Source of the DNA: Patescibacteria group bacterium
GTDB taxonomy: Bacteria > Patescibacteriota > UBA1384 > 2-12-FULL-50-11
Direction of reading: 5' to 3'
Length of the DNA: 64,000 bases
Assembly (NCBI GenBank): GCA_038058635.1
Contig: JBBUAP010000001.1
Coordinates: 295,877-359,876, forward strand
This document shows positions 1-64,000 of this stretch, in pieces. The first letter of the stretch is position 1. The number at the start of each line of letters is the position of its first letter. A program made the translations under genes and the position numbers. The notes under the pieces are model-generated. The model was given only the letters and a program-made list of their open reading frames with translations, did not search any database and was not told where the DNA came from.

Positions 1-2
1 AA

Positions 3-845
3 ACTCTCCTCGCCCGCGGTTTGCGAGCACTACTACCAAAGTTAGTTGGCGACGAGTTGATTGATGTCGTCAAAATCCACAGCGTTGCTGGCGCCTTAAA
101 ACCGCATCAACCGATCGACACCATCAGCCGGCCGTTTCGCAACCCTCACCACACTGCCAGCCCGGTTGCAATTGTCGGCGGCGGGACGACGGTGCGACCG
201 GGCGAGATTTCGTTGGCCCATCGCGGCGTTTTATTTCTCGACGAACTGCCGGAATTTCCCCGCTCGGTTTTAGAGGCCTTGCGCCAGCCGCTGGAAGACG
301 GCGAGATCCATGTCTCCCGCGCTAATCAAGCCGTTACTTTTCCCGCTCGTTTTCAACTCGTGGCGACGATGAACCCCTGTCCCTGCGGTTGGCTGGACTC
401 CGGCGTCAAAGATTGCATTTGCAGTCCGTTTCAGATTAACGCTTACCGCAAACGGGTCAGCGGCCCGATTATCGATCGAATCGACTTATACCTCCGAGTG
501 CCCGCGGTCAAAATCGCCGAAATGCAAAAAGAGCCAAACGACCAAAGCGAACTAACCGGTTTACGCTCGTTAATATCGCGAACCCGTGATATTCAGTATC
601 GGCGCAATAAAAAGCGCTTGAATCACGAACTTAAAAGCGGGGAGTTGCGTACCAAAATCGGTTTGACGCCGGAAGCGGAAAAGTTGCTTCAGCAAGCGGC
701 CGAGAAGTTTGTCATCACCGGTCGCGGTTACCATCGATTATTGAAAGTGTCGCGGACGATCGCCGATTTGGCCGAAGCCGAATTTGTAACGCCGTCGCAT
801 GTCGCCGAAGCACTTCAGTACCGCTTCAGCGAGAGTACTCGCTGA
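3..845 (+). CDS. Mg-chelatase-like AAA+ ATPase (YifB/ComM family), C-terminal part; 5' end lies outside the window
   Basis: The translation has ComM/YifB-type motifs (VLFLDELPEF, sensor-2 region, CPCGW zinc-finger-like segment, C-terminal HTH-like tail). The ORF is open to the window edge. Confidence 0.7.
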   Translation, partial: TLLARGLRALLPKLVGDELIDVVKIHSVAGALKPHQPIDTISRPFRNPHHTASPVAIVGGGTTVRPGEISLAHRGVLFLDELPEFPRSVLEALRQPLEDGEIHVSRANQAVTFPARFQLVATMNPCPCGWLDSGVKDCICSPFQINAYRKRVSGPIIDRIDLYLRVPAVKIAEMQKEPNDQSELTGLRSLISRTRDIQYRRNKKRLNHELKSGELRTKIGLTPEAEKLLQQAAEKFVITGRGYHRLLKVSRTIADLAEAEFVTPSHVAEALQYRFSESTR

Positions 846-946
846 AGTAACTCAAAACTCAAAGGTCAAAAGTCAAAAGTTTTGAAAATTGTAATCTCGG
901 TGATTTGAGTTTGTTTGGGATTTGGTGCTTGGGATTTGGGGTTTGC

Positions 947-1303
947 TTACGACTGAAGTCGTAAGGCCCAGTAGATCCAGTCGCCGAATTGGTTGAGATA
1001 CGGCGATTTTTGGTCAAAAATAACTGCCGTCACTAGTAGGGCAGCAATAACGACGATACTAACCGCAGTCTTGCGCAGGGCTCGATCGCCCCTCGAGTAC
1101 CCTCGGGGTGACCCTGAGCTGGTCGAAGGGCTGGAAGGCTTAGGACGAGATATTGGAGCCGGAACAACGGCCGACTCGGGTTTCTGAAATGTCTCGATTT
1201 GGGAGCTTTCACCGAAAGAAACGACCGCTCCTTGGGCAACTTGTTGGAGCTGTTGTTTCTTGGCAATTAGCTTTTGGAGGTTTTGTTTCTTCTTTTTACT
1301 CAT
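947..1303 (-). CDS. hypothetical small protein, Lys/Gln-rich N-terminus and C-terminal TM helix
   Basis: 118-aa ORF. A hydrophobic stretch AVSIVVIAALLVTAVIF sits near the C-terminus. No family recognised. Confidence 0.3.
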   Translation of the reverse strand: MSKKKKQNLQKLIAKKQQLQQVAQGAVVSFGESSQIETFQKPESAVVPAPISRPKPSSPSTSSGSPRGYSRGDRALRKTAVSIVVIAALLVTAVIFDQKSPYLNQFGDWIYWALRLQS

Positions 1304-1369
1304 TTGGGAGTATCTTAAGTCCTTTCACTCCTTTACACAACCCCGTCTCAACGGTAGAATAATTTCATT

Positions 1370-1443
1370 GCGGGTATCGTATAACGGTATTATGCCACGT
1401 TGCCAACGTGGAGTCGCGGGTTCGACTCCCGCTACCCGCTCCA
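1370..1443 (+). tRNA. tRNA-Gly (anticodon GCC), CCA encoded
   Basis: Hand-folded cloverleaf. Acceptor GCGGGTA/TACCCGC. Anticodon stem CCACG/CGTGG with loop TTGCCAA. T-arm GCGGG-TTCGACT-CCCGC. Discriminator T then CCA. The D-arm is weak. Confidence 0.8.
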
Positions 1444-1866
1444 ATGTCAGACAACCAGAAAAAGCTTATTGAACTTGCCCGGAGTCTGCTTGGCAAGCTG
1501 TATAAATATGGGGCAAAATTGGAGGAAGCGCCGGAAAGTTTTGATTGCTCAAGTTTCGTTCAGTATCTCTACAAACAAATTGGGTTTGACCTGCCCCGAA
1601 CAGCGCTGGCTCAAGCTTCAATCGGTGAGGTGGTGGCTCCGGGTAAAGAGAAACTCCAGCCAGGCGACTTACTTTTCTTCAAGGGCGGTTGGGGGCATTA
1701 CAACCCGGAATTTCCCGATGGAATTGGTCATGTTGGAATTTATATTGGCGAGGATAAAGTTATTGACGCTCGCTCGGACGGGAAAGAGGGTGGAAGCGTA
1801 ATTGAAGAGCCAGTAATAAACTTTGTTGACCGACCGGATTTCGTGGTTACCAAAAGAATCATCTAA
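1444..1866 (+). CDS. NlpC/P60 family cell-wall peptidase
   Basis: Catalytic Cys context FDCSSFVQY and His context GHVGIYIG, as expected for NlpC/P60. The ATG directly follows the tRNA-Gly CCA. The longer ORF start (1408) overlaps the tRNA. Confidence 0.7.
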   Translation: MSDNQKKLIELARSLLGKLYKYGAKLEEAPESFDCSSFVQYLYKQIGFDLPRTALAQASIGEVVAPGKEKLQPGDLLFFKGGWGHYNPEFPDGIGHVGIYIGEDKVIDARSDGKEGGSVIEEPVINFVDRPDFVVTKRII

Positions 1867-1912
1867 AATAGTCTCGATAATTGGGCATGCTCCAGGTATA
1901 ATACAATCGTTC

Positions 1913-1983
1913 GGCCAGATGCCCGAGTGGTTAGGGAGCGGTCTGCAAAACCGCGTACAGGGGTCCGATTCCCCTTCTGGCCT
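1913..1983 (+). tRNA. tRNA-Cys (anticodon GCA)
   Basis: Acceptor GGCCAGA/TCTGGCC. Anticodon stem GCGGT/ACCGC with loop CTGCAAA. T-arm AGGGG-TCCGATT-CCCCT. Discriminator T. No CCA encoded. Confidence 0.75.
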
Positions 1984-1987
1984 CAAA

Positions 1988-2533
1988 ATGTTTCAGATTG
2001 TGCTTAACGGTCAAAAAATTAGAGCGACCGAGTTTAAATATCCGTGCCTTATTCATGGCAAACAAGGCTCGGGAGCTTCACAATTTACAATTTTCCTTGC
2101 GTCAGATCTATTAAGGCTGGGCAGGGAGGTTATATTTTTTAGTGCCTTTCCTGCCGGCAAGGCAAATCTTCTTGACCAGTTAGGAGACGCCTCTACAAAA
2201 GTGATGCTTCCCGAGTCTGGTAACGAAGAGGCCTTCATAGAGGCGCTTAACAAAGCTAGCGGGGATTCGTTGGCTGTAGTTAAGAATATCGAGGAGTACA
2301 GCAGACAGTTGATGCAGAAAGTTGTCGGTTATGAAAATATCGTCCTTTCCGGGGATTTTGATTTGTTTAAGCACACCGATATCCTACCAGAAGCCCAAAT
2401 ACGCATAATGTTTTCAGCTGTGAATCTACCAGGATTTCCTCGGCAGCTTCCCGCGCTCGACAAATATGAGGGGTTCCTAGCCAGTAACGCTTCGTCGGGT
2501 AGGGTTTCTCTCGCGGTTGGCGAGGGAGAGTAG
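1988..2533 (+). CDS. hypothetical protein, possible degenerate RecA/KaiC-like P-loop fold
   Basis: 181 aa when started at the ATG 5 nt after tRNA-Cys. The 1823 start overlaps the tRNA. A Walker-A-like HGKQGSGAS is weak. No family assigned. Confidence 0.4.
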   Translation: MFQIVLNGQKIRATEFKYPCLIHGKQGSGASQFTIFLASDLLRLGREVIFFSAFPAGKANLLDQLGDASTKVMLPESGNEEAFIEALNKASGDSLAVVKNIEEYSRQLMQKVVGYENIVLSGDFDLFKHTDILPEAQIRIMFSAVNLPGFPRQLPALDKYEGFLASNASSGRVSLAVGEGE

Positions 2534-2607
2534 GCTTCTCTCGAACAGCCAGAATTTTGTATTTCAAGGTTGACCACTAGCTCTGCCGGTGGTAGCATAT
2601 CTCCTAC

Positions 2608-2823
2608 ATGGCTAATATTTTGCAAGTGGGCCAAGTGGTATCCGGGATTCTATTGATCCTGTCGATCCTACTTCAGCACCGGGGAACCGGACTTGGCGGC
2701 GCATTTGGGGGCGAAGGCGTTAGCTACCGTAGTCGAAGAGGCGTTGAACAGCTGTTATTTCGCGGCACGATTTTGTTGGCGGCGATTTTTCTGGTTTGTT
2801 CGGTGGCGCAACTCTTCGTCTAG
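2608..2823 (+). CDS. secG: preprotein translocase subunit SecG
   Basis: 71 aa with two TM helices and a SecG-like LLQ..GTGLGGAFGG motif. Confidence 0.7.
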   Translation: MANILQVGQVVSGILLILSILLQHRGTGLGGAFGGEGVSYRSRRGVEQLLFRGTILLAAIFLVCSVAQLFV

Positions 2824-2829
2824 CCCAAT

Positions 2830-4152
2830 ATGTCACTACCCGATTTTTGGGCTGATATATTCAAAAAACCTTGGCGTCGGCTCGGCCGAATCATTGCCAA
2901 GCACGAAAAAGTGCTCTTAGCGATTTTAGCGGTCGTTATTTTAATTAGCGGCGGTTTTTGGTATCGGCAATTCTCCCAAAAGGATGCCAGCCAGCCGACT
3001 ATCGGCGGCACTTATGTTGAGGGGATCGTGTTCGATTCCGACAAAAAAGAGCTCAATCAAATTACGATGCGGCTGACTAAAGCCGGATTGCTCGGTTTTT
3101 CCGCCGAGGGTAATTTGGAGCCGCAGTTGGCCGAGAAGTGGTCGACGAATGACACTAAAACGGAATTCCGGCTGACGCTGGAGGCGAACATTGATCGCGG
3201 GGAAATTGTTGACGCTCTCCAACAAAGAAGCGATCTGCTCGGCAATGTCGATGTTAAAGCCGATGCCGAACGCGATATCATCCTGACCGTGACCGAAGCT
3301 AGCCCGAGCCTGCCATTACTTTTAACTCGACCGATGTTTGATTACGGACCGTATAAACTCGGTAAAGCCAACGACCAAACGACCGTTTTCTCCCGCAACA
3401 CCCGCAAAGGAGCGCTGGCCGCCTACATCAATAAAATTATTATTCATACTTACCCAAACAACGATGAGCTGAAAGATGCCCTGGTTCGCAACCGAATTGA
3501 CGGGGCGGTTTTGCCTTCGAGCAACGAGACGATCAAAAAGTACCAACGAATTGAGATTGGTCTCAACCGCTATTACGCCGTCATGTTCAACATCAATAAA
3601 GTGCCGTTTCGGGATGTTGGTTTGCGCCAGAGCTTAATCAATAGTACTGGCGCTAGTGCTCAACCGTTCAGTCTGACGGCGCCAGATCAAGAGCCGTACA
3701 AGAGCTTGAGCCAAGAATTGGTGACGAAATGGCAAGCGCTGGGTGCTAAAGTCGAACTTGATTTGCGGCCGCTGGAAGAAGTGACTGGCTCGATCGGCCC
3801 GACTCGCAACTTCCAGGCCTTGCTCATCGGGATCGATTACGGTGCGGAGCTCGATCCTTACTACATCTGGCATTCAACTCAAGTTCGAGCAACTGGCAAC
3901 AATGTCACCGGCGTTCGGGAAGAGGCGGTGGATAAACTGGTTGACCAAATCCGTTCGACGCTTGATGTTAGCGACCGAGAAGATTTGATCGTCCAACTTC
4001 ACCAATTACTAGCGACCAAGGGTGTGGCCTTGATTCTTCAGGGCGAAAAAGTGGAATATTACCTATCAAACAAAATCCATTTTGTCGCCCCAACTTTGCC
4101 AAAATCCTCGGCTGACCGATTCCTCTTAGCCGCCCAGTGGTCAGTGAAGTAG
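2830..4152 (+). CDS. membrane-anchored extracellular solute-binding-like protein (possible SBP family 5 / peptide-binding fold)
   Basis: N-terminal TM anchor followed by a roughly 400-aa soluble domain whose layout resembles OppA/DppA-type binding proteins. No permease gene is adjacent. Confidence 0.4.
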   Translation: MSLPDFWADIFKKPWRRLGRIIAKHEKVLLAILAVVILISGGFWYRQFSQKDASQPTIGGTYVEGIVFDSDKKELNQITMRLTKAGLLGFSAEGNLEPQLAEKWSTNDTKTEFRLTLEANIDRGEIVDALQQRSDLLGNVDVKADAERDIILTVTEASPSLPLLLTRPMFDYGPYKLGKANDQTTVFSRNTRKGALAAYINKIIIHTYPNNDELKDALVRNRIDGAVLPSSNETIKKYQRIEIGLNRYYAVMFNINKVPFRDVGLRQSLINSTGASAQPFSLTAPDQEPYKSLSQELVTKWQALGAKVELDLRPLEEVTGSIGPTRNFQALLIGIDYGAELDPYYIWHSTQVRATGNNVTGVREEAVDKLVDQIRSTLDVSDREDLIVQLHQLLATKGVALILQGEKVEYYLSNKIHFVAPTLPKSSADRFLLAAQWSVK

Positions 4153-4193
4153 TGAAATTACCGCCTGTAACGGGTATGATATAGATTGGATTG

Positions 4194-4276
4194 GCCTGGG
4201 TGGTGGAATGGCAGACACGCTGGATTCAGGTTCCAGTGCTCGCAAGAGTGTGGAGGTTCGACTCCTCTTCCAGGCA
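4194..4276 (+). tRNA. tRNA-Leu (anticodon CAG), long variable arm
   Basis: Acceptor GCCTGGG/TCCAGGC with one G-U pair. Anticodon stem CTGGA/TCCAG with loop TTCAGGT. Variable hairpin GCTC-GCAA-GAG. T-arm GGAGG-TTCGACT-CCTCT. Discriminator A. Confidence 0.8.
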
Positions 4277-4279
4277 CAT

Positions 4280-4957
4280 ATGAAACCACTAGGGAGGGTG
4301 TGTTGCGATTGGACTCCAGAATTAGCGTATGCGATTGGATTGATAGTGACGGATGGGAGTTTATATAATGATGGACGACATCTAAACCTTACATCTAAAG
4401 ATCTTGAGCAAATAAAAACTTTCGCGAGTATTCTGGGGCTAAAAAATAAAATCGGCAAAAAAGCCAGTGGCAGTAACAAGTCTAAGGATTATTATAATTT
4501 TCAGTTCGGAGACGTCAACTTCTATCGCTTTCTTGTCTCGATTGGGGTGACTCCAAATAAAACTAAGACGATCGGATCGGTAGATATTCCGAAGCGATAC
4601 TTTCGCGATTTCTTGAGAGGTCACTTCGATGGGGACGGGTGCACGTATTCGTACTACGATCCTCGTTGGCGCAAGAGCTTCCTGCTTTACTTAAATTTTA
4701 TATCTGCAAGCAAAAAACACATGGTATGGATTTGTAAGGAGATAGCTAGCAATGCAGGGGTTCAGGGAAGGGTTACGCGCTCTGGCGCAAGTATTTTTCA
4801 GGTGCGCTTTGCAAAATACGATTCGATGAAATTATTTAGATTCATTTATTACAAACCCGAGCTACCCTGTTTGACTAGAAAGAGGCTAAAGTTTACCGAG
4901 GCAGTAACGCGTGCAACCCTAGCTACGGAGTCGACTACGCAGTATAATTACACGTGA
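4280..4957 (+). CDS. LAGLIDADG-family homing endonuclease (double-motif, single chain)
   Basis: Two LAGLIDADG motifs: LAYAIGLIVTDGSL and FLRGHFDGDGCT. The ATG lies 3 nt after the tRNA-Leu(CAG) discriminator and the stop lies 3 nt before tRNA-Leu(GAG). The longer 4208 start overlaps the tRNA. Confidence 0.8.
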   Translation: MKPLGRVCCDWTPELAYAIGLIVTDGSLYNDGRHLNLTSKDLEQIKTFASILGLKNKIGKKASGSNKSKDYYNFQFGDVNFYRFLVSIGVTPNKTKTIGSVDIPKRYFRDFLRGHFDGDGCTYSYYDPRWRKSFLLYLNFISASKKHMVWICKEIASNAGVQGRVTRSGASIFQVRFAKYDSMKLFRFIYYKPELPCLTRKRLKFTEAVTRATLATESTTQYNYT

Positions 4958-4960
4958 TTT

Positions 4961-5047
4961 GCCCAGGTGGAGAAATCGGTAAACTCGCAGCCTTGAGGTG
5001 GCTGTGCTCGAAAGAGCTTGGAGGTTCAAGTCCTCTCCTGGGCACCA
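4961..5047 (+). tRNA. tRNA-Leu (anticodon GAG), long variable arm, CCA encoded
   Basis: Acceptor GCCCAGG/CCTGGGC. Anticodon stem CAGCC/GGCTG with loop TTGAGGT. Variable hairpin. T-arm GGAGG-TTCAAGT-CCTCT. Discriminator A then CCA. Confidence 0.8.
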
Positions 5048-5149
5048 CGTAGTAACTTGTTCGGAAATGACTGCTCCGCGAGGGTGCGGCGGATCTTTAC
5101 CCAGCACCAGTAGTAACTTTTGGGCTGAGTGATACGATGATGAAACAGA

Positions 5150-6634
5150 ATGAAAGAGTTGGATTTGGTTGCTTATATCAAGGAACAGCTTGGCTCCAAG
5201 CAAACCGTTCAGGCGGTTATTACCTCCTTGGAAGCCGAGGGCTATAACCAAGAACAGATTGATGCGGCATTTCGGCTGGCTCTCCATCCCGCAAGTAGCA
5301 TTAACGGCGGCGGGGCAATTGGAAGCTCCGAGCCCAAAAAGGCCCTCTTCAATTTTAGTCATTTCGACTTAACACGCGCCTTTCTTTTTCTTGGCTCAAT
5401 TCTAGTGCTCGTCGCCCTGATCATCGTTATTTATTCGCAGTGGGCGACCGTCACGCCTTTGGTGCGTATTTCCTTTTTGGCTCTGCCGATGCTGGCCTTG
5501 TATCTAACGGCCGGGTACTTAGCAAAAAAGCCCAACTACAGTGATGCCTTTCGAATCTGCTTGGCGACGGCTAGCTTGATGCTGCCTTTTACCATCGGCA
5601 CTCTTCTTTATCAAACCGGCATTCTACCGACGATCGGCGAGCTCCTCTTTTTCTGCTCGGCCGCCAGCGCCTTAATTATCTACATTCTCTTTGAATACAT
5701 CTTCAAACAAACCTATCTCTCGTTTTTGACGGTGACCGCTTTCGCTGTGGCCTTGGTCTCGTTACTGACGACTTTGGCGCTCGATATCCTACCGACACTC
5801 TGGATAATGCTGATCGCCTCGGCCCTCGTCGCGGCCTGGGGAATATTTTTAGCCAGCCGGCAAAGGTCGGGCTGCAGTATTTACATTACCGTTGGGACAA
5901 TCGCCACCCTCGTCCTACTGCCAGCCAGCACTCTAACCACCCTCGGTCAAAACGCCGGCATTTCCTATCAGTCGTCGCTCGTTATTGTGGCCGGCTTTGG
6001 TTTGCTCAACCTGGCCGTTGCCTCGTTCTATAATGTTTGTCGAGGCCTCTGGCAGCCGGAGGTTTTTTATCGCATCAAACGCTTACTGGAAGAGACAGCC
6101 ATTCTGGTGATTCTGACGCCGTTGTTGATTTTGGGCTTTCAAGAAGATGCCTACATCTTCGTGGCTTTGGCTTTCAGCTTGGGCTTCGTCCTGCTACGAA
6201 CCCAAGTGGCGATTTCTAGCTTGGCCACTTTTGGGGCAATAGGCACAGTCATCAGCGTTATTGCCATCTCTAGCCAATTCTTTGCCGATTCGATCGGTTG
6301 GCCGATCATTGTTTTTCTGGCCGGCTTCGTCGCTATCGGCTTGGGTTTACTAATTCGAAAAATGACGGTCTTCAATCGATTCAACACTCAAGCGACGCTG
6401 CGGCTGGGCTTGGGGCAGGATCCGGCTTTTGAGTCGCGAGGCCATACCTTCGCCTGGGCCAAGACTCTGGGGGCGCTACTACTAATCTTACTGCTGTTCC
6501 AATTTGTGGCAGCATCGCTGACGGGGCTTAGCGGTAATCGCAATTTCGATTCACCAACAAAGACCCCGACTGAGCCGTATCAAGAGCGAGTCCCCGCTTC
6601 ATCTAGTAGTGTTGAGGAGGCGATCGGTGATTAA
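5150..6634 (+). CDS. polytopic integral membrane protein, about 12 TM helices, function unknown
   Basis: 494 aa. Soluble N-terminal 60 aa followed by many hydrophobic helices. Confidence 0.5.
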   Translation: MKELDLVAYIKEQLGSKQTVQAVITSLEAEGYNQEQIDAAFRLALHPASSINGGGAIGSSEPKKALFNFSHFDLTRAFLFLGSILVLVALIIVIYSQWATVTPLVRISFLALPMLALYLTAGYLAKKPNYSDAFRICLATASLMLPFTIGTLLYQTGILPTIGELLFFCSAASALIIYILFEYIFKQTYLSFLTVTAFAVALVSLLTTLALDILPTLWIMLIASALVAAWGIFLASRQRSGCSIYITVGTIATLVLLPASTLTTLGQNAGISYQSSLVIVAGFGLLNLAVASFYNVCRGLWQPEVFYRIKRLLEETAILVILTPLLILGFQEDAYIFVALAFSLGFVLLRTQVAISSLATFGAIGTVISVIAISSQFFADSIGWPIIVFLAGFVAIGLGLLIRKMTVFNRFNTQATLRLGLGQDPAFESRGHTFAWAKTLGALLLILLLFQFVAASLTGLSGNRNFDSPTKTPTEPYQERVPASSSSVEEAIGD

Positions 6635-7946
6635 ATTTAAGGGGCCGTTATCTCTCCTGGCAATAGTTCTGGTGGCGATCGGCTTAATCGTCGCCGTTTC
6701 GGTTTGGCTGGCCAATATCGAAGGCGGCGTTAGTTTTACGGCCACGCCACTTACCCTTACGAATACAAATTCCCAGCCGGGAATATTGGCTCAACAGTCA
6801 ACCTCGTTAAATTGGCTCGATCCAACTAGCGGTCAGAGCGTCAAAAAAATAACGGTCGAAGGCTTGAACGATGTCTCGACGGTTACTTACGATACGACCA
6901 GCACTAATCAGGAAATCTACAAAGTTTCTTCCGATGGCAAGTACCTGGCGTTAGCTAGCCCGACAACGACCGTTCTCTACGGTTATCCCTACTCGAAAAC
7001 AAATACGGTCGAGGCGACGATCGTAATCGTCGATCTAGCCAGCGGTGAGGCTCAAACAGTCGTCAAATTCGATCCCAAAACGGCGCTGGTGGATATCGCC
7101 TGGGATTTTTCCAACCCTGATGTGATTGGCTTTGCCACCGTCTCTAAAGCCAGCTTGAGTAACCGTTACGAGGTATTACCGATGATGATGCTTTACCCGG
7201 GCCCAGCTACCAATTTGGGTAAATTACACCTAACACGACTGGATTTACGGACCGCTCAATCAAAAAGTACGGAATACGAATTAAGTAATGTCAACTACAA
7301 TCCGCCCATGTTAATGGGCTTAAACGAGACCAAGTTTTGGCTGATCAACAACTCGCTGACTTCCGTTAGTGCTGAAGGCGCGGTCAGTCAGGAGAGCGAC
7401 GTAGTTGCAACTTCTGCATACTACAACAGCGCCAATTTTGGCAATCTCGCCACCAACAACGATCATTCGGTGGTGGCGCTGACTGCGGACAACAAGATCG
7501 TCGTTTACTGGCTCAAGACTGGTCAAAAGCAGGAGCTTAATTTAGCCCAGACCAGTAGAAATATCCAGGTTACTAGCCTAGCGGTATCTAGGAGCGGTAC
7601 CGAGATTGCTTTTGTTGGCCAAACTCTCAATTCAGGAGCGGCGCCAGTTTATGTCAGCCAAAGCCTTCTCTGGTATTACAACCTTGACACCGGTGTTAGC
7701 GAAGAGCTAATCACTTGGACCGACAGCCCAACATTTGGTGGGGTTAAACCCATTCAGGCCGATCAAATTAGTCGGTCGCTGGTTTGGTCGCCGGACGGTA
7801 AGCAGTTGGCGGCAATTTTGCCAAAAAGCGATTCCGCGAGTCCGCTGGCGCAATCAGAGCTGAAAATTTTCACGATTGGAACAAACGGTCGGACAGCCAC
7901 GGTAGACTTGGGAGCTGTCAGCACTCGACTGATTCGCTGGCAGTAG
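6627..7946 (+). CDS. membrane-anchored beta-propeller protein (TolB/PD40-like repeats)
   Basis: GTG start preceded by GAGGAGG with a 6-nt spacer. N-terminal TM anchor. Repeated SPDGK / SRSGTEIAF motifs typical of PD40 blades. Confidence 0.5.
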   Translation: MIKFKGPLSLLAIVLVAIGLIVAVSVWLANIEGGVSFTATPLTLTNTNSQPGILAQQSTSLNWLDPTSGQSVKKITVEGLNDVSTVTYDTTSTNQEIYKVSSDGKYLALASPTTTVLYGYPYSKTNTVEATIVIVDLASGEAQTVVKFDPKTALVDIAWDFSNPDVIGFATVSKASLSNRYEVLPMMMLYPGPATNLGKLHLTRLDLRTAQSKSTEYELSNVNYNPPMLMGLNETKFWLINNSLTSVSAEGAVSQESDVVATSAYYNSANFGNLATNNDHSVVALTADNKIVVYWLKTGQKQELNLAQTSRNIQVTSLAVSRSGTEIAFVGQTLNSGAAPVYVSQSLLWYYNLDTGVSEELITWTDSPTFGGVKPIQADQISRSLVWSPDGKQLAAILPKSDSASPLAQSELKIFTIGTNGRTATVDLGAVSTRLIRWQ

Positions 7947-7973
7947 CCACTTCTGTTTGTTACACTATTACGA

Positions 7974-8714
7974 ATGAGAAGGTGGGCTAAAGTACTAGCG
8001 TGGACAGGCGTCAGTCTGGTTGGGCTGGGCGTACTTTTATTCGTCCTCGGCCCGGCTCTTTTTGCTAGCATCGCCTACCCGCTACCTCAAGAGTATCAAC
8101 AAACTGTTTGCGATGAAGCCAAGAACTTCAATGTTGAGCCAAAACTTCTGGCCGGACTGATCTTTACCGAGAGTCGCTGGATTCCGACCGCCCAATCTGG
8201 TGCCGGCGCCCAAGGATTGACTCAATTTATTTCCGGTACGGCTATATCAGTGGCGAAGCACTTGGAGGTCAGCCCATTTCAGCCCAGCGACCTTAAAACT
8301 AATCCGAAGATGGCGATCAGATTCGGGGCTTACTATCTGGGCGATTTAGTTAATCGGCGTTACGGCGGCAATAAAATCAAGGCCTTGATCGCCTATAACG
8401 GCGGTGGCGGCGCTGTCATCGGCTACGAACAGGGCTATCCGTTCAAAGGGACGCTGGCTTACGCCAATAAAGTAATAGCCGTTGGTGATATGTATGCAAA
8501 TATCTACGGCGACTGGTGCAACCGGGCCGAGTTGCCTAATCTGTCGGCCAAAGCCCAAAACCCCACCGATCTGTTGACGACCATCAACATCGGCGATTTC
8601 TGGAAAGGACTCTTGAGTAGCGAAGCGGTCACGAATGATGGTCAGGCAGATACCACCAATGATTCAAAGAGCTTTGATTTCGGCTCGTTTTGGCAAAGAC
8701 TTATTAATAATTGA
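7974..8714 (+). CDS. lytic transglycosylase (SLT domain), membrane-anchored
   Basis: SLT signature ESRWIPTAQSGAGAQGLTQF and an AYNGG motif. N-terminal TM helix. Confidence 0.75.
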   Translation: MRRWAKVLAWTGVSLVGLGVLLFVLGPALFASIAYPLPQEYQQTVCDEAKNFNVEPKLLAGLIFTESRWIPTAQSGAGAQGLTQFISGTAISVAKHLEVSPFQPSDLKTNPKMAIRFGAYYLGDLVNRRYGGNKIKALIAYNGGGGAVIGYEQGYPFKGTLAYANKVIAVGDMYANIYGDWCNRAELPNLSAKAQNPTDLLTTINIGDFWKGLLSSEAVTNDGQADTTNDSKSFDFGSFWQRLINN

Positions 8715-10399
8715 TGCAATTGGACGAGGTTAGAAAAAGTTTTGTCGACTACTTTACCGACCTTGGTTATTTACGGCAAGACGAATCAAGCTTAATTCCT
8801 CGTAACGACCCGTCGGTCCTCTTTACTACCGCCGGAATGCAACAGTTCAAGGATTTTTACGCCTCGCCGCTTGATGCTCCGGCCAAATCGGTCGTCACCA
8901 TTCAACCAGTCTTTCGCACCAGCGATATTAGCGAAGTCGGCGACGCCACTCACCTGACAATGTTCGAGATGCTGGGCAATTTTCGTTTCGGCGAATCTTC
9001 GTCAATGAAAATGAAGGAGACGGCGATCAAAGAGGCCTGGAACTTTATCCATAAAAAACTTGGGGTTGTGAAAGAGCGGGTGTCAGCAACAGTTTTTAAG
9101 GGCGATAAATTAACTCCCGGCGATACCGAGTCAGAAGGAATCTGGCAGATGCTGGGCATTGAAGTTAAGCGGATGGGTCGCGACGATAACTTTTGGGGAC
9201 CGGCTGGCGACGACGGCCCGTGCGGTCCGTGTAGTGAAATATATATCGACGGGATTGAAGTTTGGAACCTCGTTTTTACTGAATATTTTAAGAGTCGAGA
9301 CGGAAAGTTTACTAGACTGCCGCAAGCAGGCCTTGATACTGGCTCGGGTCTAGAGCGATTGGCGGCTACCTTACAAAGCCATCGATCAGTCTGGGCGATT
9401 GAGCCGTTTGCTAATTGGGTCGAATCAATCGATCGCTCGCGCGAATACGAGAGCAAGATTATCGTTGATCATTTGCGGGCGATAATATTTCTCATCAGCG
9501 AAGGGATAATGCCAGCCAACAAAGGCCGGGATTACATCTTGCGCCGCCTGATTCGTAAGATTGTCTTCTTAGAGCGTCGGGCTGCTATCAAGGCCGACTT
9601 AGAAAAAATCATCGGTGAGATTCACGCCTACTACGCACCGTCCTACACCCTGACCGATCCCGTCAAAATCGTCAAAATTTTTGCTGACGAACAAGCCCAA
9701 TTTGAGAAAAACTTGGCTCGAGCGATTGGGCACTTGGATCGCTGGGTAACTAGTCAAACCAGCCAACCGTCAAGCGAAGAGATTACGAAGTTGGCTTTTT
9801 ATTTATTTGAGTCGTTCGGTTTCCCCAAAGAATTACTGCTAGAACACCTGATAGATTTGGGCTGGGAGTTTGATACCGACTTGTTCGCCAAGCTGTTTGC
9901 GACTCATCAAGAAATTTCTCGCCAGGGCTCGGAGGGTTTGTTCAAAGGCGGTTTGGCGGATCACGACGAACAGACCATTAAACATCACACCGCTCATCAC
10001 TTACTATTGGCGGCATTGCGCCAAGTATTGGGTGATTCAGTTGTCCAAAAAGGCTCGAATGTCACCAGCGAAAGACTGCGCCTAGATTTTAACTACGACC
10101 GAAAATTGACCGACGACGAACTCAAGAAAGTGGAAGATATTGTGAACGACCAGATTGCCGCCGACTTGCCGGTCGTGAAACAGGAAATGTCCAAAGACGA
10201 AGCCCTGCAATCCGGCGCCCTAGCGGAATTCGGCCAAAAATATGGCGATACAGTTTCTGTTTACACTATTGGAAACTTTTCCAAGGAGCTCTGCGGCGGC
10301 CCGCACATAGAAAAAACCGGCCTGCTCGGCCGGTTCGAAATCCTCAAAGAGGAAGCCTCCTCCCAGGGCGTCCGTCGCATCAAAGCCCGAGTTAGTTAG
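8711..10399 (+). CDS. alaS: alanine--tRNA ligase, compact form lacking the C-Ala domain
   Basis: Class II catalytic core at the N-terminus. Editing-domain motifs HHTAHHLL and CGGPH. Only 562 aa. Confidence 0.8.
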   Translation: MMQLDEVRKSFVDYFTDLGYLRQDESSLIPRNDPSVLFTTAGMQQFKDFYASPLDAPAKSVVTIQPVFRTSDISEVGDATHLTMFEMLGNFRFGESSSMKMKETAIKEAWNFIHKKLGVVKERVSATVFKGDKLTPGDTESEGIWQMLGIEVKRMGRDDNFWGPAGDDGPCGPCSEIYIDGIEVWNLVFTEYFKSRDGKFTRLPQAGLDTGSGLERLAATLQSHRSVWAIEPFANWVESIDRSREYESKIIVDHLRAIIFLISEGIMPANKGRDYILRRLIRKIVFLERRAAIKADLEKIIGEIHAYYAPSYTLTDPVKIVKIFADEQAQFEKNLARAIGHLDRWVTSQTSQPSSEEITKLAFYLFESFGFPKELLLEHLIDLGWEFDTDLFAKLFATHQEISRQGSEGLFKGGLADHDEQTIKHHTAHHLLLAALRQVLGDSVVQKGSNVTSERLRLDFNYDRKLTDDELKKVEDIVNDQIAADLPVVKQEMSKDEALQSGALAEFGQKYGDTVSVYTIGNFSKELCGGPHIEKTGLLGRFEILKEEASSQGVRRIKARVS

Positions 10400-10931
10400 T
10401 GTCCGATTTTTCCGGATCGGTTTTTCCGAGTCTCTCGGCTTCCTTAAGAGATTCTTCAATGTCTCTCTGAACCTCATCGAAATTCTGCGGACGATCACTA
10501 TCTAGTTCGTTTTGGGCAATTCTTTCTGCAGCCTGTTTAGCTCGTACATATAAACCAGCGTATAATAGGTTGTCGGGAAGCTCGTCAATCAGATTGTGGA
10601 TTTCCTCGAGAGCATCGCCCTTCATACCGGCGAGCGCCTGTAGCTCGTAGCATTTTAGCTGTAACTCAAGGTTCTGAATATTTCGGTCGTTCCCCGAAAA
10701 AGAGTTTACGACCTGTTCGCCGGCCGCTTGATAAGTCGTATAAAGTTCAACGGTTAATTCTTCGCCTTGCTCAACCCGAGCTCTAATTTCGACCATTGCC
10801 CAGGTCTCGACAAACTCTCCGCTATGAGCAACTTCTAATCTTGTTTCATCACCTGTTTGAGGGGTAACAAAATCCTCGGGGCGAGATTCGCCCGTAACTG
10901 GTTCTCTCGGCTCCCTTTCCATGTCGTCCAT
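10392..10931 (-). CDS. hypothetical acidic protein
   Basis: 179 aa, rich in Glu and Asp. Convergent with alaS. No family recognised. Confidence 0.4.
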   Translation of the reverse strand: MDDMEREPREPVTGESRPEDFVTPQTGDETRLEVAHSGEFVETWAMVEIRARVEQGEELTVELYTTYQAAGEQVVNSFSGNDRNIQNLELQLKCYELQALAGMKGDALEEIHNLIDELPDNLLYAGLYVRAKQAAERIAQNELDSDRPQNFDEVQRDIEESLKEAERLGKTDPEKSDTN

Positions 10932-10997
10932 AGTGTGACTTTACAACATTTAGTGAATTGCGCATAACGGTTTGTATCTGGTAATCTGAAAGGATAA

Positions 10998-12242
10998 ATG
11001 GGGCTGTTTGGGGGGCGCAAAAAACAGAATAATTGGGCGATTAGTCTCGACATCGGGACGGAGTTTGTTAAAACCCTGGTTTTTGAGGTCATTGACGGCG
11101 AGGGTCATATCCGTGGCGTCGGCCGGGCTCGCCAAAAACTTTCTGACATGCAGGGCGGCGGTATTACCGATATTCACGGTGTTGCCCAAAACTGCGAGAA
11201 AGCCATCGAAGAAGCAGCGACGATGGCCCAATTTCTACCTGACAAAGCTATTGTCGGTATCGCTGGTGAGTTGGTGAAAGGGGCGACGACAACCGTTAAA
11301 GTCACCCGAGCGAAACCCCAAACCCAAATTCAAGTTTCTGAGCTTCAAGATATCGTCAACCAAGTCCAAGCTCAGGCCTTCAGCCAGGCACGTAAAGAAT
11401 TGGCGGAAGAAACGGGGTTGGAAGAGATAGACATTCAGCTGGTCAATGCCGCCATCGTTTCAGTTGTTATTGACGGCTACAAAGTTTCTAACCCGATGAG
11501 CTACCAGGGTAAAGAACTGTCGGTTGGGGTTTACAACGCTTTTGCGCCGATCGTCCAATTTGGCGCCTTGGAAACGGTTGTCCGAGAGCTGAATCTGGAG
11601 CTGTTGGCTATCGCCGCCGAACCGTACGCCGTGGCTCGCTGTATGAACGAGGAGTCGACCGATTTTGCCGCCACTTTTATTGATATTGGCGGCGGGACGA
11701 CTGATATTGCCGTTGTGCGAAACGGCGGTGTTGATGGGACAAAAATGTTTGCCATCGGTGGCCGGGCTTTCACCAAACGAGTGGCCGCTGTTTTAGGCGA
11801 AACTTTTGCCAATGCCGAGGACGCCAAGATTGCTTACTCTTCTGGTACCCTCGACAAAGAAAAGGCCGAGTTGGTTCGTCAGGCCTTAAAGAACGATACT
11901 CAAGTTTGGCTGTCGGCTTTGCAAATATCGCTCGAAGATTTTGGCGAAGGCGACCTGTTGCCGTCGAAGATTTTACTCTGTGGCGGTGGAAGTAACTTGC
12001 CGGAGATCAAGGAAGTGCTGTCCGATCGGGAATGGTCGAAAGACTTGCCGTTCGCCCGGGCACCGGAAGTGCAGTTCATCAAGCCGAGCGATGTCGCCAA
12101 TATGATCGATGAAACCAAAACTCTCAAAGATATTTCCCAGGTCACGCCGATGGCTTTAGGCAATGTCGCCTTAGACTTGATTGGCCAAACGAGTATGCTA
12201 GAGACACTGATGAAAAAAGCCCTGACCGGAGTGAAGCAATAA
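10998..12242 (+). CDS. actin-fold ATPase of the FtsA/PilM family (FtsA-like)
   Basis: Phosphate-1 motif SLDIGTEFVK and a FIDIGGGTTDIAVV motif. The C-terminal segment is a candidate amphipathic membrane-targeting helix. Confidence 0.6.
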   Translation: MGLFGGRKKQNNWAISLDIGTEFVKTLVFEVIDGEGHIRGVGRARQKLSDMQGGGITDIHGVAQNCEKAIEEAATMAQFLPDKAIVGIAGELVKGATTTVKVTRAKPQTQIQVSELQDIVNQVQAQAFSQARKELAEETGLEEIDIQLVNAAIVSVVIDGYKVSNPMSYQGKELSVGVYNAFAPIVQFGALETVVRELNLELLAIAAEPYAVARCMNEESTDFAATFIDIGGGTTDIAVVRNGGVDGTKMFAIGGRAFTKRVAAVLGETFANAEDAKIAYSSGTLDKEKAELVRQALKNDTQVWLSALQISLEDFGEGDLLPSKILLCGGGSNLPEIKEVLSDREWSKDLPFARAPEVQFIKPSDVANMIDETKTLKDISQVTPMALGNVALDLIGQTSMLETLMKKALTGVKQ

Positions 12243-12344
12243 AATGCCAAAGGCATTTAGCGTCTGGCAACTAGCAACTAGCTACTGGCAGAAATTTAAA
12301 AAGATAAAGCCAGAAGCCAGAAGCTGTAAGCTAGGAGCTACTTT

Positions 12345-14135
12345 GTGATGAAGCCGATTTACCTCGAGCCGGACGAGGAGATTACTTCGATTATCGATCG
12401 ATTGGCAAAAGTCGACGAAAAGAAGATTGCCGTGGTGGTGCCAAAGAACAGCACGATGTTCCAAAGTCTGGTTAATTTAAAACTCTTAGCCCGTCAGGCC
12501 CAAAAATTGGGTAAAGAAGTGGCGATAATCTCCAGCAACAAAATTGGTAGTCGTTTAGCCAAGCAGGTCGGGCTAGAAACCTACGCTAGTTTAGGGACGG
12601 TTAGCAACGCCCCGACACCTACGTCTGTGACTAAACCTACGCCAAGTACCGAACCAGTAGGAGCTGATGTTTTGCCTGATGGTACCCCGGTGCATCGTTA
12701 CTCACCAGAGGTGGGTACACAGCAACTAGCAACTAGCCAAGAGCCACTAGCAGATGATGACGAGGAACCAGAGTTAGTCAGCCAACCAGACGCTAATTTT
12801 ATCGAGCCAGAAGCCAGTGGCCAGTTACCAGTAGCTCCTGACAACAAGCCAGAAGCAGTTCCTGATGAGCCAGAAACCCCTATCGATTTGCCAGTGGCTA
12901 GTAGCCAGAAGCTAGTTGCCCCCCCAAGTTTACCTCCCATTGTCTCGCGGGGGGTTCAAACTCGTCACGAATTTGTCTTTCCCTGGAAATCCGCAGCTGT
13001 GGCCGGATCGCTGGTGATTATCGCCTTCATCGTCACCTTTCTGTTCTTGCCCAAGGCCACCGTCACCCTGACTTTCCCGGCCATACTGTTGAGCGATACC
13101 GTTACCCTAACCGCCAAAACAACTGCCACCGAAGGCGAAGGAATTATCGCGGGCAATTTACTAACAACCGAAAAAACCTTAACCCAAGAAGTGACGGCGA
13201 CAGGCCAGAAAGATGTTGGCACCAAAGCCAGCGGCTCGGTGGCTGTCAAAAACTGCGAAGACACCAATCCTCATAGTTTAGCCGCTGGTACCAAGGCCAC
13301 TGCTAGCAGTAAAACCTTTACCACCGGCGCGGCCGTGACTATCCCGGCCGGTACTTTTAGTGGCGGCGGCACCGTCTGCACTTCTTCGACGGTTAGCGTG
13401 ACGCTGACGGCCAGCGAAGCCGGAACAGCTCACAACTTAGCCAGTGCCACCTTCACCTTTGCTGGTCTGGCCAGTCGCATTAGCGCTACCGGCTCGACGA
13501 CCGGCGGGACTACCAAACAAATCACTGTTTTGTCCCAAGACGATGTCGATCAGGCCTACTCGGCGCTGAAAACCCAACTTGTTACCGATGCGACCAACGA
13601 CCTGAAAAGCAAGGCTGGCACCCAGAGCATCGTCGCCGAAGCCATCAAACAAACGGTGGTCGAACAAAAAGTCGACAAGTCAGTTGGCGCTGAGGTTGCT
13701 AAAGCGACTGCTTCAGTGACAATTAATCTTTTTACCATCACCTTCGACCAAAGCACCATTGACGCCGCTGTTAAAACGAAGTTGTCGGAAAAATTGACGG
13801 CCGATCAGGAGCTGATCATTGCCGAGAATCAAATCGCCCTGCCCGCGTTTAAAGAAATGTCCGACGACAAGACTAGCTTAACTTTGACGGTGGCCGCGTC
13901 CGGTTTCGCCGCCCCGATTATCAATAAAAAAGCGGTTACCAAAGAAGTTAAGAACAAATCCGTCACTAGCGCCGAAAGTTTTCTCAAAGATAAGTATCAA
14001 GCCAGCAATGCCAAGATCGAAATTATCCCCGGCTGGTGGTTGAAGCGCTTGCCAATTCTCTCCCAAGCCATTACTGTCGAGTACGGCTATGAAGAAACAA
14101 CTCCTCAACCTAAAGATGCGATACCTGGGACTTGA
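12345..14135 (+). CDS. bitopic membrane protein with a cytoplasmic N-domain, Pro-rich linker, one TM helix and a Thr/Ala/Ser-rich extracellular beta-rich domain
   Basis: 596 aa. The TM helix lies near aa 215-237. No family recognised. Confidence 0.5.
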   Translation: MMKPIYLEPDEEITSIIDRLAKVDEKKIAVVVPKNSTMFQSLVNLKLLARQAQKLGKEVAIISSNKIGSRLAKQVGLETYASLGTVSNAPTPTSVTKPTPSTEPVGADVLPDGTPVHRYSPEVGTQQLATSQEPLADDDEEPELVSQPDANFIEPEASGQLPVAPDNKPEAVPDEPETPIDLPVASSQKLVAPPSLPPIVSRGVQTRHEFVFPWKSAAVAGSLVIIAFIVTFLFLPKATVTLTFPAILLSDTVTLTAKTTATEGEGIIAGNLLTTEKTLTQEVTATGQKDVGTKASGSVAVKNCEDTNPHSLAAGTKATASSKTFTTGAAVTIPAGTFSGGGTVCTSSTVSVTLTASEAGTAHNLASATFTFAGLASRISATGSTTGGTTKQITVLSQDDVDQAYSALKTQLVTDATNDLKSKAGTQSIVAEAIKQTVVEQKVDKSVGAEVAKATASVTINLFTITFDQSTIDAAVKTKLSEKLTADQELIIAENQIALPAFKEMSDDKTSLTLTVAASGFAAPIINKKAVTKEVKNKSVTSAESFLKDKYQASNAKIEIIPGWWLKRLPILSQAITVEYGYEETTPQPKDAIPGT

Positions 14136-14544
14136 TGTTGGGTCACGACATATCGGCGTGGCGGTAGGCGAGCTCCTGGCCAGCGAATTGACGACTCTTG
14201 ACGCCCCGAAAAACCAGAATTTTTACGACGCACCGAAACTGGTTGACGAGGAAATTGTGCGGTTAATTGCCAGCGAGCAAGTTGACGCGATCGTCGTTGG
14301 CTTGCCGGTCAACGAGCAGGGAGAGCTGTCGGCCGAAGCCGAATCGATCAAAAAATTTGCCGACCAACTAGGAACTCGACTCGACAAAACAATCCACTTT
14401 GTCAACGAAACACTGTCGAGTTTTATGGCTGAAGACATTCTGGAGAGTCAGGGCTTGAGTATCCAGGAAGCTAAACTGCGCGAGCATCAGCTTTCAGCCC
14501 AGTTAATCCTCCAGCAATACATCGAAGAAAATGTTGGTGCTTAA
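14116..14544 (+). CDS. ruvX: Holliday-junction-resolvase-like YqgF/RuvX nuclease
   Basis: N-terminal LGLDVGSRHIGVAVG matches the RuvX fold. An in-frame ATG at 14089 is an alternative start. Confidence 0.7.
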   Translation: MRYLGLDVGSRHIGVAVGELLASELTTLDAPKNQNFYDAPKLVDEEIVRLIASEQVDAIVVGLPVNEQGELSAEAESIKKFADQLGTRLDKTIHFVNETLSSFMAEDILESQGLSIQEAKLREHQLSAQLILQQYIEENVGA

Positions 14545-15442
14545 ACGCCTGGCCTTGGGCTTGCTGGGAATCATCGTCATCCTAGCAGTGATTTTTATTA
14601 TTCTTTTAGCGCCGAAAAATGAAGAGTCTACCGAAAAGGTAGATTTTGTCGTCGCCGCCAATCAACGATCGGCCGATATTTCGCAACATTTGGAAAAAGA
14701 GGGAGTGATCAAAAACGGTTTCGCCTTCTACCTCTATTTGAAGTTAATTAATGGCAAAATCCTGCCCGGTACCTACGAGTTGTCGACTAATCAGTCTGGC
14801 TCCGATATCGCCGGCCAGTTAGCCAGCGGCAAATTCAAGGTCGCCAAAATCACTATCATCGAAGGTTGGCGAGCCAGCCAGATGGAAGATTATTTTGTAA
14901 CCGACAAGAAGTTGCGCCAGCTAGAAGGATTTGCGAAACTGGCTGAGTCGTCCGAGGGCTATCTATTTCCCGATACTTACGAAGTCAAGATTGATGTCAC
15001 CAGTGAGGAGATAATCAAATTGATGCGGGAGACTTTCGAGCAGAAAACCAAGAGTCTACGGATTACACCCGAGACAGTTATTCTGGCCTCGATAGTTGAG
15101 CGCGAGTCGTTGGGGGATGAAGATCGGAGCCAAATCGCCGGTGTCTACGCCAATCGGGTCAGGCAAGGCATTCGACTCGAAGCCGATCCAACCATCCAGT
15201 ACGCCAAAGGCACTTGGGCGGCAGTGACACTCGCCGAGTATAAATCGGTCATCTCGCCGTACAATACATATCTTAACGACGGCTGGCCGCCGGGCCCGAT
15301 CTGCAGCCCGGGGCTGAAAAGCTTGGAAGCCGCTGCCGCACCAGCCAAGCACGACTATCTCTATTTTTTCCACGCCAAAGGTCAAACCTATTTCTCTAAA
15401 TCTTACGCCGAACACGCCGCCAAAGTCCGTCAAAATTTTTAA
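14531..15442 (+). CDS. mltG: endolytic murein transglycosylase MltG (YceG family)
   Basis: N-terminal TM helix and YceG motifs (IIEGWRASQ, ERES, NTYLNDGWPPGPICSPG). Forms the conserved ruvX-mltG pair. Confidence 0.75.
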   Translation: MLVLKRLALGLLGIIVILAVIFIILLAPKNEESTEKVDFVVAANQRSADISQHLEKEGVIKNGFAFYLYLKLINGKILPGTYELSTNQSGSDIAGQLASGKFKVAKITIIEGWRASQMEDYFVTDKKLRQLEGFAKLAESSEGYLFPDTYEVKIDVTSEEIIKLMRETFEQKTKSLRITPETVILASIVERESLGDEDRSQIAGVYANRVRQGIRLEADPTIQYAKGTWAAVTLAEYKSVISPYNTYLNDGWPPGPICSPGLKSLEAAAAPAKHDYLYFFHAKGQTYFSKSYAEHAAKVRQNF

Positions 15443-15454
15443 GCTCTAAGTATA

Positions 15455-16222
15455 ATGTCACGCTCTCCCCGGACGGCTAGAAACAGAATTCCGTGGGTGG
15501 TCGTAGCGGTGGTTGGATTACTGTTGGCGATCTTTATTCGTAGCCAGTATGTCGATTACTACCAAAGACTTGAGACTCCTTCAGACATCTTAACATTTAA
15601 ACCGACCGTACCAGCCAAGTCTATACCGACACCCGCCGCGCCGGCAGTTGCGGAAAAGCCTCCAGTAACCCTTCCGCTCAAAGTGCCGTTTACCTCTCAA
15701 GCGCCGCTGACTATTTGGGATCCACTACACGAAGAAGCCTGCGAAGAAGCTAGTTTGCTGATGGTTTATTATTACCGAACCGGCCAAAAGTTTGTCTCGC
15801 CGCTGGAAGCCGATACGGAGATTAAAAAGTTGGTCGCCTGGGAGGAGAGCAAGGGCTACAAAGTTGATCTGACGGCCAAGGAACTTGTAGCAGTCGCCAC
15901 AGAGTATATGAAACTGAAAACCGGACGAGTAATAGTTGCCCCGACTGTAGATCAGCTCAAAACCGAGCTCAAGGCCGGCCGACCGGTCATCGTTCCGGCC
16001 GCTGGCCGAGAGTTGAAGAATCCTAACTTCACCGCTCCCGGACCGATTTATCATATGCTCGTACTCAAGAGCTTTGATGAGACTGGCTTCATCGTCAACG
16101 ATCCCGGCACTCGCCGCGGCGAAAACTACCATTATGGGTTTAAAACCATAATGGACGCTATGCACGATTGGGATTCGGACAATATCCTAAAAGGCCAAAA
16201 AGCCGTAGTGGTTTTTGATTGA
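15455..16222 (+). CDS. membrane-anchored peptidase-C39-like domain protein
   Basis: TM anchor and Pro-rich linker. The C-terminal domain has the DPLHEEACEEAS cysteine context and a His near the C-terminus, resembling the C39_2 family. Confidence 0.45.
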   Translation: MSRSPRTARNRIPWVVVAVVGLLLAIFIRSQYVDYYQRLETPSDILTFKPTVPAKSIPTPAAPAVAEKPPVTLPLKVPFTSQAPLTIWDPLHEEACEEASLLMVYYYRTGQKFVSPLEADTEIKKLVAWEESKGYKVDLTAKELVAVATEYMKLKTGRVIVAPTVDQLKTELKAGRPVIVPAAGRELKNPNFTAPGPIYHMLVLKSFDETGFIVNDPGTRRGENYHYGFKTIMDAMHDWDSDNILKGQKAVVVFD

Positions 16223-16250
16223 GCGTTGCGTCTGTTGATTTCGGCTTCTG

Positions 16251-17312
16251 TTGCATTACAATGCTAAAACAATGCTAAATCGATTTTGGGGTGCTTTTTC
16301 GCATGATGTCGGCATAGATTTGGGTACCGCTAATACCCTCGTTTATGTTCGGGGCAAGGGGATTGTTATTAATGAACCGTCGGTGGTGGCGATTAACCAG
16401 AGAACCAAACAGATTTTAGCGATTGGGACCGAAGCCCAAGTGATGGTCGGCAAAACGCCAGCCCATATCGTCGCCACTCGACCACTAGTTGACGGCGTCG
16501 TCAGCGACTTTGAAGTGACCGAACAGATGCTCCGATATTTTATCGAACGAGTTCACAAAGAACGCTTTTCGTTTTTACCGCGCCCGCGAGTTGTGATTGG
16601 GGTGCCTTACGGGGTAACTGAAGTAGAACGCCGAGCGGCCGAAGAAGCGGCCTTGAACGCTGGCGCTCGTCAGGCCTTTTTGATTGAAGAGCCAGTGGCG
16701 GCGGCGATCGGTGCTCGACTACCGATTCAAGAAGCGACCGGCAGTATGATCGTGGATATCGGCGGCGGGACAACCGAAGTGGCCGTTATTTCGATGGGCG
16801 GTATCGTCGCCTCTCGCTCGATCCGGATCGCCGGTGACGAGATGAATCAGGATATCATTGACTACGCCCGCGACTACTTCAACCTACTTCTGGGTGAACG
16901 AACAGCAGAAAATATCAAAATCGATATCGGCTCAGCTATTGCCCTAAAAGAACCGTTGGAAAGACCGATGCGCGGTCGGGATTTGGTCTCTGGCCTGCCC
17001 CATCAGGTGATGATTAACGATGAACAAGTTCGCCAAGCGTTGTTGAAGTCGACCAATACAATTGTTGATGCGGTTAAGTCGACCATCGAAGAAACGCCGC
17101 CGGAATTAGTGGCCGATATAATGGAACGCGGTATTGTTCTGGCCGGTGGCGGGGCACTTCTGAATGGGCTGGATATCTTAATCTCTCAAGCCACCCAGAC
17201 TAAAGTTTATATTGCCGACGAACCGCTGACTTGTGTGGCCCGCGGTACCGGCGTCGTCCTGGAAGATTTAGAGACTCTAGAGAGTGTTCTTTTGAGTAGC
17301 GCACTTAGATGA
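16251..17312 (+). CDS. mreB: rod-shape-determining protein MreB
   Basis: Motifs DLGTANTLVYV, IVDIGGGTTEVAV and LAGGGALL. An alternative in-frame ATG sits at 16272. Confidence 0.9.
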   Translation: MHYNAKTMLNRFWGAFSHDVGIDLGTANTLVYVRGKGIVINEPSVVAINQRTKQILAIGTEAQVMVGKTPAHIVATRPLVDGVVSDFEVTEQMLRYFIERVHKERFSFLPRPRVVIGVPYGVTEVERRAAEEAALNAGARQAFLIEEPVAAAIGARLPIQEATGSMIVDIGGGTTEVAVISMGGIVASRSIRIAGDEMNQDIIDYARDYFNLLLGERTAENIKIDIGSAIALKEPLERPMRGRDLVSGLPHQVMINDEQVRQALLKSTNTIVDAVKSTIEETPPELVADIMERGIVLAGGGALLNGLDILISQATQTKVYIADEPLTCVARGTGVVLEDLETLESVLLSSALR

Positions 17313-18106
17313 TTCGTTTTCCTCATTGGAATTATCGGGTCATTATTCTGACGATGGCGGTGCTATTACTGATTGCCAGCCAATTTCGTTTCTTTAGTCC
17401 GGTTCGTGATTTTACTCGTCGAGCAATCGGCGCACCCGCTAGCATGTTTGATTCCTTGGCTAATCGCTTGAGCGCCTCGGCGCGGATCCTGTTTGCGATT
17501 AACGATCTCTCCAAAGAAAACGCTACTCTGCGTCTGCAAAACTCGACTCTCGAAGCCCAACTTGCCAAACTCAACTCGGTCCAAGGTGAAAACGAAACGC
17601 TCCGCCAAGATTTGAGCTTTAAAAACAGCCGAACTGATCTGAAATTAACGCCGGCCGAAGTTTTGTCATTCTCCCCGTCGGGACTTTATCAGGCCTTTAC
17701 GATTAACCGCGGGGCCCATGACGGCATTAAGGAGAATCAGGCTGTTGTTTCCAACGGTTTTCTAATTGGAAAAATTCACAAAGTCGCAGATTCGACCGCC
17801 GAGGTTTGGTTGATCACCAACCGCAACCTCCTGACTCCGGTCGTTCTGACCGGCAGCCAAACTATCGGCTTGCTATCGGGAGGAATTCGGGGATTGGTGG
17901 TCGAAAATATTCCGCTTGACACTAAAGTTTCGGTCGGAGAGCTGGTCGTCACTTCTTCGCTCGAAGGCATTTACCCATCGGGAATCGCCATTGGGAAAGT
18001 CGAGGAAATTATTTCGCTGAAGGAAGAAATTTTTCTAACCCTACGGATTAGCACTCCGACTAAATTCGGCGATCTGACGGTGGTTTTCGTGGTCACTAAG
18101 AGCTAA
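17309..18106 (+). CDS. mreC: rod-shape-determining protein MreC
   Basis: N-terminal TM helix, coiled-coil segment and C-terminal beta domain. Lies immediately after mreB. Confidence 0.75.
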   Translation: MIRFPHWNYRVIILTMAVLLLIASQFRFFSPVRDFTRRAIGAPASMFDSLANRLSASARILFAINDLSKENATLRLQNSTLEAQLAKLNSVQGENETLRQDLSFKNSRTDLKLTPAEVLSFSPSGLYQAFTINRGAHDGIKENQAVVSNGFLIGKIHKVADSTAEVWLITNRNLLTPVVLTGSQTIGLLSGGIRGLVVENIPLDTKVSVGELVVTSSLEGIYPSGIAIGKVEEIISLKEEIFLTLRISTPTKFGDLTVVFVVTKS

Positions 18107-18139
18107 TCCACATCAACCTTAAGAAGCGAATATGAAATT

Positions 18140-18262
18140 CATTTCGAGCGAAAAAGGTGATTTATGTCGAGCCACTAGTTGGCGAGAGCTAGGAGCGAAG
18201 CGACTATGAAGAACGATAGAAGCTCTATCGTGATGAGTAAATCGGTTTTTGCAGCCGAAATG
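18140..18262 (+). repeat. roughly 120-nt intergenic element, copy A of two in the window
   Basis: Shares a 5' terminus CATTTCGAGCGAAAA and a 3' terminus GATGAGT..(T)TTGCAGCCGAAAT with the element at 41058-41173. It has an internal hairpin (GATAGAAGCTCTATC) and 7-bp terminal complementarity CATTTCG/CGAAATG. Confidence 0.5.
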
Positions 18263-18303
18263 AATCAGATGCAGCTATATATGTTGTTGTGGATTAGCTC
18301 TAA

Positions 18304-18777
18304 ATGAAGTGGCTGATGTTACTGGTCGTCGTCGGGCTGACCATTGGCCCGTTCGGACATCTCGCCCAATCGGCGCCGATGACACCCAATTTGTTGGTGG
18401 TATTTTTGTGGGCCATGAGCTGGTTTCGCGGTCGCGAGCAAACACTAGCTTTGGCGATTGGGGGCGGCTTGTTACTAGATCTGGTCGGCTGGAATTGGTT
18501 TGGGCTCTGGACAATCAGCGCCGTCGCCGTCGTTTGGGTAATCAGTCTACTCAAAGGGCGACTTCTGGCCACCAGCTCGATTCTCCACGCCCTGCTGGCC
18601 CTGGCGGTAGTCTCGCTGATTGCGCCGCTACTACTCTCGATCGCCACCGGAACTATTGATGTCAAAGAAGTTAGTCTTGTGGTATTGGGCAATGTACTAC
18701 TTGGCCTAATTGTTTATTATCTGTTAGCAATGAGATTAAGAATGTTTCAACGATGGGCCGGCCGAAGAATCGCGTAG
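18304..18777 (+). CDS. mreD: rod-shape-determining protein MreD (probable)
   Basis: 157-aa protein with several TM helices, sitting between mreC and PBP2. Confidence 0.55.
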   Translation: MKWLMLLVVVGLTIGPFGHLAQSAPMTPNLLVVFLWAMSWFRGREQTLALAIGGGLLLDLVGWNWFGLWTISAVAVVWVISLLKGRLLATSSILHALLALAVVSLIAPLLLSIATGTIDVKEVSLVVLGNVLLGLIVYYLLAMRLRMFQRWAGRRIA

Positions 18778-20789
18778 ACTGGAATCCGGTTCGCCGGGTA
18801 CTGATGCTTCTTTGGGCGCCGATTGGTTGGGTCGCGGCGCACTTAAGGGTATCAAAAATCAGATCGACAGATTCCGGCATTTTTGACCCCTACCTACCGC
18901 TCGGTTCGCTTAAATCAGTCGCTGTCGAATATTCAGCCGACCTCGAGCCTTCTGGAGACACTGGCGTCTTGGAATCAAGTGATGGACTTGGCCGACGGTC
19001 GTTTTTCATCCTCAAGGCAGTTGCCTTTTTGGTGGCTTCTCTATTTGCCTTTCGCTTAATCTCCCTGCAGATAACCCAGGGGCAAGAGAATTATCGTTTA
19101 GCCGAGGGTAATCGTCTCAAAACCACCCTGATTTCAGCGCCGAGAGGTTTGATTTATGATCGCAATGGCGTGCCGCTGGTTCAAAACGCTCCGAGCTTTT
19201 CGCTGATTCTTCGTCCCAGTGAGGTGCCGAAGAAAAAAGACGATCGTCAGAGATATCTGGATGATCTAGCGAGACAGCTGTCCCTGGATCGGGCCGAACT
19301 AGCTTCGAAACTCGACGCCCAAGCTAGCCGCGATGTCGTCACATTGCTCGATGGCTTGAATCGCGATCAGGCACTTTCTTTAGAGTTAAAGACCCACGAC
19401 TTAACTGCCGTCGAATTAATCAAGCAGCCGGTTCGATTGTATAGCGGCGTCCCGTCGATGGGTAATTTACTGGGGTATATCGGCAAGGTTGACCCCGAAG
19501 ATCTCAAACAGCGCCCTAACCTTCTTTCAACGGATTATGTCGGCAAGTCTGGCATTGAAACGACTTACGACGAACTTCTCCAAGGCATTCCAGGGCAAGA
19601 GATCGTTGAAGTTGATTCCGTGGGCCGATCTGTCAGAGCAGTTGGCAACAAGCCACCGACACCAGGGAGCTCGTTAATTCTCGGGTTAGACTCAACCGTG
19701 CAACAGGTTGCCGCGACCGCCCTGCAAGAATCAATCACCAAATCCGGCGCCATCAACGGCGCGGCCGTCGCTATCGATGTTAACACCGGCGAAATTGTGT
19801 CGATGGTCAGCTTACCGACATTTGACAACAATCTCTTCTCGCCCCTAACTGATTCCAATATTCGCCAACAAGTCCTTCAAGATCCTGGCTCGCCCTTGAT
19901 CAATCGTGCAATTTCCGGCCAGTACCCGTCTGGGTCAACAATTAAACCCTTTGTGGCAACGGCGGGACTTGCGACAGGGGTAATAAACGCCAATACAAAA
20001 ATAGATACGTCGGCCGGTAAAATTGAGATTGGCCCGTGGGTTTTTCACGACTGGAAAACTCACGGCGTTAGCGATGTGCGCCAGGCACTCGCCGAAAGTA
20101 ATAACATCTTCTTTTATTCACTCGGTGGTGGCTACAAACAAATCGGCGGCCTCGGGGCTGATCGTTTAAGTGAGTGGCTAACAAAGTTCGGTTTTGGTTC
20201 TATTACCGGCATCGACATTCCGGGCGAACAAGACGGCTTAGTTCCAACGCCCGACTGGAAGAAGAAAACTAAAAAAGAAGCTTGGTACATCGGCGACACC
20301 TACAACCTTTCAATCGGGCAAGGCGATCTACTAGTGACGCCGCTCCAATTAGCGCGGGCAACCGCCGCTATTGCCAATAACGGCCAGTTGTTAACGCCTA
20401 GGTTAGTTAAATCGTCATTCTCTTCATCTGCTGGCCAAGAAGATTATCCAACTAAAAGCATAAAAGAGAATCTGGCGCCTGGGGCCGCCTTACAAGCCGT
20501 TCGTGAAGGTATGCGCCAGGCGGTGCTGACTGGCTCGGCCCGCACATTCGCCACTTTACCTGTCGAGGTGGCAGCCAAAACCGGTACCGCCCAGTTCGAC
20601 AAAGCTAAAGAAAAGACCCACTCTTGGTTAACCGCTTTCGTGCCGTATAATAATCCTCAAATAGCCATCACGGTCATCGTTGAAGGTGGCGGCGAAGGAT
20701 ATGTTGTGGCGGCGCCAGTGGTCAAAAATATTATCGAGGCTTACTTCAAGCTACCAATCACGCCGATCCAACCTTTGAGCGAAAATTAG
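18753..20789 (+). CDS. mrdA: penicillin-binding protein 2 (elongasome transpeptidase)
   Basis: N-terminal TM helix and dimerisation domain. Transpeptidase motifs STIKP (SxxK), SNN and KTGTA. Confidence 0.85.
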   Translation: MGRPKNRVDWNPVRRVLMLLWAPIGWVAAHLRVSKIRSTDSGIFDPYLPLGSLKSVAVEYSADLEPSGDTGVLESSDGLGRRSFFILKAVAFLVASLFAFRLISLQITQGQENYRLAEGNRLKTTLISAPRGLIYDRNGVPLVQNAPSFSLILRPSEVPKKKDDRQRYLDDLARQLSLDRAELASKLDAQASRDVVTLLDGLNRDQALSLELKTHDLTAVELIKQPVRLYSGVPSMGNLLGYIGKVDPEDLKQRPNLLSTDYVGKSGIETTYDELLQGIPGQEIVEVDSVGRSVRAVGNKPPTPGSSLILGLDSTVQQVAATALQESITKSGAINGAAVAIDVNTGEIVSMVSLPTFDNNLFSPLTDSNIRQQVLQDPGSPLINRAISGQYPSGSTIKPFVATAGLATGVINANTKIDTSAGKIEIGPWVFHDWKTHGVSDVRQALAESNNIFFYSLGGGYKQIGGLGADRLSEWLTKFGFGSITGIDIPGEQDGLVPTPDWKKKTKKEAWYIGDTYNLSIGQGDLLVTPLQLARATAAIANNGQLLTPRLVKSSFSSSAGQEDYPTKSIKENLAPGAALQAVREGMRQAVLTGSARTFATLPVEVAAKTGTAQFDKAKEKTHSWLTAFVPYNNPQIAITVIVEGGGEGYVVAAPVVKNIIEAYFKLPITPIQPLSEN

Positions 20790-20907
20790 ATAGTCGCTCT
20801 GCTCCTAGCTCTCCCTTCCTCTAGTCGGTCGACATAGTCGCTCTGCTCCTAGCTCTCCCTTCCTCTAGTCGGTCGACATAGTCGCTTCGCTCCTAGCTCT
20901 CGTCGAC
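20790..20907 (+). repeat. tandem direct repeat, 44-bp unit, about 2.7 copies
   Basis: ATAGTCGCTCTGCTCCTAGCTCTCCCTTCCTCTAGTCGGTCGAC occurs twice exactly, followed by a third copy with a 14-bp deletion. There are no spacers, so it is not CRISPR-like. Confidence 0.8.
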
Positions 20908-21014
20908 AAGCGGCTCTACATTGTAAGAACTCACAGAATCTAGTCTCCTATTGCGCTAGACTTCAGCTAAAACGACGACTTGTCTGGCGTCGCCATTTGT
21001 AGGAATATACTAAT

Positions 21015-22166
21015 ATGTCACCAAAACTTTTCGAACAACTTTTCGAGCAAATTAAACGTGTTATCACCAAACCGCTCTGCCTAACAGACGAACGGGGGGT
21101 AATATACAAGGACTTTTCTGATTTCGGGAACCAAAAACAACTAACACTCCGCGGTACCGTTAGTGATGGCGTTCGTTCACTGGCCGTCGAAGGTGATGAA
21201 TCTGCTCAAGCAATCCCGATTTTTTTAGAAGGTAAACTATTACTAATAGTAGTAGTTAAGGTTTCGCTTGAAGATATTCAAACGGCCCAGATTATTAACA
21301 GTCTGGCCGAACTAATTGTCCAGCAGTTTATTTTAGAGCACAAACCTAAACCCGATGCCGTTGACTTACTCTTGACTCGAGTTGCCTTCCGACCGCAGAC
21401 ACTCGATCCGGAGGAGCTGTCCGAGCAGATGACGGCGCTGGGCTTTCGGCTCGACCTGCCGCGGGTGGCTGTGACTTTCGAGCTGAAAGGTTTTTGGGAT
21501 AACTATCTCCAGACGCTCGGCTCCCCGCTCGGAGAGAAAGAGGGTCTAATCGAAGCCAAGAAGCGCGATCTCAACCAATCGCTGACGAGTTTCTTCACCA
21601 AAAATCCGGACAACCTAGTCGGATTCATCGGCAAAGACACCTTTTTGATACTGAAAGACCTGCACGATACTGACTACACTCGATTCTGTTCTCTCCTATC
21701 TCGTCACTACAGCGAAATTACCGCCCCGTTGAAAAATGTCCATATTAGCGAAGTGACAGTTGGCATCGGATCGCCGGCATCATCGCCAAGCGGTTTAATT
21801 CGCTCGGTCCAAGAAGCCAGGCAGGTCCTAACAATCGGCCAGAAAATTATTGGTAGCAATCAAACTCATCGCTTTGATTCGCTCGGTGTCCTGCCGCTCC
21901 TACTGATGGGTAACGACCAGCAGAAAAAAGAGTTTTCCAGCAAAATGTTCTCCGGGCTTGATGACGATCAACTAACCCAAACCCTGGAGGCCTTCATCGC
22001 CGCCGATCTGAATCTGACTCAAGCGGCGACCAAACTCAAGATCCATCGCAATACCGTTATCTATCGTCTCGATCGGATTCAAGAAAAACTGGGGCGTGAT
22101 CCTCGGAAATTCACCGATGCCGTCGAACTCTACCTGGCCTCGTTGTTTGCGAAGTTGTTTGACTAG
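21015..22166 (+). CDS. CdaR/PucR-family transcriptional regulator
   Basis: C-terminal PucR-type HTH (LNLTQAATKLKIHRNTVIYRLDRIQEKLG) and an N-terminal sensor-like domain. Confidence 0.65.
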   Translation: MSPKLFEQLFEQIKRVITKPLCLTDERGVIYKDFSDFGNQKQLTLRGTVSDGVRSLAVEGDESAQAIPIFLEGKLLLIVVVKVSLEDIQTAQIINSLAELIVQQFILEHKPKPDAVDLLLTRVAFRPQTLDPEELSEQMTALGFRLDLPRVAVTFELKGFWDNYLQTLGSPLGEKEGLIEAKKRDLNQSLTSFFTKNPDNLVGFIGKDTFLILKDLHDTDYTRFCSLLSRHYSEITAPLKNVHISEVTVGIGSPASSPSGLIRSVQEARQVLTIGQKIIGSNQTHRFDSLGVLPLLLMGNDQQKKEFSSKMFSGLDDDQLTQTLEAFIAADLNLTQAATKLKIHRNTVIYRLDRIQEKLGRDPRKFTDAVELYLASLFAKLFD

Positions 22167-22717
22167 CCCCTCTTTTTCAGGGTATTTTCCATCAATGTAT
22201 CGTAACCTTGTTCGATTCGATCAGAATCATCGATTCCTAAACGCTTGAGAAAATTAAATAATTCATCCTGAACTCCGCTTACGTCCCCGCCGTCTTCTAG
22301 AAGTTTCTCGAGCTCAATAAAAGTTCCCAACAGCTCAACTTCATCCAAACATATCTCAACGCCCTTAAACTGAGACTTCCGACGGACTTTCTTGATCTCT
22401 GACGCCAGCACGTAACCAAGCGCTTCCAGCATCTTCTCTGCTTGATCCGGATCACTAACGGCCGTCTCGAGTTCGAAGCTGTCTAGTTCGTTGGTCTCAG
22501 AGCGTTTTAGGGTTAAAAGCGACTTATCTTCTTGGCGACGGACTCTTAGGAAGCTGACCCCGATCTGTCGTGTTCCAAACTTCTCTTTCACCGAAGCAGG
22601 CGAAAAGACCCTGTCGTGTTGGGCTATAGGGGGTCCAAACTTTACGTTCAAATCCCCAAGTCTAGCTAGTACTAGGGATGGGTTCGAAACTCGTGCCTTG
22701 ACTTCTACCTCTCTCAT
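22163..22717 (-). CDS. CYTH-domain protein (class IV adenylate cyclase / triphosphatase-like)
   Basis: N-terminal EVEVKARV motif (the ExExK signature) and a spacing of acidic residues that fits the CYTH triphosphate-tunnel fold. Confidence 0.6.
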   Translation of the reverse strand: MREVEVKARVSNPSLVLARLGDLNVKFGPPIAQHDRVFSPASVKEKFGTRQIGVSFLRVRRQEDKSLLTLKRSETNELDSFELETAVSDPDQAEKMLEALGYVLASEIKKVRRKSQFKGVEICLDEVELLGTFIELEKLLEDGGDVSGVQDELFNFLKRLGIDDSDRIEQGYDTLMENTLKKRG

Positions 22718-23009
22718 TTAGGATATTTTATAGACATTTGCGGTTGGTGTAAACCAAAAGACTCAAGCACCGTGTGGAGACCTTTTTCCTCCAAATACTC
22801 GAGTTCTTTTGGTAATTTGACCGCCCTCTGTCGCTATAGGTGAGCTATCTGCTCGGCCTCGTTTAGTGATCTGGCCGATCCCGAAAGCTCTTCTGTCGAT
22901 CTTGGGTTGTCTTGGGGCAGAAGGTAGAAGGAGCAAACAATGAAAAACACTACTTTACTTTGCCAGATTATCGTATGAAGTCATTAGCATAAGCTACGAA
23001 GAACTGTCT

Positions 23010-23387
23010 TTACTGTAATCGTTTGTTGACGATCTCGACCATTTCGTCGGGGGTGTGGTAGGACTTGACGAGATAATCAACGGCACCGAGGGAAAAAGCC
23101 AGCTGTTTGTCAGAGTCTGATTGTTCGCTGCCTAGATTAGTCAGCACAATGACCGGAATGTCGCGAGTATCGAGATTTCTTTTTAACCGTCTCAAAACTT
23201 CAAAACCGTTGATGCCCGGCAGTAAAATATCCAATAAAATTAAATCGGCACCAAGGTCGGCTTTTTTCAGCGCCTCGTTGCCGTCTCGGGCAATCTCTAG
23301 CTGAAACTCTTCTTCACCGAAGCGCTCCTGATACAAATCGATCAATAACGGCTCATCCTCAACTAGTAAAACTCGTTTGTTACTCAC
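23010..23387 (-). CDS. single-domain response regulator (CheY-like receiver)
   Basis: Receiver motifs VLLVEDE, DLILLDILLPG (phospho-acceptor Asp) and VIVLT. Overlaps the upstream kinase gene by 4 nt. Confidence 0.8.
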   Translation of the reverse strand: MSNKRVLLVEDEPLLIDLYQERFGEEEFQLEIARDGNEALKKADLGADLILLDILLPGINGFEVLRRLKRNLDTRDIPVIVLTNLGSEQSDSDKQLAFSLGAVDYLVKSYHTPDEMVEIVNKRLQ

Positions 23388-25024
23388 TTTTTACTCCTCT
23401 TAGTTTGTTCTAATGGGAAGGCAACGGCAAAATGCGTTCCTTTGCCCGCCCGGCTTTTAACTGTAATGGTTCCATTCTGTTTTTCAACAAAGGATTTCAC
23501 AATATACAACCCCAAACCGGCGCCTTGCTCTCGCGACTGCTCTGGCCGATGAGCCCGATGGAACTTTTCGAAAATTTCTTCAATATTTTTCGAGCTGATA
23601 CCGATACCGCTGTCACGGATATTGACGATCAGCTGGGGATTTAAGCCCTGGCGATCCTCGGAGTTTTCGAGCGAGACCTTGATCGATCCTTGCTCAGTGT
23701 ACTTGGTGGCATTATCGATTAGGTTGGCAAATATCTGCTCGGTTCGTTCCCGATCAAGTCGGACGGTGTCGGGGAGCTTGCTGGTAGTTAGCGACAGCGT
23801 CACGCCCTTGGCGAGGGCCTTAGGCTTAAAGTCGCGAACGACTTTTTTCAGAATGGGGAAAAGATGAATACTCTGGGGCTTAAACGATAGGCGGTCTTGG
23901 TCGATTTGAGTCACCCGGAGGAGATCTTCCGCCAGCCGTCCCAAGCGGTTACTGGCTTTGGTGGCTTGCGACAGGTAGGAGAGTTGTTTCTCGGTTAAAT
24001 TATCTCCCTTGCGCTCGAGTAAACTCAAATAGCCCTTAACGGCCGTCAGGGGTGTGCGCAATTCGTGGGTAGCGATCGAAATAAATTCATTTTTCTTCTG
24101 CTCGAGATTCTTTTTGTGAGAAATGTCACGTGCAACCAGAACGGCTTGCTCAAACACGCCGGAGCGGTTTTTGTAGATTGTCACTAAACAACTAACCCAG
24201 CGCAGTTCATCGTTTTGAGTCAAGATTTGGAAATCGGCGCTGATATGTTTTGGTTCCGGGCTCTTAGCTTCCCCAGAGAGAATCGTCAGCCAGTCGAGCT
24301 GACCAACCCGGCGGAAGAACTGTTCGAAGGGGCGATTGACCGTTTCCGAGCTTCTAAAACCAGTTAAGCGTTGCATCGACCGGTTCCAGAGCGTTATCTG
24401 CCCAGAGCTATTGGTCATGACCATGCCTTCGCCGAGCTGGCTCGTCAGATTGGTGATCGTAGTCGCTTGCTGTTGAAGGTTTTGCGCGAGCTGATTATTT
24501 TTTAGGCGTAAGCCTAAAACTTGTCGAATTACTTCAAAAACGCGGCTGGTTTCAGTCGAGATCGAACGGCTACTGACGGTCAGGAGATAGTTCTGCTGGC
24601 CGTCTAACTCGCCTAAAGACATCAGGTGACAATTTGTCATCGTTTTTTGATTGACCTGGAGGGCGACGGGGGAGCTTTTATTAAAATGGTAATGCTCGGG
24701 TTTAGCGATTCTTTGGATTAGCTTGGTCTCGACACAGCGGAGAGCTTTCTTGCTCGACAAATTGGTAGCGATAATCTGGGCTCCAAGCGGGCCAGCCCCC
24801 CAAATAATAACCCCCTCACAACCTGTTATCTTCGGCAGAAAAACGCAGAGTCGAGCGTAAAGCTGGGCCACAGTGACCGATTCGTTGCTAATCAAACCCA
24901 ACAATTCTAGTCGGAGCGCCTTTTGATCAACAGCCGTCTCGGGCAAGACATAGAGACGCGACAGCAGTTTTTCCCAAGACGGCAAAGTTGGTAGACGGAC
25001 CAGACGGCGTTCTTCAGGTATCAT
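23384..25024 (-). CDS. cytoplasmic sensor histidine kinase with PAS-like domains
   Basis: H-box HELRTPLTAVKGY and the N/G1/G2 boxes of HATPase_c. No TM segment. Confidence 0.8.
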   Translation of the reverse strand: MIPEERRLVRLPTLPSWEKLLSRLYVLPETAVDQKALRLELLGLISNESVTVAQLYARLCVFLPKITGCEGVIIWGAGPLGAQIIATNLSSKKALRCVETKLIQRIAKPEHYHFNKSSPVALQVNQKTMTNCHLMSLGELDGQQNYLLTVSSRSISTETSRVFEVIRQVLGLRLKNNQLAQNLQQQATTITNLTSQLGEGMVMTNSSGQITLWNRSMQRLTGFRSSETVNRPFEQFFRRVGQLDWLTILSGEAKSPEPKHISADFQILTQNDELRWVSCLVTIYKNRSGVFEQAVLVARDISHKKNLEQKKNEFISIATHELRTPLTAVKGYLSLLERKGDNLTEKQLSYLSQATKASNRLGRLAEDLLRVTQIDQDRLSFKPQSIHLFPILKKVVRDFKPKALAKGVTLSLTTSKLPDTVRLDRERTEQIFANLIDNATKYTEQGSIKVSLENSEDRQGLNPQLIVNIRDSGIGISSKNIEEIFEKFHRAHRPEQSREQGAGLGLYIVKSFVEKQNGTITVKSRAGKGTHFAVAFPLEQTKRSKK

Positions 25025-25332
25025 GGTTGTGTTTCAGTCATGGGTTTAGTATACAGCGCCTGGCCAGCTGGTTTGATGGAGGTATTCTCTCATATTTTCT
25101 GTACACCTGTTACTTTTTTGTAGATTCCTACAAAATAGCGCTAACCCTTGACAGAATTTGAGAGGTTGCTAAACTCTTTGTATCAGCTTAACTTACTTCG
25201 CCCGTCTCTGGCTCTAGGGCGAATCGAATTAGCTAACAAACAGTCCACCAACGAACACCACCTAACATACAAACAACACACAGTGCTGGACTGGCCGGAT
25301 TAAAAGTTAAATAATATTTCCTGTTTAGAACA

Positions 25333-25800
25333 ATGCTAAAAAAAGATATCCTCATTACCGAAGAAGGTCTGGAGAAAGTCAAGAACGAGCTGAACGAGCT
25401 ACTGACGGTTCGCCGTCCAGAAGTAATTAACCGTATTAAAGGAGCCAAAGAACTTGGTGATTTATCGGAAAATGCCGAATATTCCGCTGCCAAAGAAGAG
25501 CAGTCGTTTGTTGAGGGACGGATTCAGGAAGTCGAGGAGATTATCAAGCATGCCAAAATCGCCGCTACTAGCTCTGATTGCAACGGTAGCATCGCTATCG
25601 GCTGTCATGTGACGGTCTTGGTTGACGGCGAACAAGACAAATTCGAACTCGTCGGCCCGACCGAATCAGACCCAGCTAAAGGCAAGATTTCGGTTGACTC
25701 ACCAGTTGGCAAGGCCCTGCTTGGCCACAAAGCCAAAGATACCGTCTCAGTTGAAACTCCCGACGGTAAAATTCAGTACAAAATCATTTCCGTCGACTAG
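25333..25800 (+). CDS. greA: transcription elongation factor GreA
   Basis: N-terminal coiled-coil with LSENAEY and a C-terminal FKBP-like domain. 155 aa. Confidence 0.85.
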   Translation: MLKKDILITEEGLEKVKNELNELLTVRRPEVINRIKGAKELGDLSENAEYSAAKEEQSFVEGRIQEVEEIIKHAKIAATSSDCNGSIAIGCHVTVLVDGEQDKFELVGPTESDPAKGKISVDSPVGKALLGHKAKDTVSVETPDGKIQYKIISVD

Positions 25801-25898
25801 CTAAGTCACGGTAGTAGCGACACTGCCGTTCGTTGAAGCACTGGAGTACCAGAACAACTCACGACAGCATCGCTAGTACCTAATTGCTTCTGAGCCCT

Positions 25899-25927
25899 TT
25901 GACTTTCACTATAGAATAGGGTATATT
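25899..25927 (+). promoter_or_regulatory. sigma70-like promoter (-35 TTGACT, 17-nt spacer, -10 TATATT)
   Basis: Near-consensus hexamers with optimal spacing. Lies upstream of the 26042 gene. Confidence 0.45.
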
Positions 25928-25951
25928 TCTCGTGTTCATTAACAAGGATTG

Positions 25952-26003
25952 TTGAGGTTGGCTTTTGGCAAACGATTATTCGTTTTTCAGAAGCCAATCT
26001 CAA
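25952..26003 (+). promoter_or_regulatory. 5'-UTR inverted repeat (13-bp arms, 26-nt spacer), possible operator or regulatory hairpin
   Basis: TTGAGGTTGGCTT ... AAGCCAATCTCAA, with one mismatch. Sits between the predicted promoter and the start codon. Confidence 0.4.
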
Positions 26004-26041
26004 CAGAGAAAAGCAACCATCCTGTTCCCGAGGTACTGACC

Positions 26042-26713
26042 ATGAATGATGCTCACGTAGCGCTCCTCGATGCTCGAGGACCGCTCACCGACCTTCTCAA
26101 GAAGCTATCCGGCAATGACGGCCAGCAATGGCTCGATGCCCTCAAGCGATTCAACCGCAAGGAGAATCCTTGGGAAGTAAAACCTGTTAAAGCCGCAAAG
26201 CAAGAGGCCCCGTTCGGTTTCCCGGCGCTCCCATTACGCCACGCAAAGTTCGTTTTGGATCTGCCGGTGTATGCCTCCAAGGAGGCGTTCATTGAAGCCG
26301 TGAAGAAGAGCGGTTACCTGTTTACTGAAGGCGCGCTTAGCGTTGTTGCTCACGACGACTGGGAGCTCCTCACCGAGGGGGGCAAGTACGGATTCTGGGA
26401 GTACACGGTCCGCGAGCTGACTGGCAAGAATGAAGTGAAGACCCCCGTCTTCTACGAGGCTATTCACGCCCACAAGTTCATCGACGCTCCGCATCAATCG
26501 ACCGGAGATCTTGGGATCGCCTACATCGATCGCTCGCACAGAGAATTGATGGTGGTGATAAGCGACCCCATTCCGGACCCTGCCGGCATCCCAGCTTACC
26601 TCCAATTGCTGGTGCGCGATTCCGGAGGTTCGCTCGTGCTTATGGAGCATGCTCGCCCGGACGACATCTGGTACGGCAATGGGCGTGTCCTGGTCTGCCG
26701 CAAGCTGGATTAA
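26042..26713 (+). CDS. hypothetical protein, GC-richer and codon-biased relative to its neighbours (possibly acquired)
   Basis: 223 aa counted from MNDAHV. The longer 25949 start would overlap the promoter and hairpin. No family recognised. Confidence 0.5.
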   Translation: MNDAHVALLDARGPLTDLLKKLSGNDGQQWLDALKRFNRKENPWEVKPVKAAKQEAPFGFPALPLRHAKFVLDLPVYASKEAFIEAVKKSGYLFTEGALSVVAHDDWELLTEGGKYGFWEYTVRELTGKNEVKTPVFYEAIHAHKFIDAPHQSTGDLGIAYIDRSHRELMVVISDPIPDPAGIPAYLQLLVRDSGGSLVLMEHARPDDIWYGNGRVLVCRKLD

Positions 26714-26764
26714 CTCTTGTGGGTTGGCCGCTTACATCTTCTCGTTTCTTGTCCCTTGCCTTCG

Positions 26765-26789
26765 GGACCGCGCTTGCGCGGTCCTTTTT
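26765..26789 (+). terminator. Rho-independent terminator
   Basis: GGACCGCG-CTTG-CGCGGTCC hairpin followed by TTTTT. Confidence 0.7.
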
Positions 26790-26848
26790 CATACAAAAGA
26801 CGACAAAAGCCCTTGGCGTTTCAGGAGGGGGTTTGGTACACTACCAAC

Positions 26849-28060
26849 ATGATTGATCGTGATTTATTGCGTCAACATCCCGAGATTGTTAAAGAGTCGC
26901 TGACCAAACGCGGCGAAGATCCTAAAAAGCTGGATCGATATCTCGAACTCGAAAAAAAGTGGCGCGCTATCGCTAGCCAAGTTGAGCCGTTACAGGCAGA
27001 AAAGAACAAACTCTCCCGGGGCGGTAAACCTAGCCCAGCCCTATTAAAGAAAGCTCAGGAATTGAGCAAAAAGATTGCTGCCAAAGAAGGCGACCTCAAG
27101 GCCGCCGAGATGGCCTATCAGACCGCCGCCAAAGCATTGCCAAATCTTGTGGCCGATGACGTACCGGTCGGACCAGGCGAATCAGCCAACACTACTATCG
27201 GGCAATTTGGCCGGATTCGTCTTCAAACTGGCAAGCCGCATCACGAGCTGATGACGAAGCTCGGTTGGCTAGACCTAAAAACAGCCGCCGAATTTTCCGG
27301 ATCTCGCTTTCGTTACCTAAAAGGCAATGCCGCCTGGGCTCATCTACAGATCATGGGCGAAGCCCTGCGCTTAGCCGTCCATCACGGTTTTACCCCAGTT
27401 ATTCCGCCGGTCATGACGAGAACAGAAACGCTCGAGAAAGCCGGCTTCTTGCCTTTTGCCGAAGATGATTTTTTTAAGATTGAGGGCGATGACCTGCTCT
27501 TAACCGGAACGAGCGAGCAAACCCTCTTAGCTTTGATGGCGGGCAAAACTTTCAAGGAGAGTGAGCTACCAATCCGCTTGGTCGGTTTTTCGACTTGCTT
27601 CCGGAGAGAGGTTGGTTCTTATGGTAAGGATGTTGAGGGCATGTTCCGTCAACATCAATTCGACAAAGTTGAGATGGTTTCAATTACCACGCCCGAAACA
27701 GCTCTCGAAGAGCACGAGTTCCTCGTCTCGATGGAAGAAATGTTCGTCAAGAAGTTGGGCTTGCCTTATCAGAAGGTTTTGATCGGGAGCGGCGATTTAG
27801 GGCCAACGGCGGTCAAAAAGATTGATATCGAGGCCTGGTTTCCGTCGCAAGGGCGTTATCGCGAAACCCATTCGGCCAGTAACTGTACCGATTTTCAGGC
27901 TCGGCGGCTGGGCATTAAATACCGAACCCTTGACGGCCAAGAGCGACTGACCCACACCCTCAATGGCACGCTGGCGACCGAGCGATTGCTTATTTCATAC
28001 ATTGAGAACAACCAACGGCCTGACGGCTCGGTTAATCTGCCCCGTCATTGGCGGGTATAG
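26849..28060 (+). CDS. serS: serine--tRNA ligase
   Basis: N-terminal coiled-coil arm and class II motifs (FRRE, GLG). The start is taken at MIDRDLL, with an AGGAGG-like sequence upstream. Confidence 0.85.
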   Translation: MIDRDLLRQHPEIVKESLTKRGEDPKKLDRYLELEKKWRAIASQVEPLQAEKNKLSRGGKPSPALLKKAQELSKKIAAKEGDLKAAEMAYQTAAKALPNLVADDVPVGPGESANTTIGQFGRIRLQTGKPHHELMTKLGWLDLKTAAEFSGSRFRYLKGNAAWAHLQIMGEALRLAVHHGFTPVIPPVMTRTETLEKAGFLPFAEDDFFKIEGDDLLLTGTSEQTLLALMAGKTFKESELPIRLVGFSTCFRREVGSYGKDVEGMFRQHQFDKVEMVSITTPETALEEHEFLVSMEEMFVKKLGLPYQKVLIGSGDLGPTAVKKIDIEAWFPSQGRYRETHSASNCTDFQARRLGIKYRTLDGQERLTHTLNGTLATERLLISYIENNQRPDGSVNLPRHWRV

Positions 28061-28092
28061 CTGATGTGGTTAGACTTTAAACAGGTTCACAG

Positions 28093-30681
28093 ATGTCGCT
28101 TTTGAGTCGTTTTTTTGGCGACGCTAATAAAAAGGAAGTCGGTCGTTTTCAAGCCGTCGTTGATGAGACTAACGCAGTTGAACCAGAGCTTGAAGCTAAG
28201 ACTGATCTTGAGCTTAAAGAACTTTCCATTGAACTGAAAGGCGAGCTGTCTAAGACATCGGCCACTATTTTTGCCGACACCGAAATAATCCCCGATCGCC
28301 AAGAGCGCAACAAGGAACGCAAAAAACTGATTAATAGTATTCTGCAACCTAAAGAAGCATATGCCTATGCCCTGGTGCGCGAAGCGGCCAAGCGAACGAT
28401 TGGATTACGGCATTACGATGTCCAAATCCTGGGAGCAGCCGTCTTAAACCAAGGCCAAATCAGCGAAATGAAAACCGGCGAAGGTAAAACGCTGGTGGCC
28501 AGCTTGCCGCTCTACTTAAACGCCCTGACCGGCCTCGGCGCCCATTTGGTGACTGTCAACGACTACTTGGCCCGACGCGACGCCGGTTGGATGGCCCCGG
28601 TTTACACCTTCCTCGGCTTGTCTGTCGGTGTGATTGGACCACAATTCTCTTATTTGTTTGATCCCGAAGCCGACAGCGGTGAGACGGATGAGCGGCTGAA
28701 GCATTTTAGGACTGTCTCGCGCCAAGAAGCCTATCGAGCTGATATCACTTACGGGACGAATAATGAATTCGGTTTTGATTACCTGCGTGACAATATGGTC
28801 CAAACCGCCGCCCAGATGTCTCAAAGAGAACTAGCATATGCTATTGTTGATGAAGTCGACTCAATCTTGATTGATGAAGCTCGAACCCCGTTGATTATCT
28901 CCGCTCCCAGCTCAGAATCGGCCGAACTCTACCAAACTTACGCCAAGATTATCCCCAAACTGAAGAAGGAAACTGACTTTACGGTTGATGAGAAAGCACA
29001 TGCCGCCTCTCTTACCTCTGACGGTATTGCTCGCCTGGAAACGCTGATCGGCGTCGAGAATCTTTACGCGCCTGAGCATGTGGAATTAGTTCATCATGTC
29101 GACTCCGCCTTAAAAGCATATACCCTCTACCTAAAGAATAAAGAATATGTTGTCAAAGACGGCGAAATTGTTATTGTAGACGAATTTACCGGCCGTATGT
29201 TACAAGGTCGCCGATACTCGTCTGGCCTCCATCAAGCGATCGAAGCTAAGGAGGGGGTCGCCGTTAAAGAGGAGTCAGTCACGCTAGCGACAGTGACTTT
29301 CCAGAATTATTTTCGGCTTTACGCCAAGCTCGCTGGAATGACCGGTACGGCCGTGACCGAAGCGGAAGAATTTTCTAAAATCTATAATTTGGAGGTGGTG
29401 GTCATTCCGACTCATCGACCGCTGACCAGAATTGACCGCCAGGATGTCATTTTCAAAACCGAGACCGCTAAATTTAATGCCGTTACTGCCCTCATCAAAG
29501 AACGCAATCTTGATGGTCAACCGGTGCTGGTGGGTACGGTCTCAATCGCTAAGTCGGAAAGATTATCGAAATTTCTCAAGGCCGCTGGCGTTCCCCACAC
29601 GATCTTGAACGCCAAGCATCACCAAAAAGAGGGTGAAATTGTCGCCCAGGCCGGTCGGCTCGGTGGCGTCACGGTCGCGACCAATATGGCCGGTCGCGGT
29701 GTTGACATAATCTTAGGCGGCCAGCCACCACAAAAAAACGCTCCATCAGCCCAGTTCAAGCAATGGGAAGAGGATCACCAAAAAGTTTTGGAGTTGGGCG
29801 GTTTGTTTGTGGTTGGGACCGAGCGGCATGAGTCGCGTCGAATCGATAACCAGCTCCGCGGTCGGGCCGGTCGCCAAGGCGACACCGGTGTTAGTCAATT
29901 TTTTGTCTCGATGGATGATGATCTGATGCGGATTTTTGGCGGCGAGAAAATGAAGGGCTTGATGGAACGATTGAAGATTCCTGACGATGTCAGTATTAAT
30001 AATGTTCTCCTGTCTAAGGCGATCGAGCAGTCGCAAACTAAAGTTGAAACGCACAACTTTGATATTCGCAAACAGTTAGTGGAGTACGACGATGTCATGA
30101 ATAAGCATCGCGAGGCGATTTATCGTCGTCGAGAAGGGATTCTTAAAACCACCGCCGACCATGCGACCGATCTTCATCAAGAAATGATCGCCTTAATGAG
30201 CGACGAGCAAAGAGCTATTTATGAGCCAAAATACGCGCCGTGGCCAGAGGAGCTGAAGCTGGATGTAGAGCGAGCGGTCGGCTTACGCATTATTGATTTG
30301 CTCTGGATTGAGCACCTGAAAACGATGGAGTCGCTCCGCGAGAGTATCGGTTTGCGTGGTTACGGCCAGCGCGAGCCGATTGTCGAGTACAAACGCGAGG
30401 CCTACGACTACTTCCAACAGCTTCAAGCCAATATCGACGCCCAAATTGTTGATCTGCTTTTACGAGCCCAGATTGAAGCTAACGAGCCGGTCAAGCAGGT
30501 AGCGACACCGCAACAAGTGATGACTAACGACCCGTCTGACCAGTCGGCCGCGCCGATCAATCAGAGTAAAAAGGTCGGTCGGAACGACCCTTGTCCATGC
30601 GGAGCAATTAATCCTGCTACCAGCAAACCCTACAAGTACAAGCAGTGCGGACTCATTTCGGCTCCGCACCATCGAGGCTAA
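28093..30681 (+). CDS. secA: preprotein translocase ATPase SecA
   Basis: DEAD-like motor motifs (MKTGEGKT, VDEVDSILIDEARTPLIIS), a preprotein cross-linking domain and a C-terminal CPCG...C zinc-binding tail. Confidence 0.95.
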   Translation: MSLLSRFFGDANKKEVGRFQAVVDETNAVEPELEAKTDLELKELSIELKGELSKTSATIFADTEIIPDRQERNKERKKLINSILQPKEAYAYALVREAAKRTIGLRHYDVQILGAAVLNQGQISEMKTGEGKTLVASLPLYLNALTGLGAHLVTVNDYLARRDAGWMAPVYTFLGLSVGVIGPQFSYLFDPEADSGETDERLKHFRTVSRQEAYRADITYGTNNEFGFDYLRDNMVQTAAQMSQRELAYAIVDEVDSILIDEARTPLIISAPSSESAELYQTYAKIIPKLKKETDFTVDEKAHAASLTSDGIARLETLIGVENLYAPEHVELVHHVDSALKAYTLYLKNKEYVVKDGEIVIVDEFTGRMLQGRRYSSGLHQAIEAKEGVAVKEESVTLATVTFQNYFRLYAKLAGMTGTAVTEAEEFSKIYNLEVVVIPTHRPLTRIDRQDVIFKTETAKFNAVTALIKERNLDGQPVLVGTVSIAKSERLSKFLKAAGVPHTILNAKHHQKEGEIVAQAGRLGGVTVATNMAGRGVDIILGGQPPQKNAPSAQFKQWEEDHQKVLELGGLFVVGTERHESRRIDNQLRGRAGRQGDTGVSQFFVSMDDDLMRIFGGEKMKGLMERLKIPDDVSINNVLLSKAIEQSQTKVETHNFDIRKQLVEYDDVMNKHREAIYRRREGILKTTADHATDLHQEMIALMSDEQRAIYEPKYAPWPEELKLDVERAVGLRIIDLLWIEHLKTMESLRESIGLRGYGQREPIVEYKREAYDYFQQLQANIDAQIVDLLLRAQIEANEPVKQVATPQQVMTNDPSDQSAAPINQSKKVGRNDPCPCGAINPATSKPYKYKQCGLISAPHHRG

Positions 30682-31484
30682 TGCCCTCAATTGATTTCGA
30701 CGATTTACTAATCCAGGCCGATCGGTTGCGTGATAGCGCCGAGATTGACGAAGCTATTAATGCCTACAAGGAAATTGCCCAATTAGCCACTGATGCTCAC
30801 GAAACCTATTTCAAGGCTCGGGCCTGGCACATGGCTGGTGTCTCGGCCAAAGCGGCCGTTATTAATATCGATAGTTCGTATTATCGCGATGCCCTCAATT
30901 TCTTCGCTTCAGCCGAGGCGCTCTATATTACTCTCGGCGATCAAACCCTGCTTGGGGCGCTCTATCGCGATATAGCCAGCTGCGGCGATTACGCTGGTGA
31001 CTCCCAAACGGCCGTCAACTATTTTCAGAAAGCGATTGAAATCCTTGAACCAACCGACTCTTTCGGCGAATTGGCCATCACTTACGATAAATTGGGATTA
31101 CATTTTTCCAAACTCGGCCAACCCCAAGAAGGCCTGGCCTTTATCGATAAAGCTCTCCAGCTACTCAAAAAAGAACCGACGGCCGGTTTCTATCGAGCGA
31201 CAACTTTGTTTGACGGCGCCAAAATTCAAATTCGGTTAGGCAACTTCGACCGTGCCTTTGAGCTAGCCGAGGAGTCGTTGGGTTGGTTTGAAGCTGATCA
31301 TCCCAACCGCGATTACGCCCGACGCCGAGCCCAACTATTCGGTGTGCTGGCGGCCATTAAGAACGAGCTCGGCGAGCAAAAAGCGGCCGAACAGTACTAC
31401 CAACAGTATCAAGAATTACTCAAGAATTTTGACCCGCTGGCAATTAAGGTCATTGAAAAAGAGCTGCAGTTTCTCGCTACCTAG
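30681..31484 (+). CDS. TPR-like repeat protein
   Basis: The start overlaps the secA stop (TAATG). The protein is repetitive and helical with TPR-like Ala/Tyr patterning. Confidence 0.5.
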   Translation: MPSIDFDDLLIQADRLRDSAEIDEAINAYKEIAQLATDAHETYFKARAWHMAGVSAKAAVINIDSSYYRDALNFFASAEALYITLGDQTLLGALYRDIASCGDYAGDSQTAVNYFQKAIEILEPTDSFGELAITYDKLGLHFSKLGQPQEGLAFIDKALQLLKKEPTAGFYRATTLFDGAKIQIRLGNFDRAFELAEESLGWFEADHPNRDYARRRAQLFGVLAAIKNELGEQKAAEQYYQQYQELLKNFDPLAIKVIEKELQFLAT

Positions 31485-31524
31485 ATTTGCAACCAACGGG
31501 GGAGTTCTGTAATGATTACATCTG

Positions 31525-32901
31525 ATGACCAGTCTTGATCCCCAAGTCGAACTAGCTAAAACCGAGCCGATAGCAGATCCTACTAACCTCGATTCTTCAA
31601 GCACTCCTCGACCTCGACGAAAGAAGCGGGGTCTCGGTCGTTTTTTGCGTATTCTGGGCCCGGGAATTGTCACCGGTGCGGCTGACGACGATCCATCAGG
31701 CATCGCGACATACTCCCAAGCTGGAGCCCAATTTGGTTTCCAGCTGCCGTGGACAATGCTCTTTACCTATCCGCTGATGACAGCGGTGCAGGAGGCTTGC
31801 GCCCGCGTCGGTGCTGTGACCGGTAAGGGTCTGGCAGCCGTTGTTCGCGATCACTACTCAAAGAAAATTCTCTTCCCAGTTGTCGCTCTGGTTGTCGTTG
31901 CCAATACACTTAATATTGGTTCGGACATTGGTGCTATGGCCGCTAGTACCCGCTTGCTTCTACCCGGTGTTCCGTTTGTTGCTCTAGCTATTGGGTTTGC
32001 GGTTATTATCCTGCTACTCGAGATATTCATCTCCTATAAGGTCTATATCCGAATTCTCAAGTGGTTGGCGATAGTACTATTTGCCTATTTTATTACGGCT
32101 TTTATGATTCAGGTCCCATGGGCTGAAGTGCTGAAGGCGACACTTGTACCGCATATTGTTTGGAGCAAAGAATTTCTCTTTATTATTGTCGGTATTTTTG
32201 GCACCACAATATCACCGTATCTTTTCTTCTGGCAAACCAGTAACGAAGTGGAAGAAGAGATTGCCGAGAATCTGCTGACCGAAGAGGGCGCCAAGCCCAA
32301 AGTTACCAAGGGTTTCATAAAACGGATGCGAATCGATACGGCCGTGGGGATGTTGTTCTCGAATGTCGCCGCCTGGTTTATTATTGTTGTTGGCGCCGTC
32401 GTCCTCAATCACGGCGGTATTACCAACATTACATCGGCCGCTGACGCTGCTCGAGCTCTGGAGCCACTTGTAAACACTTTTCCAAACGCAGGTTTCTTGG
32501 CCAAATTGATCTTTAGTATCGGGGTAATCGGCATCGGTCTTCAAAGTATCCCAGTTCTGGCTGGCTCATCGTCCTACGCTGTGACGGAGGCGTTCGGTTG
32601 GAAAGAAGGGCTTTACCGCAAGTTCAAAGATGCCCGAAATTTCTACCTGGTTATTATTGCTGGCACCCTGATCGGACTGTCATTCAACTTTATCGGCCTT
32701 GACCCAATCAAGGCACTGATTGCTACTGCTGTCTTTAACGGGATCGCCGCCGTGCCTCTAATCTACCTAATTGCTCGTGTTTCTAGCCGCGAAGATGTCA
32801 TGGGTGAGCACAAAAGCGGGGTCTGGTCGAAACTCGGTCTATGGATTGCTTTCACGGTCATGGGTGTCTTCGCCGTGGCGCTACTACTCTCGTTCATTTA
32901 G
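31525..32901 (+). CDS. mntH: NRAMP-family divalent metal (Mn2+/Fe2+) transporter
   Basis: Signature GPGIVTGAADDDPSGIATYSQAGAQFG and 11-12 TM helices. Confidence 0.85.
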   Translation: MTSLDPQVELAKTEPIADPTNLDSSSTPRPRRKKRGLGRFLRILGPGIVTGAADDDPSGIATYSQAGAQFGFQLPWTMLFTYPLMTAVQEACARVGAVTGKGLAAVVRDHYSKKILFPVVALVVVANTLNIGSDIGAMAASTRLLLPGVPFVALAIGFAVIILLLEIFISYKVYIRILKWLAIVLFAYFITAFMIQVPWAEVLKATLVPHIVWSKEFLFIIVGIFGTTISPYLFFWQTSNEVEEEIAENLLTEEGAKPKVTKGFIKRMRIDTAVGMLFSNVAAWFIIVVGAVVLNHGGITNITSAADAARALEPLVNTFPNAGFLAKLIFSIGVIGIGLQSIPVLAGSSSYAVTEAFGWKEGLYRKFKDARNFYLVIIAGTLIGLSFNFIGLDPIKALIATAVFNGIAAVPLIYLIARVSSREDVMGEHKSGVWSKLGLWIAFTVMGVFAVALLLSFI

Positions 32902-32948
32902 CGTCGTTACCCTTTTTAGTTTAAGCCGTCACTGGTATTCTGTAACTA

Positions 32949-33698
32949 ATGCAGGAGATTCTGACTGTCGGTTCACCAAAACTGGCTCGACCCGTGACTG
33001 ACACCAAGGTCAAGGTGCCATTAATTGAGATGAAAGCAGCCACCAAGAAATACGGCGCTCGAGCCGCCGTCAGTGATGTCACGCTAGTAATCTACGAAGG
33101 GGAGTTTGTTTGTCTGGTTGGTCAGTCGGGAGTCGGTAAAACCACTTTGATTAAGTTTCTGACCAAGCAGGAGTCGCCTAGCTCTGGCTCGGTCTTTGTG
33201 GCTGGTCGAAATTTGGCTGATTTGCGTGGTAGTGAACTGCCGTATTATCGCCGCAAGATTGGTGTAGTGTTCCAGGATTTTAAACTGCTTCCGCAAAAGA
33301 CAGTTTTTGAGAATGTCGCCTTTGCCCTGGAAGTTTGTGGCGTCGCTCGGGCTGATATATTAAGACGCGTCGAGAAGGTTTTGGATTTAGTCAATTTAGG
33401 CCGACGCAAGAATAACTATCCGAGCGAACTCTCTGGAGGTGAGCGTCAGCGAGCCGCGATTGCCCGGGCCTTAGTTCACGGCCCTAAACTCCTAATTGCT
33501 GATGAGCCAACCGGCAATCTTGATCCAGTTAATACCTTTGAAATTATCGATTTACTTTACCGAATCAATCAAAAAGGAACAACGGTGATTTTAGCGACTC
33601 ACAACCGCCAAGCCGTCGATCGGATTCAAAAAAGAGTTCTCCTAATGAAATCCGGTAAATTAGTCAGTGACCAAAAAATGGGGAAGTACGTGATATGA
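32949..33698 (+). CDS. ftsE: cell-division ABC ATPase FtsE
   Basis: Walker A GQSGVGKTT, LSGGERQR and Walker B LLIADEPTGNLD. Paired with ftsX. The true start may be an internal codon near 33013-33027. Confidence 0.8.
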   Translation: MQEILTVGSPKLARPVTDTKVKVPLIEMKAATKKYGARAAVSDVTLVIYEGEFVCLVGQSGVGKTTLIKFLTKQESPSSGSVFVAGRNLADLRGSELPYYRRKIGVVFQDFKLLPQKTVFENVAFALEVCGVARADILRRVEKVLDLVNLGRRKNNYPSELSGGERQRAAIARALVHGPKLLIADEPTGNLDPVNTFEIIDLLYRINQKGTTVILATHNRQAVDRIQKRVLLMKSGKLVSDQKMGKYVI

Positions 33699-33808
33699 CA
33701 AAAAGCTTTCAATTTTTTAGCAGCTGGCAACTAGCTACTAGCAACTGGCCAAATGAATTAGTTCCAAGCCAAAAGCCAGGCGCTAGAAGCGAGAAGCTGC
33801 CGTAGGTC

Positions 33809-34723
33809 ATGGAAACCTTTCAGCGCATTGTTAAATTGGGACTGACCAACTTCTGGCGCAATCGCTGGCTGACGCTCGGAGCGACGCTGCTAATGACCTT
33901 AACGCTGATAATGATCTCGGTTTCATTGGTGCTAAGTTTGATTGTTCGGGATCTAGCCACCACCATCCGCTCCAAGATTGATCTAACGATATATTTCCGT
34001 GACGATGCGGTTGCCGATGAGGACATCACGGCACTCGGGGATCGGATTAAGCTTCAAAACGGCGTCGCTGAAGTTACTTTTACCGACAAGCGCGCTGCTC
34101 TAACGATTTGGAATCGCCTCCCGATTAACGAAAATATCAAACGGCCAGTTGGAGAAAGTTACAATCCTTTGCCCCGCAGTTTACAGGTTCGTGCTACCAA
34201 TCCCGACAACATTCAAGGCTTAGTTAGCACCATTGCCACCCAAGATCGTCAAAAAATTATTTGTAACGAATGTGTGTCATATTCCAAAAATAAAGAAACG
34301 GTCGATCGCCTGCTCTCGATCACCCGTTTTGTCCAACGGGCCGGCCTGTTTCTGAGTTTGTTTTTCGGCCTAATCGCCGTCTTTAATGTTATGAACATCA
34401 TTCGCATCACCATTAATGCTCGCTCGGACGAAATTGAAATTATGCGCTATGTCGGTGCTTCGAACGCTTTTGTCCGTGGTCCGTTTATCGTTGAGGGGAT
34501 TCTCTACGGCGTCTTGGGAACATTTTTCACGACCGCCTTTCTGCTCATCATTGCTTATTTTGTCTCGTCCTCGATCAACACCGTCTTTGCCAGTTTCGGC
34601 GTCGACTTCTTCCAACTAATTGTCGTTAATCTCTGGACTCTAGTCGGCATCCAACTGGCTATCGGCGTCCTCCTCGGCGTCATCGTCAGCTCCATCTCCG
34701 TCCGCCGCTTCCTTAAGGCTTAG
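33809..34723 (+). CDS. ftsX: cell-division permease-like protein FtsX
   Basis: TM1, a large extracellular loop and three C-terminal TM helices in the FtsX arrangement. Lies next to ftsE. Confidence 0.8.
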   Translation: METFQRIVKLGLTNFWRNRWLTLGATLLMTLTLIMISVSLVLSLIVRDLATTIRSKIDLTIYFRDDAVADEDITALGDRIKLQNGVAEVTFTDKRAALTIWNRLPINENIKRPVGESYNPLPRSLQVRATNPDNIQGLVSTIATQDRQKIICNECVSYSKNKETVDRLLSITRFVQRAGLFLSLFFGLIAVFNVMNIIRITINARSDEIEIMRYVGASNAFVRGPFIVEGILYGVLGTFFTTAFLLIIAYFVSSSINTVFASFGVDFFQLIVVNLWTLVGIQLAIGVLLGVIVSSISVRRFLKA

Positions 34724-34793
34724 ATGGTTCTTTGGTGTAATAGTGCAAGTTCGACATTATTTGTATTGACTTCTCTGGTACACTAAATAGATC

Positions 34794-35969
34794 ATGACAT
34801 TTGGAGAGCGTGTTGCTAGGGGCGTAGTTATTTTTGTCGCTGTGATTGGGCTGATTGGTTTATTGTCTCCACCCCAGGCTAATGCCGAGAGCTTGAGTCA
34901 ATTACTCCAACGCCAAGCAGAACTGCGTCGCCAGGCCGAGGAAAGTAAAAAGAAACTGGCGCAGACGAAAGTTATAGTCAACGACCTAACTGGAGTTATC
35001 GGTGGTCTTGATAGTGACATCGCTGAAACTGAAGGAAATATCAGTAATACTGAAGCCCAAATTGCTGTTTCCGAGGAAGTAATTAATGAATTGGCAGTTG
35101 ATATAGACCAAACCCAAACTGAACTTGATGGGTTGCAACTTAAATTACGCTACGCCTATATTTCACTCTACGAGCTCTCACAAGCCAGCCCGCTCGATAC
35201 ATTGTTAGCCTCCGAATCCCTAACAGAAATAATTTCACAGTCCCAGTATATTCAGTCCTTGCAGACAGAACTCCAGGGCAATATCGATAAAACTAACACC
35301 GCTAAAACTGAACTTGAAGGCAAGAAAAGCGAGAATGAGGCCCAAAAAGCCAATCTTGTCGGCTTGAAGCAGGGCTTAACAAAGTCCAAGAATTTTCTCA
35401 ACAGTCGTCGCGGACAAAAAACTACCTTACTGGCTCAAACCCAGGGTCAACAAATCCAGTACGAAGCCCTGCTAAAAAAACTTGATGCCGAGCATGCCAC
35501 TCTGTCTCAAGAGATTTATAACGAACGCCGACGCCTTGGTCAGGGAGAAACTGTCACTGGTGGAACGGGCGGCTATCCCTGGGCTGGCGAAGGGAATTTC
35601 TACGCCGCTGATCCCTGGTTATTCTACAAACGGCAGTGCGTTTCTTATACGGCCTGGAAGTTTCTCAATGTTTACGGACAGGTTTTCTATAACACCCGTC
35701 CCGGGCAGGGATCGGCTTGGAACTGGCCAGCACTGGCTCGCGATCAGGGCTATCAAACCAGTTCAACCCCGCGGGCTGTCTCGGTTGTTTCCTGGCCAGC
35801 CAACAATGCTCTGCGGATGCCGGTCGGCCACACCGCCTGGGTGGAATCAGTCAACCCTAACGGCACGATTAATATCAGCGAATACAACTGGGTAACAGAA
35901 CGCGGTTACAGCGAACGCCAGAATGTTGACCCATTCCGCTACGGCAACCCCACTTACATCTTCCCGTAG
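34794..35969 (+). CDS. secreted coiled-coil + CHAP-domain peptidoglycan hydrolase (PcsB/EnvC-like)
   Basis: Signal peptide or anchor, about 230 aa of heptad-rich coiled coil, then a C-terminal CHAP domain with the Cys context RQCVSYTAWK and the His context GHTAWVESV. Confidence 0.7.
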   Translation: MTFGERVARGVVIFVAVIGLIGLLSPPQANAESLSQLLQRQAELRRQAEESKKKLAQTKVIVNDLTGVIGGLDSDIAETEGNISNTEAQIAVSEEVINELAVDIDQTQTELDGLQLKLRYAYISLYELSQASPLDTLLASESLTEIISQSQYIQSLQTELQGNIDKTNTAKTELEGKKSENEAQKANLVGLKQGLTKSKNFLNSRRGQKTTLLAQTQGQQIQYEALLKKLDAEHATLSQEIYNERRRLGQGETVTGGTGGYPWAGEGNFYAADPWLFYKRQCVSYTAWKFLNVYGQVFYNTRPGQGSAWNWPALARDQGYQTSSTPRAVSVVSWPANNALRMPVGHTAWVESVNPNGTINISEYNWVTERGYSERQNVDPFRYGNPTYIFP

Positions 35970-35995
35970 AGACATCCTTGCGTTACTCTTAGAAT

Positions 35996-36202
35996 ATGTC
36001 GTTATCCAATGTCATTATCTTGGCGGTTTACGCTGGTTTCTTACTCCTCATCCTTATCATCAATCTCCTCTACTTCTTCCAGGTCTTTAAATATCGTCTC
36101 CCCGGCGACGCTTCAATTCCAGTTTTGCTGATTCACCTGATGTTGATTTTGGCCATACTAATTGTCAGCTCCCTTTATTTGGGAATTAGCTCGCTCTTAT
36201 GA
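35996..36202 (+). CDS. small 2-TM membrane protein
   Basis: 68 aa, highly hydrophobic. Its end overlaps the start of the next gene. Confidence 0.4.
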   Translation: MSLSNVIILAVYAGFLLLILIINLLYFFQVFKYRLPGDASIPVLLIHLMLILAILIVSSLYLGISSLL

Positions 36203-36795
36203 GTCATTTAATCAACGAAGAAGTTAACGCCAACGACCAGGCCTTTCTATACCTAAATTTGCATCCTGATGAACAGATTCTCTTTGTTGTCCGCCACCAC
36301 TGGGCCGGATTCTTGGCGACGCTCGGCCTGTTTATAGCGATGTTTATTTTCCCGGTTTTAATTATTTTCGTCGGTAAACTGCTCGCGGCCAACCAATTCT
36401 CGCAATACCACAGCTTTCTCGTCATGGGTTTGTCGGGCTACTATCTGTTTCTCCTAACATTCCTTTTCGGCAGTTGGTTAGACTTCTACTACGACGTCAT
36501 TTTTATTACCGGCGAGAGAATTTTAAATGTTAACCAAAAAGGTCTATTAGCCCGGGAAGTGTCAGAATTAAATATGCACCAAGTCCAAGATGTTTCGGCA
36601 AATATGGACGGTATTTTGCGCTCTTACTTCAACTTTGGGACGCTGACGGTCGAGACGGCCGGAGAGGGCACTTCTGACGACAAGGCCAGGCACGGGTTGC
36701 AGGGCTATTTCAGCGTCAGTGATATCCCTGACCCCAACCGAATTGCCCGGGTCATTTTGGAATTACACCGCAAGATAGTTAATGAGGAAGAGTAG
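36199..36795 (+). CDS. membrane protein with a bacterial PH-like (YdbS/YdbT-type) domain
   Basis: Two TM helices plus a domain with FLYLNLHPDEQILFVVRHHW, resembling bPH_2. Confidence 0.45.
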   Translation: MSHLINEEVNANDQAFLYLNLHPDEQILFVVRHHWAGFLATLGLFIAMFIFPVLIIFVGKLLAANQFSQYHSFLVMGLSGYYLFLLTFLFGSWLDFYYDVIFITGERILNVNQKGLLAREVSELNMHQVQDVSANMDGILRSYFNFGTLTVETAGEGTSDDKARHGLQGYFSVSDIPDPNRIARVILELHRKIVNEEE

Positions 36796-38887
36796 CTTTT
36801 TACTAGCACTTTTTGTTCTGTTAATCTTTCCCAGCGCTGCTTTCGCTCATGATTTTCATCAAAACGAGGGCCTGTTCTTTAACGCCAACATCGGGGTTTA
36901 TCGCCAGAAATCCGTTGACCGACCGTGGCAGTTAGCTTCGTTGCCAGAGACGGCGGTGATTAAGCAGTCGGTCAGTTTCGATGAGACAATTTATTTAGTA
37001 GTTGAAGTCGGCACCAAACAGTCGCTTTGGCGCCAACAAGATCGGCCGCTGCAGTTTGGTCGATTGAGTGGCGTCGATGAGGCCGATAATATCGCCATTA
37101 AAATAGTTGGTAGTCGGTTGGTAATTTTTTCTGCCAACGGTCTGACGGCCAAGACCCAGCTACTTAATTTAGCCGGCTCTTTGGTCAGTGCCCTGCCAGC
37201 GTTAATCGAATCAGCCGACCAATTATCTCGAGTGGTTGATGTGGCTGGTGAGCTTCATTATTTCCAACCATCTGGTTCGACAGTGCTAATCTGGCGCTAC
37301 GACAGCGGCTGGATTTCGGTTAACCAGCCGTCCTGCCAGAATTCCCAAGTCTTAACCACACCGATTGTCGGTCTGTTTTGCCAAAGTGGCTCGATTATTT
37401 ACCGCCAGTCCTTCGATAACTGGTTGATATTGGCCCTCGCCTCACTGAGACGAGTTTATAGCTCTGAATCGATATTAGGGGGCTGGGATTTGGTCGACGA
37501 GCATTTGTTTCATGTTTGGTCATCTGGCCAAGTGACATCAGTTCAACTACCAACCCTAGCCGCTAACTTGACCGATCAGGTAGTTGTGGTCGGTCGTCGA
37601 ATTTTACTACATCAAATTGATGGCAATTGGTTCGAGCTGAAGTGGCAGGAAAACTTGCCGGTCATCGCCGATATTTCTGGCTCGGCTGGTGGGGCAGTCG
37701 TTGGGCCAGGTGCGGGCGAGCAACTACTGATAAACAGTCTGCCGCCGCTCTTGTCGAATGCGACCGGTAACTGGCAGACGCTGACCGTGGTCGGTCCATT
37801 TAGCTCGGCTCGCCAAACCCCGCTCGGACTATTGATTTGGAACACCGGCTCGTTGACCCAATTTGCGCCGACCGGCTCAACCGTTTTTACCAAAGTTAAT
37901 CCTTGGTCATCGACGACTTCACCAATTCAAGCCGTCGAGATCGGCGCAACTAGTTTTGTCTCGGTGATTACCCAGTCCGGAACCGGCAATGTCAATCTTT
38001 ATAAGACGACCGACTTCACCCATTGGAGCCGGATCACCCTGCCAACCAAACCAACCTTTTCGCCAACTATTCTCGAGGCTCGCGCTCTAACGGCCGGCAG
38101 TTTGGTCGAGCTGTCGGGCGTCATTACAGTTGCCCCGAAAGTAGTCGACAGCGAAGTAGTCTATTTAGAAGATGCGACCGCCGGCATCCAAGTTTATCTA
38201 AATCAAACTAGCGGCGCTTTGCCGACAACCACTAAAATCAACGCCGTTGTCACCGGCGAAGTGAGCACCAGCCAAACCAAACGAGTCTTACTCGATACGC
38301 TGGCCGATTTGGAGTTGGGAGATACGACAACCTGGACCCCGCCAACTATCAACGCCGATCAAGTCATTGATTATCAGGGTCGGTTAGTGGGGCTGAAGGG
38401 ATCGGTAACCGATATTGAGACAGATTATCTGATGCTCGGGTCTTTGAAATTGCACTTCGTCGGCGCCAAAGGAGTTTTTCAGAAGGATGACCAAGCCCAG
38501 TGGCTCTCGGTGATTGACTGGAATTCCAGTAGCGGTAAGGTCGAGGCCTGGGCGACTTCGACTAATTACCAGCTGTTGAGCCGAGTTACGCCGTCAGTAC
38601 CACCGGTCGTTAGTCCGCCGACAGTAACTAGTACAACAACTGCCAGCTCGACAGTCAAAAAAACTAACGCGGTGACGAAAAAGACGACCAGTATCTCGGC
38701 TACCAATCCGACCGTCAAAACCGTTTCTAATCAATCCCAGCCAACCGACACTCCAGTTATTATGGCCGGTGTTCAAAGCCAAAATAATAGTAACGATAGT
38801 AAAACTATTTCGATGAGTGCTGTTAGCTTGTTGGCCGGACTAGTATCTTTCCGCGGTCGAAGATTTCGTCGTTGGCTACCAAACTAG
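36782..38887 (+). CDS. large secreted/surface protein with a C-terminal TM anchor and Arg-rich tail
   Basis: Signal peptide MRKSSFLLALFVLLIFPSAAFA, about 600 aa of beta-rich sequence, a Thr/Pro linker, then SAVSLLAGLVSF-RGRRFRRW. Confidence 0.55.
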   Translation: MRKSSFLLALFVLLIFPSAAFAHDFHQNEGLFFNANIGVYRQKSVDRPWQLASLPETAVIKQSVSFDETIYLVVEVGTKQSLWRQQDRPLQFGRLSGVDEADNIAIKIVGSRLVIFSANGLTAKTQLLNLAGSLVSALPALIESADQLSRVVDVAGELHYFQPSGSTVLIWRYDSGWISVNQPSCQNSQVLTTPIVGLFCQSGSIIYRQSFDNWLILALASLRRVYSSESILGGWDLVDEHLFHVWSSGQVTSVQLPTLAANLTDQVVVVGRRILLHQIDGNWFELKWQENLPVIADISGSAGGAVVGPGAGEQLLINSLPPLLSNATGNWQTLTVVGPFSSARQTPLGLLIWNTGSLTQFAPTGSTVFTKVNPWSSTTSPIQAVEIGATSFVSVITQSGTGNVNLYKTTDFTHWSRITLPTKPTFSPTILEARALTAGSLVELSGVITVAPKVVDSEVVYLEDATAGIQVYLNQTSGALPTTTKINAVVTGEVSTSQTKRVLLDTLADLELGDTTTWTPPTINADQVIDYQGRLVGLKGSVTDIETDYLMLGSLKLHFVGAKGVFQKDDQAQWLSVIDWNSSSGKVEAWATSTNYQLLSRVTPSVPPVVSPPTVTSTTTASSTVKKTNAVTKKTTSISATNPTVKTVSNQSQPTDTPVIMAGVQSQNNSNDSKTISMSAVSLLAGLVSFRGRRFRRWLPN

Positions 38888-38891
38888 ATAC

Positions 38892-40046
38892 CTAAACAAT
38901 CGGATTGGTCGGGACGGCTTCGGTCGAGTGAGCCAGAAGATTAAAGACAGAGCCAACGCCTAGGAGGCAGAAAATAAAGCTGATGAAGGCGCCGATAATT
39001 GGTACGAATATCAGGAGCGCGCTAACCACTACTCCCAGCGCCACTGTCCCAATCGTCAGTTGGTAACCCGCCTCGCGCTTGAACAATCGATAGAGCCAAC
39101 TACCGAGCATTATCTTGCCGATGATCGAGCCGATCATCAGGGTTAAGAGCCAAACGACGAACACGATCCCGGCCAACCCGATGCCAACAATACTCATGGC
39201 CAAAACTATCACGGCGAAGATTGTTACAAGCATTGCGATCAAGCCGTAACCAATCGCCGACAGCGGGGAGCCGAAAGCAAAGTCGGCCACTTGACGCGTG
39301 GTTCGCGGCCAGAAACGGATGATTAACCATCCTAACAAGATGGCGCCAAGTATTCGCAGGAGATATCCAAGCGTAAAGGCAGTGCCGAAGAGAAAGCCAT
39401 ACTTATCAAATTGCGAGGCCTGGTATTGGGTGTAATTGGTTTGACCGGTCACAACGGCGCCGGTTTCGATTGAGGCCGACTTGTTCGATCGGTAATTAAA
39501 GTCGCCGTTAACCTTGGCTTTACTAGTCAGTCGGATATTGTCGGCGTGAATATTGGACGAGCCAACCGACCCTTCAAGGACGACCGAACCAGCAGTAATT
39601 TTCAATTCACCAACAATCTTACCGTTAATGGTGACAGTGCCGCTAGCTACATAAAGACCGCCCATAATCTCGGCCGAATCGGCGATAATTACATCCCCAC
39701 CAGCGATATAGACATCGCCCTCAACCTTGCCCGACAAGGTGACAGTCCCACCGGCAATTCTGACATGGCGCAAAACATGACTTCGAACCGTCACAGTGTC
39801 GCCAGCGATGAACAAGCTGTTGTCTACTTCGCCGTTAGCTAAAATCGTTTGACCGACGATCAATAAATCGCCCTTAATTTTGGCATCGGTGATAATATTC
39901 TTACCAGCCAAATGGAGATCTGTCGGTGTTTCCGTTTCATGGATAACAACCGATTCTTGGTTGGACCGAAATTCGGCTGCCTCGGCCGGCAAGATGAAGG
40001 CCCCAATCAGTAATCCAATGGCTAAAAGGCGCCAAATTGTTTTCAT
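38892..40046 (-). CDS. bactofilin-like beta-helix repeat domain fused to a polytopic membrane domain
   Basis: Signal peptide, repeated G-x-V/I-x-G-D-V motifs as in bactofilin / DUF583, then about 6 TM helices. Confidence 0.5.
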   Translation of the reverse strand: MKTIWRLLAIGLLIGAFILPAEAAEFRSNQESVVIHETETPTDLHLAGKNIITDAKIKGDLLIVGQTILANGEVDNSLFIAGDTVTVRSHVLRHVRIAGGTVTLSGKVEGDVYIAGGDVIIADSAEIMGGLYVASGTVTINGKIVGELKITAGSVVLEGSVGSSNIHADNIRLTSKAKVNGDFNYRSNKSASIETGAVVTGQTNYTQYQASQFDKYGFLFGTAFTLGYLLRILGAILLGWLIIRFWPRTTRQVADFAFGSPLSAIGYGLIAMLVTIFAVIVLAMSIVGIGLAGIVFVVWLLTLMIGSIIGKIMLGSWLYRLFKREAGYQLTIGTVALGVVVSALLIFVPIIGAFISFIFCLLGVGSVFNLLAHSTEAVPTNPIV

Positions 40047-40111
40047 GCTTTTATCATATTCTTTTTGCCCCGAGTGGCAAGAGGGTTCTTTTCAGGTATA
40101 TTGAGCAAATC

Positions 40112-41038
40112 ATGGAGTTTTCCCGACAGGTTGTCTTAGAGCCGAGAGATATTTGGTGGGAGGAGGGCGGAGTTTTTAATCCGGCGGCCGTGGAGCTCGG
40201 CGGAAAAATCCACATGCTCTACCGGGCGGTTGGCAGTGATCACATCTCCAGATTCGGGTTGGCCATTTCGGAAGACGGCGAAACTTTTACCCGTTTCGAC
40301 CAACCGATTTTCGAAGGCGACCCCAACAACCCTTTTGAACGATTGGGGGTTAAAGACCCACGCGCCACCGTCATTGGCCGAGATATTTTTATTACTTACA
40401 CCGCCGTCTCAATTTACGAGGCCGGTACTAAACCAATCAACCAACCGCCTGATCCAACCCACACACCATGGAGAACCAGAGTCAGTATTCTCAAAACCCG
40501 AGATATGCGTTCCTTCCAAAAGCTAGGGGTCGTTCTGCCAGATATCGACAGCAAAGATGCCGTGATCGTGCCAGAGCGTCACCTCGGATTTTACTGGCTA
40601 ATCCACCGGGTAGACCCGAGTATTTTTATTGCTCGATCGCGAGATTTGAAAAAATGGGAAGGCAGCATCGAAATGATGACCGCCAAAGAACCCTGGGAGC
40701 AACTGAAAATTGGAGCCGCCTGTCCGCCGATTGAGGTTGAGGGCGGTTGGCTCCTGCTTTATCACGGCGTTTCATCAAATTACACCTATTCGGTCGGCGC
40801 CGCCCTACTGGCCCGCGAAAATCCGGCCGTTGTATTAAAGCGGGCCAAACACCCAATTATGTCACCACATTTTGATTGGGAGAAGCGTGGCGTGGTCAGT
40901 AATGTCGTTTTTCCGACCGGCGCGATTGTCAGTCACGGCAAAATCCATTTATATTATGGCGGGGCCGACAAAGTCGTTGGTTTGGCGAAGATTCCTCTTG
41001 AGAACATAATGCAGGCCCTAGAGCCTGACAACATCTAA
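40112..41038 (+). CDS. GH130 / DUF377-family glycoside hydrolase or phosphorylase (5-bladed beta-propeller)
   Basis: Motifs GGVFNPAAVELGGKIHMLYRAVG and LLYHGV, typical of the GH130 / PH1107-related glycosidases. Confidence 0.6.
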   Translation: MEFSRQVVLEPRDIWWEEGGVFNPAAVELGGKIHMLYRAVGSDHISRFGLAISEDGETFTRFDQPIFEGDPNNPFERLGVKDPRATVIGRDIFITYTAVSIYEAGTKPINQPPDPTHTPWRTRVSILKTRDMRSFQKLGVVLPDIDSKDAVIVPERHLGFYWLIHRVDPSIFIARSRDLKKWEGSIEMMTAKEPWEQLKIGAACPPIEVEGGWLLLYHGVSSNYTYSVGAALLARENPAVVLKRAKHPIMSPHFDWEKRGVVSNVVFPTGAIVSHGKIHLYYGGADKVVGLAKIPLENIMQALEPDNI

Positions 41039-41057
41039 TGCCGAGGAAAAACATTCC

Positions 41058-41173
41058 CATTTCGAGCGAAAACCACGAAGACCGACGAACCGTATCGGGA
41101 TACGGTGAGGAGAGATGTCGTTTAACTCGTCTCTCACTAACCAGTTCGAGATGAGTGATTTGCAGCCGAAATC
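41058..41173 (+). repeat. roughly 120-nt intergenic element, copy B
   Basis: Same conserved 5' and 3' termini as 18140-18262. Its internal hairpins (CCGTATCGGGATACGG and GAGAGA..TCTCTC) differ in sequence. Confidence 0.5.
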
Positions 41174-41230
41174 GGGGGATGTTTTAACCGGCAAGCAGCA
41201 TTGTTTTAGTTTGGATGTTGCGGTTAGATT

Positions 41231-41557
41231 TTGTCAGGATCTAAGATGAGACTTAACTTCTCGCTGGTGACCGACCGTTATCAACAGCTAGCCAACAAAC
41301 GCCGGTTTTGGTGGGTGATCAGCACACTAGTTTTGGTCGGTTTATTTTGGTTGGCGCGAGTCGCCGAACCAACTAGTTTGATAGTCTACCAGCAACTAGT
41401 CGTTCTCTACGCGATCGATAGCGTACTCTTCTTTTTGACCGACCGCACCAATGCTAAGATGGGTGTGTTGACCTTAATTTTTCTAACCACCATGGAGGTG
41501 ATTGTGACTATATTCTACCTAATTAGCCTAACTGCCGGACCCCCAATTCTAATATGA
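41231..41557 (+). CDS. small membrane protein (3 TM)
   Basis: 108 aa, hydrophobic. Its end overlaps the downstream GT2 gene. Confidence 0.4.
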   Translation: MSGSKMRLNFSLVTDRYQQLANKRRFWWVISTLVLVGLFWLARVAEPTSLIVYQQLVVLYAIDSVLFFLTDRTNAKMGVLTLIFLTTMEVIVTIFYLISLTAGPPILI

Positions 41558-43065
41558 GTTTGAGCAGAAGGGCTTGGGAGATAATCCCCGGCCTAACAAC
41601 TTGGGTAACGATCGTTGGCTTACTATTGTTAGTCCGAATCTCTCCACATTTTGTTGCTACCTTCGTTCTGCTCTACGCAGTCTACTGGGTGGTGCGGATT
41701 ATTATTATGACTAGCTATCTAATAGCGGGTTTCTTTCGTTACCGTCGCGAACAGAAAATGGATTGGCAGGTACGCCTGAAGTCAGACTTTCCTGATCGCT
41801 GGGAAAAAATTTACCACTTAGCTTTTGTCCCTACCTATAAGGAAGATATCTCTATTTTGCGACATACTCTCGGAGCAATAAAAAATAGTAACTATCCGTG
41901 CGAAAAGTTAATCGTGGTTGTGGCCTTTGAGGAAAGAGAGAAGGAATTAGCCCCCGGATATGCGAAGACAATTTTGCACGAATTCGAACATGCATTTGGA
42001 GGATTACTAACAACTTTCCACCCCAGCGATATCCCAGGCGAAGTTCGAGGCAAGGGGCCAAACATCACTTGGGCAGCTAGGAGAGCCCTAGAGTACATAG
42101 ATAGTAAAAAAATTGGTCGTGACGATGTAGTGGTAACTACCTTAGACGCCGATAACAGAGTTGATAAAAACTATTTTGGCAATGTCTCTTGGGCGTTTTT
42201 GAAGGATCCTGATCCGCACCACAAGAGTTTTCAGCCCCTGCCGATGTTCTTCAATAACGTCTGGCAAGTTCCTTTGGCCGTAAAAATGACGGCGATGGGA
42301 TCTAGTTTCTGGCAGATGATCCAGGCAATGAGACCGCATCACGCTCGCAATTTTTCTGCCCACTCCCAAAGTCTAAAGGCCTTGGTCGAAACAGATTTTT
42401 GGTCTGTCGAAACAATTGTTGAGGATGGCCACCAGTACTGGCGGTCGTACTTTAAATTTAACGGTAACCATCACATTGTGCCGATCTTTGTACCGGTCTA
42501 TATGGACGCCGTTCAGGGCGAAAATATGTACCAGACTTTTCGCGAACAGTATATCCAGCGCCGTCGATGGTTTTGGGGGGTATCTGACGTACCGTATGTT
42601 TTTTCTCGTTCCTTTAGAAATGGCTCGATTCCATTTTTCTACAAATGGCTCCAGTTCGGTCGGTTATTTGAATCGCACTGGAGTTTGGCAACACAATCTT
42701 TTATTCTACTAATTGGTTGGTTGCCGGCAGTGCTAAATGTTAGTTTCCAAAACTCTGTCTTGGGCTACAATTTCCCGATCGTCTACCGAGGATTTTTGCT
42801 GGCTGCATGGATTGGAATGATCGCCAGTATGGCTATCGCCTCGCTGATTGTCCCACCCCGACCAGGCAGTCGAGCTCGCTACATCTTAACACTGGCAAAG
42901 GAGTGGATACTCGCACCGATCCTGCTGAGCGTGACGGCGATAGTTTTCTCTGCGCTACCGGCGATCGACTCACAAACTCGAATGATGTTTAACAAACCGT
43001 TCACCGTATTCAACGTCACTAAAAAATTTGCTGTGCCAAGCGGTGTAGTTCGTGTCGAGACCTAG
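41554..43065 (+). CDS. processive GT2 glycosyltransferase (cellulose-synthase-like, membrane-embedded)
   Basis: DxD motif TLDADN and a QRRRW (QxxRW) motif. TM helices lie at both ends. Confidence 0.7.
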   Translation: MSLSRRAWEIIPGLTTWVTIVGLLLLVRISPHFVATFVLLYAVYWVVRIIIMTSYLIAGFFRYRREQKMDWQVRLKSDFPDRWEKIYHLAFVPTYKEDISILRHTLGAIKNSNYPCEKLIVVVAFEEREKELAPGYAKTILHEFEHAFGGLLTTFHPSDIPGEVRGKGPNITWAARRALEYIDSKKIGRDDVVVTTLDADNRVDKNYFGNVSWAFLKDPDPHHKSFQPLPMFFNNVWQVPLAVKMTAMGSSFWQMIQAMRPHHARNFSAHSQSLKALVETDFWSVETIVEDGHQYWRSYFKFNGNHHIVPIFVPVYMDAVQGENMYQTFREQYIQRRRWFWGVSDVPYVFSRSFRNGSIPFFYKWLQFGRLFESHWSLATQSFILLIGWLPAVLNVSFQNSVLGYNFPIVYRGFLLAAWIGMIASMAIASLIVPPRPGSRARYILTLAKEWILAPILLSVTAIVFSALPAIDSQTRMMFNKPFTVFNVTKKFAVPSGVVRVET

Positions 43066-43415
43066 TCAAAAGTCCAGCGTTTATTAGCTAGGAAATTCCA
43101 GAAAAAGACAACAAATATCGCCAGAAGTTTTGCGACTTTAAAATTCCAGTCAAAACTATCCGACAGAACGACAACGATAAGGTCGTTTAGTATCAAACCG
43201 ACAATAGCCAGCGTGATAAATCTGTAGAATTTGTTCCAGGTTAATTTTTGTTCGAAGGTCCAGAACGAATTAAATAAATAGTTGTTAACCGCTCCGACGA
43301 GAAATCCAGCGGTTGACGCCCAGATAAGTACCCAGCCAAAGGTTTGGTGGGTGACTATAAGAATTGTGTAGTCAAGCGCGGTTCCTATCACTCCAACACC
43401 AGCGAACCTCAGCAA
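43062..43415 (-). CDS. GtrA-family flippase-like membrane protein
   Basis: 117 aa with 4 TM helices and a GtrA-like layout. Confidence 0.65.
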   Translation of the reverse strand: MLRFAGVGVIGTALDYTILIVTHQTFGWVLIWASTAGFLVGAVNNYLFNSFWTFEQKLTWNKFYRFITLAIVGLILNDLIVVVLSDSFDWNFKVAKLLAIFVVFFWNFLANKRWTFD

Positions 43416-44170
43416 TAATCCGGCGTCCGACAGCCCGCTTTTTTGTAGCGGCCAAGCAGGGAGTTCCTTTTTATTGCCATCAGCTCAAACAGCGTTTTGA
43501 TAAACACCCGACTAGACTGGATCCTGGACTGTTCGTCGTTCTGCCAAGTTATTGGCACCTCTTTTATTTTGTAGCCGTGTTCTTTGGCAATACGCAATAT
43601 TTCCATATCGAAACCCCACCGCCAGATAGTTTGTAGCGCGAATATCTCCTGGGCGGCTCGGCGACTAAAAAGCTTGAAACCACACTGGGTGTCGTGAAGT
43701 CCAGGTAAGACTAGGAGCTGGACAAGGAGATTGCCCAATCGTCCCATCGCGATGCGGGGCACTCCCTGACGGATGGTGATGCGGCTGTCTTTGAGATATC
43801 TCGAGCCAATGATGACTTGATGACTGTCCGTCTGTCGGTGGAGATGCTCGAATTGATTAATTGGCGTTGAGTTGTCGGCGTCAGTAAATAATATCCACTC
43901 ACCTCGGGCGTTTTTCACCCCAAAGTTGACGGCATAGCCCTTGCCACGGTTGGTGCCGTAATTAATAACACGGCAATTTGGAAGATGGAGGCCTTCTACC
44001 ACTGTGGTGGTCTTGTCGCGGCTGCCATCATCAACTACTAAAATTTCGTACGTCTTTTTCCGCTCGTCAAAATATGCGGCAATTTCTTTGAGGGTTTTAG
44101 CGATCCTTTCCGCCTCGTTATAGGCCGGGACAACTACTGAGATCAGTGGAGATTCTATACCCATAGTCAA
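43409..44170 (-). CDS. GT2 polyprenol-phosphate glycosyltransferase (DPM1/Ppm1-like)
   Basis: N-terminal motifs ISVVVPAYNEAERI and VVDDGSRD, and a TDADNS motif. No TM helix. Confidence 0.75.
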   Translation of the reverse strand: MTMGIESPLISVVVPAYNEAERIAKTLKEIAAYFDERKKTYEILVVDDGSRDKTTTVVEGLHLPNCRVINYGTNRGKGYAVNFGVKNARGEWILFTDADNSTPINQFEHLHRQTDSHQVIIGSRYLKDSRITIRQGVPRIAMGRLGNLLVQLLVLPGLHDTQCGFKLFSRRAAQEIFALQTIWRWGFDMEILRIAKEHGYKIKEVPITWQNDEQSRIQSSRVFIKTLFELMAIKRNSLLGRYKKAGCRTPDYC

Positions 44171-45819
44171 TTCGTCAACCAGCAGCTAAAAAGCCCTGGG
44201 GCAATTTTCTCCAGGTCGATACAGTGCTCATTAAATGGAGGGAAGTTGTAAGCAGTGGCACCAAAGATTGCTAGTCCAGTCATTCCGGGTTGCCAATTTT
44301 CGATACTCTGGTAATTTTCCGCTCCAAGGTAGTAATCAAGCGATGACCTCCCCGCCCAGCTATAGTCAACGTAGGGCTTTTCGTTCGGGTGAGCGTCTAC
44401 GTATATTTTTATCCGCTTCAAGTCCTGTCCCCAGTCTAAGTTGGAGTCGGTGGCAATTTTATAACCATTTTTCGATCCACCAGCCAGTTCATTGAAGTAC
44501 CCCAGGTAGGTTGGGTAACTAAGTACAGAGGTGGCTAATAGCCAAGCGAGGAGCGCGAAAGTAGCCGTTCTAAATCGCTGATCAACTGTTACAGCCCAAG
44601 CACTCGCAAGAGTAAGTAGGGGGAAGATTGGCAAGATATGACGGACGCCTAGATTGGCCTTCGAGTCCATCGCTACTAGTAGGAAGACAGCCCCACTTGC
44701 TACCAGACCGATCACCAGGCTGGATCGCGGTTGTCTGGCGACAATTAAGTATGCCGCTCCGCCAAAAATAATCAGCATCGCTAATGGCGTTTTGAGCAGA
44801 AACAGAATCGGGAAGTAGTACCACCAACCAGTCAGCGATTCTTGGCCCAGTAGATATGAGATGTGACCATCGGAAGCGTGATCGATAACCAGAGACAGTC
44901 CTTTTAGGTAGTTTGCCGGCAAGAGTCTTGAAATCGAGCGACTCAGAGTATCGTCAGGGTCCATCTTTGGATCTGTGATCACAACAGGGTCGGGATTACT
45001 TGTCCTGACCATTTTATAGCCGCTCACATTATCGTGGAAACCAAACCCTGCCCAGACCAACGCCCAAACTAGTAATAAACCAACAGCGGATTTGAGTAAG
45101 ACCTGCCGCCAGTCAAACCCTCGCCGCTGTTGGATTAGTGATATCGCAAGCAGCACCAAGAAAGTCGGCAGTAAGATAATCGCCGTATGTTTTACGAGTA
45201 AGCTGAATCCGAAAGCTAGCGCCCAGAGTAAACTCCAGCGCCAAGTCGGTCGTTCAAGCAACTGCCAGAAGCTATAAACTGAGAGTAGGAAACCAAGACT
45301 GATAGCGATGTCGGTAGTTATCAGGTGGCCATGTCCGTTAACTATCGGGTTGAGGGTGTAGAGTGCGGTGGCCGTCAGGGCTGCCGTTGCCCCCCAATGC
45401 TTATATGCAATCCAAAAGATTACCAGACCAAGTAGAAGCGTTAATGCTACCATCGGCATCCGACCCCAAAACAATAGTTGGTCAGGGTTATTGCCGGCCT
45501 TATAGAGCATCGCCTCGCCGAAGGCCCGGTTTTCTTTCCAGGAGTCATAGGATAGATCGCTAGACTTGGCCCAAGCGTCCTCCATTTCGGTTGTTACATG
45601 TGGCTTGATTGCTAACAGAGGCAAAGCAGCCAATATCTTTACTAACGGAGGATGCTCAGGATTAAAACGCCAGTCACCGCGTGTTAGGTAGGTATATCCA
45701 GCAGATAAATGGACAGCTTCGTCGGTAGTTTGAGAATCTGTATCGGCTAGCTTAACCTGGATAATTGTTTGGATGACGAGAAGCAATAGCGCGCCGATTG
45801 CTAGCCATCGCTTCACCAT
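44167..45819 (-). CDS. GT-C glycosyltransferase, family 39/83 (ArnT/PMT-like)
   Basis: N-terminal loop motif DEAVHLSAGYTY...NPEHPPLVK (the DE motif of PMT/ArnT) and about 12 TM helices. Confidence 0.75.
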   Translation of the reverse strand: MVKRWLAIGALLLLVIQTIIQVKLADTDSQTTDEAVHLSAGYTYLTRGDWRFNPEHPPLVKILAALPLLAIKPHVTTEMEDAWAKSSDLSYDSWKENRAFGEAMLYKAGNNPDQLLFWGRMPMVALTLLLGLVIFWIAYKHWGATAALTATALYTLNPIVNGHGHLITTDIAISLGFLLSVYSFWQLLERPTWRWSLLWALAFGFSLLVKHTAIILLPTFLVLLAISLIQQRRGFDWRQVLLKSAVGLLLVWALVWAGFGFHDNVSGYKMVRTSNPDPVVITDPKMDPDDTLSRSISRLLPANYLKGLSLVIDHASDGHISYLLGQESLTGWWYYFPILFLLKTPLAMLIIFGGAAYLIVARQPRSSLVIGLVASGAVFLLVAMDSKANLGVRHILPIFPLLTLASAWAVTVDQRFRTATFALLAWLLATSVLSYPTYLGYFNELAGGSKNGYKIATDSNLDWGQDLKRIKIYVDAHPNEKPYVDYSWAGRSSLDYYLGAENYQSIENWQPGMTGLAIFGATAYNFPPFNEHCIDLEKIAPGLFSCWLTN

Positions 45820-45821
45820 TG

Positions 45822-46421
45822 TTAGTTGTTCTTGGAGTTGGTGACGAAAGCGTTTTGGGAGCAGAGAGTTGGGTTAGTCGAAAAGTCTTGGGCAATACAG
45901 AATAGACGGAGAAAGCCATCACGTTCATACTCGTCTACTAACTGGGAGATCGGGCCGATGTAATTAATGTTTTGGGTGCGTTCCATCCGTGCCATAAGAT
46001 AAAAACCGGTTTTACTGGAGTCTTTGGGGAGGCCGTAGTAGAGATATTGGCCGAAGGCGCTGGGGGCGCAGTCGCCGCTATTGATACTAAATTTGGCTGA
46101 AGGATCTTGAGGAATATTATCTAAATATTTTGGTGCTAAATATTTCCAAACTCCAGGGCTTTGACAACCATAATTGGCCTCCAACTGCCATGATGCTTGA
46201 GGTAAGTTTCTGCCATCTCTGCTGTCGAATAGCGGGTATTCTCGATTATCCAGGTAGAACTGTTCCAAGCCGTTGCGGATAAATTGCAAATCAGTAATTC
46301 GCTGGCTATCGCGTGATCGCGTTAGGGACGCGGCGTATGTATAGGCTCCTATCGACGCCAAAATTCCGATTATCGCCATAACAGTTAGAACTTCAATCAA
46401 TGTAAAACCTCGCAACCTCAT
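45822..46421 (-). CDS. type IV pilin / pseudopilin (prepilin-type N-terminal cleavage-methylation domain)
   Basis: N-terminus MRLRGFTLIEVLTVMAIIGILASIGA. A G|FTLIE cleavage motif followed by a hydrophobic helix. Confidence 0.8.
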   Translation of the reverse strand: MRLRGFTLIEVLTVMAIIGILASIGAYTYAASLTRSRDSQRITDLQFIRNGLEQFYLDNREYPLFDSRDGRNLPQASWQLEANYGCQSPGVWKYLAPKYLDNIPQDPSAKFSINSGDCAPSAFGQYLYYGLPKDSSKTGFYLMARMERTQNINYIGPISQLVDEYERDGFLRLFCIAQDFSTNPTLCSQNAFVTNSKNN

Positions 46422-46519
46422 CTCTTATAGATTACCGATTTTTTTGGTATTTGAAAATCAATCATAGAGAGGCAAGAAAATCCGTAAATTAGCAAACGCA
46501 ACTTTGGTGCTTGACTTGC

Positions 46520-47239
46520 CTAGTAGCCGTCAAAATCTTCGGATTTTATCTGGCCCTCGGGCACGCCGAGCTTTTTGGCCAAGGCGATCATCGCCGATAC
46601 TAAATCTGGTGGTCCAGCGGTGTAGAAAACACTTTCAGCCGGATTCTTGACGAATTTCTTAACAATGTCTACATCGATCCGACCGGTTTCACCGATCCAA
46701 TCTTTTGGCGAGGTATCAGTGTATGACGGGATATAGTGAAGGTTAGGGTTGACTCTGGCAGACTCTTTCAATTCAACTTGGTAGGCGGCAGTTTTTGGCG
46801 AGGCGTTGGCATAGAACAGATATATTTCGCGTTTCTCACTAGTCTCCTTGAGCTCGTCGATCATACTCATGAATGGAGTGATTCCGATGCCGCCAACAAG
46901 GAAAACAGCCGGCTTGGTTGCATCTTGACGTAGGGTCATCCGGCCCATCGGCTCTTTGAGCTTAATTGTGGTGCCGAGCGGCATTTCTTTCAGCCAATTC
47001 TTAAAAGCCGTATTGCGCATTCGAGTGGCGATGACGACTTTCTTTTCACCGGGGGCGTTGACGAAAGAAAATGTCCGAATATTACCCTCGGAATCGGTAT
47101 AAGGCGGGTCGATCAAGGTGAAATCGGTATGTTGACCGGCCTTGAACTGGTAGACACTTTCGCCAGTATCAAAGGTAAACTCCATTGTCTCTTCGGCAAT
47201 TTCCCGACGATTCGTTAAGGTCATTAAATAATCCATCAA
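46520..47239 (-). CDS. FNR-like FAD/NAD(P)-binding oxidoreductase
   Basis: FAD-binding beta-barrel plus a GGIGITPF NAD(P)-binding motif. Confidence 0.6.
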   Translation of the reverse strand: MMDYLMTLTNRREIAEETMEFTFDTGESVYQFKAGQHTDFTLIDPPYTDSEGNIRTFSFVNAPGEKKVVIATRMRNTAFKNWLKEMPLGTTIKLKEPMGRMTLRQDATKPAVFLVGGIGITPFMSMIDELKETSEKREIYLFYANASPKTAAYQVELKESARVNPNLHYIPSYTDTSPKDWIGETGRIDVDIVKKFVKNPAESVFYTAGPPDLVSAMIALAKKLGVPEGQIKSEDFDGY

Positions 47240-47282
47240 CCCATCGTTAACCGATTTGGCGTCAACTGCAAGTTCTTATTGC

Positions 47283-47531
47283 GGGCTTGGCGGGAGCGTA
47301 TTCGCACCCTGTTAGCAGGTTTGTCCGAAGACGACCGGCGTTTCGTGGACGCAACTCCCTTTGACAGCAACCCAGACTCTTCGAAGAATGGAGGAGTAGC
47401 ATGAACAAGGCGAACCATTCCGACTTGACCGCATTCTATCAACACATCTCCGAGATGGGCAGACTGGAGATTGCCAAGCGACGAGCCCAGGGCGAAACGA
47501 TTGGTCAGGCACCACTGGGGTTCCGTAAAGT
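47283..47531 (+). repeat. direct repeat copy 1, about 250 bp, roughly 85% identical to 48439-48683
   Basis: Long near-identical stretch (GGGCTTGGCGGGAGCG...CACCACTGGGGTT) that spans the start of a recombinase-fragment ORF. Confidence 0.8.
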
Positions 47532-47790
47532 CCAAGTGAGCGGCAAATCTACTATCGCGCCAGATCCAGAAACCTTCCCGCTGTTGGTGCTGGCACTGCA
47601 GATGCGCCAAGACGGTAGCACGCTCAGGGAGGTTTGTGCGTTCACGGCAAAAAAGGGCTTGCGGTCTAAACGCGGCAAGGTCATCGGGCTGTCGAGCATG
47701 CTGAAGATACTAAGTCGAGTTACTTGCGAAACTCCAAAATCAAGCGTGGTCGGCCAGCCCAATCTCTGCAGAATACTCTCCAGTTCTTGA
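47401..47790 (+). pseudogene. serine-recombinase fragment (alpha-E helix plus start of the recombinase domain only)
   Basis: ISEMGRLEIAKRRAQGETIGQAPLGFRK and the downstream DPETF...LREVCAF segment resemble the linker and recombinase-domain region of large serine recombinases. The catalytic domain and zinc-ribbon domain are absent. Confidence 0.45.
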
Positions 47791-48388
47791 TACCGGCCAC
47801 TTTGCAGAGCCGTTCATAGCTCTTCTCGTCATGCAAGAAGTGTGGGTTTGATTGGCCCTCCACAACGTCGTTTGAGATCCGGCCTTCCGGCCCGGATCGA
47901 GTCCCGCTGGTAATTTCGGCCTCACTTGCCGGTTGATAGGTCATACTCTCTACCAAGGCAAACCCGTTAGGCCGGATTACCCGAAACATTTCTCTCAGAG
48001 CTTGCCGCTGCTCGGTTCCTCCAAGCAACTCGCTGAAAGCCGACCACAGACATATTGCTGCGTCGAAAGAGTTCTCGCTGTATGGCAGTTGAGTCATCGA
48101 ACCCAAATCGAAAATGCTCGAGAGCTTTTCCTTGCGTACAGTTATCCTGGCCCGCTCGATTAGCTTCTTCGAGAGATCTATCCCAGTTACGTGATATCCG
48201 TCTTTAGCAAGGAGAATTGCAATCCGACCATAGCCGCAGCCTACGTCCAGCACGTCAGCATGGGGTGTCAGCATGGCTTTGATAATATTCGCCGTTGCCT
48301 TATCCCAGTCTGGACGACTCCGGGAAGCAAGTATGTCCGGTCCGATCGTGTTGTAGAAGTCTCTGTTGATCTGTTCGGAGTCCGCCAT
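47720..48388 (-). CDS. class I SAM-dependent methyltransferase (small-molecule type)
   Basis: Motif I VLDVGCGYGR. No DPPY/NPPW motif, so not a DNA methyltransferase. Confidence 0.7.
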   Translation of the reverse strand: MADSEQINRDFYNTIGPDILASRSRPDWDKATANIIKAMLTPHADVLDVGCGYGRIAILLAKDGYHVTGIDLSKKLIERARITVRKEKLSSIFDLGSMTQLPYSENSFDAAICLWSAFSELLGGTEQRQALREMFRVIRPNGFALVESMTYQPASEAEITSGTRSGPEGRISNDVVEGQSNPHFLHDEKSYERLCKVAGIKNWRVFCRDWAGRPRLILEFRK

Positions 48389-48438
48389 GGCAACAATCTA
48401 CCATAAAGGAAGTTCTTTATATATGTGTTCACTTTGGT

Positions 48439-48683
48439 GGGCTTGGCGGGAGCGCATTCGCACCCTGTTAGCAGGTTTGTCCGAAGACGACCGGCGTTTC
48501 GCGGATGCAACTCCTTTTGACAGCATCCCAGACTCTTCGAAGAATGGAGGAGTAGCATGAGCAAGCAGAGCGATCTTACTGCCTTCTACCAAACCATCTC
48601 CGAGATGGGCAGGCTGGAGATTGCCAGGAGGCGAGCCGAAGGGGAGACAATTGGTCCGGCACCACTGGGGTTTCGAAAGGTCG
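48439..48683 (+). repeat. direct repeat copy 2
   Basis: Pairs with 47283-47531. Confidence 0.8.
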
Positions 48684-48754
48684 TGGTGGTCGGCGCCCGA
48701 CACGTGGCCCAAGATTCCCCAACCGGTTGCTCCCCCGTTGCTCCCCACGGGTAA
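48557..48754 (+). pseudogene. second, shorter serine-recombinase fragment
   Basis: MSKQSDLTAFYQTISEMGRLEIARRRAEGETIGPAPLGFRKV is homologous to the N-terminus of the 47401 ORF, then it diverges and stops. Confidence 0.4.
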
Positions 48755-48804
48755 ATCGCAAAGCCCAATGAGACACTCCAAAAGCCGATTTTGAACCTAA
48801 AACC

Positions 48805-49092
48805 TGGAGCCGATGAGCGGATTTGAACCGCTGACCTGCTGTTTACAAACCACCGGCAAGCATGCCCGGCGGGGTAGGTCCTGGTTCCTCAGAGGTCCTT
48901 CGAGACCCCCAGATCATTGTTGGGAGTATTGCATCCAATATGTCAGGCGACACCGACAAACGAAACCGGACTGGCAGACGCCTCGGTCGTGAAGTCCAAG
49001 AATCTCAGAATCCAGTCGCCCCGATGAAAGACGGGGAGACACGGGCTGGGCCCCAAGCCCGAAGGGTCGATAATGGGAAACCTCGCATCGGC
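48805..49092 (-). ncRNA. candidate structured RNA with a tRNA-like 3' end (tmRNA-like, or a remnant of a tRNA/tmRNA integration target)
   Basis: Minus strand: canonical T-arm AGCGG-TTCAAAT-CCGCT, acceptor 3' strand CATCGGC, then T-CCA. The exact complement GCCGATG sits 281 nt upstream and is followed by a TCGAC motif. The roughly 390-nt region is GC-rich with no convincing ORF. Confidence 0.25.
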
Positions 49093-49189
49093 GAGGGCAG
49101 ACATCGGAAAGAACCAGGCCTCGAAGGGAGGACATCAATCCCACACGTAACGTTCGTCGAACACGACTCTAGCCTCCCGAGGGAGCGCT

Positions 49190-50413
49190 CTAGTCAGCCG
49201 GTCTAGCGCCCGTGAGCCCAAAGAGGATCGCACCCGGCCTGTCAGCCGCATCCAACCGCCGCGCAATCTCCAAAGCACCCCAAATGGCATAGGCGGACTC
49301 GGGAGCAGGGGCAATATGCTCACATTCTTCAAAGAGTGCGGCCGCACTCTTCGCTTCCCTGAGCGAGCACGTTAGGCTTGTTAGCCTACCCCTTGACGCG
49401 AGCTCAACGAGCAGAGGAGTCGTGACAGGATACGAGAGACCGGGCGCCCAAGTTTCTTCAGAACTCTTGATGCCCTTGGCATCCGGAAGGCAGGTTGTTA
49501 AACTCCGATATAGCGGACCTTGAGACCCAAACGTACGAACGGGTTTTATGTCGCGGTGTCCAAGTTTATGAGCGTGGTCCGGCTCCACCGCCACAAACTC
49601 GGGGGCCGCAACGTCTCCGCCAACGGGATGATCCAACAAGAAGGGCAGCACCATGCCTCCAAAATTGGTGCCGCCACCACAGCAGCCTACAATCGCATCG
49701 GGAACAACAGACATGCTTGCAAGCTGCTCCTTGGACTCCTGCCCGATTACACTATTAAAACCAACAACAGAATTCAGGAAACAGCCAACTGCGAATCTCG
49801 CCCTCCGCTCCACTAACAGATCCAGGCTTGGTCGGACTTCTGATGCCTCTATGACTCCACCCCATCTATGCACCTGCTCCAGCAACTGCTTGCGACTTGC
49901 CAACAGTGCTTGGGGGGCCATGATCGTGGCCCTGATGCCAAATTGGGCGCAAGCCCATGCTACCGCCACACCCCAATAACCGGAGAGTGTAAAGGCTATC
50001 AACTCCTGAATACCCTCTTGCTTCGCAAACCAGGCTTGCGCTAAGGCCGCGTTGGCCTTGTAGCTGTGCACGGGCGATGCGGTTTCGTCCTTGAACAGGA
50101 TCGTGCTTCGAATGCCAAGAGACCGGCACAGTGTCTTCGCTTCACGTAATGGCGTCGGCCGCCAATCAGCGAGCATTCTGTGCAGGTCGCCGGGAATCTG
50201 TCTTCGCTCCGACCCAACCTCAAGCTGCCAAGCTCCATCCACCAGGATCTTCGCGTGTTGCCCTGGGTCATATCGCTCCGTACACTCCCCGTCTATCCAA
50301 GGTCCCAACTTTAGAACTCCTGGCCACTCTCCAGGAACGCGCCAGCATATCGGAACCCCGATCGTCCGCGCTCGAGTGTCTAAGGGCGATCCACTGTTCA
50401 TTTTCACAAGCAT
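49190..50413 (-). CDS. TrpB2-type PLP-dependent tryptophan-synthase-beta-like enzyme
   Basis: PLP-lysine context LFKDETASPVHSYKANAA, a glycine-rich GCCGGGTNFGG loop and an N-terminal extension as in TrpB2. Confidence 0.65.
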   Translation of the reverse strand: MLVKMNSGSPLDTRARTIGVPICWRVPGEWPGVLKLGPWIDGECTERYDPGQHAKILVDGAWQLEVGSERRQIPGDLHRMLADWRPTPLREAKTLCRSLGIRSTILFKDETASPVHSYKANAALAQAWFAKQEGIQELIAFTLSGYWGVAVAWACAQFGIRATIMAPQALLASRKQLLEQVHRWGGVIEASEVRPSLDLLVERRARFAVGCFLNSVVGFNSVIGQESKEQLASMSVVPDAIVGCCGGGTNFGGMVLPFLLDHPVGGDVAAPEFVAVEPDHAHKLGHRDIKPVRTFGSQGPLYRSLTTCLPDAKGIKSSEETWAPGLSYPVTTPLLVELASRGRLTSLTCSLREAKSAAALFEECEHIAPAPESAYAIWGALEIARRLDAADRPGAILFGLTGARPAD

Positions 50414-50415
50414 AT

Positions 50416-51279
50416 CTACAAAAACTCTATTTGACCAGCATCACAAGATACTAAAGCAGGATGCCTCTTGGGAAGCGAAGTGAACCATTCTTCTAGTAAC
50501 CGCTCGAAATCCACCTTTTGCATCTTCGGTCCCCACAAACCGGCACCCCCGGAACTTAGCTCGTAGGCTCTTTTGTAAGTTTCCGCGGTAAGACGATCGA
50601 CTACGCTTTGAAGAGTTCCGGCTGCCCCACAATACGACTTCAATAAGGCAATCAAGACAACCTCAGCTTCGTTACGTCCCTCGCGCCATTTATCGAACAC
50701 GCCGACATAAAACGCAGCCCCTGCAGGATCAGGATCCCAATATTGCCATCCGACAGTCTCTTCTCTGGATCCAGAAGGCGGAGCACCAGCAATGAGCACT
50801 CTATCATCGCTGACTGAAAACCGAATAGGAAGATCCTGAATCGCCCAAAAGCGTATTTTTCCCGGGTTAGGTGCGTTTCGTACGTACATGAAATGCAAAC
50901 GCCAAAGGAGGTGCGGAAACATAGCGTCCAACGCAACCGGCCCGCAAAAGTCTGATTCCACACCATTGCGCAGGATTGCTGACATCGCTTCCTCCATCTC
51001 GCTTGAAACCCACCAAACCCGCGCTACCGATACTACGCGTTTCCTAGCGGAGACATATAACTCCATAGCTTGACGCAAGTAGAATCGCAGGCCCTGGAAC
51101 TGCTGAAACTCGGCGAGGAACTGCTTGTACTCTTTCCTGGCGACGCTCAAATCGTCCTTGACAAGTCTAATCTCCCTTAACACGGCGAGCATATCCACTC
51201 TTGCTCTCAAATACAACCACACCGTGAGCAGGAGGGATAGGATCGAGGAAAGTGACGCGATAATTACAAAGACTTCCAT
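50416..51279 (-). CDS. hypothetical protein with an N-terminal TM helix (GC-rich island cargo)
   Basis: The start is taken at MEVFVIIASL. The longer 51426 start would overlap the upstream permease gene. Confidence 0.4.
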   Translation of the reverse strand: MEVFVIIASLSSILSLLLTVWLYLRARVDMLAVLREIRLVKDDLSVARKEYKQFLAEFQQFQGLRFYLRQAMELYVSARKRVVSVARVWWVSSEMEEAMSAILRNGVESDFCGPVALDAMFPHLLWRLHFMYVRNAPNPGKIRFWAIQDLPIRFSVSDDRVLIAGAPPSGSREETVGWQYWDPDPAGAAFYVGVFDKWREGRNEAEVVLIALLKSYCGAAGTLQSVVDRLTAETYKRAYELSSGGAGLWGPKMQKVDFERLLEEWFTSLPKRHPALVSCDAGQIEFL

Positions 51280-51352
51280 AGCGTCCTCTTGCGAACAATA
51301 ATTGACATATCGACCCCTGAAATGGACATGATGGCGCTTGACCTGAACATCA

Positions 51353-52114
51353 TTACATGCCCTGCCAGTGAATGAAACGACGCTCGAGGAATGTGATAAT
51401 CCGGTTGAGCAGGAGCCCGATAACACCTATAACAACAATAGCTACCCACATATCGGGAACTCGATATGCGAAGCGCGAATCCTGGATGCGTTGGCCGAGA
51501 CCGCCGACTCCTCCGCCGAGCATCTCAGTAACGACAATCAGGACTAGTGAATTTGAAAGGGAAAGGCGTGCTGCGGAGAGCAGGGGCGACGACATCTCCC
51601 AGGCAATGACCTTGGTAAATACGATCCAGGGACCAGCGCCGAGTGTCTTAAGATAAGCCTCTCGCTGAGGTCGGCAAGCGCGCACCCCGTAGATAATATT
51701 GATGACGAAAATCATGGCACAGCCGAAGGCCGCTGCCGCGACCTGGGAACCACTCCCTATTCCTAGCCATAAGACAAAAGCTGGAAAAAGCGCTGAGACG
51801 GGTATGGAACGAGCAAAGTCGACCGGCAACTCAAATGCGTCAGACAGCCAGTTAATGCGACCCAATAGTAGGCCCAGGGGGACACCGATGCCAAATCCTA
51901 GGGCGAAGGCGAGCGCTGCCTTACCCAGAGTGCTTCCAGTATCCTCCCAAAAAGTCGAGGATCGCAAGTTTTCAATAAGCGCTTCCATCCATTCTACTGG
52001 AGCGGCAAGCACGTACGTTGCGTTAGGAAAGAGAATAGGAAGCAAGAGCCACAAGAAAAAGAGAATCAAAAGCCCGGCAATCCGAAGAGGCAAAGCCCGC
52101 AATCCAGTCCGCAA
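51353..52114 (-). CDS. ABC transporter permease (SsuC/TauC-type, binding-protein-dependent)
   Basis: EAA-loop region and 6 TM helices with SsuC-like layout. Confidence 0.7.
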   Translation of the reverse strand: MRTGLRALPLRIAGLLILFFLWLLLPILFPNATYVLAAPVEWMEALIENLRSSTFWEDTGSTLGKAALAFALGFGIGVPLGLLLGRINWLSDAFELPVDFARSIPVSALFPAFVLWLGIGSGSQVAAAAFGCAMIFVINIIYGVRACRPQREAYLKTLGAGPWIVFTKVIAWEMSSPLLSAARLSLSNSLVLIVVTEMLGGGVGGLGQRIQDSRFAYRVPDMWVAIVVIGVIGLLLNRIITFLERRFIHWQGM

Positions 52115-52508
52115 CTTTGCTGAGAGGGAGATCTACTTCTGAGGAGCTAAGAAGGTCCCGGACTTGACTCTCAGCCTCGGAGACTGGCACATGGCGGAGT
52201 TCCAGCGGAAGCCTCAAGTTGCCTAAATTCGAACGCCAAGGAAGGAGAGTTTGCCTATAATCCTGAAATAGATAGCCTACGCTGTCGCCGCTCAACGGGC
52301 TCCCAGCAAGCAAGACTTCTCCACTCTTCGGCTTGATGAGCCCCGCTACAGTGTTCAGGATCGTTGTCTTGCCTGACCCGTTCATTCCAAGCAGTACGCC
52401 AACGGACGACGCGGGCACGTTGAAGTTAATGTCGGCAACAACACTGCTACCGTTGCTGTAAGAAACCTCGAGGTTTGAAACCGTCAGGCTATCCAGAAGG
52501 GAGCTCAT
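52023..52508 (-). pseudogene. truncated ABC ATPase (SsuB/TauB-like)
   Basis: Walker A GMNGSGKTT and Q-loop YLFQD are present. The frame ends before the LSGGQ signature and Walker B, and it overlaps the permease gene by about 90 nt. Confidence 0.5.
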
Positions 52509-52605
52509 GGGGATTTACCCAGAACTAGCTGCTGAACGTCAATCGTACCTTTTAGCTCTCCGTTTAGACGGAGCAACTCTGCAAACTTGTTCACCAGAGT
52601 CGTGT

Positions 52606-52780
52606 CTATTCGTGCACCAATCCGGTAAGCTGCATGTCAGAACGAAGTTCGATTAGCTCCGCGTCCTTTGGAAGCTGAAGCTCTGGGCGAAGACCCAAGC
52701 GTGCGTATAGCCGCATTGTTGAGCCTGGAAATGTCCCGATTCGCTTTCCTTTGAGTTGTGCAACTCGTTGGATGTCGCCA
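52606..52780 (-). pseudogene. possible remnant of an SsuA-like substrate-binding protein
   Basis: Only the C-terminal roughly 55 aa of the 52606-53133 ORF (KGKRIGTFPGSTMRLYARLGLRPELQL) look binding-protein-like. The rest is antisense to the recombinase gene. Confidence 0.2.
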
Positions 52781-54445
52781 AGTCCACGATCAGCCATCTC
52801 ATCCGCGGGCTGGGCAATCCCATGTATATCACGGCTCGCCGCGTCGTCAAGTGTCTGGAGCATCACCTTGGTCGCAGACTCCACCCCGACGAGGTGTTCT
52901 CGCCCGATGGGATGTATCCCACGTCGTCGGTCTGCAGTCTCTGTGGCTGCCACGGCTGCCTGCCGGATTGCATTTTTAACGACGACGGCTCTTGACGTAG
53001 TCGCTGAACTGACCGAAGCGCACTCCGCCAAAGCGCCCGGGACACGTCCGGTCTTTGCTGACCTACTCGCCCGGATCGAGCGAGGCGAAGCCGAAGGGAT
53101 CGTCTGCTGGAGTATCAACCGACTGGCCCGCAATCCCGTCGATTCTGGTCAGTTGAGCTGGCTCTTGCAGCGAGGGGTGCTCAAGTCCATCCGAACCATC
53201 GATCGAGAATATCTGCCGGAAGACAATGTCCTGCTGATGGCGGTCGAATCAGGCGTTGCCAACCAATACATCCTCGATCTGCGCAAAGCCGTCATCCGCG
53301 GCATGGAAGGCAAAGCCGCCCGAGGCTGGATTCCCAATCGACCTCCCCAAGGGTACGGCGTCAATCCGCTGACCAAGGAGATCGATCCCATAGAGCCGCA
53401 GTTCCAACTTCTTCGACAGGCCTGGGACTTGCTTCTAACGGGCGCCTACACGGTGCCCCAGATACGATCAAGGCTACGAACCTGGGGCTACACCTATGGG
53501 AAGCCCGGCGCACCGGCTAAACCCCTGTTCACCGAATCCCACCTCTACCGAATCTTTGACAACCGCTTCTATTGTGGCACCTTCACCTTTCGCGGCCAGA
53601 CCTACCAAGGCCGGCACCGGCTGATGGTCAGCCCAGAGGAATTTGATCGGGCCCAGCGGATCTTGCACAAAGACAACCGCATCCAGCCCCAGAAGCGTGA
53701 ATTCCCTTTCACCGGCCTCATCCGTTGCGGGCGCTGCGGTTGCCTGGTGACCGCCGAACGCAAGATCAAACACTACAAAACGACCGCCCGAACCGCGGCC
53801 TATGAGTACTACCACTGCACCCACCGCAAGGGTGACTGCAAAGAGGTCAGCGTCACCGGCCCATACATCAACTCCACAATCGCCGGAAAGTTGGAGAGCG
53901 TCCTGATCGACCCGGAATTCGGCCAATGGCTTCTGAAGGCATTTGAGCGCGATTGGGACGAACAGCCTTCCGTTGACCCCAATTTGATCAAACAGCACCA
54001 AGAACACGTTCGTGCAACCGAACAGAAACTCGAACGATTGATCCAGCTTCGGCTGGCCCGGGAACTGGACGCCGAGGAGTTCAGCCGTATCAAAACCCAA
54101 ATTCAGGAAGAGCTGGCCGATGGCCGAAGACAGCTTGAGAGTTTGTCGAAGCGAGCCTCAACCGGGCGACGGGCTCTCATCAATGCCGTTCAGTTCAGCC
54201 TCAATGCTCCAAGGCATTTTGCCGCAAACGACATTCATCTGCAGAGATACGTCGCAACCAGGTTCGGCATTCGCTACGTTCTCACTCTGGGAAAGCTGGA
54301 AATCACACCGCATCCGCTGCTACCGAAATTGGCCGCGCTAGAACCTCCAAAATCGCCGCGCAATATGGTTGGAGCCGGGGCTTTGCGCCCCAACGCTCCC
54401 ATTGAGTGGTCCCAGCGGGAGTCGAACCCGCGATCTTCGCCATGA
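52751..54445 (+). CDS. large serine recombinase (resolvase/invertase-related integrase) with an atypical N-terminus
   Basis: Resolvase-domain C-terminal half (GIVCWSINRLARN), recombinase domain (RPPQGYG...) and zinc-ribbon cysteines (CGRCGC...HYHC). Its 3' end overlaps tRNA-Glu. A canonical Y-x-R-V-S catalytic motif was not found. Confidence 0.65.
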   Translation: MSCATRWMSPSPRSAISSAGWAIPCISRLAASSSVWSITLVADSTPTRCSRPMGCIPRRRSAVSVAATAACRIAFLTTTALDVVAELTEAHSAKAPGTRPVFADLLARIERGEAEGIVCWSINRLARNPVDSGQLSWLLQRGVLKSIRTIDREYLPEDNVLLMAVESGVANQYILDLRKAVIRGMEGKAARGWIPNRPPQGYGVNPLTKEIDPIEPQFQLLRQAWDLLLTGAYTVPQIRSRLRTWGYTYGKPGAPAKPLFTESHLYRIFDNRFYCGTFTFRGQTYQGRHRLMVSPEEFDRAQRILHKDNRIQPQKREFPFTGLIRCGRCGCLVTAERKIKHYKTTARTAAYEYYHCTHRKGDCKEVSVTGPYINSTIAGKLESVLIDPEFGQWLLKAFERDWDEQPSVDPNLIKQHQEHVRATEQKLERLIQLRLARELDAEEFSRIKTQIQEELADGRRQLESLSKRASTGRRALINAVQFSLNAPRHFAANDIHLQRYVATRFGIRYVLTLGKLEITPHPLLPKLAALEPPKSPRNMVGAGALRPNAPIEWSQRESNPRSSP

Positions 54446-54480
54446 AAAGGCGACGTCCTAGGCCACTAGACGATGGGACC
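54407..54480 (-). tRNA. tRNA-Glu (anticodon UUC)
   Basis: Minus strand: acceptor GGTCCCA/TGGGACC, anticodon stem TCGCC/GGCGA with loop TTTTCAT, T-arm GCGGG-TTCGACT-CCCGC. Discriminator A. Confidence 0.8.
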
Positions 54481-54684
54481 ATATTTTTGCCCTAATACTT
54501 AACTAACTTACAGGTTTTTGCCACGGTTGGCCTGCGGCCAAGTCCTAGGCCATTGTCGCCCCTCGTGAACTCGGGGCTCGCTTGTCGCTCTGCAGCTCCA
54601 AGTAGACGATGGGACCAATACGCCTATTTTACGAATTCTAATGAGTAAATCGAATTCGTACTCGAGTTCATTTTACCTTTAAAA

Positions 54685-55587
54685 ATGCCGAGAAACAACG
54701 ATTCGGGGTATGATAAGAGCATGAAAGGCGTGTTTCTATATCTAGTGGCTGGGTTGATGTTGGTTGGGGGCGGTTTGGTTTGGGTGGCATTATTTCATGG
54801 AATCCAGTCCTCTTCCGCCACGCCTCTTTTTGAACCTAAGAAAAACGAGGCGGTCTCAGAGCCATATTTACAGAACGACTCAACCGTTCCCTCGACCCCG
54901 TCGTCTGTCTATGTACCAATTTTGATGTATCACTACATTCGCGACTACCAAGATCGAACCGATGATCCGCTAGGAATTCAGCTCTCCGTTTCGCCTAAAA
55001 CATTTGACAAACAACTATCGAATTTGAAAGCAGCTGGCTATGAGACGATATCGCTTGAGGATTTTGCTGGCGGTAAATACAAACCCAAGTCAGTTGTTCT
55101 CACTTTTGACGATGGCTATGACGACCATTACACGAATGCTCTGCCAATCTTGGAAAAATATCAGGCCACCGCGACATTTTTTATCGTTTCGGGCTTTCTT
55201 GGACGAACTGGGTATATGACGACGCCTCAGGTTCAGCAATTAAGACTAGCGGGTATGGAAATTGGTGGCCATACGGTTACCCATCTGAATTTGGCTAACG
55301 CCCAGTACGAGAAGGCAATTGACGAGATTAGTAATAGCCTGATATCTCGCGATCCGGTTTTTGCCTACCCATCAGGGAAGTATAACCCCGTTACGCTTGA
55401 TATCGTTTCCGGTCTTGGCATCAAAGCAGCCGTCACCACTAATTTGGGGGTAGCAACCGAAAAAAGCAGCTTGTATGAATTGCCACGCATTCGGGTTAAG
55501 GAACATACCGATCTCTTGAAGCGGATTAATGAGGAAATAGCCATTGCGAAGCGTCAGCTCGCACCTTCCCAACGGAGCAAAGATTAG
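54685..55587 (+). CDS. polysaccharide deacetylase (NodB-homology domain), membrane-anchored
   Basis: NodB motifs LTFDDGYDDHYT and GGHTVTHLNL. N-terminal TM helix. Confidence 0.75.
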   Translation: MPRNNDSGYDKSMKGVFLYLVAGLMLVGGGLVWVALFHGIQSSSATPLFEPKKNEAVSEPYLQNDSTVPSTPSSVYVPILMYHYIRDYQDRTDDPLGIQLSVSPKTFDKQLSNLKAAGYETISLEDFAGGKYKPKSVVLTFDDGYDDHYTNALPILEKYQATATFFIVSGFLGRTGYMTTPQVQQLRLAGMEIGGHTVTHLNLANAQYEKAIDEISNSLISRDPVFAYPSGKYNPVTLDIVSGLGIKAAVTTNLGVATEKSSLYELPRIRVKEHTDLLKRINEEIAIAKRQLAPSQRSKD

Positions 55588-55607
55588 TTAAAATGACAGG
55601 TGTAGTC

Positions 55608-55679
55608 GGGCGGTTAGCTCAGGGGTAGAGCATCTCATTGACGTTGAGAGGGTCGAAGGTTCAAATCCTTCACCGCCCA
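55608..55679 (+). tRNA. tRNA-Val (anticodon GAC)
   Basis: Acceptor GGGCGGT/ACCGCCC, D-arm GCTC/GAGC, anticodon stem TCTCA/TGAGA with loop TTGACGT, T-arm GAAGG-TTCAAAT-CCTTC. Discriminator A. Confidence 0.85.
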
Positions 55680-55681
55680 CA

Positions 55682-56290
55682 ATGAAAAATATTATATATC
55701 TTGCAGTTTTCGTTCTCGTGATCATCGGTATTTTTTCTTTCGTTCCGCAAAACAAACCAACAGACACCGCCACAAATACAACTAACCCTACAAAGGAGAC
55801 AACAACCATGACAGCAGATCCAACAACATTTGAAAAAGTCAGCGCTACCTCGGCCGTAATCAAAACCGCAAAAGGTGATATTGCCCTCGAGCTTTACCCG
55901 AACGATGCCCCAAAAACCGTGATGAATTTTGCGACACTTGCCAAGAACGGTTATTACGACAATCTGACTTTCCATCGTGTTGAGCCGGGTTTCGTTATTC
56001 AAGGTGGTGACCCGAGTGGCAACGGCAGTGGCGGTGTCTCGATATACGGCGCCAAATTTGAAGACGAGCTAAATCCCGTCACCGCTAGCTACAAAACCGG
56101 GTATCTAGAGGGTGTCCTAGCAATGGCCAACGCCGGGCCTAACACCAACGGCAGTCAGTTCTTTATAATGTTGGCCAACAATACTTCTCTGCCAAAAAAC
56201 TACACCATCTTCGGCAAAGTGACTTCTGGAATTGATATAGTCAAAAAAATCGCCATCGGCGAAACAATTATTACAATCGCAGTCAAATAA
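55682..56290 (+). CDS. cyclophilin-type peptidyl-prolyl isomerase with an N-terminal TM anchor
   Basis: Cyclophilin motifs [14 protein letters not shown] and [19 protein letters not shown]. The ATG lies 2 nt after the tRNA-Val. Confidence 0.75.
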
Positions 56291-56291
56291 C

Positions 56292-56561
56292 ATGACCCAT
56301 TCTCAGTTAACTGGTTGGTTGTCCCTAGGTGCTGGTCTAATCTCCTTTATTATCGGTGTAAGCGGGGGGATATTATTTCCCGATTTGGACTATTCCGGAT
56401 TTCCGAGCAGGGTTTGGCTTTATTCGGGGTTTATTGCAATAATTTCGGGCTTGATAGCTCTCTTCTCCTCTAGCCAAAAGCAAGAAAGAATTGTTGCTGT
56501 TTTTGGGATCGCATTGGGGATCCTCGGCTTACTAGTTATTTTATTTTCGATTGGGATATAA
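56292..56561 (+). CDS. small membrane protein (3 TM)
   Basis: 89 aa, hydrophobic. Confidence 0.35.
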   Translation: MTHSQLTGWLSLGAGLISFIIGVSGGILFPDLDYSGFPSRVWLYSGFIAIISGLIALFSSSQKQERIVAVFGIALGILGLLVILFSIGI

Positions 56562-56607
56562 TTAAAAAGCGATACTAAATGCTTTTCTGTTTGACGATTT
56601 CAAGCGG

Positions 56608-57213
56608 CTACTTCTTCACTTCAATCTTTTTAATTTTTGGTTTGACTGGTTCCACCTTTGGGGCGGTGATTTTTAGCGTACCGTCGGCGAGTTTGGCTTC
56701 GACTCGATCGACATTGATCGGGTGGGCAAAACGCACTTGACGAGCGAAAGAGCCGTACTCCCATTCGCGACGGATGAGTTTTTTGGCGACATCGTGCCTG
56801 TCGACAGCGCTCTGGGCGCTAATTGTCAGCGTGTCACCCGAAAACTCAAGATTGAGCTCATGTTCCTTGAATCCTGGCGCCTGAACTTGAATCTCGTACT
56901 CTGCTTCATTTTCGTAGACATTAATCGCTCCGGCTAGTAAGCTGGCATCTGGCGATTCAATCATCTGGACAGGCACTTCAGCAACTGAGGGCAATTGGGC
57001 CACATTCTGGCTGAGGCCCTCAACAAGTTCCTCTAAGTCACAGTTGAAAAACTGAATCATATTAATAAGAAGGGGAAAGCTTGGCAAGTAAGCGCCCTGC
57101 TCGAGCGAGATGATAGACTGACGAGAAATACCTAGCTGACGAGCTAGTTCATCCTGGCTTAGCTCTTGTGCTTGGCGCAGATCCCTTAAAAGCAATCGTA
57201 ATTCCGTGGACAT
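56608..57213 (-). CDS. HTH_XRE DNA-binding domain fused to an alpha-crystallin (small heat-shock protein) domain
   Basis: N-terminal LSQDELARQLGISRQSIISLEQG is a Cro/C1-type HTH. The C-terminal 110 aa form an alpha-crystallin fold (EYEIQVQAPGFKEHELNLEFSGDTLTISAQ...VEAKLADGTLKITAPK). Confidence 0.65.
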   Translation of the reverse strand: MSTELRLLLRDLRQAQELSQDELARQLGISRQSIISLEQGAYLPSFPLLINMIQFFNCDLEELVEGLSQNVAQLPSVAEVPVQMIESPDASLLAGAINVYENEAEYEIQVQAPGFKEHELNLEFSGDTLTISAQSAVDRHDVAKKLIRREWEYGSFARQVRFAHPINVDRVEAKLADGTLKITAPKVEPVKPKIKKIEVKK

Positions 57214-57262
57214 TTACCCATAATGTAAAGGAAACTTTACATTGGGTCAAGATGTAATTTAT

Positions 57263-58465
57263 CTACTCGTATTTGAGGGCTTCAACTGGGTTTTTGCGAG
57301 CGGCACGAAGGGCGGGCAAGAGCCCGAAAACTACACCAGCGACGACACCCATGCCAACGGCCATCATGATTGTCGAACTGGTAATGGCTGGTTCGAGCGG
57401 CGAGAACTTGGCTGCCAGATACGAGGTCAAGGCAGCTAATCCTATCCCGATGAGTGCCCCGATAACGGTGAGGAGAATAGACTCAATTAAGAATTGAGTC
57501 AGAATTGCTCCTTCGGTAGCGCCAACGGCTTTACGAATACCGATCTCACGGGTTCGCTCGGCGACGGTGACAAGCATAATATTCATGATACCGATGCCGC
57601 CGACCAGTAGTGAGATCGAAGTGATGCCAATCACCATATATTTCAATACATTGATAATCTGATCGACCGTTTTCAAGATATCGGACGGCTTCATGACCGT
57701 AAAATCCATCGTGCCGTGTTTGGCGGTCAGCGCGTCTTTTACTTCGGTGATGGCTTTGTCGATATCTTCAACCGTCTTGGAGTGGACGACAATGCGATTA
57801 ACTTGAGGGGATTTATTAATCTCATTAGCGACCGGCGCGGGAATAAGGAACATTTCTCCCTGGGCAGAGCTGATACTTAGCGACTGCCCGACTTTGAATA
57901 AGCCGATGACTTCGAAATGATCAACGCCAATACTCATCGTTTCACCGACCTTGACCGCCAGTTTGTCTGCGGCTGATTCGCTTAAGACGACGACTCGATT
58001 CTTCAGATCGAGATCCGACTGTTCGAAGTTGCGGCCGGTGACAATATTGATACCGAATAGTTCTTCTGCGCCCGGGGTAATTCCGACGGGCATACCGGTT
58101 AGCTTTTTATCGCCGTGAGTGGCGAGCCCACCGATGAAAACCGCGTAATCAACTGTGCTGTCGATTAGCTCGGTATGAGTTTTGAGGTAGTCGATATCGT
58201 CAACAAGAAGAGTCGATGGTGCTGCCTGGGCGGCAAAATTTGGTGTGCCAGATGAATCGGATTCTCCGGGCATCACAATGATTGTCCGAGGGCCAAAATC
58301 CTCAACAAAGCCACCGATTTGGTTCTGGACTCCCTGGGCGGCGGCCAACAAAGTGACGACGGCGTAAACGCCGATGACGATTCCTAGTAAAGTCAGAAAA
58401 CTGCGCAGGCGATTATTCCAAAGAGATTTCAAGGCGGTTCTAAAATTCTCGAAAATATTCATCAC
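57263..58465 (-). CDS. ABC exporter permease (MacB/FtsX-like)
   Basis: MacB-type layout: TM1, large periplasmic domain, then three C-terminal TM helices. 400 aa. Confidence 0.75.
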   Translation of the reverse strand: MMNIFENFRTALKSLWNNRLRSFLTLLGIVIGVYAVVTLLAAAQGVQNQIGGFVEDFGPRTIIVMPGESDSSGTPNFAAQAAPSTLLVDDIDYLKTHTELIDSTVDYAVFIGGLATHGDKKLTGMPVGITPGAEELFGINIVTGRNFEQSDLDLKNRVVVLSESAADKLAVKVGETMSIGVDHFEVIGLFKVGQSLSISSAQGEMFLIPAPVANEINKSPQVNRIVVHSKTVEDIDKAITEVKDALTAKHGTMDFTVMKPSDILKTVDQIINVLKYMVIGITSISLLVGGIGIMNIMLVTVAERTREIGIRKAVGATEGAILTQFLIESILLTVIGALIGIGLAALTSYLAAKFSPLEPAITSSTIMMAVGMGVVAGVVFGLLPALRAARKNPVEALKYE

Positions 58466-59136
58466 CTCTTTCCCACTAGCTTGTCGCTAACTATTTTGCC
58501 GTCACGCATCGTGATAATTCGAGTGGCATATTCGAGTAAATCGGGGTTGTGGGTGACCATGACGACGGTCGTTCCTTGGGCGTTAATGCTTTTGAATAGA
58601 TCCATTATTTCGCTGCCAGTTTTGGAGTCCAAGTTTCCGGTCGGCTCATCAGCTAGGATTATTTCCGGCTCGGTCACGAGCGCTCGGGCGATCGCGACTC
58701 GTTGCTGTTGGCCGCCGCTCATTTGATTGGGCCAGTTGCGGCGCTTGTTCCATACTCCAACTTGCTCGAGGGCGTGCTGGACCTTGGTGGCGGCGCCTCG
58801 TGTCTGGCCATATAATAGTGGTAGCAAGACATTATCAAAAGATGTTGTCCGACTGATTAAATTAAACGACTGAAAGACAAACCCAAATTTTTTGTTTCGC
58901 AATCCGGCTCTTTGGCGACTAGAAAACTTGTCAACGCGAGTGCCGTCAATACAATATTCGCCCTCGTCGGTGGAGTCGAGTAAGCCAAGTGTATAGAGTA
59001 GGGTCGACTTGCCGCAGCCGCTCGGGCCGATGATGCCAACAAACTCACCCTTGGCGATTTTAAGTGTTACGCCGTCCAAAGCATTCACAACTTCTCCGGC
59101 GGTAAATTGTTTCCGGGCATTAACTAATTTCAACAT
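58462..59136 (-). CDS. ABC exporter ATPase (MacB/LolD-like)
   Basis: Walker A GPSGCGKST, LSGGQQQRVAIARAL and Walker B ILADEPTGNLD. The start is taken at MLKLVNARK. Confidence 0.8.
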   Translation of the reverse strand: MLKLVNARKQFTAGEVVNALDGVTLKIAKGEFVGIIGPSGCGKSTLLYTLGLLDSTDEGEYCIDGTRVDKFSSRQRAGLRNKKFGFVFQSFNLISRTTSFDNVLLPLLYGQTRGAATKVQHALEQVGVWNKRRNWPNQMSGGQQQRVAIARALVTEPEIILADEPTGNLDSKTGSEIMDLFKSINAQGTTVVMVTHNPDLLEYATRIITMRDGKIVSDKLVGKR

Positions 59137-59593
59137 CAATATCAGGTTACCTTGTCTTACAATTATTGCCAAGAAGTGATAAAATCGCTTGGTGGAAACA
59201 GCATCTCTACTTATTTTTCGTTCTTTCACTTTCGAGTTGTTACAAGTCCCCAGTCCTACGGAGAGTCTTCAAATCGGAAGATTGCTTCTAGGCATCGTTC
59301 AGGAGGACGGATTCGAGGAGTTTGTCGGAAGGAATCACTTGTTCTTAACTCGGTCAGTTTGCAACGACTCTGAGGCGATGACGATTGTAATGAGAGGAAT
59401 CGCCAAAAGGCTGTTTGTGACTATCTACGCCACAGACGCCGCTAGACTAGCCGAAATGGAAGGTATCATTTCGGAAAGACTCGATGGAGTCGCAAAGCGA
59501 TGTGAGTCACGTGGTTAACGGCCGCCTTCGGGCGGCCAATTCTTTACTCATATTGATTGACTTTTCCCCTGTTTAATGCTAGTGTATTCGCAT

Positions 59594-59982
59594 GGGGCTG
59601 TAATGGCTTCGACGGGAACTTTAACAACCAAATTTGCAAGCGGAGAGTACCTGCCTTAGAGTACAAAAAAATACGTGCAAACGTTATGAGCAAAGTCAAA
59701 GCTACTGTAGCAAACGCGTTTGGTAGCTTCGTCGCTCAACCAGTATTCGCCTAAACTCGAATACCGTTTCTCTGTTTGATCTCTACTGAAACAGAGACGC
59801 GTCATAATCGTAGGGTAGTAATTGGGTTTTCATCGGCCCTTTCACAAGATTAAGATGATGCTGTTGCTGGGTGTTTCGTCTGTTTTTAGCCCAATGACCT
59901 AAGAAAAGTAAGCAGTCTAAGCTTGTAGTAGATTTGGTTCGTTTGTTTTCGGACGCGGGTTCGACTCCCGCCAGCTCCACCA
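59594..59982 (+). ncRNA. ssrA: tmRNA (ssrA)
   Basis: 5' end GGGGCTGTAATGGCTTCGACGGG and 3' end GGACGCGGGTTCGACTCCCGCCAGCTCCACCA, both near-identical to canonical tmRNA termini. The internal tag frame GCA AAC GCG ... GCC TAA would read ANAFGSFVAQPVFA. Confidence 0.85.
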
Positions 59983-59990
59983 CGAAAATT

Positions 59991-60012
59991 CCACCTTAAC
60001 GGGTGGTTTTTT
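59991..60012 (+). terminator. Rho-independent terminator after ssrA
   Basis: CCACC-TTAACG-GGTGG hairpin followed by TTTTTT. Confidence 0.5.
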
Positions 60013-60019
60013 CGTATAT

Positions 60020-60673
60020 ATGGTGCTCGTGGTTGAGTTTATGAAGAATTTGTCGTACAATCGCCGTGTAAAACTTCTCTGCTTCAAAGCAGAACAGGAG
60101 GGGAAGTTGCAGCAACTTATATTACCGAAATTGTTGGTTCTGGATCGGAATATAATCCAGCCACTCTTCTTCACTGCCGGGCCAATCAAAGGCGGCGGCA
60201 ACTGGCAAGAAAAAGCCTGGGACTACCTGGCGAATCAGCTAAACGAGATGGCAGCCGCCATTCCGAGGCGCTGGAAAAGCGATCATCGTCTGTTTGCACA
60301 TCGGGCCACCGGCCAGGAGGATGCATTCGACAGACAGACTCTCTGGGAGCGTCACTACATGCAACGTGCATCTAGGTGGGGCTGCCTAGTGTTCTGGCTG
60401 CCTTGCGAGAGCAAAACAGAGCCACGAACTGACGGCCAGCCTTATGCACGAGACACGTACGGGGAGCTGGGGGCTTGGCGGTCCAGACTGGGCGACAGTA
60501 CCTTCGATAAGGTCGTCATCGGTGCCGAACCGGACTTTCCAGGCCTAAGCGTGATCACCTGCAACATAAATGAGGATCTTGGACGCGAGTTCCCGATCTA
60601 CTCAACGCTCGAAGAGACGCTCGATCAAGCGATCTTGCTGGCTCAGGTAACGTCCGCATTCGAGCCCGGCTAG
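60020..60673 (+). CDS. hypothetical protein, GC-rich relative to its surroundings (Rossmann-like; possible nucleoside 2-deoxyribosyltransferase-like fold)
   Basis: 217 aa. An FFTAGPIKGGGNW motif resembles the N-terminus of N-deoxyribosyltransferase/DUF4062-like proteins. Lies immediately downstream of ssrA. Confidence 0.35.
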   Translation: MVLVVEFMKNLSYNRRVKLLCFKAEQEGKLQQLILPKLLVLDRNIIQPLFFTAGPIKGGGNWQEKAWDYLANQLNEMAAAIPRRWKSDHRLFAHRATGQEDAFDRQTLWERHYMQRASRWGCLVFWLPCESKTEPRTDGQPYARDTYGELGAWRSRLGDSTFDKVVIGAEPDFPGLSVITCNINEDLGREFPIYSTLEETLDQAILLAQVTSAFEPG

Positions 60674-60726
60674 TCCGGGCTCTTTCAATACTTGACAAAC
60701 TCGCTACCTACACCTAGGGTGGGGGT

Positions 60727-61008
60727 ATGGGTATAAAAAAAGACAAACAAAAAATATTGATTGGGCTTAAAAAAGCAGAGAGTTTACTTAAGAAAATTAC
60801 CTCAATGGTAGAAGCAGACCAATACTGCGTCGATATAATGCAGCAGAACCTGGCCGTGATTGGCTTACTAAAGTCCGTCCATCAGCAAGTGATGCAGGAC
60901 CATCTCCACACTTGTTTTACCGAAGGTGTTGAGTCTGGTTCTAAGGGCAAGCAAAAGAAAATGATCGAAGAAATTATCAAAGTCAGCCGGTTGGCTAACA
61001 AGTCTTAA
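60727..61008 (+). CDS. CsoR/RcnR/FrmR-family metal-sensing transcriptional repressor
   Basis: 93 aa with the family's Cys-His-His-Cys ligand positions (YCVD...H...H..C). Confidence 0.7.
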   Translation: MGIKKDKQKILIGLKKAESLLKKITSMVEADQYCVDIMQQNLAVIGLLKSVHQQVMQDHLHTCFTEGVESGSKGKQKKMIEEIIKVSRLANKS

Positions 61009-61016
61009 GGAGGGAA

Positions 61017-61505
61017 ATGACCAAATTCGTTTTATCGGTGATTGCGTTTAGCATCGCGGCAATTTTGGCTATTTATTTTATTGGGTCTAAAAACACGAAA
61101 GAGAATACTACGAGTATCGAGAGTCCCGTCGGTACCTACGAACTTTCGAGCGAAAAGATGGACCTAGGCGAAATGACAGTCGACGTTAAAAAAACTGCTA
61201 ATTTTACTTTCAAAAATACGAGTAGCGAAAAGATGAATTTGAGTAAGTTTGAAACTAGCTGTAACTGCACGATGACCGAAGTAAAAATCAACGGCGATAC
61301 TTCGCCGATGTTCAATATGCCGGCCCATATGTCGAGTGCCGAAAAGGCCTGGAATCGCGATCTAGCTCCAGGCGAAACAGCCGAGATAAATGTTACTTAC
61401 GAACCGGCCTTAATGCCGGTCTACGGCCCGATCGAACGTTACTCAACTTTTAAAATTAATAATTTCAAGGAAATTCGACTAACCGTGGCGGCTACCGTCA
61501 AGTGA
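61017..61505 (+). CDS. membrane-anchored hypothetical protein with a CxC motif (DUF1573-like)
   Basis: N-terminal TM helix, a beta-rich domain and an SCNCT motif. Sits inside a metal-handling cluster. Confidence 0.4.
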   Translation: MTKFVLSVIAFSIAAILAIYFIGSKNTKENTTSIESPVGTYELSSEKMDLGEMTVDVKKTANFTFKNTSSEKMNLSKFETSCNCTMTEVKINGDTSPMFNMPAHMSSAEKAWNRDLAPGETAEINVTYEPALMPVYGPIERYSTFKINNFKEIRLTVAATVK

Positions 61506-62362
61506 TGTCGGGGACGATTTTCTGGAGCGCTAGTATCGTTGTCGGATTCATTTCTGGTGCGATCGCCTTGTTTGCGCCGTGTTGCTTAACGGTGTTGCTA
61601 CCAACCTATCTAGCCCAGATTGTCCAAACCCGGGTAAGGGTCTTACTCTCAACGCTCGTTTTCTCGCTCGGCATCGCTGCGGTCATGTTACCGATCGCGC
61701 TCGGATTTCGAGAGCTGATCAACATCTTCAACGATTATCATCCGTACTTTTACGGCATTGGTGGGTTGGTAATGATTCTAATGGGAATCCTGCTGATATT
61801 TCAGTTTAAACTACCGATGTTTGTTAAGCCGACCCAGTTGCAAGGCCGAGCCACCTTCGGATCGCTCTTTTTGCTCGGCGTCACTTCTGGTTTGGCGACG
61901 GCCTGTTGCGCCCCGGTATTAGTTGGGGTCATTGCCCTGACCGCCCTTAGTCCCAGTACTTTCCTAGCTCTACTTGTCGGCACTAGCTATGTCGCTGGTA
62001 TGGTTCTGCCGTTGTTACTGGGAGCATTGCTAATGAGTGGGAGCGGACTAATGAAAATACGAACCTGGCTCAACAAACCGCTTGGCCCGACTACAACTGG
62101 TAGCTTGTTGGCCGGCTTGGTCATGATTGGCTACGGATTATTCCTCGGCATTAGCGTTTTGGCGGGGCGGTTAATCAATTCCGGCGAAATTGACCCAGTC
62201 GCCATTCGGGCAATGACAATAGGGCGCAACATCAGCAAATTCTTGAATGAAAATCCTGTCTTTGCCATTCTTGCCTTGATTGTAATGGCTGGGATAGTAG
62301 TAATTGTCGTCAAACGATTGAGAAAAGAACTAGAATCAAATAAGGGAGGAAAAAATGAGTAA
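61502..62362 (+). CDS. CcdA/DsbD-family thiol-disulfide transporter membrane protein
   Basis: Two Cys pairs inside TM helices (APCCLTV and TACCAPV) and about 6-8 TM helices. Confidence 0.65.
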   Translation: MMSGTIFWSASIVVGFISGAIALFAPCCLTVLLPTYLAQIVQTRVRVLLSTLVFSLGIAAVMLPIALGFRELINIFNDYHPYFYGIGGLVMILMGILLIFQFKLPMFVKPTQLQGRATFGSLFLLGVTSGLATACCAPVLVGVIALTALSPSTFLALLVGTSYVAGMVLPLLLGALLMSGSGLMKIRTWLNKPLGPTTTGSLLAGLVMIGYGLFLGISVLAGRLINSGEIDPVAIRAMTIGRNISKFLNENPVFAILALIVMAGIVVIVVKRLRKELESNKGGKNE

Positions 62363-62537
62363 ACAAGAGTGGATGGTGGGAGTCATTGGTTTGTTAGCGG
62401 GGATAGTAATTACAATTGCATTTGGTGCCCTGTATTATTCATCGAACCACAACGGTGCCGGGATGGGAGAGATGATGCGAAGCTTTGGCGGCAATCCTCA
62501 TGGTGAGACATGTTCTGCTAGTAGCTGTAGCGAGTAG
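62355..62537 (+). CDS. small membrane protein with a C-terminal Cys-rich tail
   Basis: 60 aa. One TM helix and a CSASSCSE tail. Confidence 0.3.
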   Translation: MSKQEWMVGVIGLLAGIVITIAFGALYYSSNHNGAGMGEMMRSFGGNPHGETCSASSCSE

Positions 62538-62626
62538 ATGAAGACCTACCAGAAGATTGCGTACTGGTTTTGTTGGGCTGTTTTAGCGATCTTAGTAATT
62601 TGGGCCATAACTAGGATTGGGGGCAG

Positions 62627-62818
62627 ATGAACGATCCGGGAATGAAGGCTTCAACAGCAGAGTACCAAGCGTCCTTATTCGGTTCTGTTGTAATTGGTCT
62701 TGGAGTGGGGGTGCTTGTAGCTAACTTTGTACCAACCTGGCTAGGGGTGGCTGCTGTCTTGCTTGGAGCATTGGTTCACGGGTGGGGTATGTATCGAATT
62801 TACAAACGGAGTCATTGA
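62627..62818 (+). CDS. small 2-TM membrane protein
   Basis: 63 aa. Its stop overlaps the start of the ATPase gene. Confidence 0.3.
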   Translation: MNDPGMKASTAEYQASLFGSVVIGLGVGVLVANFVPTWLGVAAVLLGALVHGWGMYRIYKRSH

Positions 62819-64000
62819 TGGAAGATTGTCATAGTCACAGCCAGCCAGACCATCAGAGCCATAGTGGCGGTCATCACGCCATGACGATGGATGACGCGGC
62901 AATGTTTTTGCGTCGGTTTTGGTATTCGACGGCACTGCTGGTACCGTTGCTGTTAGTTAGTAATGTTGGGGTTAAGTTTTTGGGCGTTCCAGATTTTGAC
63001 GGCCGAGGGTACGTTGGATTTGCTATCTCGACCATAATTTTCTACTTCTCCCTAATATTTTTTGAACACGCCACTCACGAAATAAAAGCCCGGAGTTACG
63101 GGATGATGACATTAGTATCTCTTGCCGTGGCCAGCGGTTTTCTTTTTTCCGTTGCTTCAACATTCATCCCCAGTTTTGGCGGAATGGAATTTTTCCTTGA
63201 GATTTCGACCTTAATTTGGGTGTTACTATTCGGCCACTACTTGGAAGCCAAATCCACTGCCGCGGCCGGGTCGGCCTTACAAGAAGTGGCGAAATTGTTA
63301 CCAAAAGAAGTTCACCTGCTTGTCAGCGGTCAAGCCCACGATGTGCCGCTAGAGCAGATTAAGCCCGGGGATATGGTGCTGGTTAAACCGGGCGAAAAGC
63401 TACCGGCCGATGGGGTGATCATTGAAGGCCAGGCCAATATGGACGAAGCGCTCATTACGGGCGAATCGAAACCAATTAGCAAAAAAACTGGCGACAAAGT
63501 TATCGCCGGTTCGATCTGTTTAGACGGCTCGCTAACAATAAAACTTGAAAAAGTCGGCCTTGATTCAACTGTTGGGCATATTCAGAAGTTGGTTGAGACC
63601 GCCCAGACCACTAAACCCCAACTTCAGTATCTCGCCGATCGGGTCGCCTCTCTTCTGACTTTTGTTGCCCTAGGTACAGCCATCGCCACTGTCCTGGTTT
63701 GGACTTTGGTGGAGGGACAGACATTCGCCTTTGCTCTAGCTTTGGCCGTAACGGTTCTGGTTATTGCCTGCCCGCACGCGTTGGGCTTAGCCATTCCAAC
63801 TGTTTCAACTACCGCCACCTCTCTTGCCTTGAAACATGGAATTTTTCTTAAATCTTTAAAAAAACTGGAAGCGGCTCGCAACATCACTTATGTCGCCTTT
63901 GATAAAACGGGCACTTTGACCGAAGGCAAACCCGCCGTCACCGATGTTGTCGGCGACCGCGAGAAAGTTCTAGCAATTGCCGCAGCATTGGAGCGCAGCT
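62818..64000 (+). CDS. P1B-type heavy-metal (Cu) translocating ATPase, His-rich N-terminus; 3' end lies outside the window
   Basis: His-rich N-terminus HSHSQPDHQSHSGGHH, a CPH motif in a TM helix, the phosphorylation motif DKTGTLT and a TGES motif. The ORF is open to the window edge. Confidence 0.85.
   Translation, partial: MEDCHSHSQPDHQSHSGGHHAMTMDDAAMFLRRFWYSTALLVPLLLVSNVGVKFLGVPDFDGRGYVGFAISTIIFYFSLIFFEHATHEIKARSYGMMTLVSLAVASGFLFSVASTFIPSFGGMEFFLEISTLIWVLLFGHYLEAKSTAAAGSALQEVAKLLPKEVHLLVSGQAHDVPLEQIKPGDMVLVKPGEKLPADGVIIEGQANMDEALITGESKPISKKTGDKVIAGSICLDGSLTIKLEKVGLDSTVGHIQKLVETAQTTKPQLQYLADRVASLLTFVALGTAIATVLVWTLVEGQTFAFALALAVTVLVIACPHALGLAIPTVSTTATSLALKHGIFLKSLKKLEAARNITYVAFDKTGTLTEGKPAVTDVVGDREKVLAIAAALERS

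Follow-up and report, generated by a model that had tools for sequence, protein, structure and literature searches.

The 64,000-nucleotide stretch of DNA analysed here (the window) comes from a Berkelbacteria-like groundwater (Hainich) CPR bacterium, the genome of which rarely uses Shine-Dalgarno (SD) sites. Six tRNA genes lie within the window, and four of these, all on the plus strand, are followed almost immediately by a protein gene. The tRNA ends were mapped using ARAGORN and the Rfam tRNA covariance model, two independent methods that agree in placing the discriminator bases at 1440, 1983, 4276, and 55679; the ATG codons at 1444, 1988, 4280, and 55682 follow 3, 4, 3, and 2 nt past the discriminator, respectively. 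An earlier note on this DNA had described four such junctions, and its positions are exact to the base. The note had also allowed that the tRNA boundaries might shift on covariance-model re-annotation; they did not move (a shift of >10 nt would be needed), and shifted boundaries are rejected as an explanation.

The tRNA-Gly(GCC) gene (1370..1443; 62.4 bits) includes an encoded CCA (1441-1443) and is preceded by a promoter-like site (TTTACA-17-TAGAAT; 1332..1360), the -10 hexamer of which ends 9 nt before the tRNA 5' end. The ATG abuts the CCA (...cgcT|CCA ATG, with the bar after the discriminator) and opens a gene for an NlpC/P60 (C40 peptidase) protein of 140 aa without a signal peptide (1444..1866). 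Downstream, a second promoter-like site (TCGATA-17-TATAAT; 1874..1902) precedes tRNA-Cys(GCA) (1913..1983; 57.7 bits), which is separated by the 4-nt spacer CAAA (1984..1987; ...ggccT|CAAA ATG) from a gene for a 181-aa protein of a rare, lineage-specific family (ORF181; 1988..2533), also annotated by NCBI as a 181-aa product (P0121). The tRNA-Leu(CAG) gene (4194..4276; 48.5 bits), behind the site GTGAAA-17-TATGAT (4152..4180), and the spacer CAT (4277..4279; ...aggcA|CAT ATG) lead to a free-standing, double-motif LAGLIDADG endonuclease gene (225 aa; 4280..4957). This gene has tRNAs on both sides, given that its stop codon ends 3 nt before tRNA-Leu(GAG) (4961..5044; 52.2 bits), which is itself separated from the next ORF (ATG 5150) by 105 nt. 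The fourth junction (...gcccA|CA ATG) links tRNA-Val(GAC) (55608..55679; 69.8 bits), preceded by the site TTCCCA-17-TAAAAT (55566..55594), via the spacer CA (55680..55681) to a gene for a cyclophilin-type PPIase of 202 aa with an N-terminal membrane anchor (55682..56290). The tRNA-Cys, tRNA-Leu(CAG), and tRNA-Val genes do not encode CCA. All four tRNA-adjacent ATGs open long ORFs, and three of the products (140, 225, and 202 aa) have a Pfam match.

The remaining tRNA gene of the window, tRNA-Glu on the minus strand, has an ATG 4 nt past its discriminator that opens only ~45 codons, antisense to a recombinase gene, and a tRNA-Arg(TCT) gene just outside the window (locus L170, which adds 7.5 kb) faces a convergent gene. 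Across about 80 kb of the genome, five tRNAs are followed by a gene in the same orientation, and in four of these the spacing is tight. Among 20,000 random positions in CPR DNA, the probability of an ATG with an ORF of >=60 aa within 0-4 nt was 0.0165, which places the chance of at least four tight junctions among six tRNAs at 1.1e-6. This same-strand abutment of tRNA and protein genes matches the gene layout of mitochondrial-type tRNA punctuation, although it accounts for only four of ~60 window genes; most of the others have their own -10 box or are operon-internal, and the arrangement does not organise most genes.

Start codons, promoters, and ribosome-binding sites

The four tRNA-adjacent start codons are supported by homologues, which bears on the possibility, acknowledged in the earlier note, that the true starts lie further downstream. 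For NlpC/P60, 331 homologues of 137-150 aa have N-termini that align within +-3 aa; initiation at the next in-frame codon, TTG 1519, would truncate the domain, and no alternative start preserves it. ORF181 has no Pfam match, but its Met1 aligns with that of relatives; a low-confidence model suggests a RecA/KaiC-like P-loop core. LAGLIDADG homologues are 210-240 aa in length, and residue 2 of the window protein aligns to their residues 6-7; an alternative start at GTG 4298 would also be compatible with homology. In the case of the cyclophilin, homologues with as little as ~60% identity retain the N-terminal hydrophobic segment, and the internal Met is missing from distant ones. This gene also contains an internal AAGGAG 9 nt before ATG 55808 (55793..55810), a stretch that is 100% identical in the related locus L084 and that could supply a second, SD-led start for a 160-aa soluble form, a version also present in databases (P0139). 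Gene callers disagree for three of the four genes, with database versions of 204 aa, 249 aa, and 160 aa; the longer calls run into tRNA sequence, and the annotated N-terminal extensions of P0129 and P0002 are translated tRNA 3' ends.

Promoter scans identified the promoter-like site upstream of each of the four tRNAs and no site inside them. The positions at which a primary leaderless transcript would have its -10 box (-12..-7 before the ATG) read CTACCC, TCTGGC, TTCCAG, and TCACCG, with no TANNNT inside any of the four tRNA 3' ends; an internal promoter within the tRNAs is rejected on this sequence. At none of the four junctions is the ORF separated from the tRNA by a promoter or terminator, for which the spacers would in any case be too short. 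The claim that space is lacking for a ribosome-binding site is borne out as well: GGAG, GAGG, and AGGA are absent at -4 to -17 of all four ATGs, the nearest SD-type motifs being T-stem sequences 23-28 nt upstream. With spacers of 0-4 nt and no SD, the junctions are unlike a leadered tRNA-mRNA operon of the tufB type.

This genome appears to be rich in leaderless genes. Of 50 window genes, 19 have a TANNNT hexamer that ends 4-9 nt before the start codon, most often at 6-7 nt (6.5% expected), whereas only eight are preceded by an SD-like site (8% expected). For SerRS and a CYTH protein, the N-termini of which are fixed by position 1 of the Pfam profile, the -10 box lies 6-7 nt upstream. A -10 hexamer at this distance is the signature of predicted leaderless mRNAs, and leaderless initiation is apparently used for about 40% of the genes of this organism. 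In CPR loci the share of genes with an SD is ~14%, compared with 41% and 77% in two Bacillales loci recovered by the same search. A per-locus ‘leaderless index’, which is noisy in AT-rich genomes, revealed no group difference in relation to tight junctions.

Recurrence of the junctions in relatives and across CPR loci

The conservation of spacing that the earlier note proposed as a check was found in related loci. In L084 and L085 (about 82% DNA identity), the tRNA-Val stems carry compensatory changes while the junction ‘A|CA ATG’ is unchanged, and the promoter-like site is also conserved in L084. In L086 and L087, the tRNA-Cys junction reads CGAA ATG, retaining the 4-nt spacing of the window. 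Loci L172 and L086 are identical in the upstream flank and in tRNA-Gly, yet the CCA|ATG junction leads into NlpC/P60 in one of them and into a methyltransferase gene in the other; after either gene, the next elements are the promoter, with its TATAAT retained, and tRNA-Cys. Because the gene between tRNA-Gly and tRNA-Cys has been swapped with CCA|ATG kept to the nucleotide, tRNA-flanked slots of this kind may behave as cassettes.

Across CPR bacteria, the ATG of NlpC/P60 orthologues is preceded at a distance of 6-7 nt by a canonical -10 box in at least 13 loci, and at 2-7 nt by a tRNA discriminator in eight loci besides the window; L006 is a further tRNA-adjacent case, with GTG as the start. 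An SD in this position is rare. The tRNAs in question are tRNA-Met, Pro, Arg, or Gly. The L088 homologue of ORF181 is a similar case, in that TATGAT lies 6 nt upstream of a GTG matching the position of Met1 in the window protein. Overall, tight junctions were found behind at least five different tRNA species.

An ATG that opens an ORF lies within 0-4 nt of 16 of 168 CPR tRNAs (2.8 expected, p=3e-8; antisense control, 3) and within 10 nt of 26 (5.9 expected), so that tight junctions in other CPR loci are a recurrent minority (~10% at <=4 nt and 15% at <=10 nt). When the anchor gene and the window are set aside, the excess at <=4 nt is modest (6 observed versus 2.5 expected, p=0.04). The pattern that the earlier note took to be genome-wide is seen across about 80 kb of this genome (four of five eligible tRNAs) and is the less common arrangement in other CPR loci. 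The ORFs at CPR tight junctions are genuine genes of diverse kinds (PheRS-alpha, CCA-adding enzyme, TsaC, RluA-type synthase, EamA, ABC transporter, SET, and GT2), and their start codons are predominantly ATG (25, versus one GTG and two TTG), as preferred in leaderless initiation. Encoded CCA is absent from 123 of the 168 tRNA genes, and a gene for CCA-adding enzyme is present in CPR (L043). Gaps of <=5 nt between a stop codon and a downstream tRNA 5' end are also in modest excess (7 versus 1.6 expected), although we give this little weight because the random-position null is poorly matched. A metagenome scan using the cyclophilin alignment serves as a weak control only and is of no use for junction conservation: among the matches listed, with <=66% identity and from mixed phyla, one of 16 tRNAs was tight.

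tRNA processing as a candidate source of mRNA 5' ends

We propose, with a probability of roughly 60%, that tRNA and mRNA are cotranscribed at these loci and that tRNA 3' processing releases a near-leaderless mRNA, which would make this the bacterial equivalent of tRNA punctuation in mitochondria. Each of the four transcription units would be driven by its own sigma-70-type promoter, with the tRNA gene coming first and the protein gene read as part of the same transcript. Given that the four genes have neither a promoter nor a ribosome-binding site of their own, the messenger left after tRNA excision should begin almost at the start codon. The enzyme that removes the 3' trailer would most likely be an endonuclease of the RNase Z type, cutting at the discriminator or immediately beside it, after which CCA would be added. 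CCA-less tRNAs are substrates for endonucleolytic 3' trimming at the discriminator by RNase Z in Bacillus subtilis; because three of the four tRNAs lack an encoded CCA and must be matured, every functional copy would have had its 3' trailer removed. The released trailer would be the mRNA, bearing a 5'-monophosphate and, if cut at the discriminator or after CCA, a 5' UTR of 0-4 nt (CCA, CAAA, CAU, or CA). It would then be translated by leaderless (5'-terminal AUG) initiation, as for other genes of this organism, in which the -10 box 6-7 nt upstream would cause transcription to start at the AUG itself. In the case of the LAGLIDADG mRNA, RNase P, in processing the tRNA that begins 3 nt past the stop codon, would also define the 3' end.

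Several observations count against this reading or modify it. An RNase Z gene was found neither in the window nor in 1.9 Mb of further loci using a crude HxHxDH motif screen, and the nuclease is therefore assumed; the CPR literature examined for RNase Z, P, E, and Y makes no mention of them. In B. subtilis an encoded CCA blocks RNase Z, which weighs against such a cut at tRNA-Gly. Cutting at the discriminator would leave leaders of 2-4 nt, not 0, and extra 5' nucleotides lower leaderless initiation in Escherichia coli and mycobacteria. RNAs with a 5'-monophosphate are preferred RNase J substrates, and the released mRNA might accordingly be short-lived. The conserved internal SD and ATG of the cyclophilin gene also count against the processing reading. 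The interpretation offered in the earlier note is thus partly supported. Every prediction testable by sequence came out in its favor, and its leaderless mRNAs fit a genome otherwise dominated by leaderless-type promoters, but the RNase Z-like cut would make them near-leaderless, and the role that it gave to RNase P would be confined to the 3' end of the LAGLIDADG mRNA.

An alternative that we regard as unlikely is that translation takes place before the mRNA is freed from the tRNA, or from a partly processed precursor, through SD-independent internal initiation on an A-rich, weakly structured start region, with the tight spacing reflecting operon compaction. SD-like motifs are rare both in the window and in CPR loci, which means that internal SD-less initiation must exist; moreover, the AUG and first codons are mostly unpaired in predicted precursor folds, and 18 of 46 co-directional protein-gene pairs in this genome are also <=10 nt apart, so that tight spacing alone is what operon compaction yields here. 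However, protein-gene pairs allow re-initiation by a terminating ribosome, and no ribosome arrives through a tRNA. The 30S footprint on mRNA spans about -15 to +15; with the acceptor stem 2-4 nt from the AUG, a ribosome initiating there would presumably have to accommodate or unfold the whole tRNA in its mRNA exit path. The tRNAs must in any event be matured, so the cut product would be made regardless, and in other loci the same orthologue is preceded by a -10 box at the distance typical of leaderless genes instead of by an extended leader that lacks an SD. It is improbable to a greater degree that the junctions are a neutral by-product of genome compaction or of insertion at tRNA hot spots, the tRNA-proximal ATGs being non-functional or the genes barely expressed, and the real starts lying downstream (ATG 55808, GTG 4298). 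The AAGGAG 9 nt before ATG 55808 and the pipelines that call a 160-aa cyclophilin would fit this, as would the compatibility of GTG 4298 with LAGLIDADG homology, the mobility of LAGLIDADG genes, and an integrated element at tRNA-Glu in the window, tRNA genes being known integration sites. Against it stand the lack of any alternative NlpC/P60 start that keeps the domain, the conservation of the cyclophilin membrane anchor as protein (and the distant homologues without an internal Met), the survival of junction spacing through divergence and gene replacement, and the like arrangement of housekeeping genes (PheRS-alpha, CCA-adding enzyme, and TsaC) in other CPR bacteria.

Slightly harder still to credit are promoters inside the tRNA genes that would give rise to ordinary primary leaderless transcripts, with tRNA processing playing no part. 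Leaderless promoters are the norm in this genome, and T-loop sequences such as TTCAAAT are loosely -10-like; yet none of the four hexamers at -12..-7 fits TANNNT, the scans placed no site within the four tRNAs, and such a junction is shared by at least five tRNA species despite the functional constraint on tRNA sequence. Finally, chance or an artefact of tRNA boundaries or annotation can practically be dismissed: the window has only six tRNAs and gene callers give conflicting starts for three of the four genes (204 aa, 249 aa, and 160 aa), but the boundaries come out the same by two independent methods, chance would produce the pattern with a probability of about 1e-6, the longer gene calls merely extend into tRNA, and the junctions recur in relatives.

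Comparison with known systems and implications

The processing reading has its closest parallel in the tRNA punctuation of animal mitochondria, reportedly described by Ojala, Montoya and Attardi in 1981. In both, a gap of 0-4 nt separates tRNA genes from the protein genes that they adjoin, and tRNA excision by the normal processing enzymes would define mRNA ends; mitochondrial mRNAs of this type have 5' UTRs of 0-3 nt and no SD and are translated leaderless, as we suggest for the four window genes, and the LAGLIDADG gene is likewise bounded by tRNAs on both sides. The window differs in being part of a bacterial chromosome, of a free-living or episymbiotic organism. Each tRNA-gene pair here has its own promoter rather than belonging to one genome-length polycistron, the stop codons are complete, with none needing polyadenylation, and the arrangement concerns a small part of the gene complement and not all of the tRNAs.

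Among bacterial systems, the tRNA genes and protein gene of the E. coli thrU-tyrU-glyT-thrT-tufB operon share a promoter and are separated by tRNA processing, but the spacer there is ~100 nt with a normal SD, giving a leadered message, as opposed to 0-4 nt and no SD. The E. coli 3'ETS-leuZ, a functional RNA released from a tRNA precursor trailer, similarly exemplifies a by-product of tRNA 3' maturation that is functional in its own right, although it is a small regulatory sponge RNA and not an mRNA. Primary leaderless mRNAs of Actinobacteria, Deinococcus, and Archaea have the TSS at the start codon and a -10 element ~7 nt upstream (PMC4633059; PMC4007540; PMC3848588). They share with the window genes the lack of an SD and a strong preference for AUG, and the window genes would resemble them in having little or no 5' UTR; this genome has the corresponding signature (-10 at 6-7 nt) at about 40% of its genes, and the same orthologue switches between -10 and tRNA contexts across CPR bacteria. 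The four genes differ in having no -10 box at the proper distance, and their 5' end would come from RNA processing, with a 5'-monophosphate and probably 2-4 extra nucleotides. A cut just upstream of the AUG that makes a transcript leaderless is also the basis of the contested MazF model in E. coli (Vesper et al. 2011, via PMC3848588); in that model, MazF is a stress-induced toxin that cuts at ACA, leaves a 5'-OH, and acts with specialised ribosomes, in contrast to the constitutive housekeeping maturation of tRNAs envisaged here.

In a wider form, CPR bacteria would use tRNA genes as removable 5' leaders, such that routine 3' maturation, not transcription initiation, sets the 5' ends of a class of leaderless mRNAs; this would have evolved repeatedly, with at least five tRNA species and at least 15 genes, and tRNA-flanked slots would act as exchangeable expression cassettes. 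We consider this broader proposal to be an even bet. In the literature covered, which is incomplete, we found no description of tRNA-adjacent leaderless genes in bacteria or of leaderless translation in CPR bacteria, and to our knowledge a link between translation capacity and gene expression via tRNA maturation has so far been known only from organelles.

If the processing reading is true, bacterial leaderless translation works on processed, 5'-monophosphate mRNAs as a normal route, which would bear on substrate recognition in leaderless initiation. It would also account for a systematic annotation error, whereby ORFs are extended into the tRNA or truncated to an internal start. CPR bacteria have become genetically tractable only recently, and the junctions would provide a design rule for expression in them: a tRNA, then 2-4 nt, then ATG. 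More generally, a large and poorly understood bacterial radiation would couple the expression of protein genes, including those for the housekeeping proteins PheRS-alpha and CCA-adding enzyme, to tRNA promoters and tRNA maturation.

tRNA genes of the window and their neighbours

The window (G+C content 49.8%) is identified as DNA of a CPR bacterium (Patescibacteria) because an identical NlpC/P60 protein is present in a Hainich groundwater metagenome (ENA ERZ1292632; well H43, 0.1 µm fraction) and the closest named relatives of its cyclophilin are 'Candidatus Berkelbacteria' (88% identity). ARAGORN identified six tRNAs and one tmRNA. By the Rfam tRNA covariance model, the discriminators (the last tRNA base before CCA) of four of these tRNAs end at 1440, 1983, 4276 and 55679, and each is followed within a few nucleotides by an ATG on the plus strand: tRNA-Gly by that of an NlpC/P60 peptidase of 140 aa (ATG 1444; junction T/CCA ATG, with the slash after the discriminator), tRNA-Cys by that of a 181-aa protein without Pfam match, here ORF181 (ATG 1988; T/CAAA ATG), tRNA-Leu(CAG) by that of a LAGLIDADG endonuclease of 225 aa (ATG 4280; A/CAT ATG), and tRNA-Val by that of a cyclophilin of 202 aa (ATG 55682; A/CA ATG). 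The earlier note had placed these ATGs exactly, as judged by the covariance-model tRNA ends and the sequence, and its statement that none has room for a ribosome-binding site also holds, with no Shine-Dalgarno (SD)-like motif from -4 to -17 at any of the four. For a random position in CPR DNA, the probability of an ATG within 0–4 nt that starts an ORF of 60 aa or more is p = 0.0165, and tight junctions at four of six tRNAs would arise by chance with a probability of about 1e-6. A co-directional gene lies behind five tRNAs, four of them tight; the fifth, tRNA-Leu(GAG) (discriminator at 5044), has a 105-nt spacer before the next ORF. The gene next to tRNA-Glu (54406–54480, minus strand) encodes a recombinase on the opposite strand, and tRNA-Arg(TCT), 2 kb outside the window, faces a convergent gene.

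The LAGLIDADG ORF ends 3 nt before tRNA-Leu(GAG) and is therefore bounded by tRNAs on both sides: an intact, free-standing double-motif gene (4280–4957) between two tRNA-Leu genes, with 3 nt each side and not within an intron. A TATAAT for tRNA-Leu(GAG) lies inside the 3' end of the LAGLIDADG gene (approximately 4943–4948). In the spacer behind tRNA-Leu(GAG), a sequence is directly repeated (5045–5124; CCACGTAGTAACTT at 5045, CACCAGTAGTAACTT at 5105), and no credible Rfam match was found there (sole hit SNORD56, 18.1 bits, E = 0.45, gathering score 36).

Left of tRNA-Glu lies a variable region (46408–54632) that looks like an element integrated at this tRNA. It includes a large serine recombinase gene (Resolvase, Recombinase and Zn_ribbon_recom domains; 52772–54442) that extends, on the other strand, into the 3' portion of tRNA-Glu, and, 120 nt away, a 30-nt repeat of the 5' end of tRNA-Glu with flanking sequence (54603–54632); a Berkelbacteria relative (L084) carries purL/purQ in its place. 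On the minus strand (54398–54402, A/CTCA ATG) an ATG lies 4 nt after the tRNA-Glu discriminator and starts an ORF of only about 45 codons, which runs antisense to the 3' end of the recombinase gene; this short ORF may be what is left of a tRNA-docked gene that the integrated element displaced, or may be due to chance. The tmRNA (59594–59982, 151.7 bits) is followed by a hairpin and T-run of its own, which sets it apart from the tRNAs, and encodes an unusually long 25-residue tag, ANVMSKVKATVANAFGSFVAQPVFA, which is conserved in L084 and ends in VLA.

Start codons and conservation of the junctions

Homology agrees with the start codons given in the earlier note for three of the four genes and favours the fourth while leaving an alternative compatible. 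Nearly all NlpC/P60 homologues (n = 331) are 137–150 aa long with N-termini within three residues of Met1444, and the next in-frame start would cut off the beginning of the domain. For the cyclophilin, the tRNA-adjacent ATG is identified as the real start because residues 1–25 form a hydrophobic anchor that is found, divergent in sequence, in homologues down to approximately 60% identity, several homologues in that range having no Met at all where the internal ATG (55808) sits. This internal start (AAGGAG-N9-ATG, 55793–55810) follows the membrane anchor and linker and is 100% identical in L084, and the 'KETxTM' there is conserved in close relatives only; the gene may have two predicted forms, a membrane-anchored protein from the leaderless start and a soluble 160-aa protein from the SD-led start. 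ORF181 is a member of a very rare family (four clusters among 5.8 billion proteins), and its Met1 aligns with relatives. Its low-confidence structural model (1988–2533; pLDDT 61) resembles a RecA/KaiC P-loop core (Foldseek TM ~0.5), and ORF181 may be an inactive ATPase fold, since its Walker A-like motif GKQGSGAS is without the canonical lysine-serine/threonine. LAGLIDADG homologues are 210–240 aa, with query residue 2 opposite residues 6–7 in several, an alignment that supports ATG 4280 and with which GTG 4298 is also compatible.

The tight spacing is retained in relatives. Two Berkelbacteria assemblies (L084 and L085; ~82% DNA identity) differ at several tRNA-Val stem positions, with compensation, and the A/CA ATG junction and the upstream TAAAAT are unchanged. 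Two other loci (L086 and L087; ORF181 72% identical) have T/CGAA ATG, with one base substituted and the same 4-nt spacing. In the more distant L088 (48% identity) there is no tRNA before the ORF181 homologue; a GTG aligns with Met1 of ORF181 and has a TATGAT 6 nt upstream, so that a predicted leaderless promoter yields the same N-terminus. The upstream flank and tRNA-Gly(GCC) are identical between L172 and L086, and in both a TATAAT promoter and tRNA-Cys follow the slot gene; in L172 the CCA leads into ATG-NlpC/P60, as in the window, and in L086 into a 241-aa methyltransferase, likewise at its ATG. By this comparison, the gene in the slot between tRNA-Gly and tRNA-Cys is exchanged with the junction retained to the nucleotide. 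In three database proteins (P0002, P0122 and P0129) the N-terminal extensions consist of translated T-arm and acceptor-stem sequence of tRNAs, and gene callers often extend such ORFs back into the tRNA; the same junctions are therefore shown independently in other genomes.

Transcription and the proposed release and initiation

Of 50 window genes whose starts are reasonably clear, 19 carry a TANNNT ending 4–9 nt upstream of the start, with a sharp peak at 6–7 nt (6.5% expected at random), and only eight have an SD-like tetramer, which is background level (8% expected). Examples are SerRS (26834–26851; TGgTACACT, 6 nt, ATG 26849) and, on the minus strand, a CYTH protein (22717–22735; TAAAAT, 7 nt, ATG 22717), for both of which position 1 of the Pfam profile fixes the N-terminus, and minus-strand sites at 40046–40062 and 48388–48405. 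TANNNT 6–7 nt before ATG is the signature of primary leaderless mRNAs, by its correspondence to those of Actinobacteria and Deinococcus (PMC4633059, PMC4007540). Part of the Parcubacteria has lost the anti-SD motif (PMC9297842); the literature searched yielded no report of CPR or Berkelbacteria being rich in leaderless genes.

The four tRNA-adjacent genes have no such box: the hexamers at -12 to -7 (CTACCC, TCTGGC, TTCCAG and TCACCG) are not -10-like, and a -10 promoter of their own within the tRNA 3' ends is very unlikely. Promoter-like -35/-10 pairs lie upstream of tRNA-Gly, tRNA-Cys, tRNA-Leu(CAG) and tRNA-Val, with predicted tRNA 5' leaders of only a few nucleotides. Scans of the four units detected neither a promoter nor a terminator between tRNA and ORF. 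We infer that the protein genes would be transcribed from the tRNA promoter, any other source being hardly possible.

CCA is not encoded in 123 of 168 CPR tRNA genes or in three of the four tight-junction tRNAs here, and therefore the 3' trailer would have to be cleaved off at the discriminator and CCA attached; CPR have a gene for a CCA-adding enzyme. In the bacteria studied so far, RNase Z makes the discriminator cut, leaving a 5'-phosphate on the trailer. At three other CPR loci with CC ATG junctions (L063 and L079; L067 probably has CCC ATG), the start codon supplies the A of what would be CCA, and a cut after CCA would destroy that codon, which argues for cleavage at the discriminator or immediately 3' of it. 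The base that follows the discriminator is C in 160 of the 168 genes (L004–L083), with full CCA in only 45; in these genomes a partly encoded C74 seems to be the norm.

The trailer freed by the tRNA 3' cut would be the mRNA, with predicted 5' ends pCCAAUG, pCAAAAUG, pCAUAUG and pCAAUG. Were the tRNA matured by exonucleases working in from a distant 3' end, the mRNA would be consumed, and translation on the uncut tRNA-mRNA precursor would set the ribosome against a folded tRNA, the predicted cloverleaf ending 2–4 nt from a largely unpaired start region. For these reasons we favour endonucleolytic release followed by leaderless-type initiation, at a probability of roughly 60%. Tight spacing alone is not special in this compact genome (18 of 46 co-directional protein-gene pairs are at most 10 nt apart), but no ribosome can arrive via a tRNA, and therefore re-initiation cannot explain these starts.

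Tight junctions across CPR and known systems

We surveyed 80 loci around orthologues of NlpC/P60, the anchor gene, in GTDB species representatives (almost all Patescibacteria), with tRNAs called by ARAGORN and discriminators by a custom acceptor-stem pairing script. An ATG with an ORF of at least 60 aa lies within 0–4 nt of the discriminator at 16 of 168 tRNAs (2.8 expected; antisense control 3) and within 10 nt at 26 (5.9 expected); start density drops steadily away from the tRNA end, reaching background past ~20 nt. Start codons at the tight junctions are ATG (25), GTG (1) and TTG (2). The adjacent ORFs are real and varied genes, including PheRS-alpha, CCA-adding enzyme, TsaC/Sua5, an RluA-type synthase, EamA and ABC transporters, SET and GT2. 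With the anchor gene and window removed, the excess is modest (6 versus 2.5 expected within 4 nt, p = 0.04; 13 versus 5.4 within 10 nt, p = 0.003). The genome-wide expression strategy proposed in the earlier note is supported for about 80 kb of this genome, in which four of five eligible tRNAs are tight; CPR-wide the arrangement is a recurrent minority and not the rule.

NlpC/P60 (~140 aa, no signal peptide; 1444–1866 in the window) occurs inside tRNA clusters across Patescibacteria, typically tRNA-Met, NlpC/P60, tRNA-Asp, with a tRNA-to-gene spacing of 2 to ~300 nt (L013–L068, near position 10000 of each locus). In a Jorgensenbacteria locus (L057, 9879–10003), a 24-nt duplicate of the tRNA-Met 3' end, GGGGTTTGAATCCCACCCCAGCCA, directly precedes CAAAAA-ATG of NlpC/P60, and the real tRNA-Met lies 122 nt upstream, followed by CC-ATG and a 12-codon ORF; an earlier tight junction seems to have been split here by an insertion, with the tRNA end duplicated.

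No description of tRNA-docked leaderless genes in bacteria was found in the literature searched. The arrangement would work in the same way as mitochondrial tRNA punctuation, except that each unit has its own promoter, the stop codons are complete and few genes are involved; it differs from primary leaderless genes in having no -10 box, and from the tufB-type tRNA-mRNA operon in having neither spacer nor SD. The NlpC/P60 orthologue has a canonical -10 box 6–7 nt before the ATG at at least 13 loci, a tRNA (Met, Pro, Arg or Gly) ending 2–7 nt upstream at eight loci, in the window and in one GTG case, and an SD at approximately four loci. Across these loci a -10 box at leaderless distance and a tRNA 3' end present themselves as alternative contexts of one start codon, and their interchange is the strongest comparative argument that both would let the mRNA begin at the AUG.

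Follow-up and report, generated by a model that had tools for sequence, protein, structure and literature searches.

The locus described here raises the question of how a gene for a homing endonuclease can come to lie between two tRNA genes without interrupting either of them and without an intron to carry it. It is located in the first part of the window (the whole stretch of DNA that was analysed, 64,000 nucleotides long), where the following features adjoin each other:

4194–4276, + strand: tRNA-Leu(CAG) without an encoded CCA (ARAGORN; Rfam RF00005, 48.5 bits)
4277–4279, + strand: spacer CAT, 3 nt, from the discriminator of tRNA-Leu(CAG) to the ATG (read directly from the sequence)
4280–4957, + strand: free-standing LAGLIDADG homing endonuclease gene (HEG), 225 amino acids plus stop (Pfam, AF2, Foldseek, homologs)
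4958–4960, + strand: spacer TTT, 3 nt, from the HEG stop codon to tRNA-Leu(GAG) (read directly from the sequence)
4961–5047, + strand: tRNA-Leu(GAG) with an encoded CCA at 5045–5047 (ARAGORN; Rfam 52.2 bits over 4961–5044)

The discriminator base of tRNA-Leu(CAG) is A4276, the HEG runs from the ATG at 4280 to the TGA at 4955–4957, and G4961 is position +1 of tRNA-Leu(GAG). ARAGORN bounds tRNA-Leu(CAG) at 4194–4277 and the Rfam tRNA model at 4194–4276. Both tRNA-Leu genes score above the Rfam gathering score of 29; that tRNA-Leu(GAG) was overlooked by the whole-window scan at the gathering threshold is a filter effect. The GC content of the HEG is about 42%, compared with about 50% in the flanks. 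An Rfam search of positions 4000–5300 at E ≤ 1 returned the two tRNAs only, which rules out that the HEG is embedded in a group I intron or in structured RNA of another kind. An intron-encoded tRNA endonuclease of the anticodon-loop group I type is ruled out because the tRNAs are uninterrupted and no intron model matches. The HEG lies outside any self-splicing intron or intein. An earlier note on this DNA, which had described a free-standing, double-motif LAGLIDADG ORF separated by 3-nt spacers from two intact tRNAs, with neither a group I intron core nor a Shine–Dalgarno sequence, was correct on each of these structural points.

The public gene call (P0001) comprises 249 instead of 225 amino acids and starts at an ATG at 4208, inside tRNA-Leu(CAG). 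The start at 4280 is supported by the N-terminus of the family (MKPLGK), which aligns there, and by the position of ATG 4208 within the tRNA; judged by this alignment, the extension is an annotation artefact. The family matters also for annotation in general: public gene calls stretch the HEG into a tRNA and label its product hypothetical.

The ORF matches the Pfam family LAGLIDADG_3 (PF14528) with 29.0 bits against a cut-off of 22.5 bits (E = 1.3e-6) and contains both motifs:

4322–4357, + strand: LAGLIDADG motif 1, LAYAIGLIVTDG, with the Asp25 codon at 4352–4354 (D25 invariant in alignment A1)
4610–4639, + strand: LAGLIDADG motif 2, FLRGHFDGDG, with the Asp119 codon at 4634–4636 (D119 invariant in alignment A1)

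The catalytic residues D25 (TDG) and D119 (DGDG) are among the 44 invariant columns of alignment A1, which comprises 30 sequences. The AF2 model of the protein (pLDDT 91.9, pTM 0.88) consists of two alpha-beta-beta-alpha-beta-beta-alpha halves, and the predicted fold corresponds to a monomeric homing endonuclease. A Foldseek comparison with the PDB gave 109 matches at E ≤ 0.001; the 50 that are listed are all LAGLIDADG enzymes, LAGLIDADG maturases, or WhiA. The best structural match is I-Tsp061I (2DCH; E = 1.7e-11), which is also the best match by sequence (E = 3e-7, with only 20% identity); intein homing endonucleases and I-DmoI are likewise among the best structural matches, and WhiA and the maturases bI3 and I-AniI also occur among the matches. 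Profile search and structure prediction are in line with the earlier identification of the ORF. The dN/dS values of the HEG (0.06–0.12) indicate purifying selection, and in-frame stops are present in only 2 of 79 loci.

The family comprises 2451 homologous proteins and is represented in at least 585 GTDB species genomes of Patescibacteria, a group of ultra-small bacteria; no NCBIfam model covers it, and it is apparently a large family that has not been described in the literature. Among the best 80 loci, the next gene on the same strand is tRNA-Leu(GAG) in 78, and the remaining two are contig ends. In all 78 assessable loci, the HEG either stops 0–31 nt 5' of tRNA-Leu(GAG) or reads into the tRNA. 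Among 79 non-redundant loci, the stop codon precedes the tRNA by 0–31 nt in 48 cases and the ORF overruns into the tRNA in 28, of which 16 stop at a TGA made by U33-G34-A35. The genes upstream of the HEG vary by lineage, and an upstream tRNA-Leu(CAG) is confined to a single one. As far as these comparisons of gene order go, the conserved partner of the HEG is the downstream tRNA-Leu(GAG) and not the tRNA pair. The earlier proposal that the tRNA-Leu locus is itself the target is favoured in that the locus appears to be the home site; it has to be narrowed to tRNA-Leu(GAG), the tRNA-Leu(CAG) being specific to the lineage.

The family tree broadly tracks taxonomy, with Microgenomates-like loci, which have tRNA-Leu(CAG) upstream, standing apart from Parcubacteria loci. 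With only one pair indicating recent transfer, inheritance of the HEG is, to judge from the tree, in large part vertical. IMG/VR contained no close homolog but only distant LAGLIDADG proteins; a phage vector is unsupported, the best match there being 34% identical.

Searches anchored on genes that neighbour the HEG (those for an SBP protein and rplS) revealed sites without the element. In L093, whose SBP protein is 90% identical to that of the window, tRNA-Leu(CAG) and tRNA-Leu(GAG) are separated by 21 nt, and in L091 and L092 (SBP protein 72% identical) by a spacer of 4 nt (CAAT). Alignment of the same site reads GGCA-CAA[ATG...GATT]T-GCCC in occupied L090 and GGCA-CAAT-GCCC in empty L091. 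In this comparison, the site is occupied in the window, L090, L001, and L003. An rplS-anchored sample of Parcubacteria comprised 28 empty and 3 occupied sites (occupancy about 10%). Presence/absence polymorphism of the HEG at one defined site is confirmed among relatives; within the window's own species, no HEG-less copy was found among the 11 contigs with an identical SBP protein. None of the findings named in the earlier note as refuting it was obtained, the catalytic residues being conserved throughout and relatives including empty sites. The empty sites could also represent precise loss by recombination between a tRNA-like fragment upstream of the HEG (see below) and the tRNA rather than alleles that were never invaded.

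In our view, the ORF is likely to be a free-standing LAGLIDADG HEG that is active or was so until recently, and a member of a large, Patescibacteria-specific family for which the tRNA-Leu(GAG) gene is the home site. DNA cleavage is inferred, and there are no biochemical data.

How the element entered this gene is indicated by its relatives, most of which have a fragment resembling nucleotides 15–38 of tRNA-Leu upstream of the HEG. In 46 of 81 loci, the HEG is preceded by its strict motif, GG[TC]A[TGA]AC[GA]C[TA]A-N3-6-TTGA[GT]; overall, the motif, also written TGGTATACGCTAT...CTTGAGG, is found in 46–60 of about 80 loci. The strict motif does not occur elsewhere in 877 kb or in any of the 28 empty sites, and its absence from the latter rules it out as the native promoter of a tRNA operon. 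It is also ruled out as a fresh duplicate of the cognate tRNA, because its copies at different loci resemble each other more closely than each resembles its own tRNA. A search with nhmmer and a tRNA-Leu(GAG) profile, which has a low sensitivity at a length of 23 nt (about 15 loci found) and was used for coordinates only, maps the fragment to tRNA-Leu model positions about 1–17 through 35–41. Its 3' limit is consistently at the anticodon loop. Longer fragments that reach tRNA positions 1–10 are present in L115, L119, L062, L044, and L030; L115 retains the full fragment (nt 1–38) straight after the rplS stop codon, which is the position of the tRNA in empty sites.

These fragments suggest that the element inserted into the tRNA gene and replaced its 5' part, a suggestion that rests on relatives, as no such fragment is present at the window locus or in its clade. 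Entry was probably through the tRNA-Leu(GAG) gene itself and not through the spacer, and the cut site is inferred only from the position at which the fragment ends. The acceptor stems of the HEG-bearing L115 and L119 (GCCCAGG and GCCGAGG) differ from those of HEG-less relatives. The comparison of fragment and tRNA as native or foreign in L099, L115, and L119 is limited by nearest relatives whose flanks are only 66–77% identical; a sufficiently close pair of empty and occupied sites was not found in Parcubacteria.

A mobile HEG might instead target the junction just 5' of tRNA-Leu(GAG), in which case the upstream motif would be a promoter or operator imitating this site, comparable to the autorepression by I-TevI. 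This would agree with the clean insertion into a 4-nt inter-tRNA spacer in the window clade, where there is no fragment, with the overlap of the motif with the −35 region, and with its conservation between loci, which exceeds its likeness to the downstream tRNA. It would also agree with the tRNA-Leu(GAG) of HEG-less L091, which is 99–100% identical to that of HEG-bearing L090 and therefore cannot explain the immunity of the occupied allele, unless a short tract was converted in L091 or its HEG was lost; a site that is destroyed by the insertion itself would account for it. However, a junction target leaves unexplained why the fragments of five loci extend to tRNA positions 1–10, why that of L115 begins at the tRNA position of empty sites, and why fragments consistently end at the anticodon loop. 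Moreover, Parcubacteria show no conservation of the sequence 5' of the tRNA, so that a junction site would have one half only. We regard a junction target as unlikely, without being able to dismiss it.

If entry was through the tRNA gene, the enzyme would cut HEG-less alleles of tRNA-Leu(GAG) in or near the anticodon arm, and repair from the occupied allele would copy the HEG together with its accompanying tRNA-Leu(GAG), which would keep the essential tRNA intact without any need for an intron. In most lineages, the displaced 5' part of the old tRNA (about nt 15–38) would remain upstream of the HEG, serving both as left homology arm and as −35 region of the HEG promoter. In the lineage of the window, the fragment would have been lost, and the conserved tRNA-Leu(CAG) that abuts the ATG would supply both left homology and transcript.

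Evidence for exchange comes from comparisons between related loci. The flanks of L090 are 88–92% identical to those of the window, whereas the HEG is only 58% identical and both tRNAs are different alleles. Two further features of the window bear on the extent of such exchanges:

4395–4640, + strand: tract near-identical to the Berkelbacteria locus L001 (sliding identity, three-way alignment)
5104–5119, + strand: second copy of a repeat, GCACCAGTAGTAACTT, of the 3' end of tRNA-Leu(GAG) plus flank; first copy at 5042–5057 (sequence comparison)

Between the window and L001, there is one difference in nt 4495–4594, and the tract of about 250 nt is surrounded by DNA that is 55–75% identical; its appearance is that of a product of gene conversion or recombination. 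Between L001 and L003, there is no difference from the 3' end of the HEG through the last base of the tRNA. The tRNA alleles go with the allele of the HEG rather than with the background of the genome, and near-identical tracts stop at the 3' end of the tRNA. Similarity between the window and the near-conspecific L090 restarts exactly at the second repeat copy (5104), where the exchanged segment may have its right-hand limit; the origin of the repeat is unexplained. Mosaicism is not unique to the HEG, since the window and L001 also share 97% identity in secG. Among 80 GTDB loci, the only case of recent transfer (HEG at least 80% identical, flanks divergent) is the pair of the window and L001; this search is little informative about wider lateral transfer. 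The mosaic tracts and the low dN/dS values fit an active homing element, as far as can be judged without functional data.

Alternatively, the HEG may be an ancient relic that reached fixation beside tRNA-Leu(GAG) in an early ancestor of Patescibacteria, was inherited vertically and lost repeatedly, and no longer homes, its adjacency to the tRNA being kept only through a lack of room for breakpoints. The separation of Microgenomates-like from Parcubacteria loci in the tree and the near absence of close HEG pairs in divergent backgrounds among species representatives would be expected in this case, and fragment and tRNA form direct repeats that would permit precise deletion. However, an inactive gene should decay, which is at odds with the invariant catalytic residues, the strength of purifying selection, and the rarity of in-frame stops. 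Neither would a relic account for alleles merely 58% identical in near-conspecific genomes or for a near-identical 250-nt tract within DNA that is otherwise 55–70% identical. A relic without ongoing homing is therefore improbable.

Even more doubtful is a domesticated host protein, such as a DNA-binding regulator like WhiA or a maturase of rRNA introns, which are common in Patescibacteria, whose linkage to tRNA-Leu(GAG) would reflect co-expression. The identity of 50–60% across superphylum-level lineages, found in a family with so many homologs, is unusually high for an HEG, and both the strong purifying selection and the presence of WhiA and of the bI3 and I-AniI maturases among the structural matches would be in keeping with a host function. 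By contrast, occupancy is patchy (about 3 of 31 sites in an unbiased sample) with clean empty sites in close relatives, alleles have been replaced between near-identical genomes, and the catalytic Asp residues are kept, unlike those of WhiA. The earlier note had left open whether the element is domesticated or still mobile; the empty sites of L093, L091, and L092, the divergent allele of L090, the mosaic tracts, and the low occupancy favour a mobile element, and domestication is not favoured. An assembly or annotation artefact (a chimeric contig, a spurious ORF) is scarcely credible: all compared sequences are metagenome assemblies, in which chimeric contigs cannot be fully excluded, and several related contigs terminate just past the tRNA, but the arrangement recurs in 11 contigs of the window's own species from several samples and in hundreds of independent assemblies, and the structure model has a high confidence.

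Expression of the mobile HEG preferred here can be approached only from putative promoters, of which the window has two:

4152–4180, + strand: promoter-like site GTGAAA-17-TATGAT upstream of tRNA-Leu(CAG) (consensus scan, 9 of 12 matches)
4943–4948, + strand: TATAAT in the last HEG codons, 12 nt before position +1 of tRNA-Leu(GAG) (sequence)

The first, whose position corresponds to that of a TATAAT in L001 and L003, is likely the start of a transcript comprising tRNA-Leu(CAG) and the HEG, although functional data are lacking. The second, which recurs in the spacer of L001, L003, L090, and L012, was not called by the promoter scan for want of a good −35 region; it may be a separate promoter for tRNA-Leu(GAG). 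In relatives, a −10 box ends 4–14 nt (mode 6) before the HEG start codon in 58 of 78 loci, with a distance of 6 nt in 28 loci and of 7 nt in 11, and a tetramer resembling a Shine–Dalgarno sequence is present in only 6 of these 58. A −10 box 6–7 nt before the ATG implies a leaderless mRNA. At the window locus, cleavage of the RNase Z type behind the CCA-less tRNA-Leu(CAG) would produce an mRNA that begins with 5'-CAUAUG, its 3' end being set by RNase P at tRNA-Leu(GAG). Near-leaderless expression is supported indirectly, by inference from promoter positions in relatives and in the absence of transcript data.

To our knowledge, there are hardly any records of free-standing LAGLIDADG homing genes from bacteria, the main sources being organelles, archaeal introns, and inteins. 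Free-standing homing endonucleases in or beside tRNA gene clusters occur in phage genomes (T4 SegB and the F-Tfl enzymes of T5) but are of the GIY-YIG or HNH types. Like these, the HEG is situated in the spacer of a tRNA cluster, and homing would cut a nearby conserved gene and co-convert flanking markers; unlike these, it is a LAGLIDADG gene of a cellular genome and is bound to one tRNA throughout the phylum. In Patescibacteria, we know of LAGLIDADG genes only within rRNA introns. The presence of such genes in this group has been reported (PMC7143001, PMC11809585), and they share the Pfam family and the monomeric two-domain fold with the HEG, as do the archaeal rRNA-intron enzymes I-Tsp061I and I-DmoI; all these differ from the intronless, tRNA-linked gene of the window. 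A survey of group I introns in tRNAs of Patescibacteria reported HNH genes in tRNA-Asn introns and no case of LAGLIDADG or tRNA-Leu(GAG) (PMC13011429). The inferred entry at the anticodon loop, the classical site of tRNA introns, is shared with such introns, whereas the window locus has no ribozyme and an uninterrupted tRNA.

The closest parallels in organization are the mORFs of fungal mitochondria, LAGLIDADG or GIY-YIG ORFs that enter atp6, atp9, cox2, and nad3 with a replacement gene end, for example in atp6 of Allomyces macrogynus and in Glomus sp. (PMC3630166). In both cases, the ORF is free-standing, encodes an endonuclease, and inserts into an essential gene without an intron. If the fragments in relatives are displaced parts of the tRNA, it would also be common to both that a copy of the target segment travels along, that the native segment comes to lie beside the ORF, and that the element spreads hybrid or foreign alleles of the gene. 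Unlike in mORFs, the inferred target is a bacterial tRNA gene instead of a mitochondrial one for a protein, the replacement would concern the 5' part of the tRNA or all of it, and the order of displaced fragment, ORF, and intact gene is the mirror image; moreover, the displaced fragment apparently came to serve as promoter for a leaderless mRNA, and the window copy lacks it.

If the preferred reading is correct, genomes known for their extreme reduction would harbour a selfish element of very wide distribution, whose homing would account for an unexpected horizontal exchange of tRNA-Leu alleles. The family would illustrate how an essential RNA gene can be colonized by an endonuclease gene without a ribozyme, provide natural meganucleases whose target within the tRNA-Leu(GAG) gene is conserved and predictable (subject to the inferred cleavage), and offer a clear test set of bacterial leaderless or tRNA-punctuated mRNAs. 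A more comprehensive model, which we can advance only tentatively and to which we give slightly less than even credence, holds that a phylum-wide HEG family gains entry to an essential tRNA gene by bringing a replacement copy of the tRNA instead of relying on an intron, turns the displaced half into a left homology arm and the promoter of a leaderless mRNA, and drives horizontal exchange of tRNA-Leu alleles among Patescibacteria; ORF families 5' of other tRNA genes (tRNA-Phe, tRNA-Gly, and tRNA-Val) may do likewise, making tRNA clusters a general landing pad.

A separate observation concerns a second ORF family, for which membership among LAGLIDADG proteins finds no support: the hhalign probability is 1%, and its PDB matches are confined to its helix-turn-helix (HTH) part. 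Its HTH-containing members sit immediately 5' of tRNA-Phe, tRNA-Gly, and tRNA-Val.

The homing endonuclease gene (HEG) lies in a Patescibacteria population from Hainich groundwater, and its layout is supported in agreement by the sequence, ARAGORN, and Rfam:

4152-4180, promoter-like site ahead of tRNA-Leu(CAG) (promoter scan)
4194-4276, tRNA-Leu(CAG) (sequence, ARAGORN, Rfam 48.5 bits)
CAT spacer between tRNA-Leu(CAG) and the ATG of the HEG (sequence)
4280-4957, HEG open reading frame, ATG to TGA, 225 aa
4943-4948, TATAAT
TTT spacer between the TGA of the HEG and tRNA-Leu(GAG) (sequence)
4961-5044, tRNA-Leu(GAG), encoded CCA to 5047 (ARAGORN, Rfam 52.2 bits)

The tight packing of the ORF between two intact tRNA-Leu genes, as described in an earlier note, is thus borne out. 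The same holds for the absence of a group I intron core, because Rfam (positions 4000-5300, E ≤ 1) matched nothing but the two tRNAs. The public call of a 249-aa gene that starts within the tRNA is an artefact. The GC content of the ORF (~42%) is below that of its flanks (~50%).

Sequence, motifs, and fold all place the element in the LAGLIDADG family. The match to Pfam LAGLIDADG_3 is above threshold, and both motifs of the proposed double-motif enzyme are present (LAYAIGLIVTDG and FLRGHFDGDG). Across 30 aligned homologs, 44 columns are invariant, among them those of the two catalytic Asp residues and of a basic CLxRKRxK at the C-terminus. The AlphaFold2 model (pLDDT 91.9) consists of two alpha-beta-beta-alpha-beta-beta-alpha halves; its top Foldseek match is I-Tsp061I (2DCH, E 1.7e-11), which also ranks first in a profile search of PDB sequences, followed in Foldseek by intein endonucleases, I-DmoI, I-AniI, and WhiA. 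Pairwise dN/dS is 0.06-0.12, with dS close to saturation. All of this describes a monomeric LAGLIDADG enzyme that has been well maintained.

In the protein database the family counts 2451 members; at least 585 species genomes in GTDB carry it, and all of these are Patescibacteria or so labelled. Among the best 80 loci, the ORF is followed by tRNA-Leu(GAG) on the same strand in 78; in the other two, the contig ends <90 nt from the stop codon. The stop codon lies 0-31 nt ahead of tRNA-Leu(GAG) +1 in 48 of 79 non-redundant loci, and the ORF extends into the tRNA in 28, ending at the TGA of U33-G34-A35 in the anticodon loop (16 of 28) or at a TAA in the D-loop (8 of 28). Upstream, the window's clade and Microgenomates-like genomes have tRNA-Leu(CAG), and a protein gene (rplS or another) occupies this position in Parcubacteria. 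The conserved feature is therefore the linkage to tRNA-Leu(GAG), and the position between two tRNA-Leu genes is confined to one lineage.

In-frame stops at conserved codons occur in two of the 79 loci, with TGA in place of the invariant Trp11 (L078, ~2190) and Gly163 codons (L034, ~2984). These are the only apparently disrupted copies; decay or sequencing errors are both possible. A true paralog (L106:3530-4264, 48% identical) is encoded directly upstream of tRNA-Phe(GAA), which it overlaps, at a locus whose tRNA-Leu(GAG) site is empty; a switch of tRNA target within the family is possible. Two loci carry a tRNA-Leu with anticodon AAG where relatives have tRNA-Leu(GAG) (L105:2962-3045 and L121:968-1049); a leucine tRNA with A34 is unusual for bacteria.

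In full-text literature searches, LAGLIDADG genes of Patescibacteria turned up in rRNA introns only, and no paper combining Patescibacteria, homing endonuclease, and tRNA-Leu was found. The phylum's tRNA introns were surveyed in 2026, with no mention of the HEG family or of tRNA-Leu(GAG), and NCBIfam has no model for the family.

Evidence for mobility comes from loci sampled via neighbouring genes, without regard to the presence of the HEG. Three informative loci emerged from orthologs of the upstream SBP_bac_5 gene (SBP). The first (L093, SBP 90% identical) is empty, with tRNA-Leu(CAG), 21 nt, and tRNA-Leu(GAG) but no ORF; the second (L091/L092, SBP 72% identical) is also empty, with CAAT alone separating the tRNAs. 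The third (L090, SBP 97% identical, DNA flanks 88-92% identical to the window) is occupied, yet its HEG protein is only 58% identical and both tRNA-Leu alleles are unlike those of the window. Comparison of L090, GGCA-CAA(ATG...GATT)T-GCCC, with L091, GGCA-CAAT-GCCC, indicates a clean insertion. Among loci of a second lineage, anchored on rplS, 28 lack the ORF and three are occupied; at the empty sites, tRNA-Leu(GAG) follows the rplS stop after 0-100 nt, except for a 298-nt gap in L104.

The comparison with Berkelbacteria locus L001 suggests sequence exchange as well: the SBP genes are 55-70% identical, and positions 4395-4640, inside the HEG, are nearly identical. Between L001 and L003, identity is complete from the 3' end of the HEG up to and including the final base of tRNA-Leu(GAG), and is lost directly afterwards. 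None of the conditions under which the earlier note would have been refuted (missing catalytic acidic residues, the same ORF in all relatives under strong purifying selection and without empty sites, or tRNAs that fail covariance scoring) is fulfilled; as far as sequence can tell, the locus comparisons are compatible with a still-cycling homing element. Several caveats remain. The family tree broadly tracks taxonomy, species representatives offer few pairs of close HEGs with divergent backgrounds, the gene is present in 11 of 11 contigs of the window's own population, and the unusual similarity to L001 extends to secG. On balance, the element is probably a mobile HEG linked to tRNA-Leu(GAG), and it behaves like a free-standing HEG.

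The secG gene (~2598-2798) shares 97% DNA identity with L001 and 91-94% with L003, unlike the adjacent SBP gene (50-70%), which reflects either extreme constraint or another recombination tract. In L093, a 16-nt copy of the tRNA-Leu(CAG) 5' end (GCCTGGGTGGCGAAAT, ~2298-2313) precedes the real tRNA by 38 nt at this empty site and may have been left behind by a past insertion or excision.

A clue to the mode of entry is a motif, TGGTA(T/G)ACGCTAT-N-CTTGAGG, located 30-60 nt upstream of the HEG start codon in 60 of 79 loci (loose pattern). The strict pattern was found in 46 of 81 loci, at none of 28 empty sites, and at no other place in the 877 kb fetched. The motif corresponds to the part of tRNA-Leu between D-loop and anticodon loop, GAG anticodon included; detectable fragments cover positions ~1-17 to 35-41 of the tRNA-Leu(GAG) profile. 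In the occupied rplS locus L115, a complete fragment of nt 1-38 (GGGCGAGTGGCGAAATCGGTATACGTTTTCAGTTTGAGAG) directly follows the rplS stop, in the exact spot of the tRNA at empty sites, and is succeeded by the HEG and a different, intact tRNA-Leu(GAG); the other two occupied rplS loci (L099, L119) are similar. In fungal mitochondria, mobile endonuclease ORFs (mORFs) enter atp6, atp9, cox2, or nad3 with a replacement gene end, displacing the native one (PMC3630166). Most relatives of the window's element resemble this arrangement, in mirror image.

From the motif, the rplS-locus fragments, and the mORF parallel, it can be inferred that the enzyme would cut tRNA-Leu(GAG) genes near the anticodon arm, that the HEG would be copied along with a tRNA copy, and that the retained fragment would be the left homology arm. 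The window's clade lacks the fragment; here, left homology would come from tRNA-Leu(CAG). Such a replacement of gene halves has at best an even chance of being correct. The tRNA-Leu(GAG) genes of HEG-less L091 and HEG-bearing L090 are identical, so the tRNA sequence leaves unexplained how occupied alleles escape cutting. A target that instead spans the junction is a serious alternative.

The tRNA-Leu(GAG) 3' end and its flank form a direct repeat, GCACCA(C)GTAGTAACTT, in the window (5042-5057 and 5104-5119) and in L090 (~6306-6320 and ~7020-7035). The distance between copies is 56 nt in the window and ~700 nt in L090, whose copies enclose a 124-aa ORF; from the second copy onward, the two genomes are again similar. 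The repeat may have been left as a scar by an integrated element, or it may mark where the exchanged segment ends on the right. In HEG-less L091, a gene for a 516-aa serine recombinase (5646-7196, minus strand; Resolvase, Recombinase, Zn_ribbon_recom) overlaps the tRNA-Leu(GAG) 3' end, which may therefore serve also as an integration site. Several independent assemblies (L001-L005, L010, L011) end 0-130 nt past tRNA-Leu(GAG), which suggests strain-level heterogeneity or repeats directly downstream.

A -10-like hexamer ends 4-14 nt ahead of an in-frame start codon in 58 of 78 loci, with a gap of 6 nt in 28 and 7 nt in 11; where several start codons were candidates, a 7-nt gap was preferred, which makes the peak somewhat too high. 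An SD-like tetramer accompanies just 6 of the 58. These patterns suggest that leaderless mRNAs are the templates for translation in this family. In the window, a -10 box would not fit before the ATG; a promoter-like site precedes tRNA-Leu(CAG), and no terminator-like site was found in 4050-5200. RNase Z cleaves CCA-less tRNA precursors after the discriminator, and such a cut after tRNA-Leu(CAG) would leave 5'-CAUAUG, as the earlier note proposed. The TATAAT within the HEG may be a separate promoter for tRNA-Leu(GAG).

Two further ORFs of the window adjoin tRNAs: an NlpC/P60 peptidase ORF (1444-1866) starts 0 nt past the CCA of tRNA-Gly(GCC), and a 181-aa ORF without a Pfam match (1988-2533) starts 4 nt past tRNA-Cys. 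tRNA-punctuated ORFs are therefore recurrent in this genome. Neither is present in L090 (flanks 88-92% identical), L001, or L003, and both look like insertions into the tRNA array, putatively expressed through tRNA processing.

A second family of tRNA-adjoining ORFs (~220-230 aa) combines an N-terminal helix-turn-helix with one LAGLIDADG-like 'LYWxEGxK' motif; relatedness to LAGLIDADG was not shown by hhalign (probability 1%). Its members in the comparison loci are:

L006:4047-4709
L095:3480-4142
L097:3116-3787
L104:2022-2681
L022:3707-4369
L025:4699-5370
L102:3576-4271
L118:3594-4289
L121:1584-2240
L030:4097-4795
L065:50-739
L114:543-1232
L117:186-872

In the coordinate-checked loci, these ORFs end close to the start of tRNA-Phe(GAA), tRNA-Gly(GCC), or tRNA-Val(GAC), between ~37 nt ahead of it and ~10 nt into the tRNA, in tRNA clusters of Parcubacteria. 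Most are preceded by a -10-like box, often of the TGnTATAAT type.

Follow-up and report, generated by a model that had tools for sequence, protein, structure and literature searches.

The Correia elements of Neisseria (CREE/NEMIS), the ERIC/IRU elements and the RUP elements are bacterial MITEs, that is, non-autonomous foldback DNA transposons. The sequences described here resemble them in being non-coding, hairpin-forming and of the 100-200 bp class, in carrying terminal inverted repeats (TIRs) and duplicating a short AT-rich target, and in lying scattered between genes, often co-transcribed within operons, with a presence or absence that varies among close relatives. Palindromic mobile repeats of another sort, the Rickettsia palindromic elements (RPE), are inserted in frame within genes and translated throughout. 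The IS5 superfamily of transposable elements has ends beginning with GA or GG (ISfinder table) and produces 2-4-bp target duplications; to our knowledge, REP/BIME and IS200/IS605-type elements have neither a target duplication nor TIRs. Target duplications of 3 bp, of TNA/TAA type, are made by the IS1031 and IS427 groups of the IS5 family (PMC2516522), and the related eukaryotic Harbinger elements likewise duplicate 3 bp (PMC12730594).

The present study concerns a 64-kb stretch of DNA (64,000 nucleotides, hereafter the window), in which an earlier note, made from the sequence alone, had reported two copies of an intergenic element of roughly 120 nt with conserved termini and variable hairpin cores, here referred to as copies A and B. 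These reported elements are the conserved centres of hairpin-shaped MITEs of about 200-220 bp. The combination of TIRs, short target-site duplications (TSDs), no coding capacity, multiple copies, empty sites and unrelated genomic contexts constitutes the defining set of a MITE, and each locus is therefore very probably a non-autonomous foldback DNA transposon of that size.

Extent and insertion sites of the two copies

Copies A and B both lie on the + strand, in the same orientation as their flanking genes. Copy A is located between the stop codon of mreC, identified by its Pfam MreC match, and the ATG of a 157-aa ORF in the mreD position, and MreC homologues identify the organism as Candidatus Berkelbacteria, a CPR lineage. 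Copy B is located between a gene with a GH130 match (Pfam, E = 1e-58) and a 103-aa ORF. Both placements, including the gap of about 200 nt between mreC and mreD, are as originally described. The 5' block CATTTCGAGCGAAAA is present exactly in both copies and has no other zero-mismatch site in the window, while the 3' block TTTGCAGCCGAAAT occurs exactly at these two places only. The chance of a given 15-mer recurring in 128 kb of two-strand sequence is about 1e-4 by arithmetic, and the composite pattern GATGAG-N(2-30)-GCCGAAA is found twice in the window against 0.15 expected, a count of two being reached in none of 100 shuffles. The claimed similarity of the two loci, consisting of an exact 15-mer and an exact 14-mer common to both, is thus far beyond chance.

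Pairwise alignment of copy A with copy B gave identity in the shared blocks and essentially none in between, where the proposed internal hairpins are indeed present in both copies, with unrelated sequences. The equal 77-nt spacing in A and B is coincidental, given that the span of the conserved blocks (TTTCG...CGAAA) ranges from 78 to 126 nt in other members. As for the proposed closing helix CATTTCG/CGAAATG, the pairing is real, but in copy B it is formed by ATTTCG/CGAAAT, the final base being C rather than G. A partial block match at 61142, falling within an ORF, was set aside as a chance occurrence.

The idea of a self-contained unit of about 120 nt with conserved termini had to be abandoned, as pairing extends 40-60 nt further on each side, giving true units of 201 and 221 nt (Table 1) bounded by outer inverted repeats with the start GAGC... 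An inverted-repeat search placed the outer arms at 18093-18117/18283-18307 for copy A and at about 41000-41038/41224-41262 for copy B. The extended folds reached z = -6.7 (18092-18306, copy A) and z = -6.9 (41018-41250, copy B), with no shuffle folding as well, whereas the 120-nt pieces alone fold at z = -4.0 and -1.7 only (copies A and B, respectively). The sole other match of each left TIR in the window is its own partner on the - strand, with one difference in copy A (18283-18300) and two mismatches in copy B (41224-41241). Between the two copies, 11 of 18 terminal bases of the outer repeats are alike, compared with 100% of the central blocks. The extra segment in the right arm of copy B shares its position and the motif CGGCAAGC...GCGGT with four metagenome members of the family (L061, L082, L065 and L069; fetched loci are designated by L numbers).

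Table 1. Coordinates of the two foldback elements and their parts in the window
Feature	Position	Strand	Remarks
Copy A, whole foldback element	18100-18300	+	201 nt
Copy A, left TSD (TAA)	18097-18099	+	direct repeat of 18301-18303, flanking the inverted repeats
Copy A, left outer TIR, GAGCTAATCCACATCAAC	18100-18117	+	holds the present mreC stop (18104-18106)
Copy A, conserved centre	18140-18262	+	5' block 18140-18154, GATGAG 18232-18237, 3' block 18248-18261; two private hairpins between
Copy A, right outer TIR, GTTGTTGTGGATTAGCTC	18283-18300	+	17/18 complementary to the left TIR
Copy A, right TSD (TAA)	18301-18303	+	mreD ATG (18304) directly after
Copy B, whole foldback element	41021-41241	+	221 nt
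Copy B, left TSD (TA, possibly CTA at 41018-41020)	41019-41020	+	repeated at 41242-41243
Copy B, left outer TIR, GAGCCTGACAACATCTAATG	41021-41040	+	gives the GH130 gene its last 5 codons and stop (41036-41038)
Copy B, conserved centre	41058-41173	+	5' block 41058-41072, 3' block 41159-41172
Copy B, GAAGA facing GATGA	41078-41082 and 41150-41154	+	within the centre
Copy B, extra segment AGCAGC...GTTGCG	41194-41221	+	right arm only
Copy B, right outer TIR, GGTTAGATTTTGTCAGGATC	41222-41241	+	pairs with 41021-41040
Copy B, right TSD (TA)	41242-41243	+	downstream ORF ATG at 41246

Elsewhere in the window, a 596-aa ORF contains an imperfect inverted repeat of 34 nt at 12722-12919 (fold z = -4.2); the repeat was rejected as a copy of the element, being a coding, low-complexity sequence rich in Pro, Glu, Ala and Ser, with CCAG/GCTAG-like repeats.

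Comparison with close relatives revealed the empty sites. On Berkelbacteria contigs with 90, 87 and 82% MreC identity, the mreC and mreD genes share an ATGA overlap, and all of the 204-nt stretch is absent. Removal of the element and one TAA from copy A restores GTC ACT AAA TGA, with the mreD ATG overlapping the TGA, which is the arrangement of the relatives. At the copy B site, the GH130 gene and the next gene overlap in relatives at 88 and 81% GH130 identity, reading CTAGATGAG, and a 94% relative has the same insertion with a few substitutions. The deduced empty site of copy B, GCC CTA AGA TGA, is an ATGA overlap too; it exceeds the sequence of the 88% relative by 1 nt, which leaves a 1-nt uncertainty as to whether TA or CTA was duplicated. 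The gapless gene overlaps in close relatives mark the two copies as lineage-specific insertions, each placed 0-2 nt upstream of the ATGA of a stop/start overlap. Insertion also accounts for the altered ends of the upstream genes, mreC now stopping 4 nt inside the left arm of copy A and the GH130 gene reading five codons of copy B before its stop.

Other features were noted on contigs of these and related populations. In the 87% MreC relative, a 330-aa RVT_1 gene (L056:16368-17360) lies between a 251-aa hypothetical gene and serS; it is absent at the matching place in the genome of the window (L049) and is therefore a strain-variable retroelement. Another assembly of the same population carries a 512-aa serine recombinase (L092:1891-3429; Resolvase/Recombinase/Zn_ribbon_recom), about 7-8 kb upstream of a DUF1573 gene, which may belong to an integrated element. 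Near-perfect intergenic hairpins of 60-90 nt are present in related Berkelbacteria (L088:11258-11321; L056:11511-11593 and 14551-14619; L087:850-937), one of them beginning GAGCGGATG...GCCGAAAGCTC; these hairpins may be either terminators or foldback elements reduced to a minimal form.

Further members, target duplications and mobilisation

A metagenome scan with the pattern TTTCGAGCGAAA-N(78-108)-GCAGCCGAAA returned 26 loci, about 15 of which are distinct real members, with a GC content of 42 to 68%; part of the conservation of the central blocks among these matches stems from the search pattern itself. Immediately outside the blocks, the bases differ between members but can pair with each other within a member, and every element occupies the middle of a long hairpin. 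TIRs are present in all full-length metagenome members, and the ends in the family read GAGCC, GAACC or GGGCA. The centre varies less between subfamilies than the outer repeats do, a pattern opposite to that of a typical MITE. The elements measure 164-246 nt, and their small internal ORFs are not conserved between copies; a reading of copy B as a small gene was discarded because its 38-codon ORF is not conserved in other members.

When the fetched loci were searched with relaxed criteria, second copies on the same contig emerged in L072, L082 and L084. Two of these, L082b and L084b, were detected through similar terminal repeats or by tolerating mismatches, and their blocks are partly altered; the central blocks are thus conserved but not invariant. 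A 58-nt derivative at L067:2846-2903, comprising the two TIRs of the L067 element and part of its left arm in inverted orientation, suggests an internal deletion in which the ends were kept. The source genome itself holds a third, diverged copy (L094:1583-1744) about 5.4 kb upstream of window position 1, making three copies within about 70 kb. Its ends, CGAACCCATTGCAAAACT, are of the GAACCC type and its blocks are changed to UUUUCAGCGAGAG and GUAGCUAAAAA, with an inner helix UUUUC.../...AAAAA; the GAGGA/GACGA and GAUGAG motifs are kept. On one side of this copy is a divergent thioredoxin-reductase-like gene and on the other a 177-aa ORF that has its called ATG within the right TIR; no clear target duplication was seen at the flanks of the copy. 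The suggestion in the earlier note of a miniature mobile repeat of MITE type is accordingly borne out by the outer TIRs, the target-site duplications, the empty sites in close relatives and the many copies in unrelated contexts.

A covariance model built from a trimmed alignment recovered 11 known members and part of L086, while missing several others (copy A, L076 and L060) owing to the long variable interior. It added three weak and doubtful matches, namely L074 (29.5 bits), L071 and L077:1343-1393, and gave no additional copy over the window. A scan of representative genomes with a pattern of 23 base specifications returned 48 loci, all of them chance matches inside coding regions. Scans of viral contigs gave zero or chance matches, and blastn against plasmid and phage collections gave nothing above noise. 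The element had no Rfam match in the whole window at the gathering threshold, and neither the two copies nor eight metagenome loci matched any family at E<=10 or E<=1; all Rfam searches together returned only tRNAs, tmRNA and spurious plant-miRNA or snoRNA matches.

Among the RNA genes of the window, the tmRNA gene lies at 59594-59982 (Rfam, 151.7 bits), and tRNA-Leu (CAG) at 4194-4277 and tRNA-Leu (GAG) at 4961-5047 bracket a 249-aa ORF with a faint LAGLIDADG_3 Pfam match, which may be a homing-endonuclease-like gene; Rfam at the gathering threshold gave only the first of this pair. Further tRNAs lie at 1370, 1913, 54407 (- strand) and 55608.

The neighbours of the members are unrelated housekeeping genes, such as those for PheS, Dus, an epimerase and an SNF2 helicase. 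The L081 element (68% GC) adjoins an SDR gene whose named relatives belong to Binatia and Limnocylindria, and this weak taxonomic marker suggests that the family is not confined to CPR bacteria. Between co-directional genes the elements are in the sense orientation in a ratio of 4:1 where this could be judged, in a small sample, and the first L072 copy (L072a) is antisense to both of its neighbours. Only three or four members sit at stop/start junctions.

These contexts also bear on the proposal that the elements are stand-alone, non-mobile structured ncRNAs or cis-regulatory RNAs of the flanking operons, for instance modules for processing or termination, which is highly unlikely. The secondary structure covaries, as described below, and the two copies in the window run in the sense direction of their operons, as such a reading would have it; the empty orthologous sites with overlapping genes, however, largely refute it, and the TSDs and TIRs, the unrelated neighbours, the at least one member antisense to both of its neighbours, and the lack of any Rfam match all weigh against it. 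No constant context or orientation and no promoter or terminator marks such a module, and both window copies are recent insertions.

Thirteen of the 18 elements carry a TSD, as a direct rather than an inverted repeat of 2-4 nt; no clear duplication was seen at the other five. The 3-nt duplications are TAA (copy A, L082b and L069), TGA (L061) and TCA (L082a), the 2-nt duplications are all TA (copy B, L065, L078 and L072b), and the 4-nt duplications, at four independent GGGCACC-subfamily insertions, are TAAA, TAGA, TATA and TAAA. In many cases the triplet that is duplicated coincides with the stop codon of an adjoining gene, or with its complement. The IS1031-type signature, a 3-bp TNA duplication together with ends beginning GAG, fits the GAGCC and GAACC subfamilies, other subfamilies giving 2- or 4-nt duplications. 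On the strength of duplication length, end sequence and the ISfinder table, we put at about even the chance that the elements are mobilised in trans by an IS5-type transposase. No autonomous element with matching ends was found in the fetched loci, and no transposase was found among the neighbours of the members or in the approximately 390 kb of fetched loci examined.

The events at the two operons may then be pictured as follows. The element would be cut and pasted by a DDE transposase acting in trans, most likely one of the IS5 superfamily. The insertion lies at a T-N-A beside the ATGA overlap of two co-transcribed genes; the upstream gene now reads 2-6 codons into the left arm and stops there, and the downstream ATG directly follows the right arm. 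Co-transcribed with the operon, the + strand of the element would form a rod some 70-80 bp long, with stop and start side by side at its base. A ribosome terminating in the left arm could open the rod base and keep downstream initiation possible, which is pure inference; such coupled termination and initiation would make insertion at these positions tolerable.

Structure of the centre and strand asymmetry

The first helix of the centre, P1, consists of UUUCG/CGAAA together with variable flanks, with positions defined by offset from sequence anchors. It is followed by a bulged A, then by GC/GC and a GA/GCA loop, and the second helix, P2, comprises AA and five nucleotides paired with five nucleotides and UU. 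In a fixed-offset alignment of 15 members, 85.4% of the cells were paired, compared with 66.6% in shuffles and 28-53% in slid controls, and both-side changes were found in 17 of 26 pairs, values that were reached by 0 of 500 shuffles; arms of transposons can, however, co-vary for DNA-level reasons as well. Beyond P2 lies at least one symmetric GA/GA loop, with a recurrent motif in which 5'-GA-N-GA-3' faces 5'-GA-N'-GA-3' and the N-N' pair covaries at a fixed motif position, being A-U in copy B and L076, G-C in L082 and C-G in L072b. The GATGAGT string that had been singled out as conserved is the 3' half of this motif, and its conservation is thereby explained. Copy A is without the 5' half.

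The folds are strongly asymmetric between strands. All 18 full elements fold more stably as the + strand than as the - strand, and in their minimum-energy folds the 2x2 loops were GA/GA in 24 cases and UC/UC in one, single mismatches being mostly purine-purine. The + strand has a purine content of 53-59%. There were 27 G·U against 7 A·C pairs in the fixed-offset helices; for the minimum-free-energy folds the figures were 79 and 34 (equivalent to G·U pairs on the + versus the - strand). These counts overstate independence, since some members are interrelated. As the neutral decay of a DNA palindrome would be symmetric, the fold appears to be selected on one strand, and from the strand asymmetry of the folds the selected single-stranded molecule is most likely RNA. 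The earlier idea of a conserved helix combined with variable hairpins is right; as the helices covary and the structure is strand-asymmetric, an RNA-level constraint on the transposon is likely.

The strand asymmetry of the fold would also fit a single-stranded DNA intermediate, as in REP/BIME or IS200/IS605-type palindromes moved by an HUH enzyme (RAYT/TnpA). This is extremely unlikely, given the direct 2-4-nt duplications at 13 of 18 elements, a length of about 200 nt that is far above that of REP sequences (palindromes of 20-40 nt), the lack of a GTAG-type head and the absence of any HUH gene nearby; on the length, the direct duplications and the missing HUH gene, the REP-like part of the mobile-repeat proposal is likewise not supported.

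With RNA as the favoured molecule, the question arises of what the centre does. One possible, though doubtful, answer is that the transposon carries a functional RNA module, its centre being a protein-binding or processing RNA. It could be a site for RNase III or another nuclease, a stabiliser or insulator of mRNA, or a regulator of its own transposase, and the module rather than the ends would then explain conservation across phyla. Several observations are in its favour: A and B have identical central blocks although their interiors, arms and outer repeats have diverged; N-N' covaries within a GA-N-GA/GA-N'-GA motif of constant position; a strong bias to one strand is seen in the purine-purine loops and the G·U pairs; and the family spans genomes of 42-68% GC. 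However, no promoter or terminator was predicted inside the elements and no Rfam family matches them, the G·A motif is incomplete in copy A, L082b and L094 interrupt or alter the supposedly invariant blocks, and orientation relative to genes is mixed.

The highly conserved centre (UUUCGAGCGAAA / GCAGCCGAAA with the GA-N-GA/GA-N'-GA loops) appears to be under + strand selection, most likely as RNA. That it is a mobile structured RNA module, a rod with such loops selected on one strand across distant phyla, is put forward tentatively, with the odds against it. Such a module might be a protein or nuclease recognition element that keeps stop and start coupled and so renders insertions into operons harmless, or it might control the element's own transposase.

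A catalytic RNA was also considered. In copy A, GAAA followed by two hairpins and then (N)UGAUGAG bears a superficial likeness to a self-cleaving type II hammerhead ribozyme, a reading that is barely conceivable. A hammerhead has CUGANGA and GAAA boxes around three helices. The box reads GUGAUGA in copy A and GAGAUGA in copy B, so that both copies lack the invariant C3; formation of stem II is not possible, the box of other members is GACGAG, GACAAG or GAGGAG, and no Rfam ribozyme family matches even at E<=10. Hammerhead, K-turn and C/D-box readings of GUGAUGAG were rejected in the same way, as the box is not conserved and there is neither a bulge nor a D box. An integron attC site was rejected for want of an RYYYAAC/GTTRRRY pair.

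Significance and relation to known systems

As a family the elements are new, but they belong to a familiar class of selfish DNA, the MITEs. Literature searches on the motif strings and on MITEs in CPR bacteria returned nothing relevant, and we found no earlier description of MITEs in Berkelbacteria or other CPR bacteria. The genomes of CPR bacteria are tiny and gene-dense, with many overlapping genes, and the copies show selfish DNA surviving precisely at stop/start overlaps, where insertion rewrites the last codons of one gene and leaves the next start intact. The puzzling 200-nt gap in the mreC-mreD operon is accounted for by the element. In genome annotation, members of the family lead to false ncRNA calls and to altered gene ends. 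If an RNA function does underlie the one-strand structural selection, this would be a rare example of DNA transposition spreading a structured RNA.

The link to the IS5 family (IS1031/IS427) and to its eukaryotic relatives, the PIF/Harbinger elements with their Tourist MITEs, is by signature only, 3-bp duplications being made there too, as neither a full-length IS nor a transposase gene with the present ends was found; a difference is that one subfamily described here, with ends GGGCACC, makes 4-nt duplications. Like RPE, the present elements are palindromic mobile repeats that join host frames, the left arm ending both mreC and the GH130 gene; they differ in lying at gene ends, with only 2-6 codons being read. 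From the Correia, ERIC and RUP elements, to which there is no sequence similarity, the family is set apart by its hosts, which are CPR and other uncultured bacteria, and by its target, as those elements duplicate TA only whereas T-N-A or 4 nt are duplicated here. It is further distinguished from them by having its most conserved part in the centre rather than at the ends, and by internal loops that are systematically tandem G·A with a one-strand bias.
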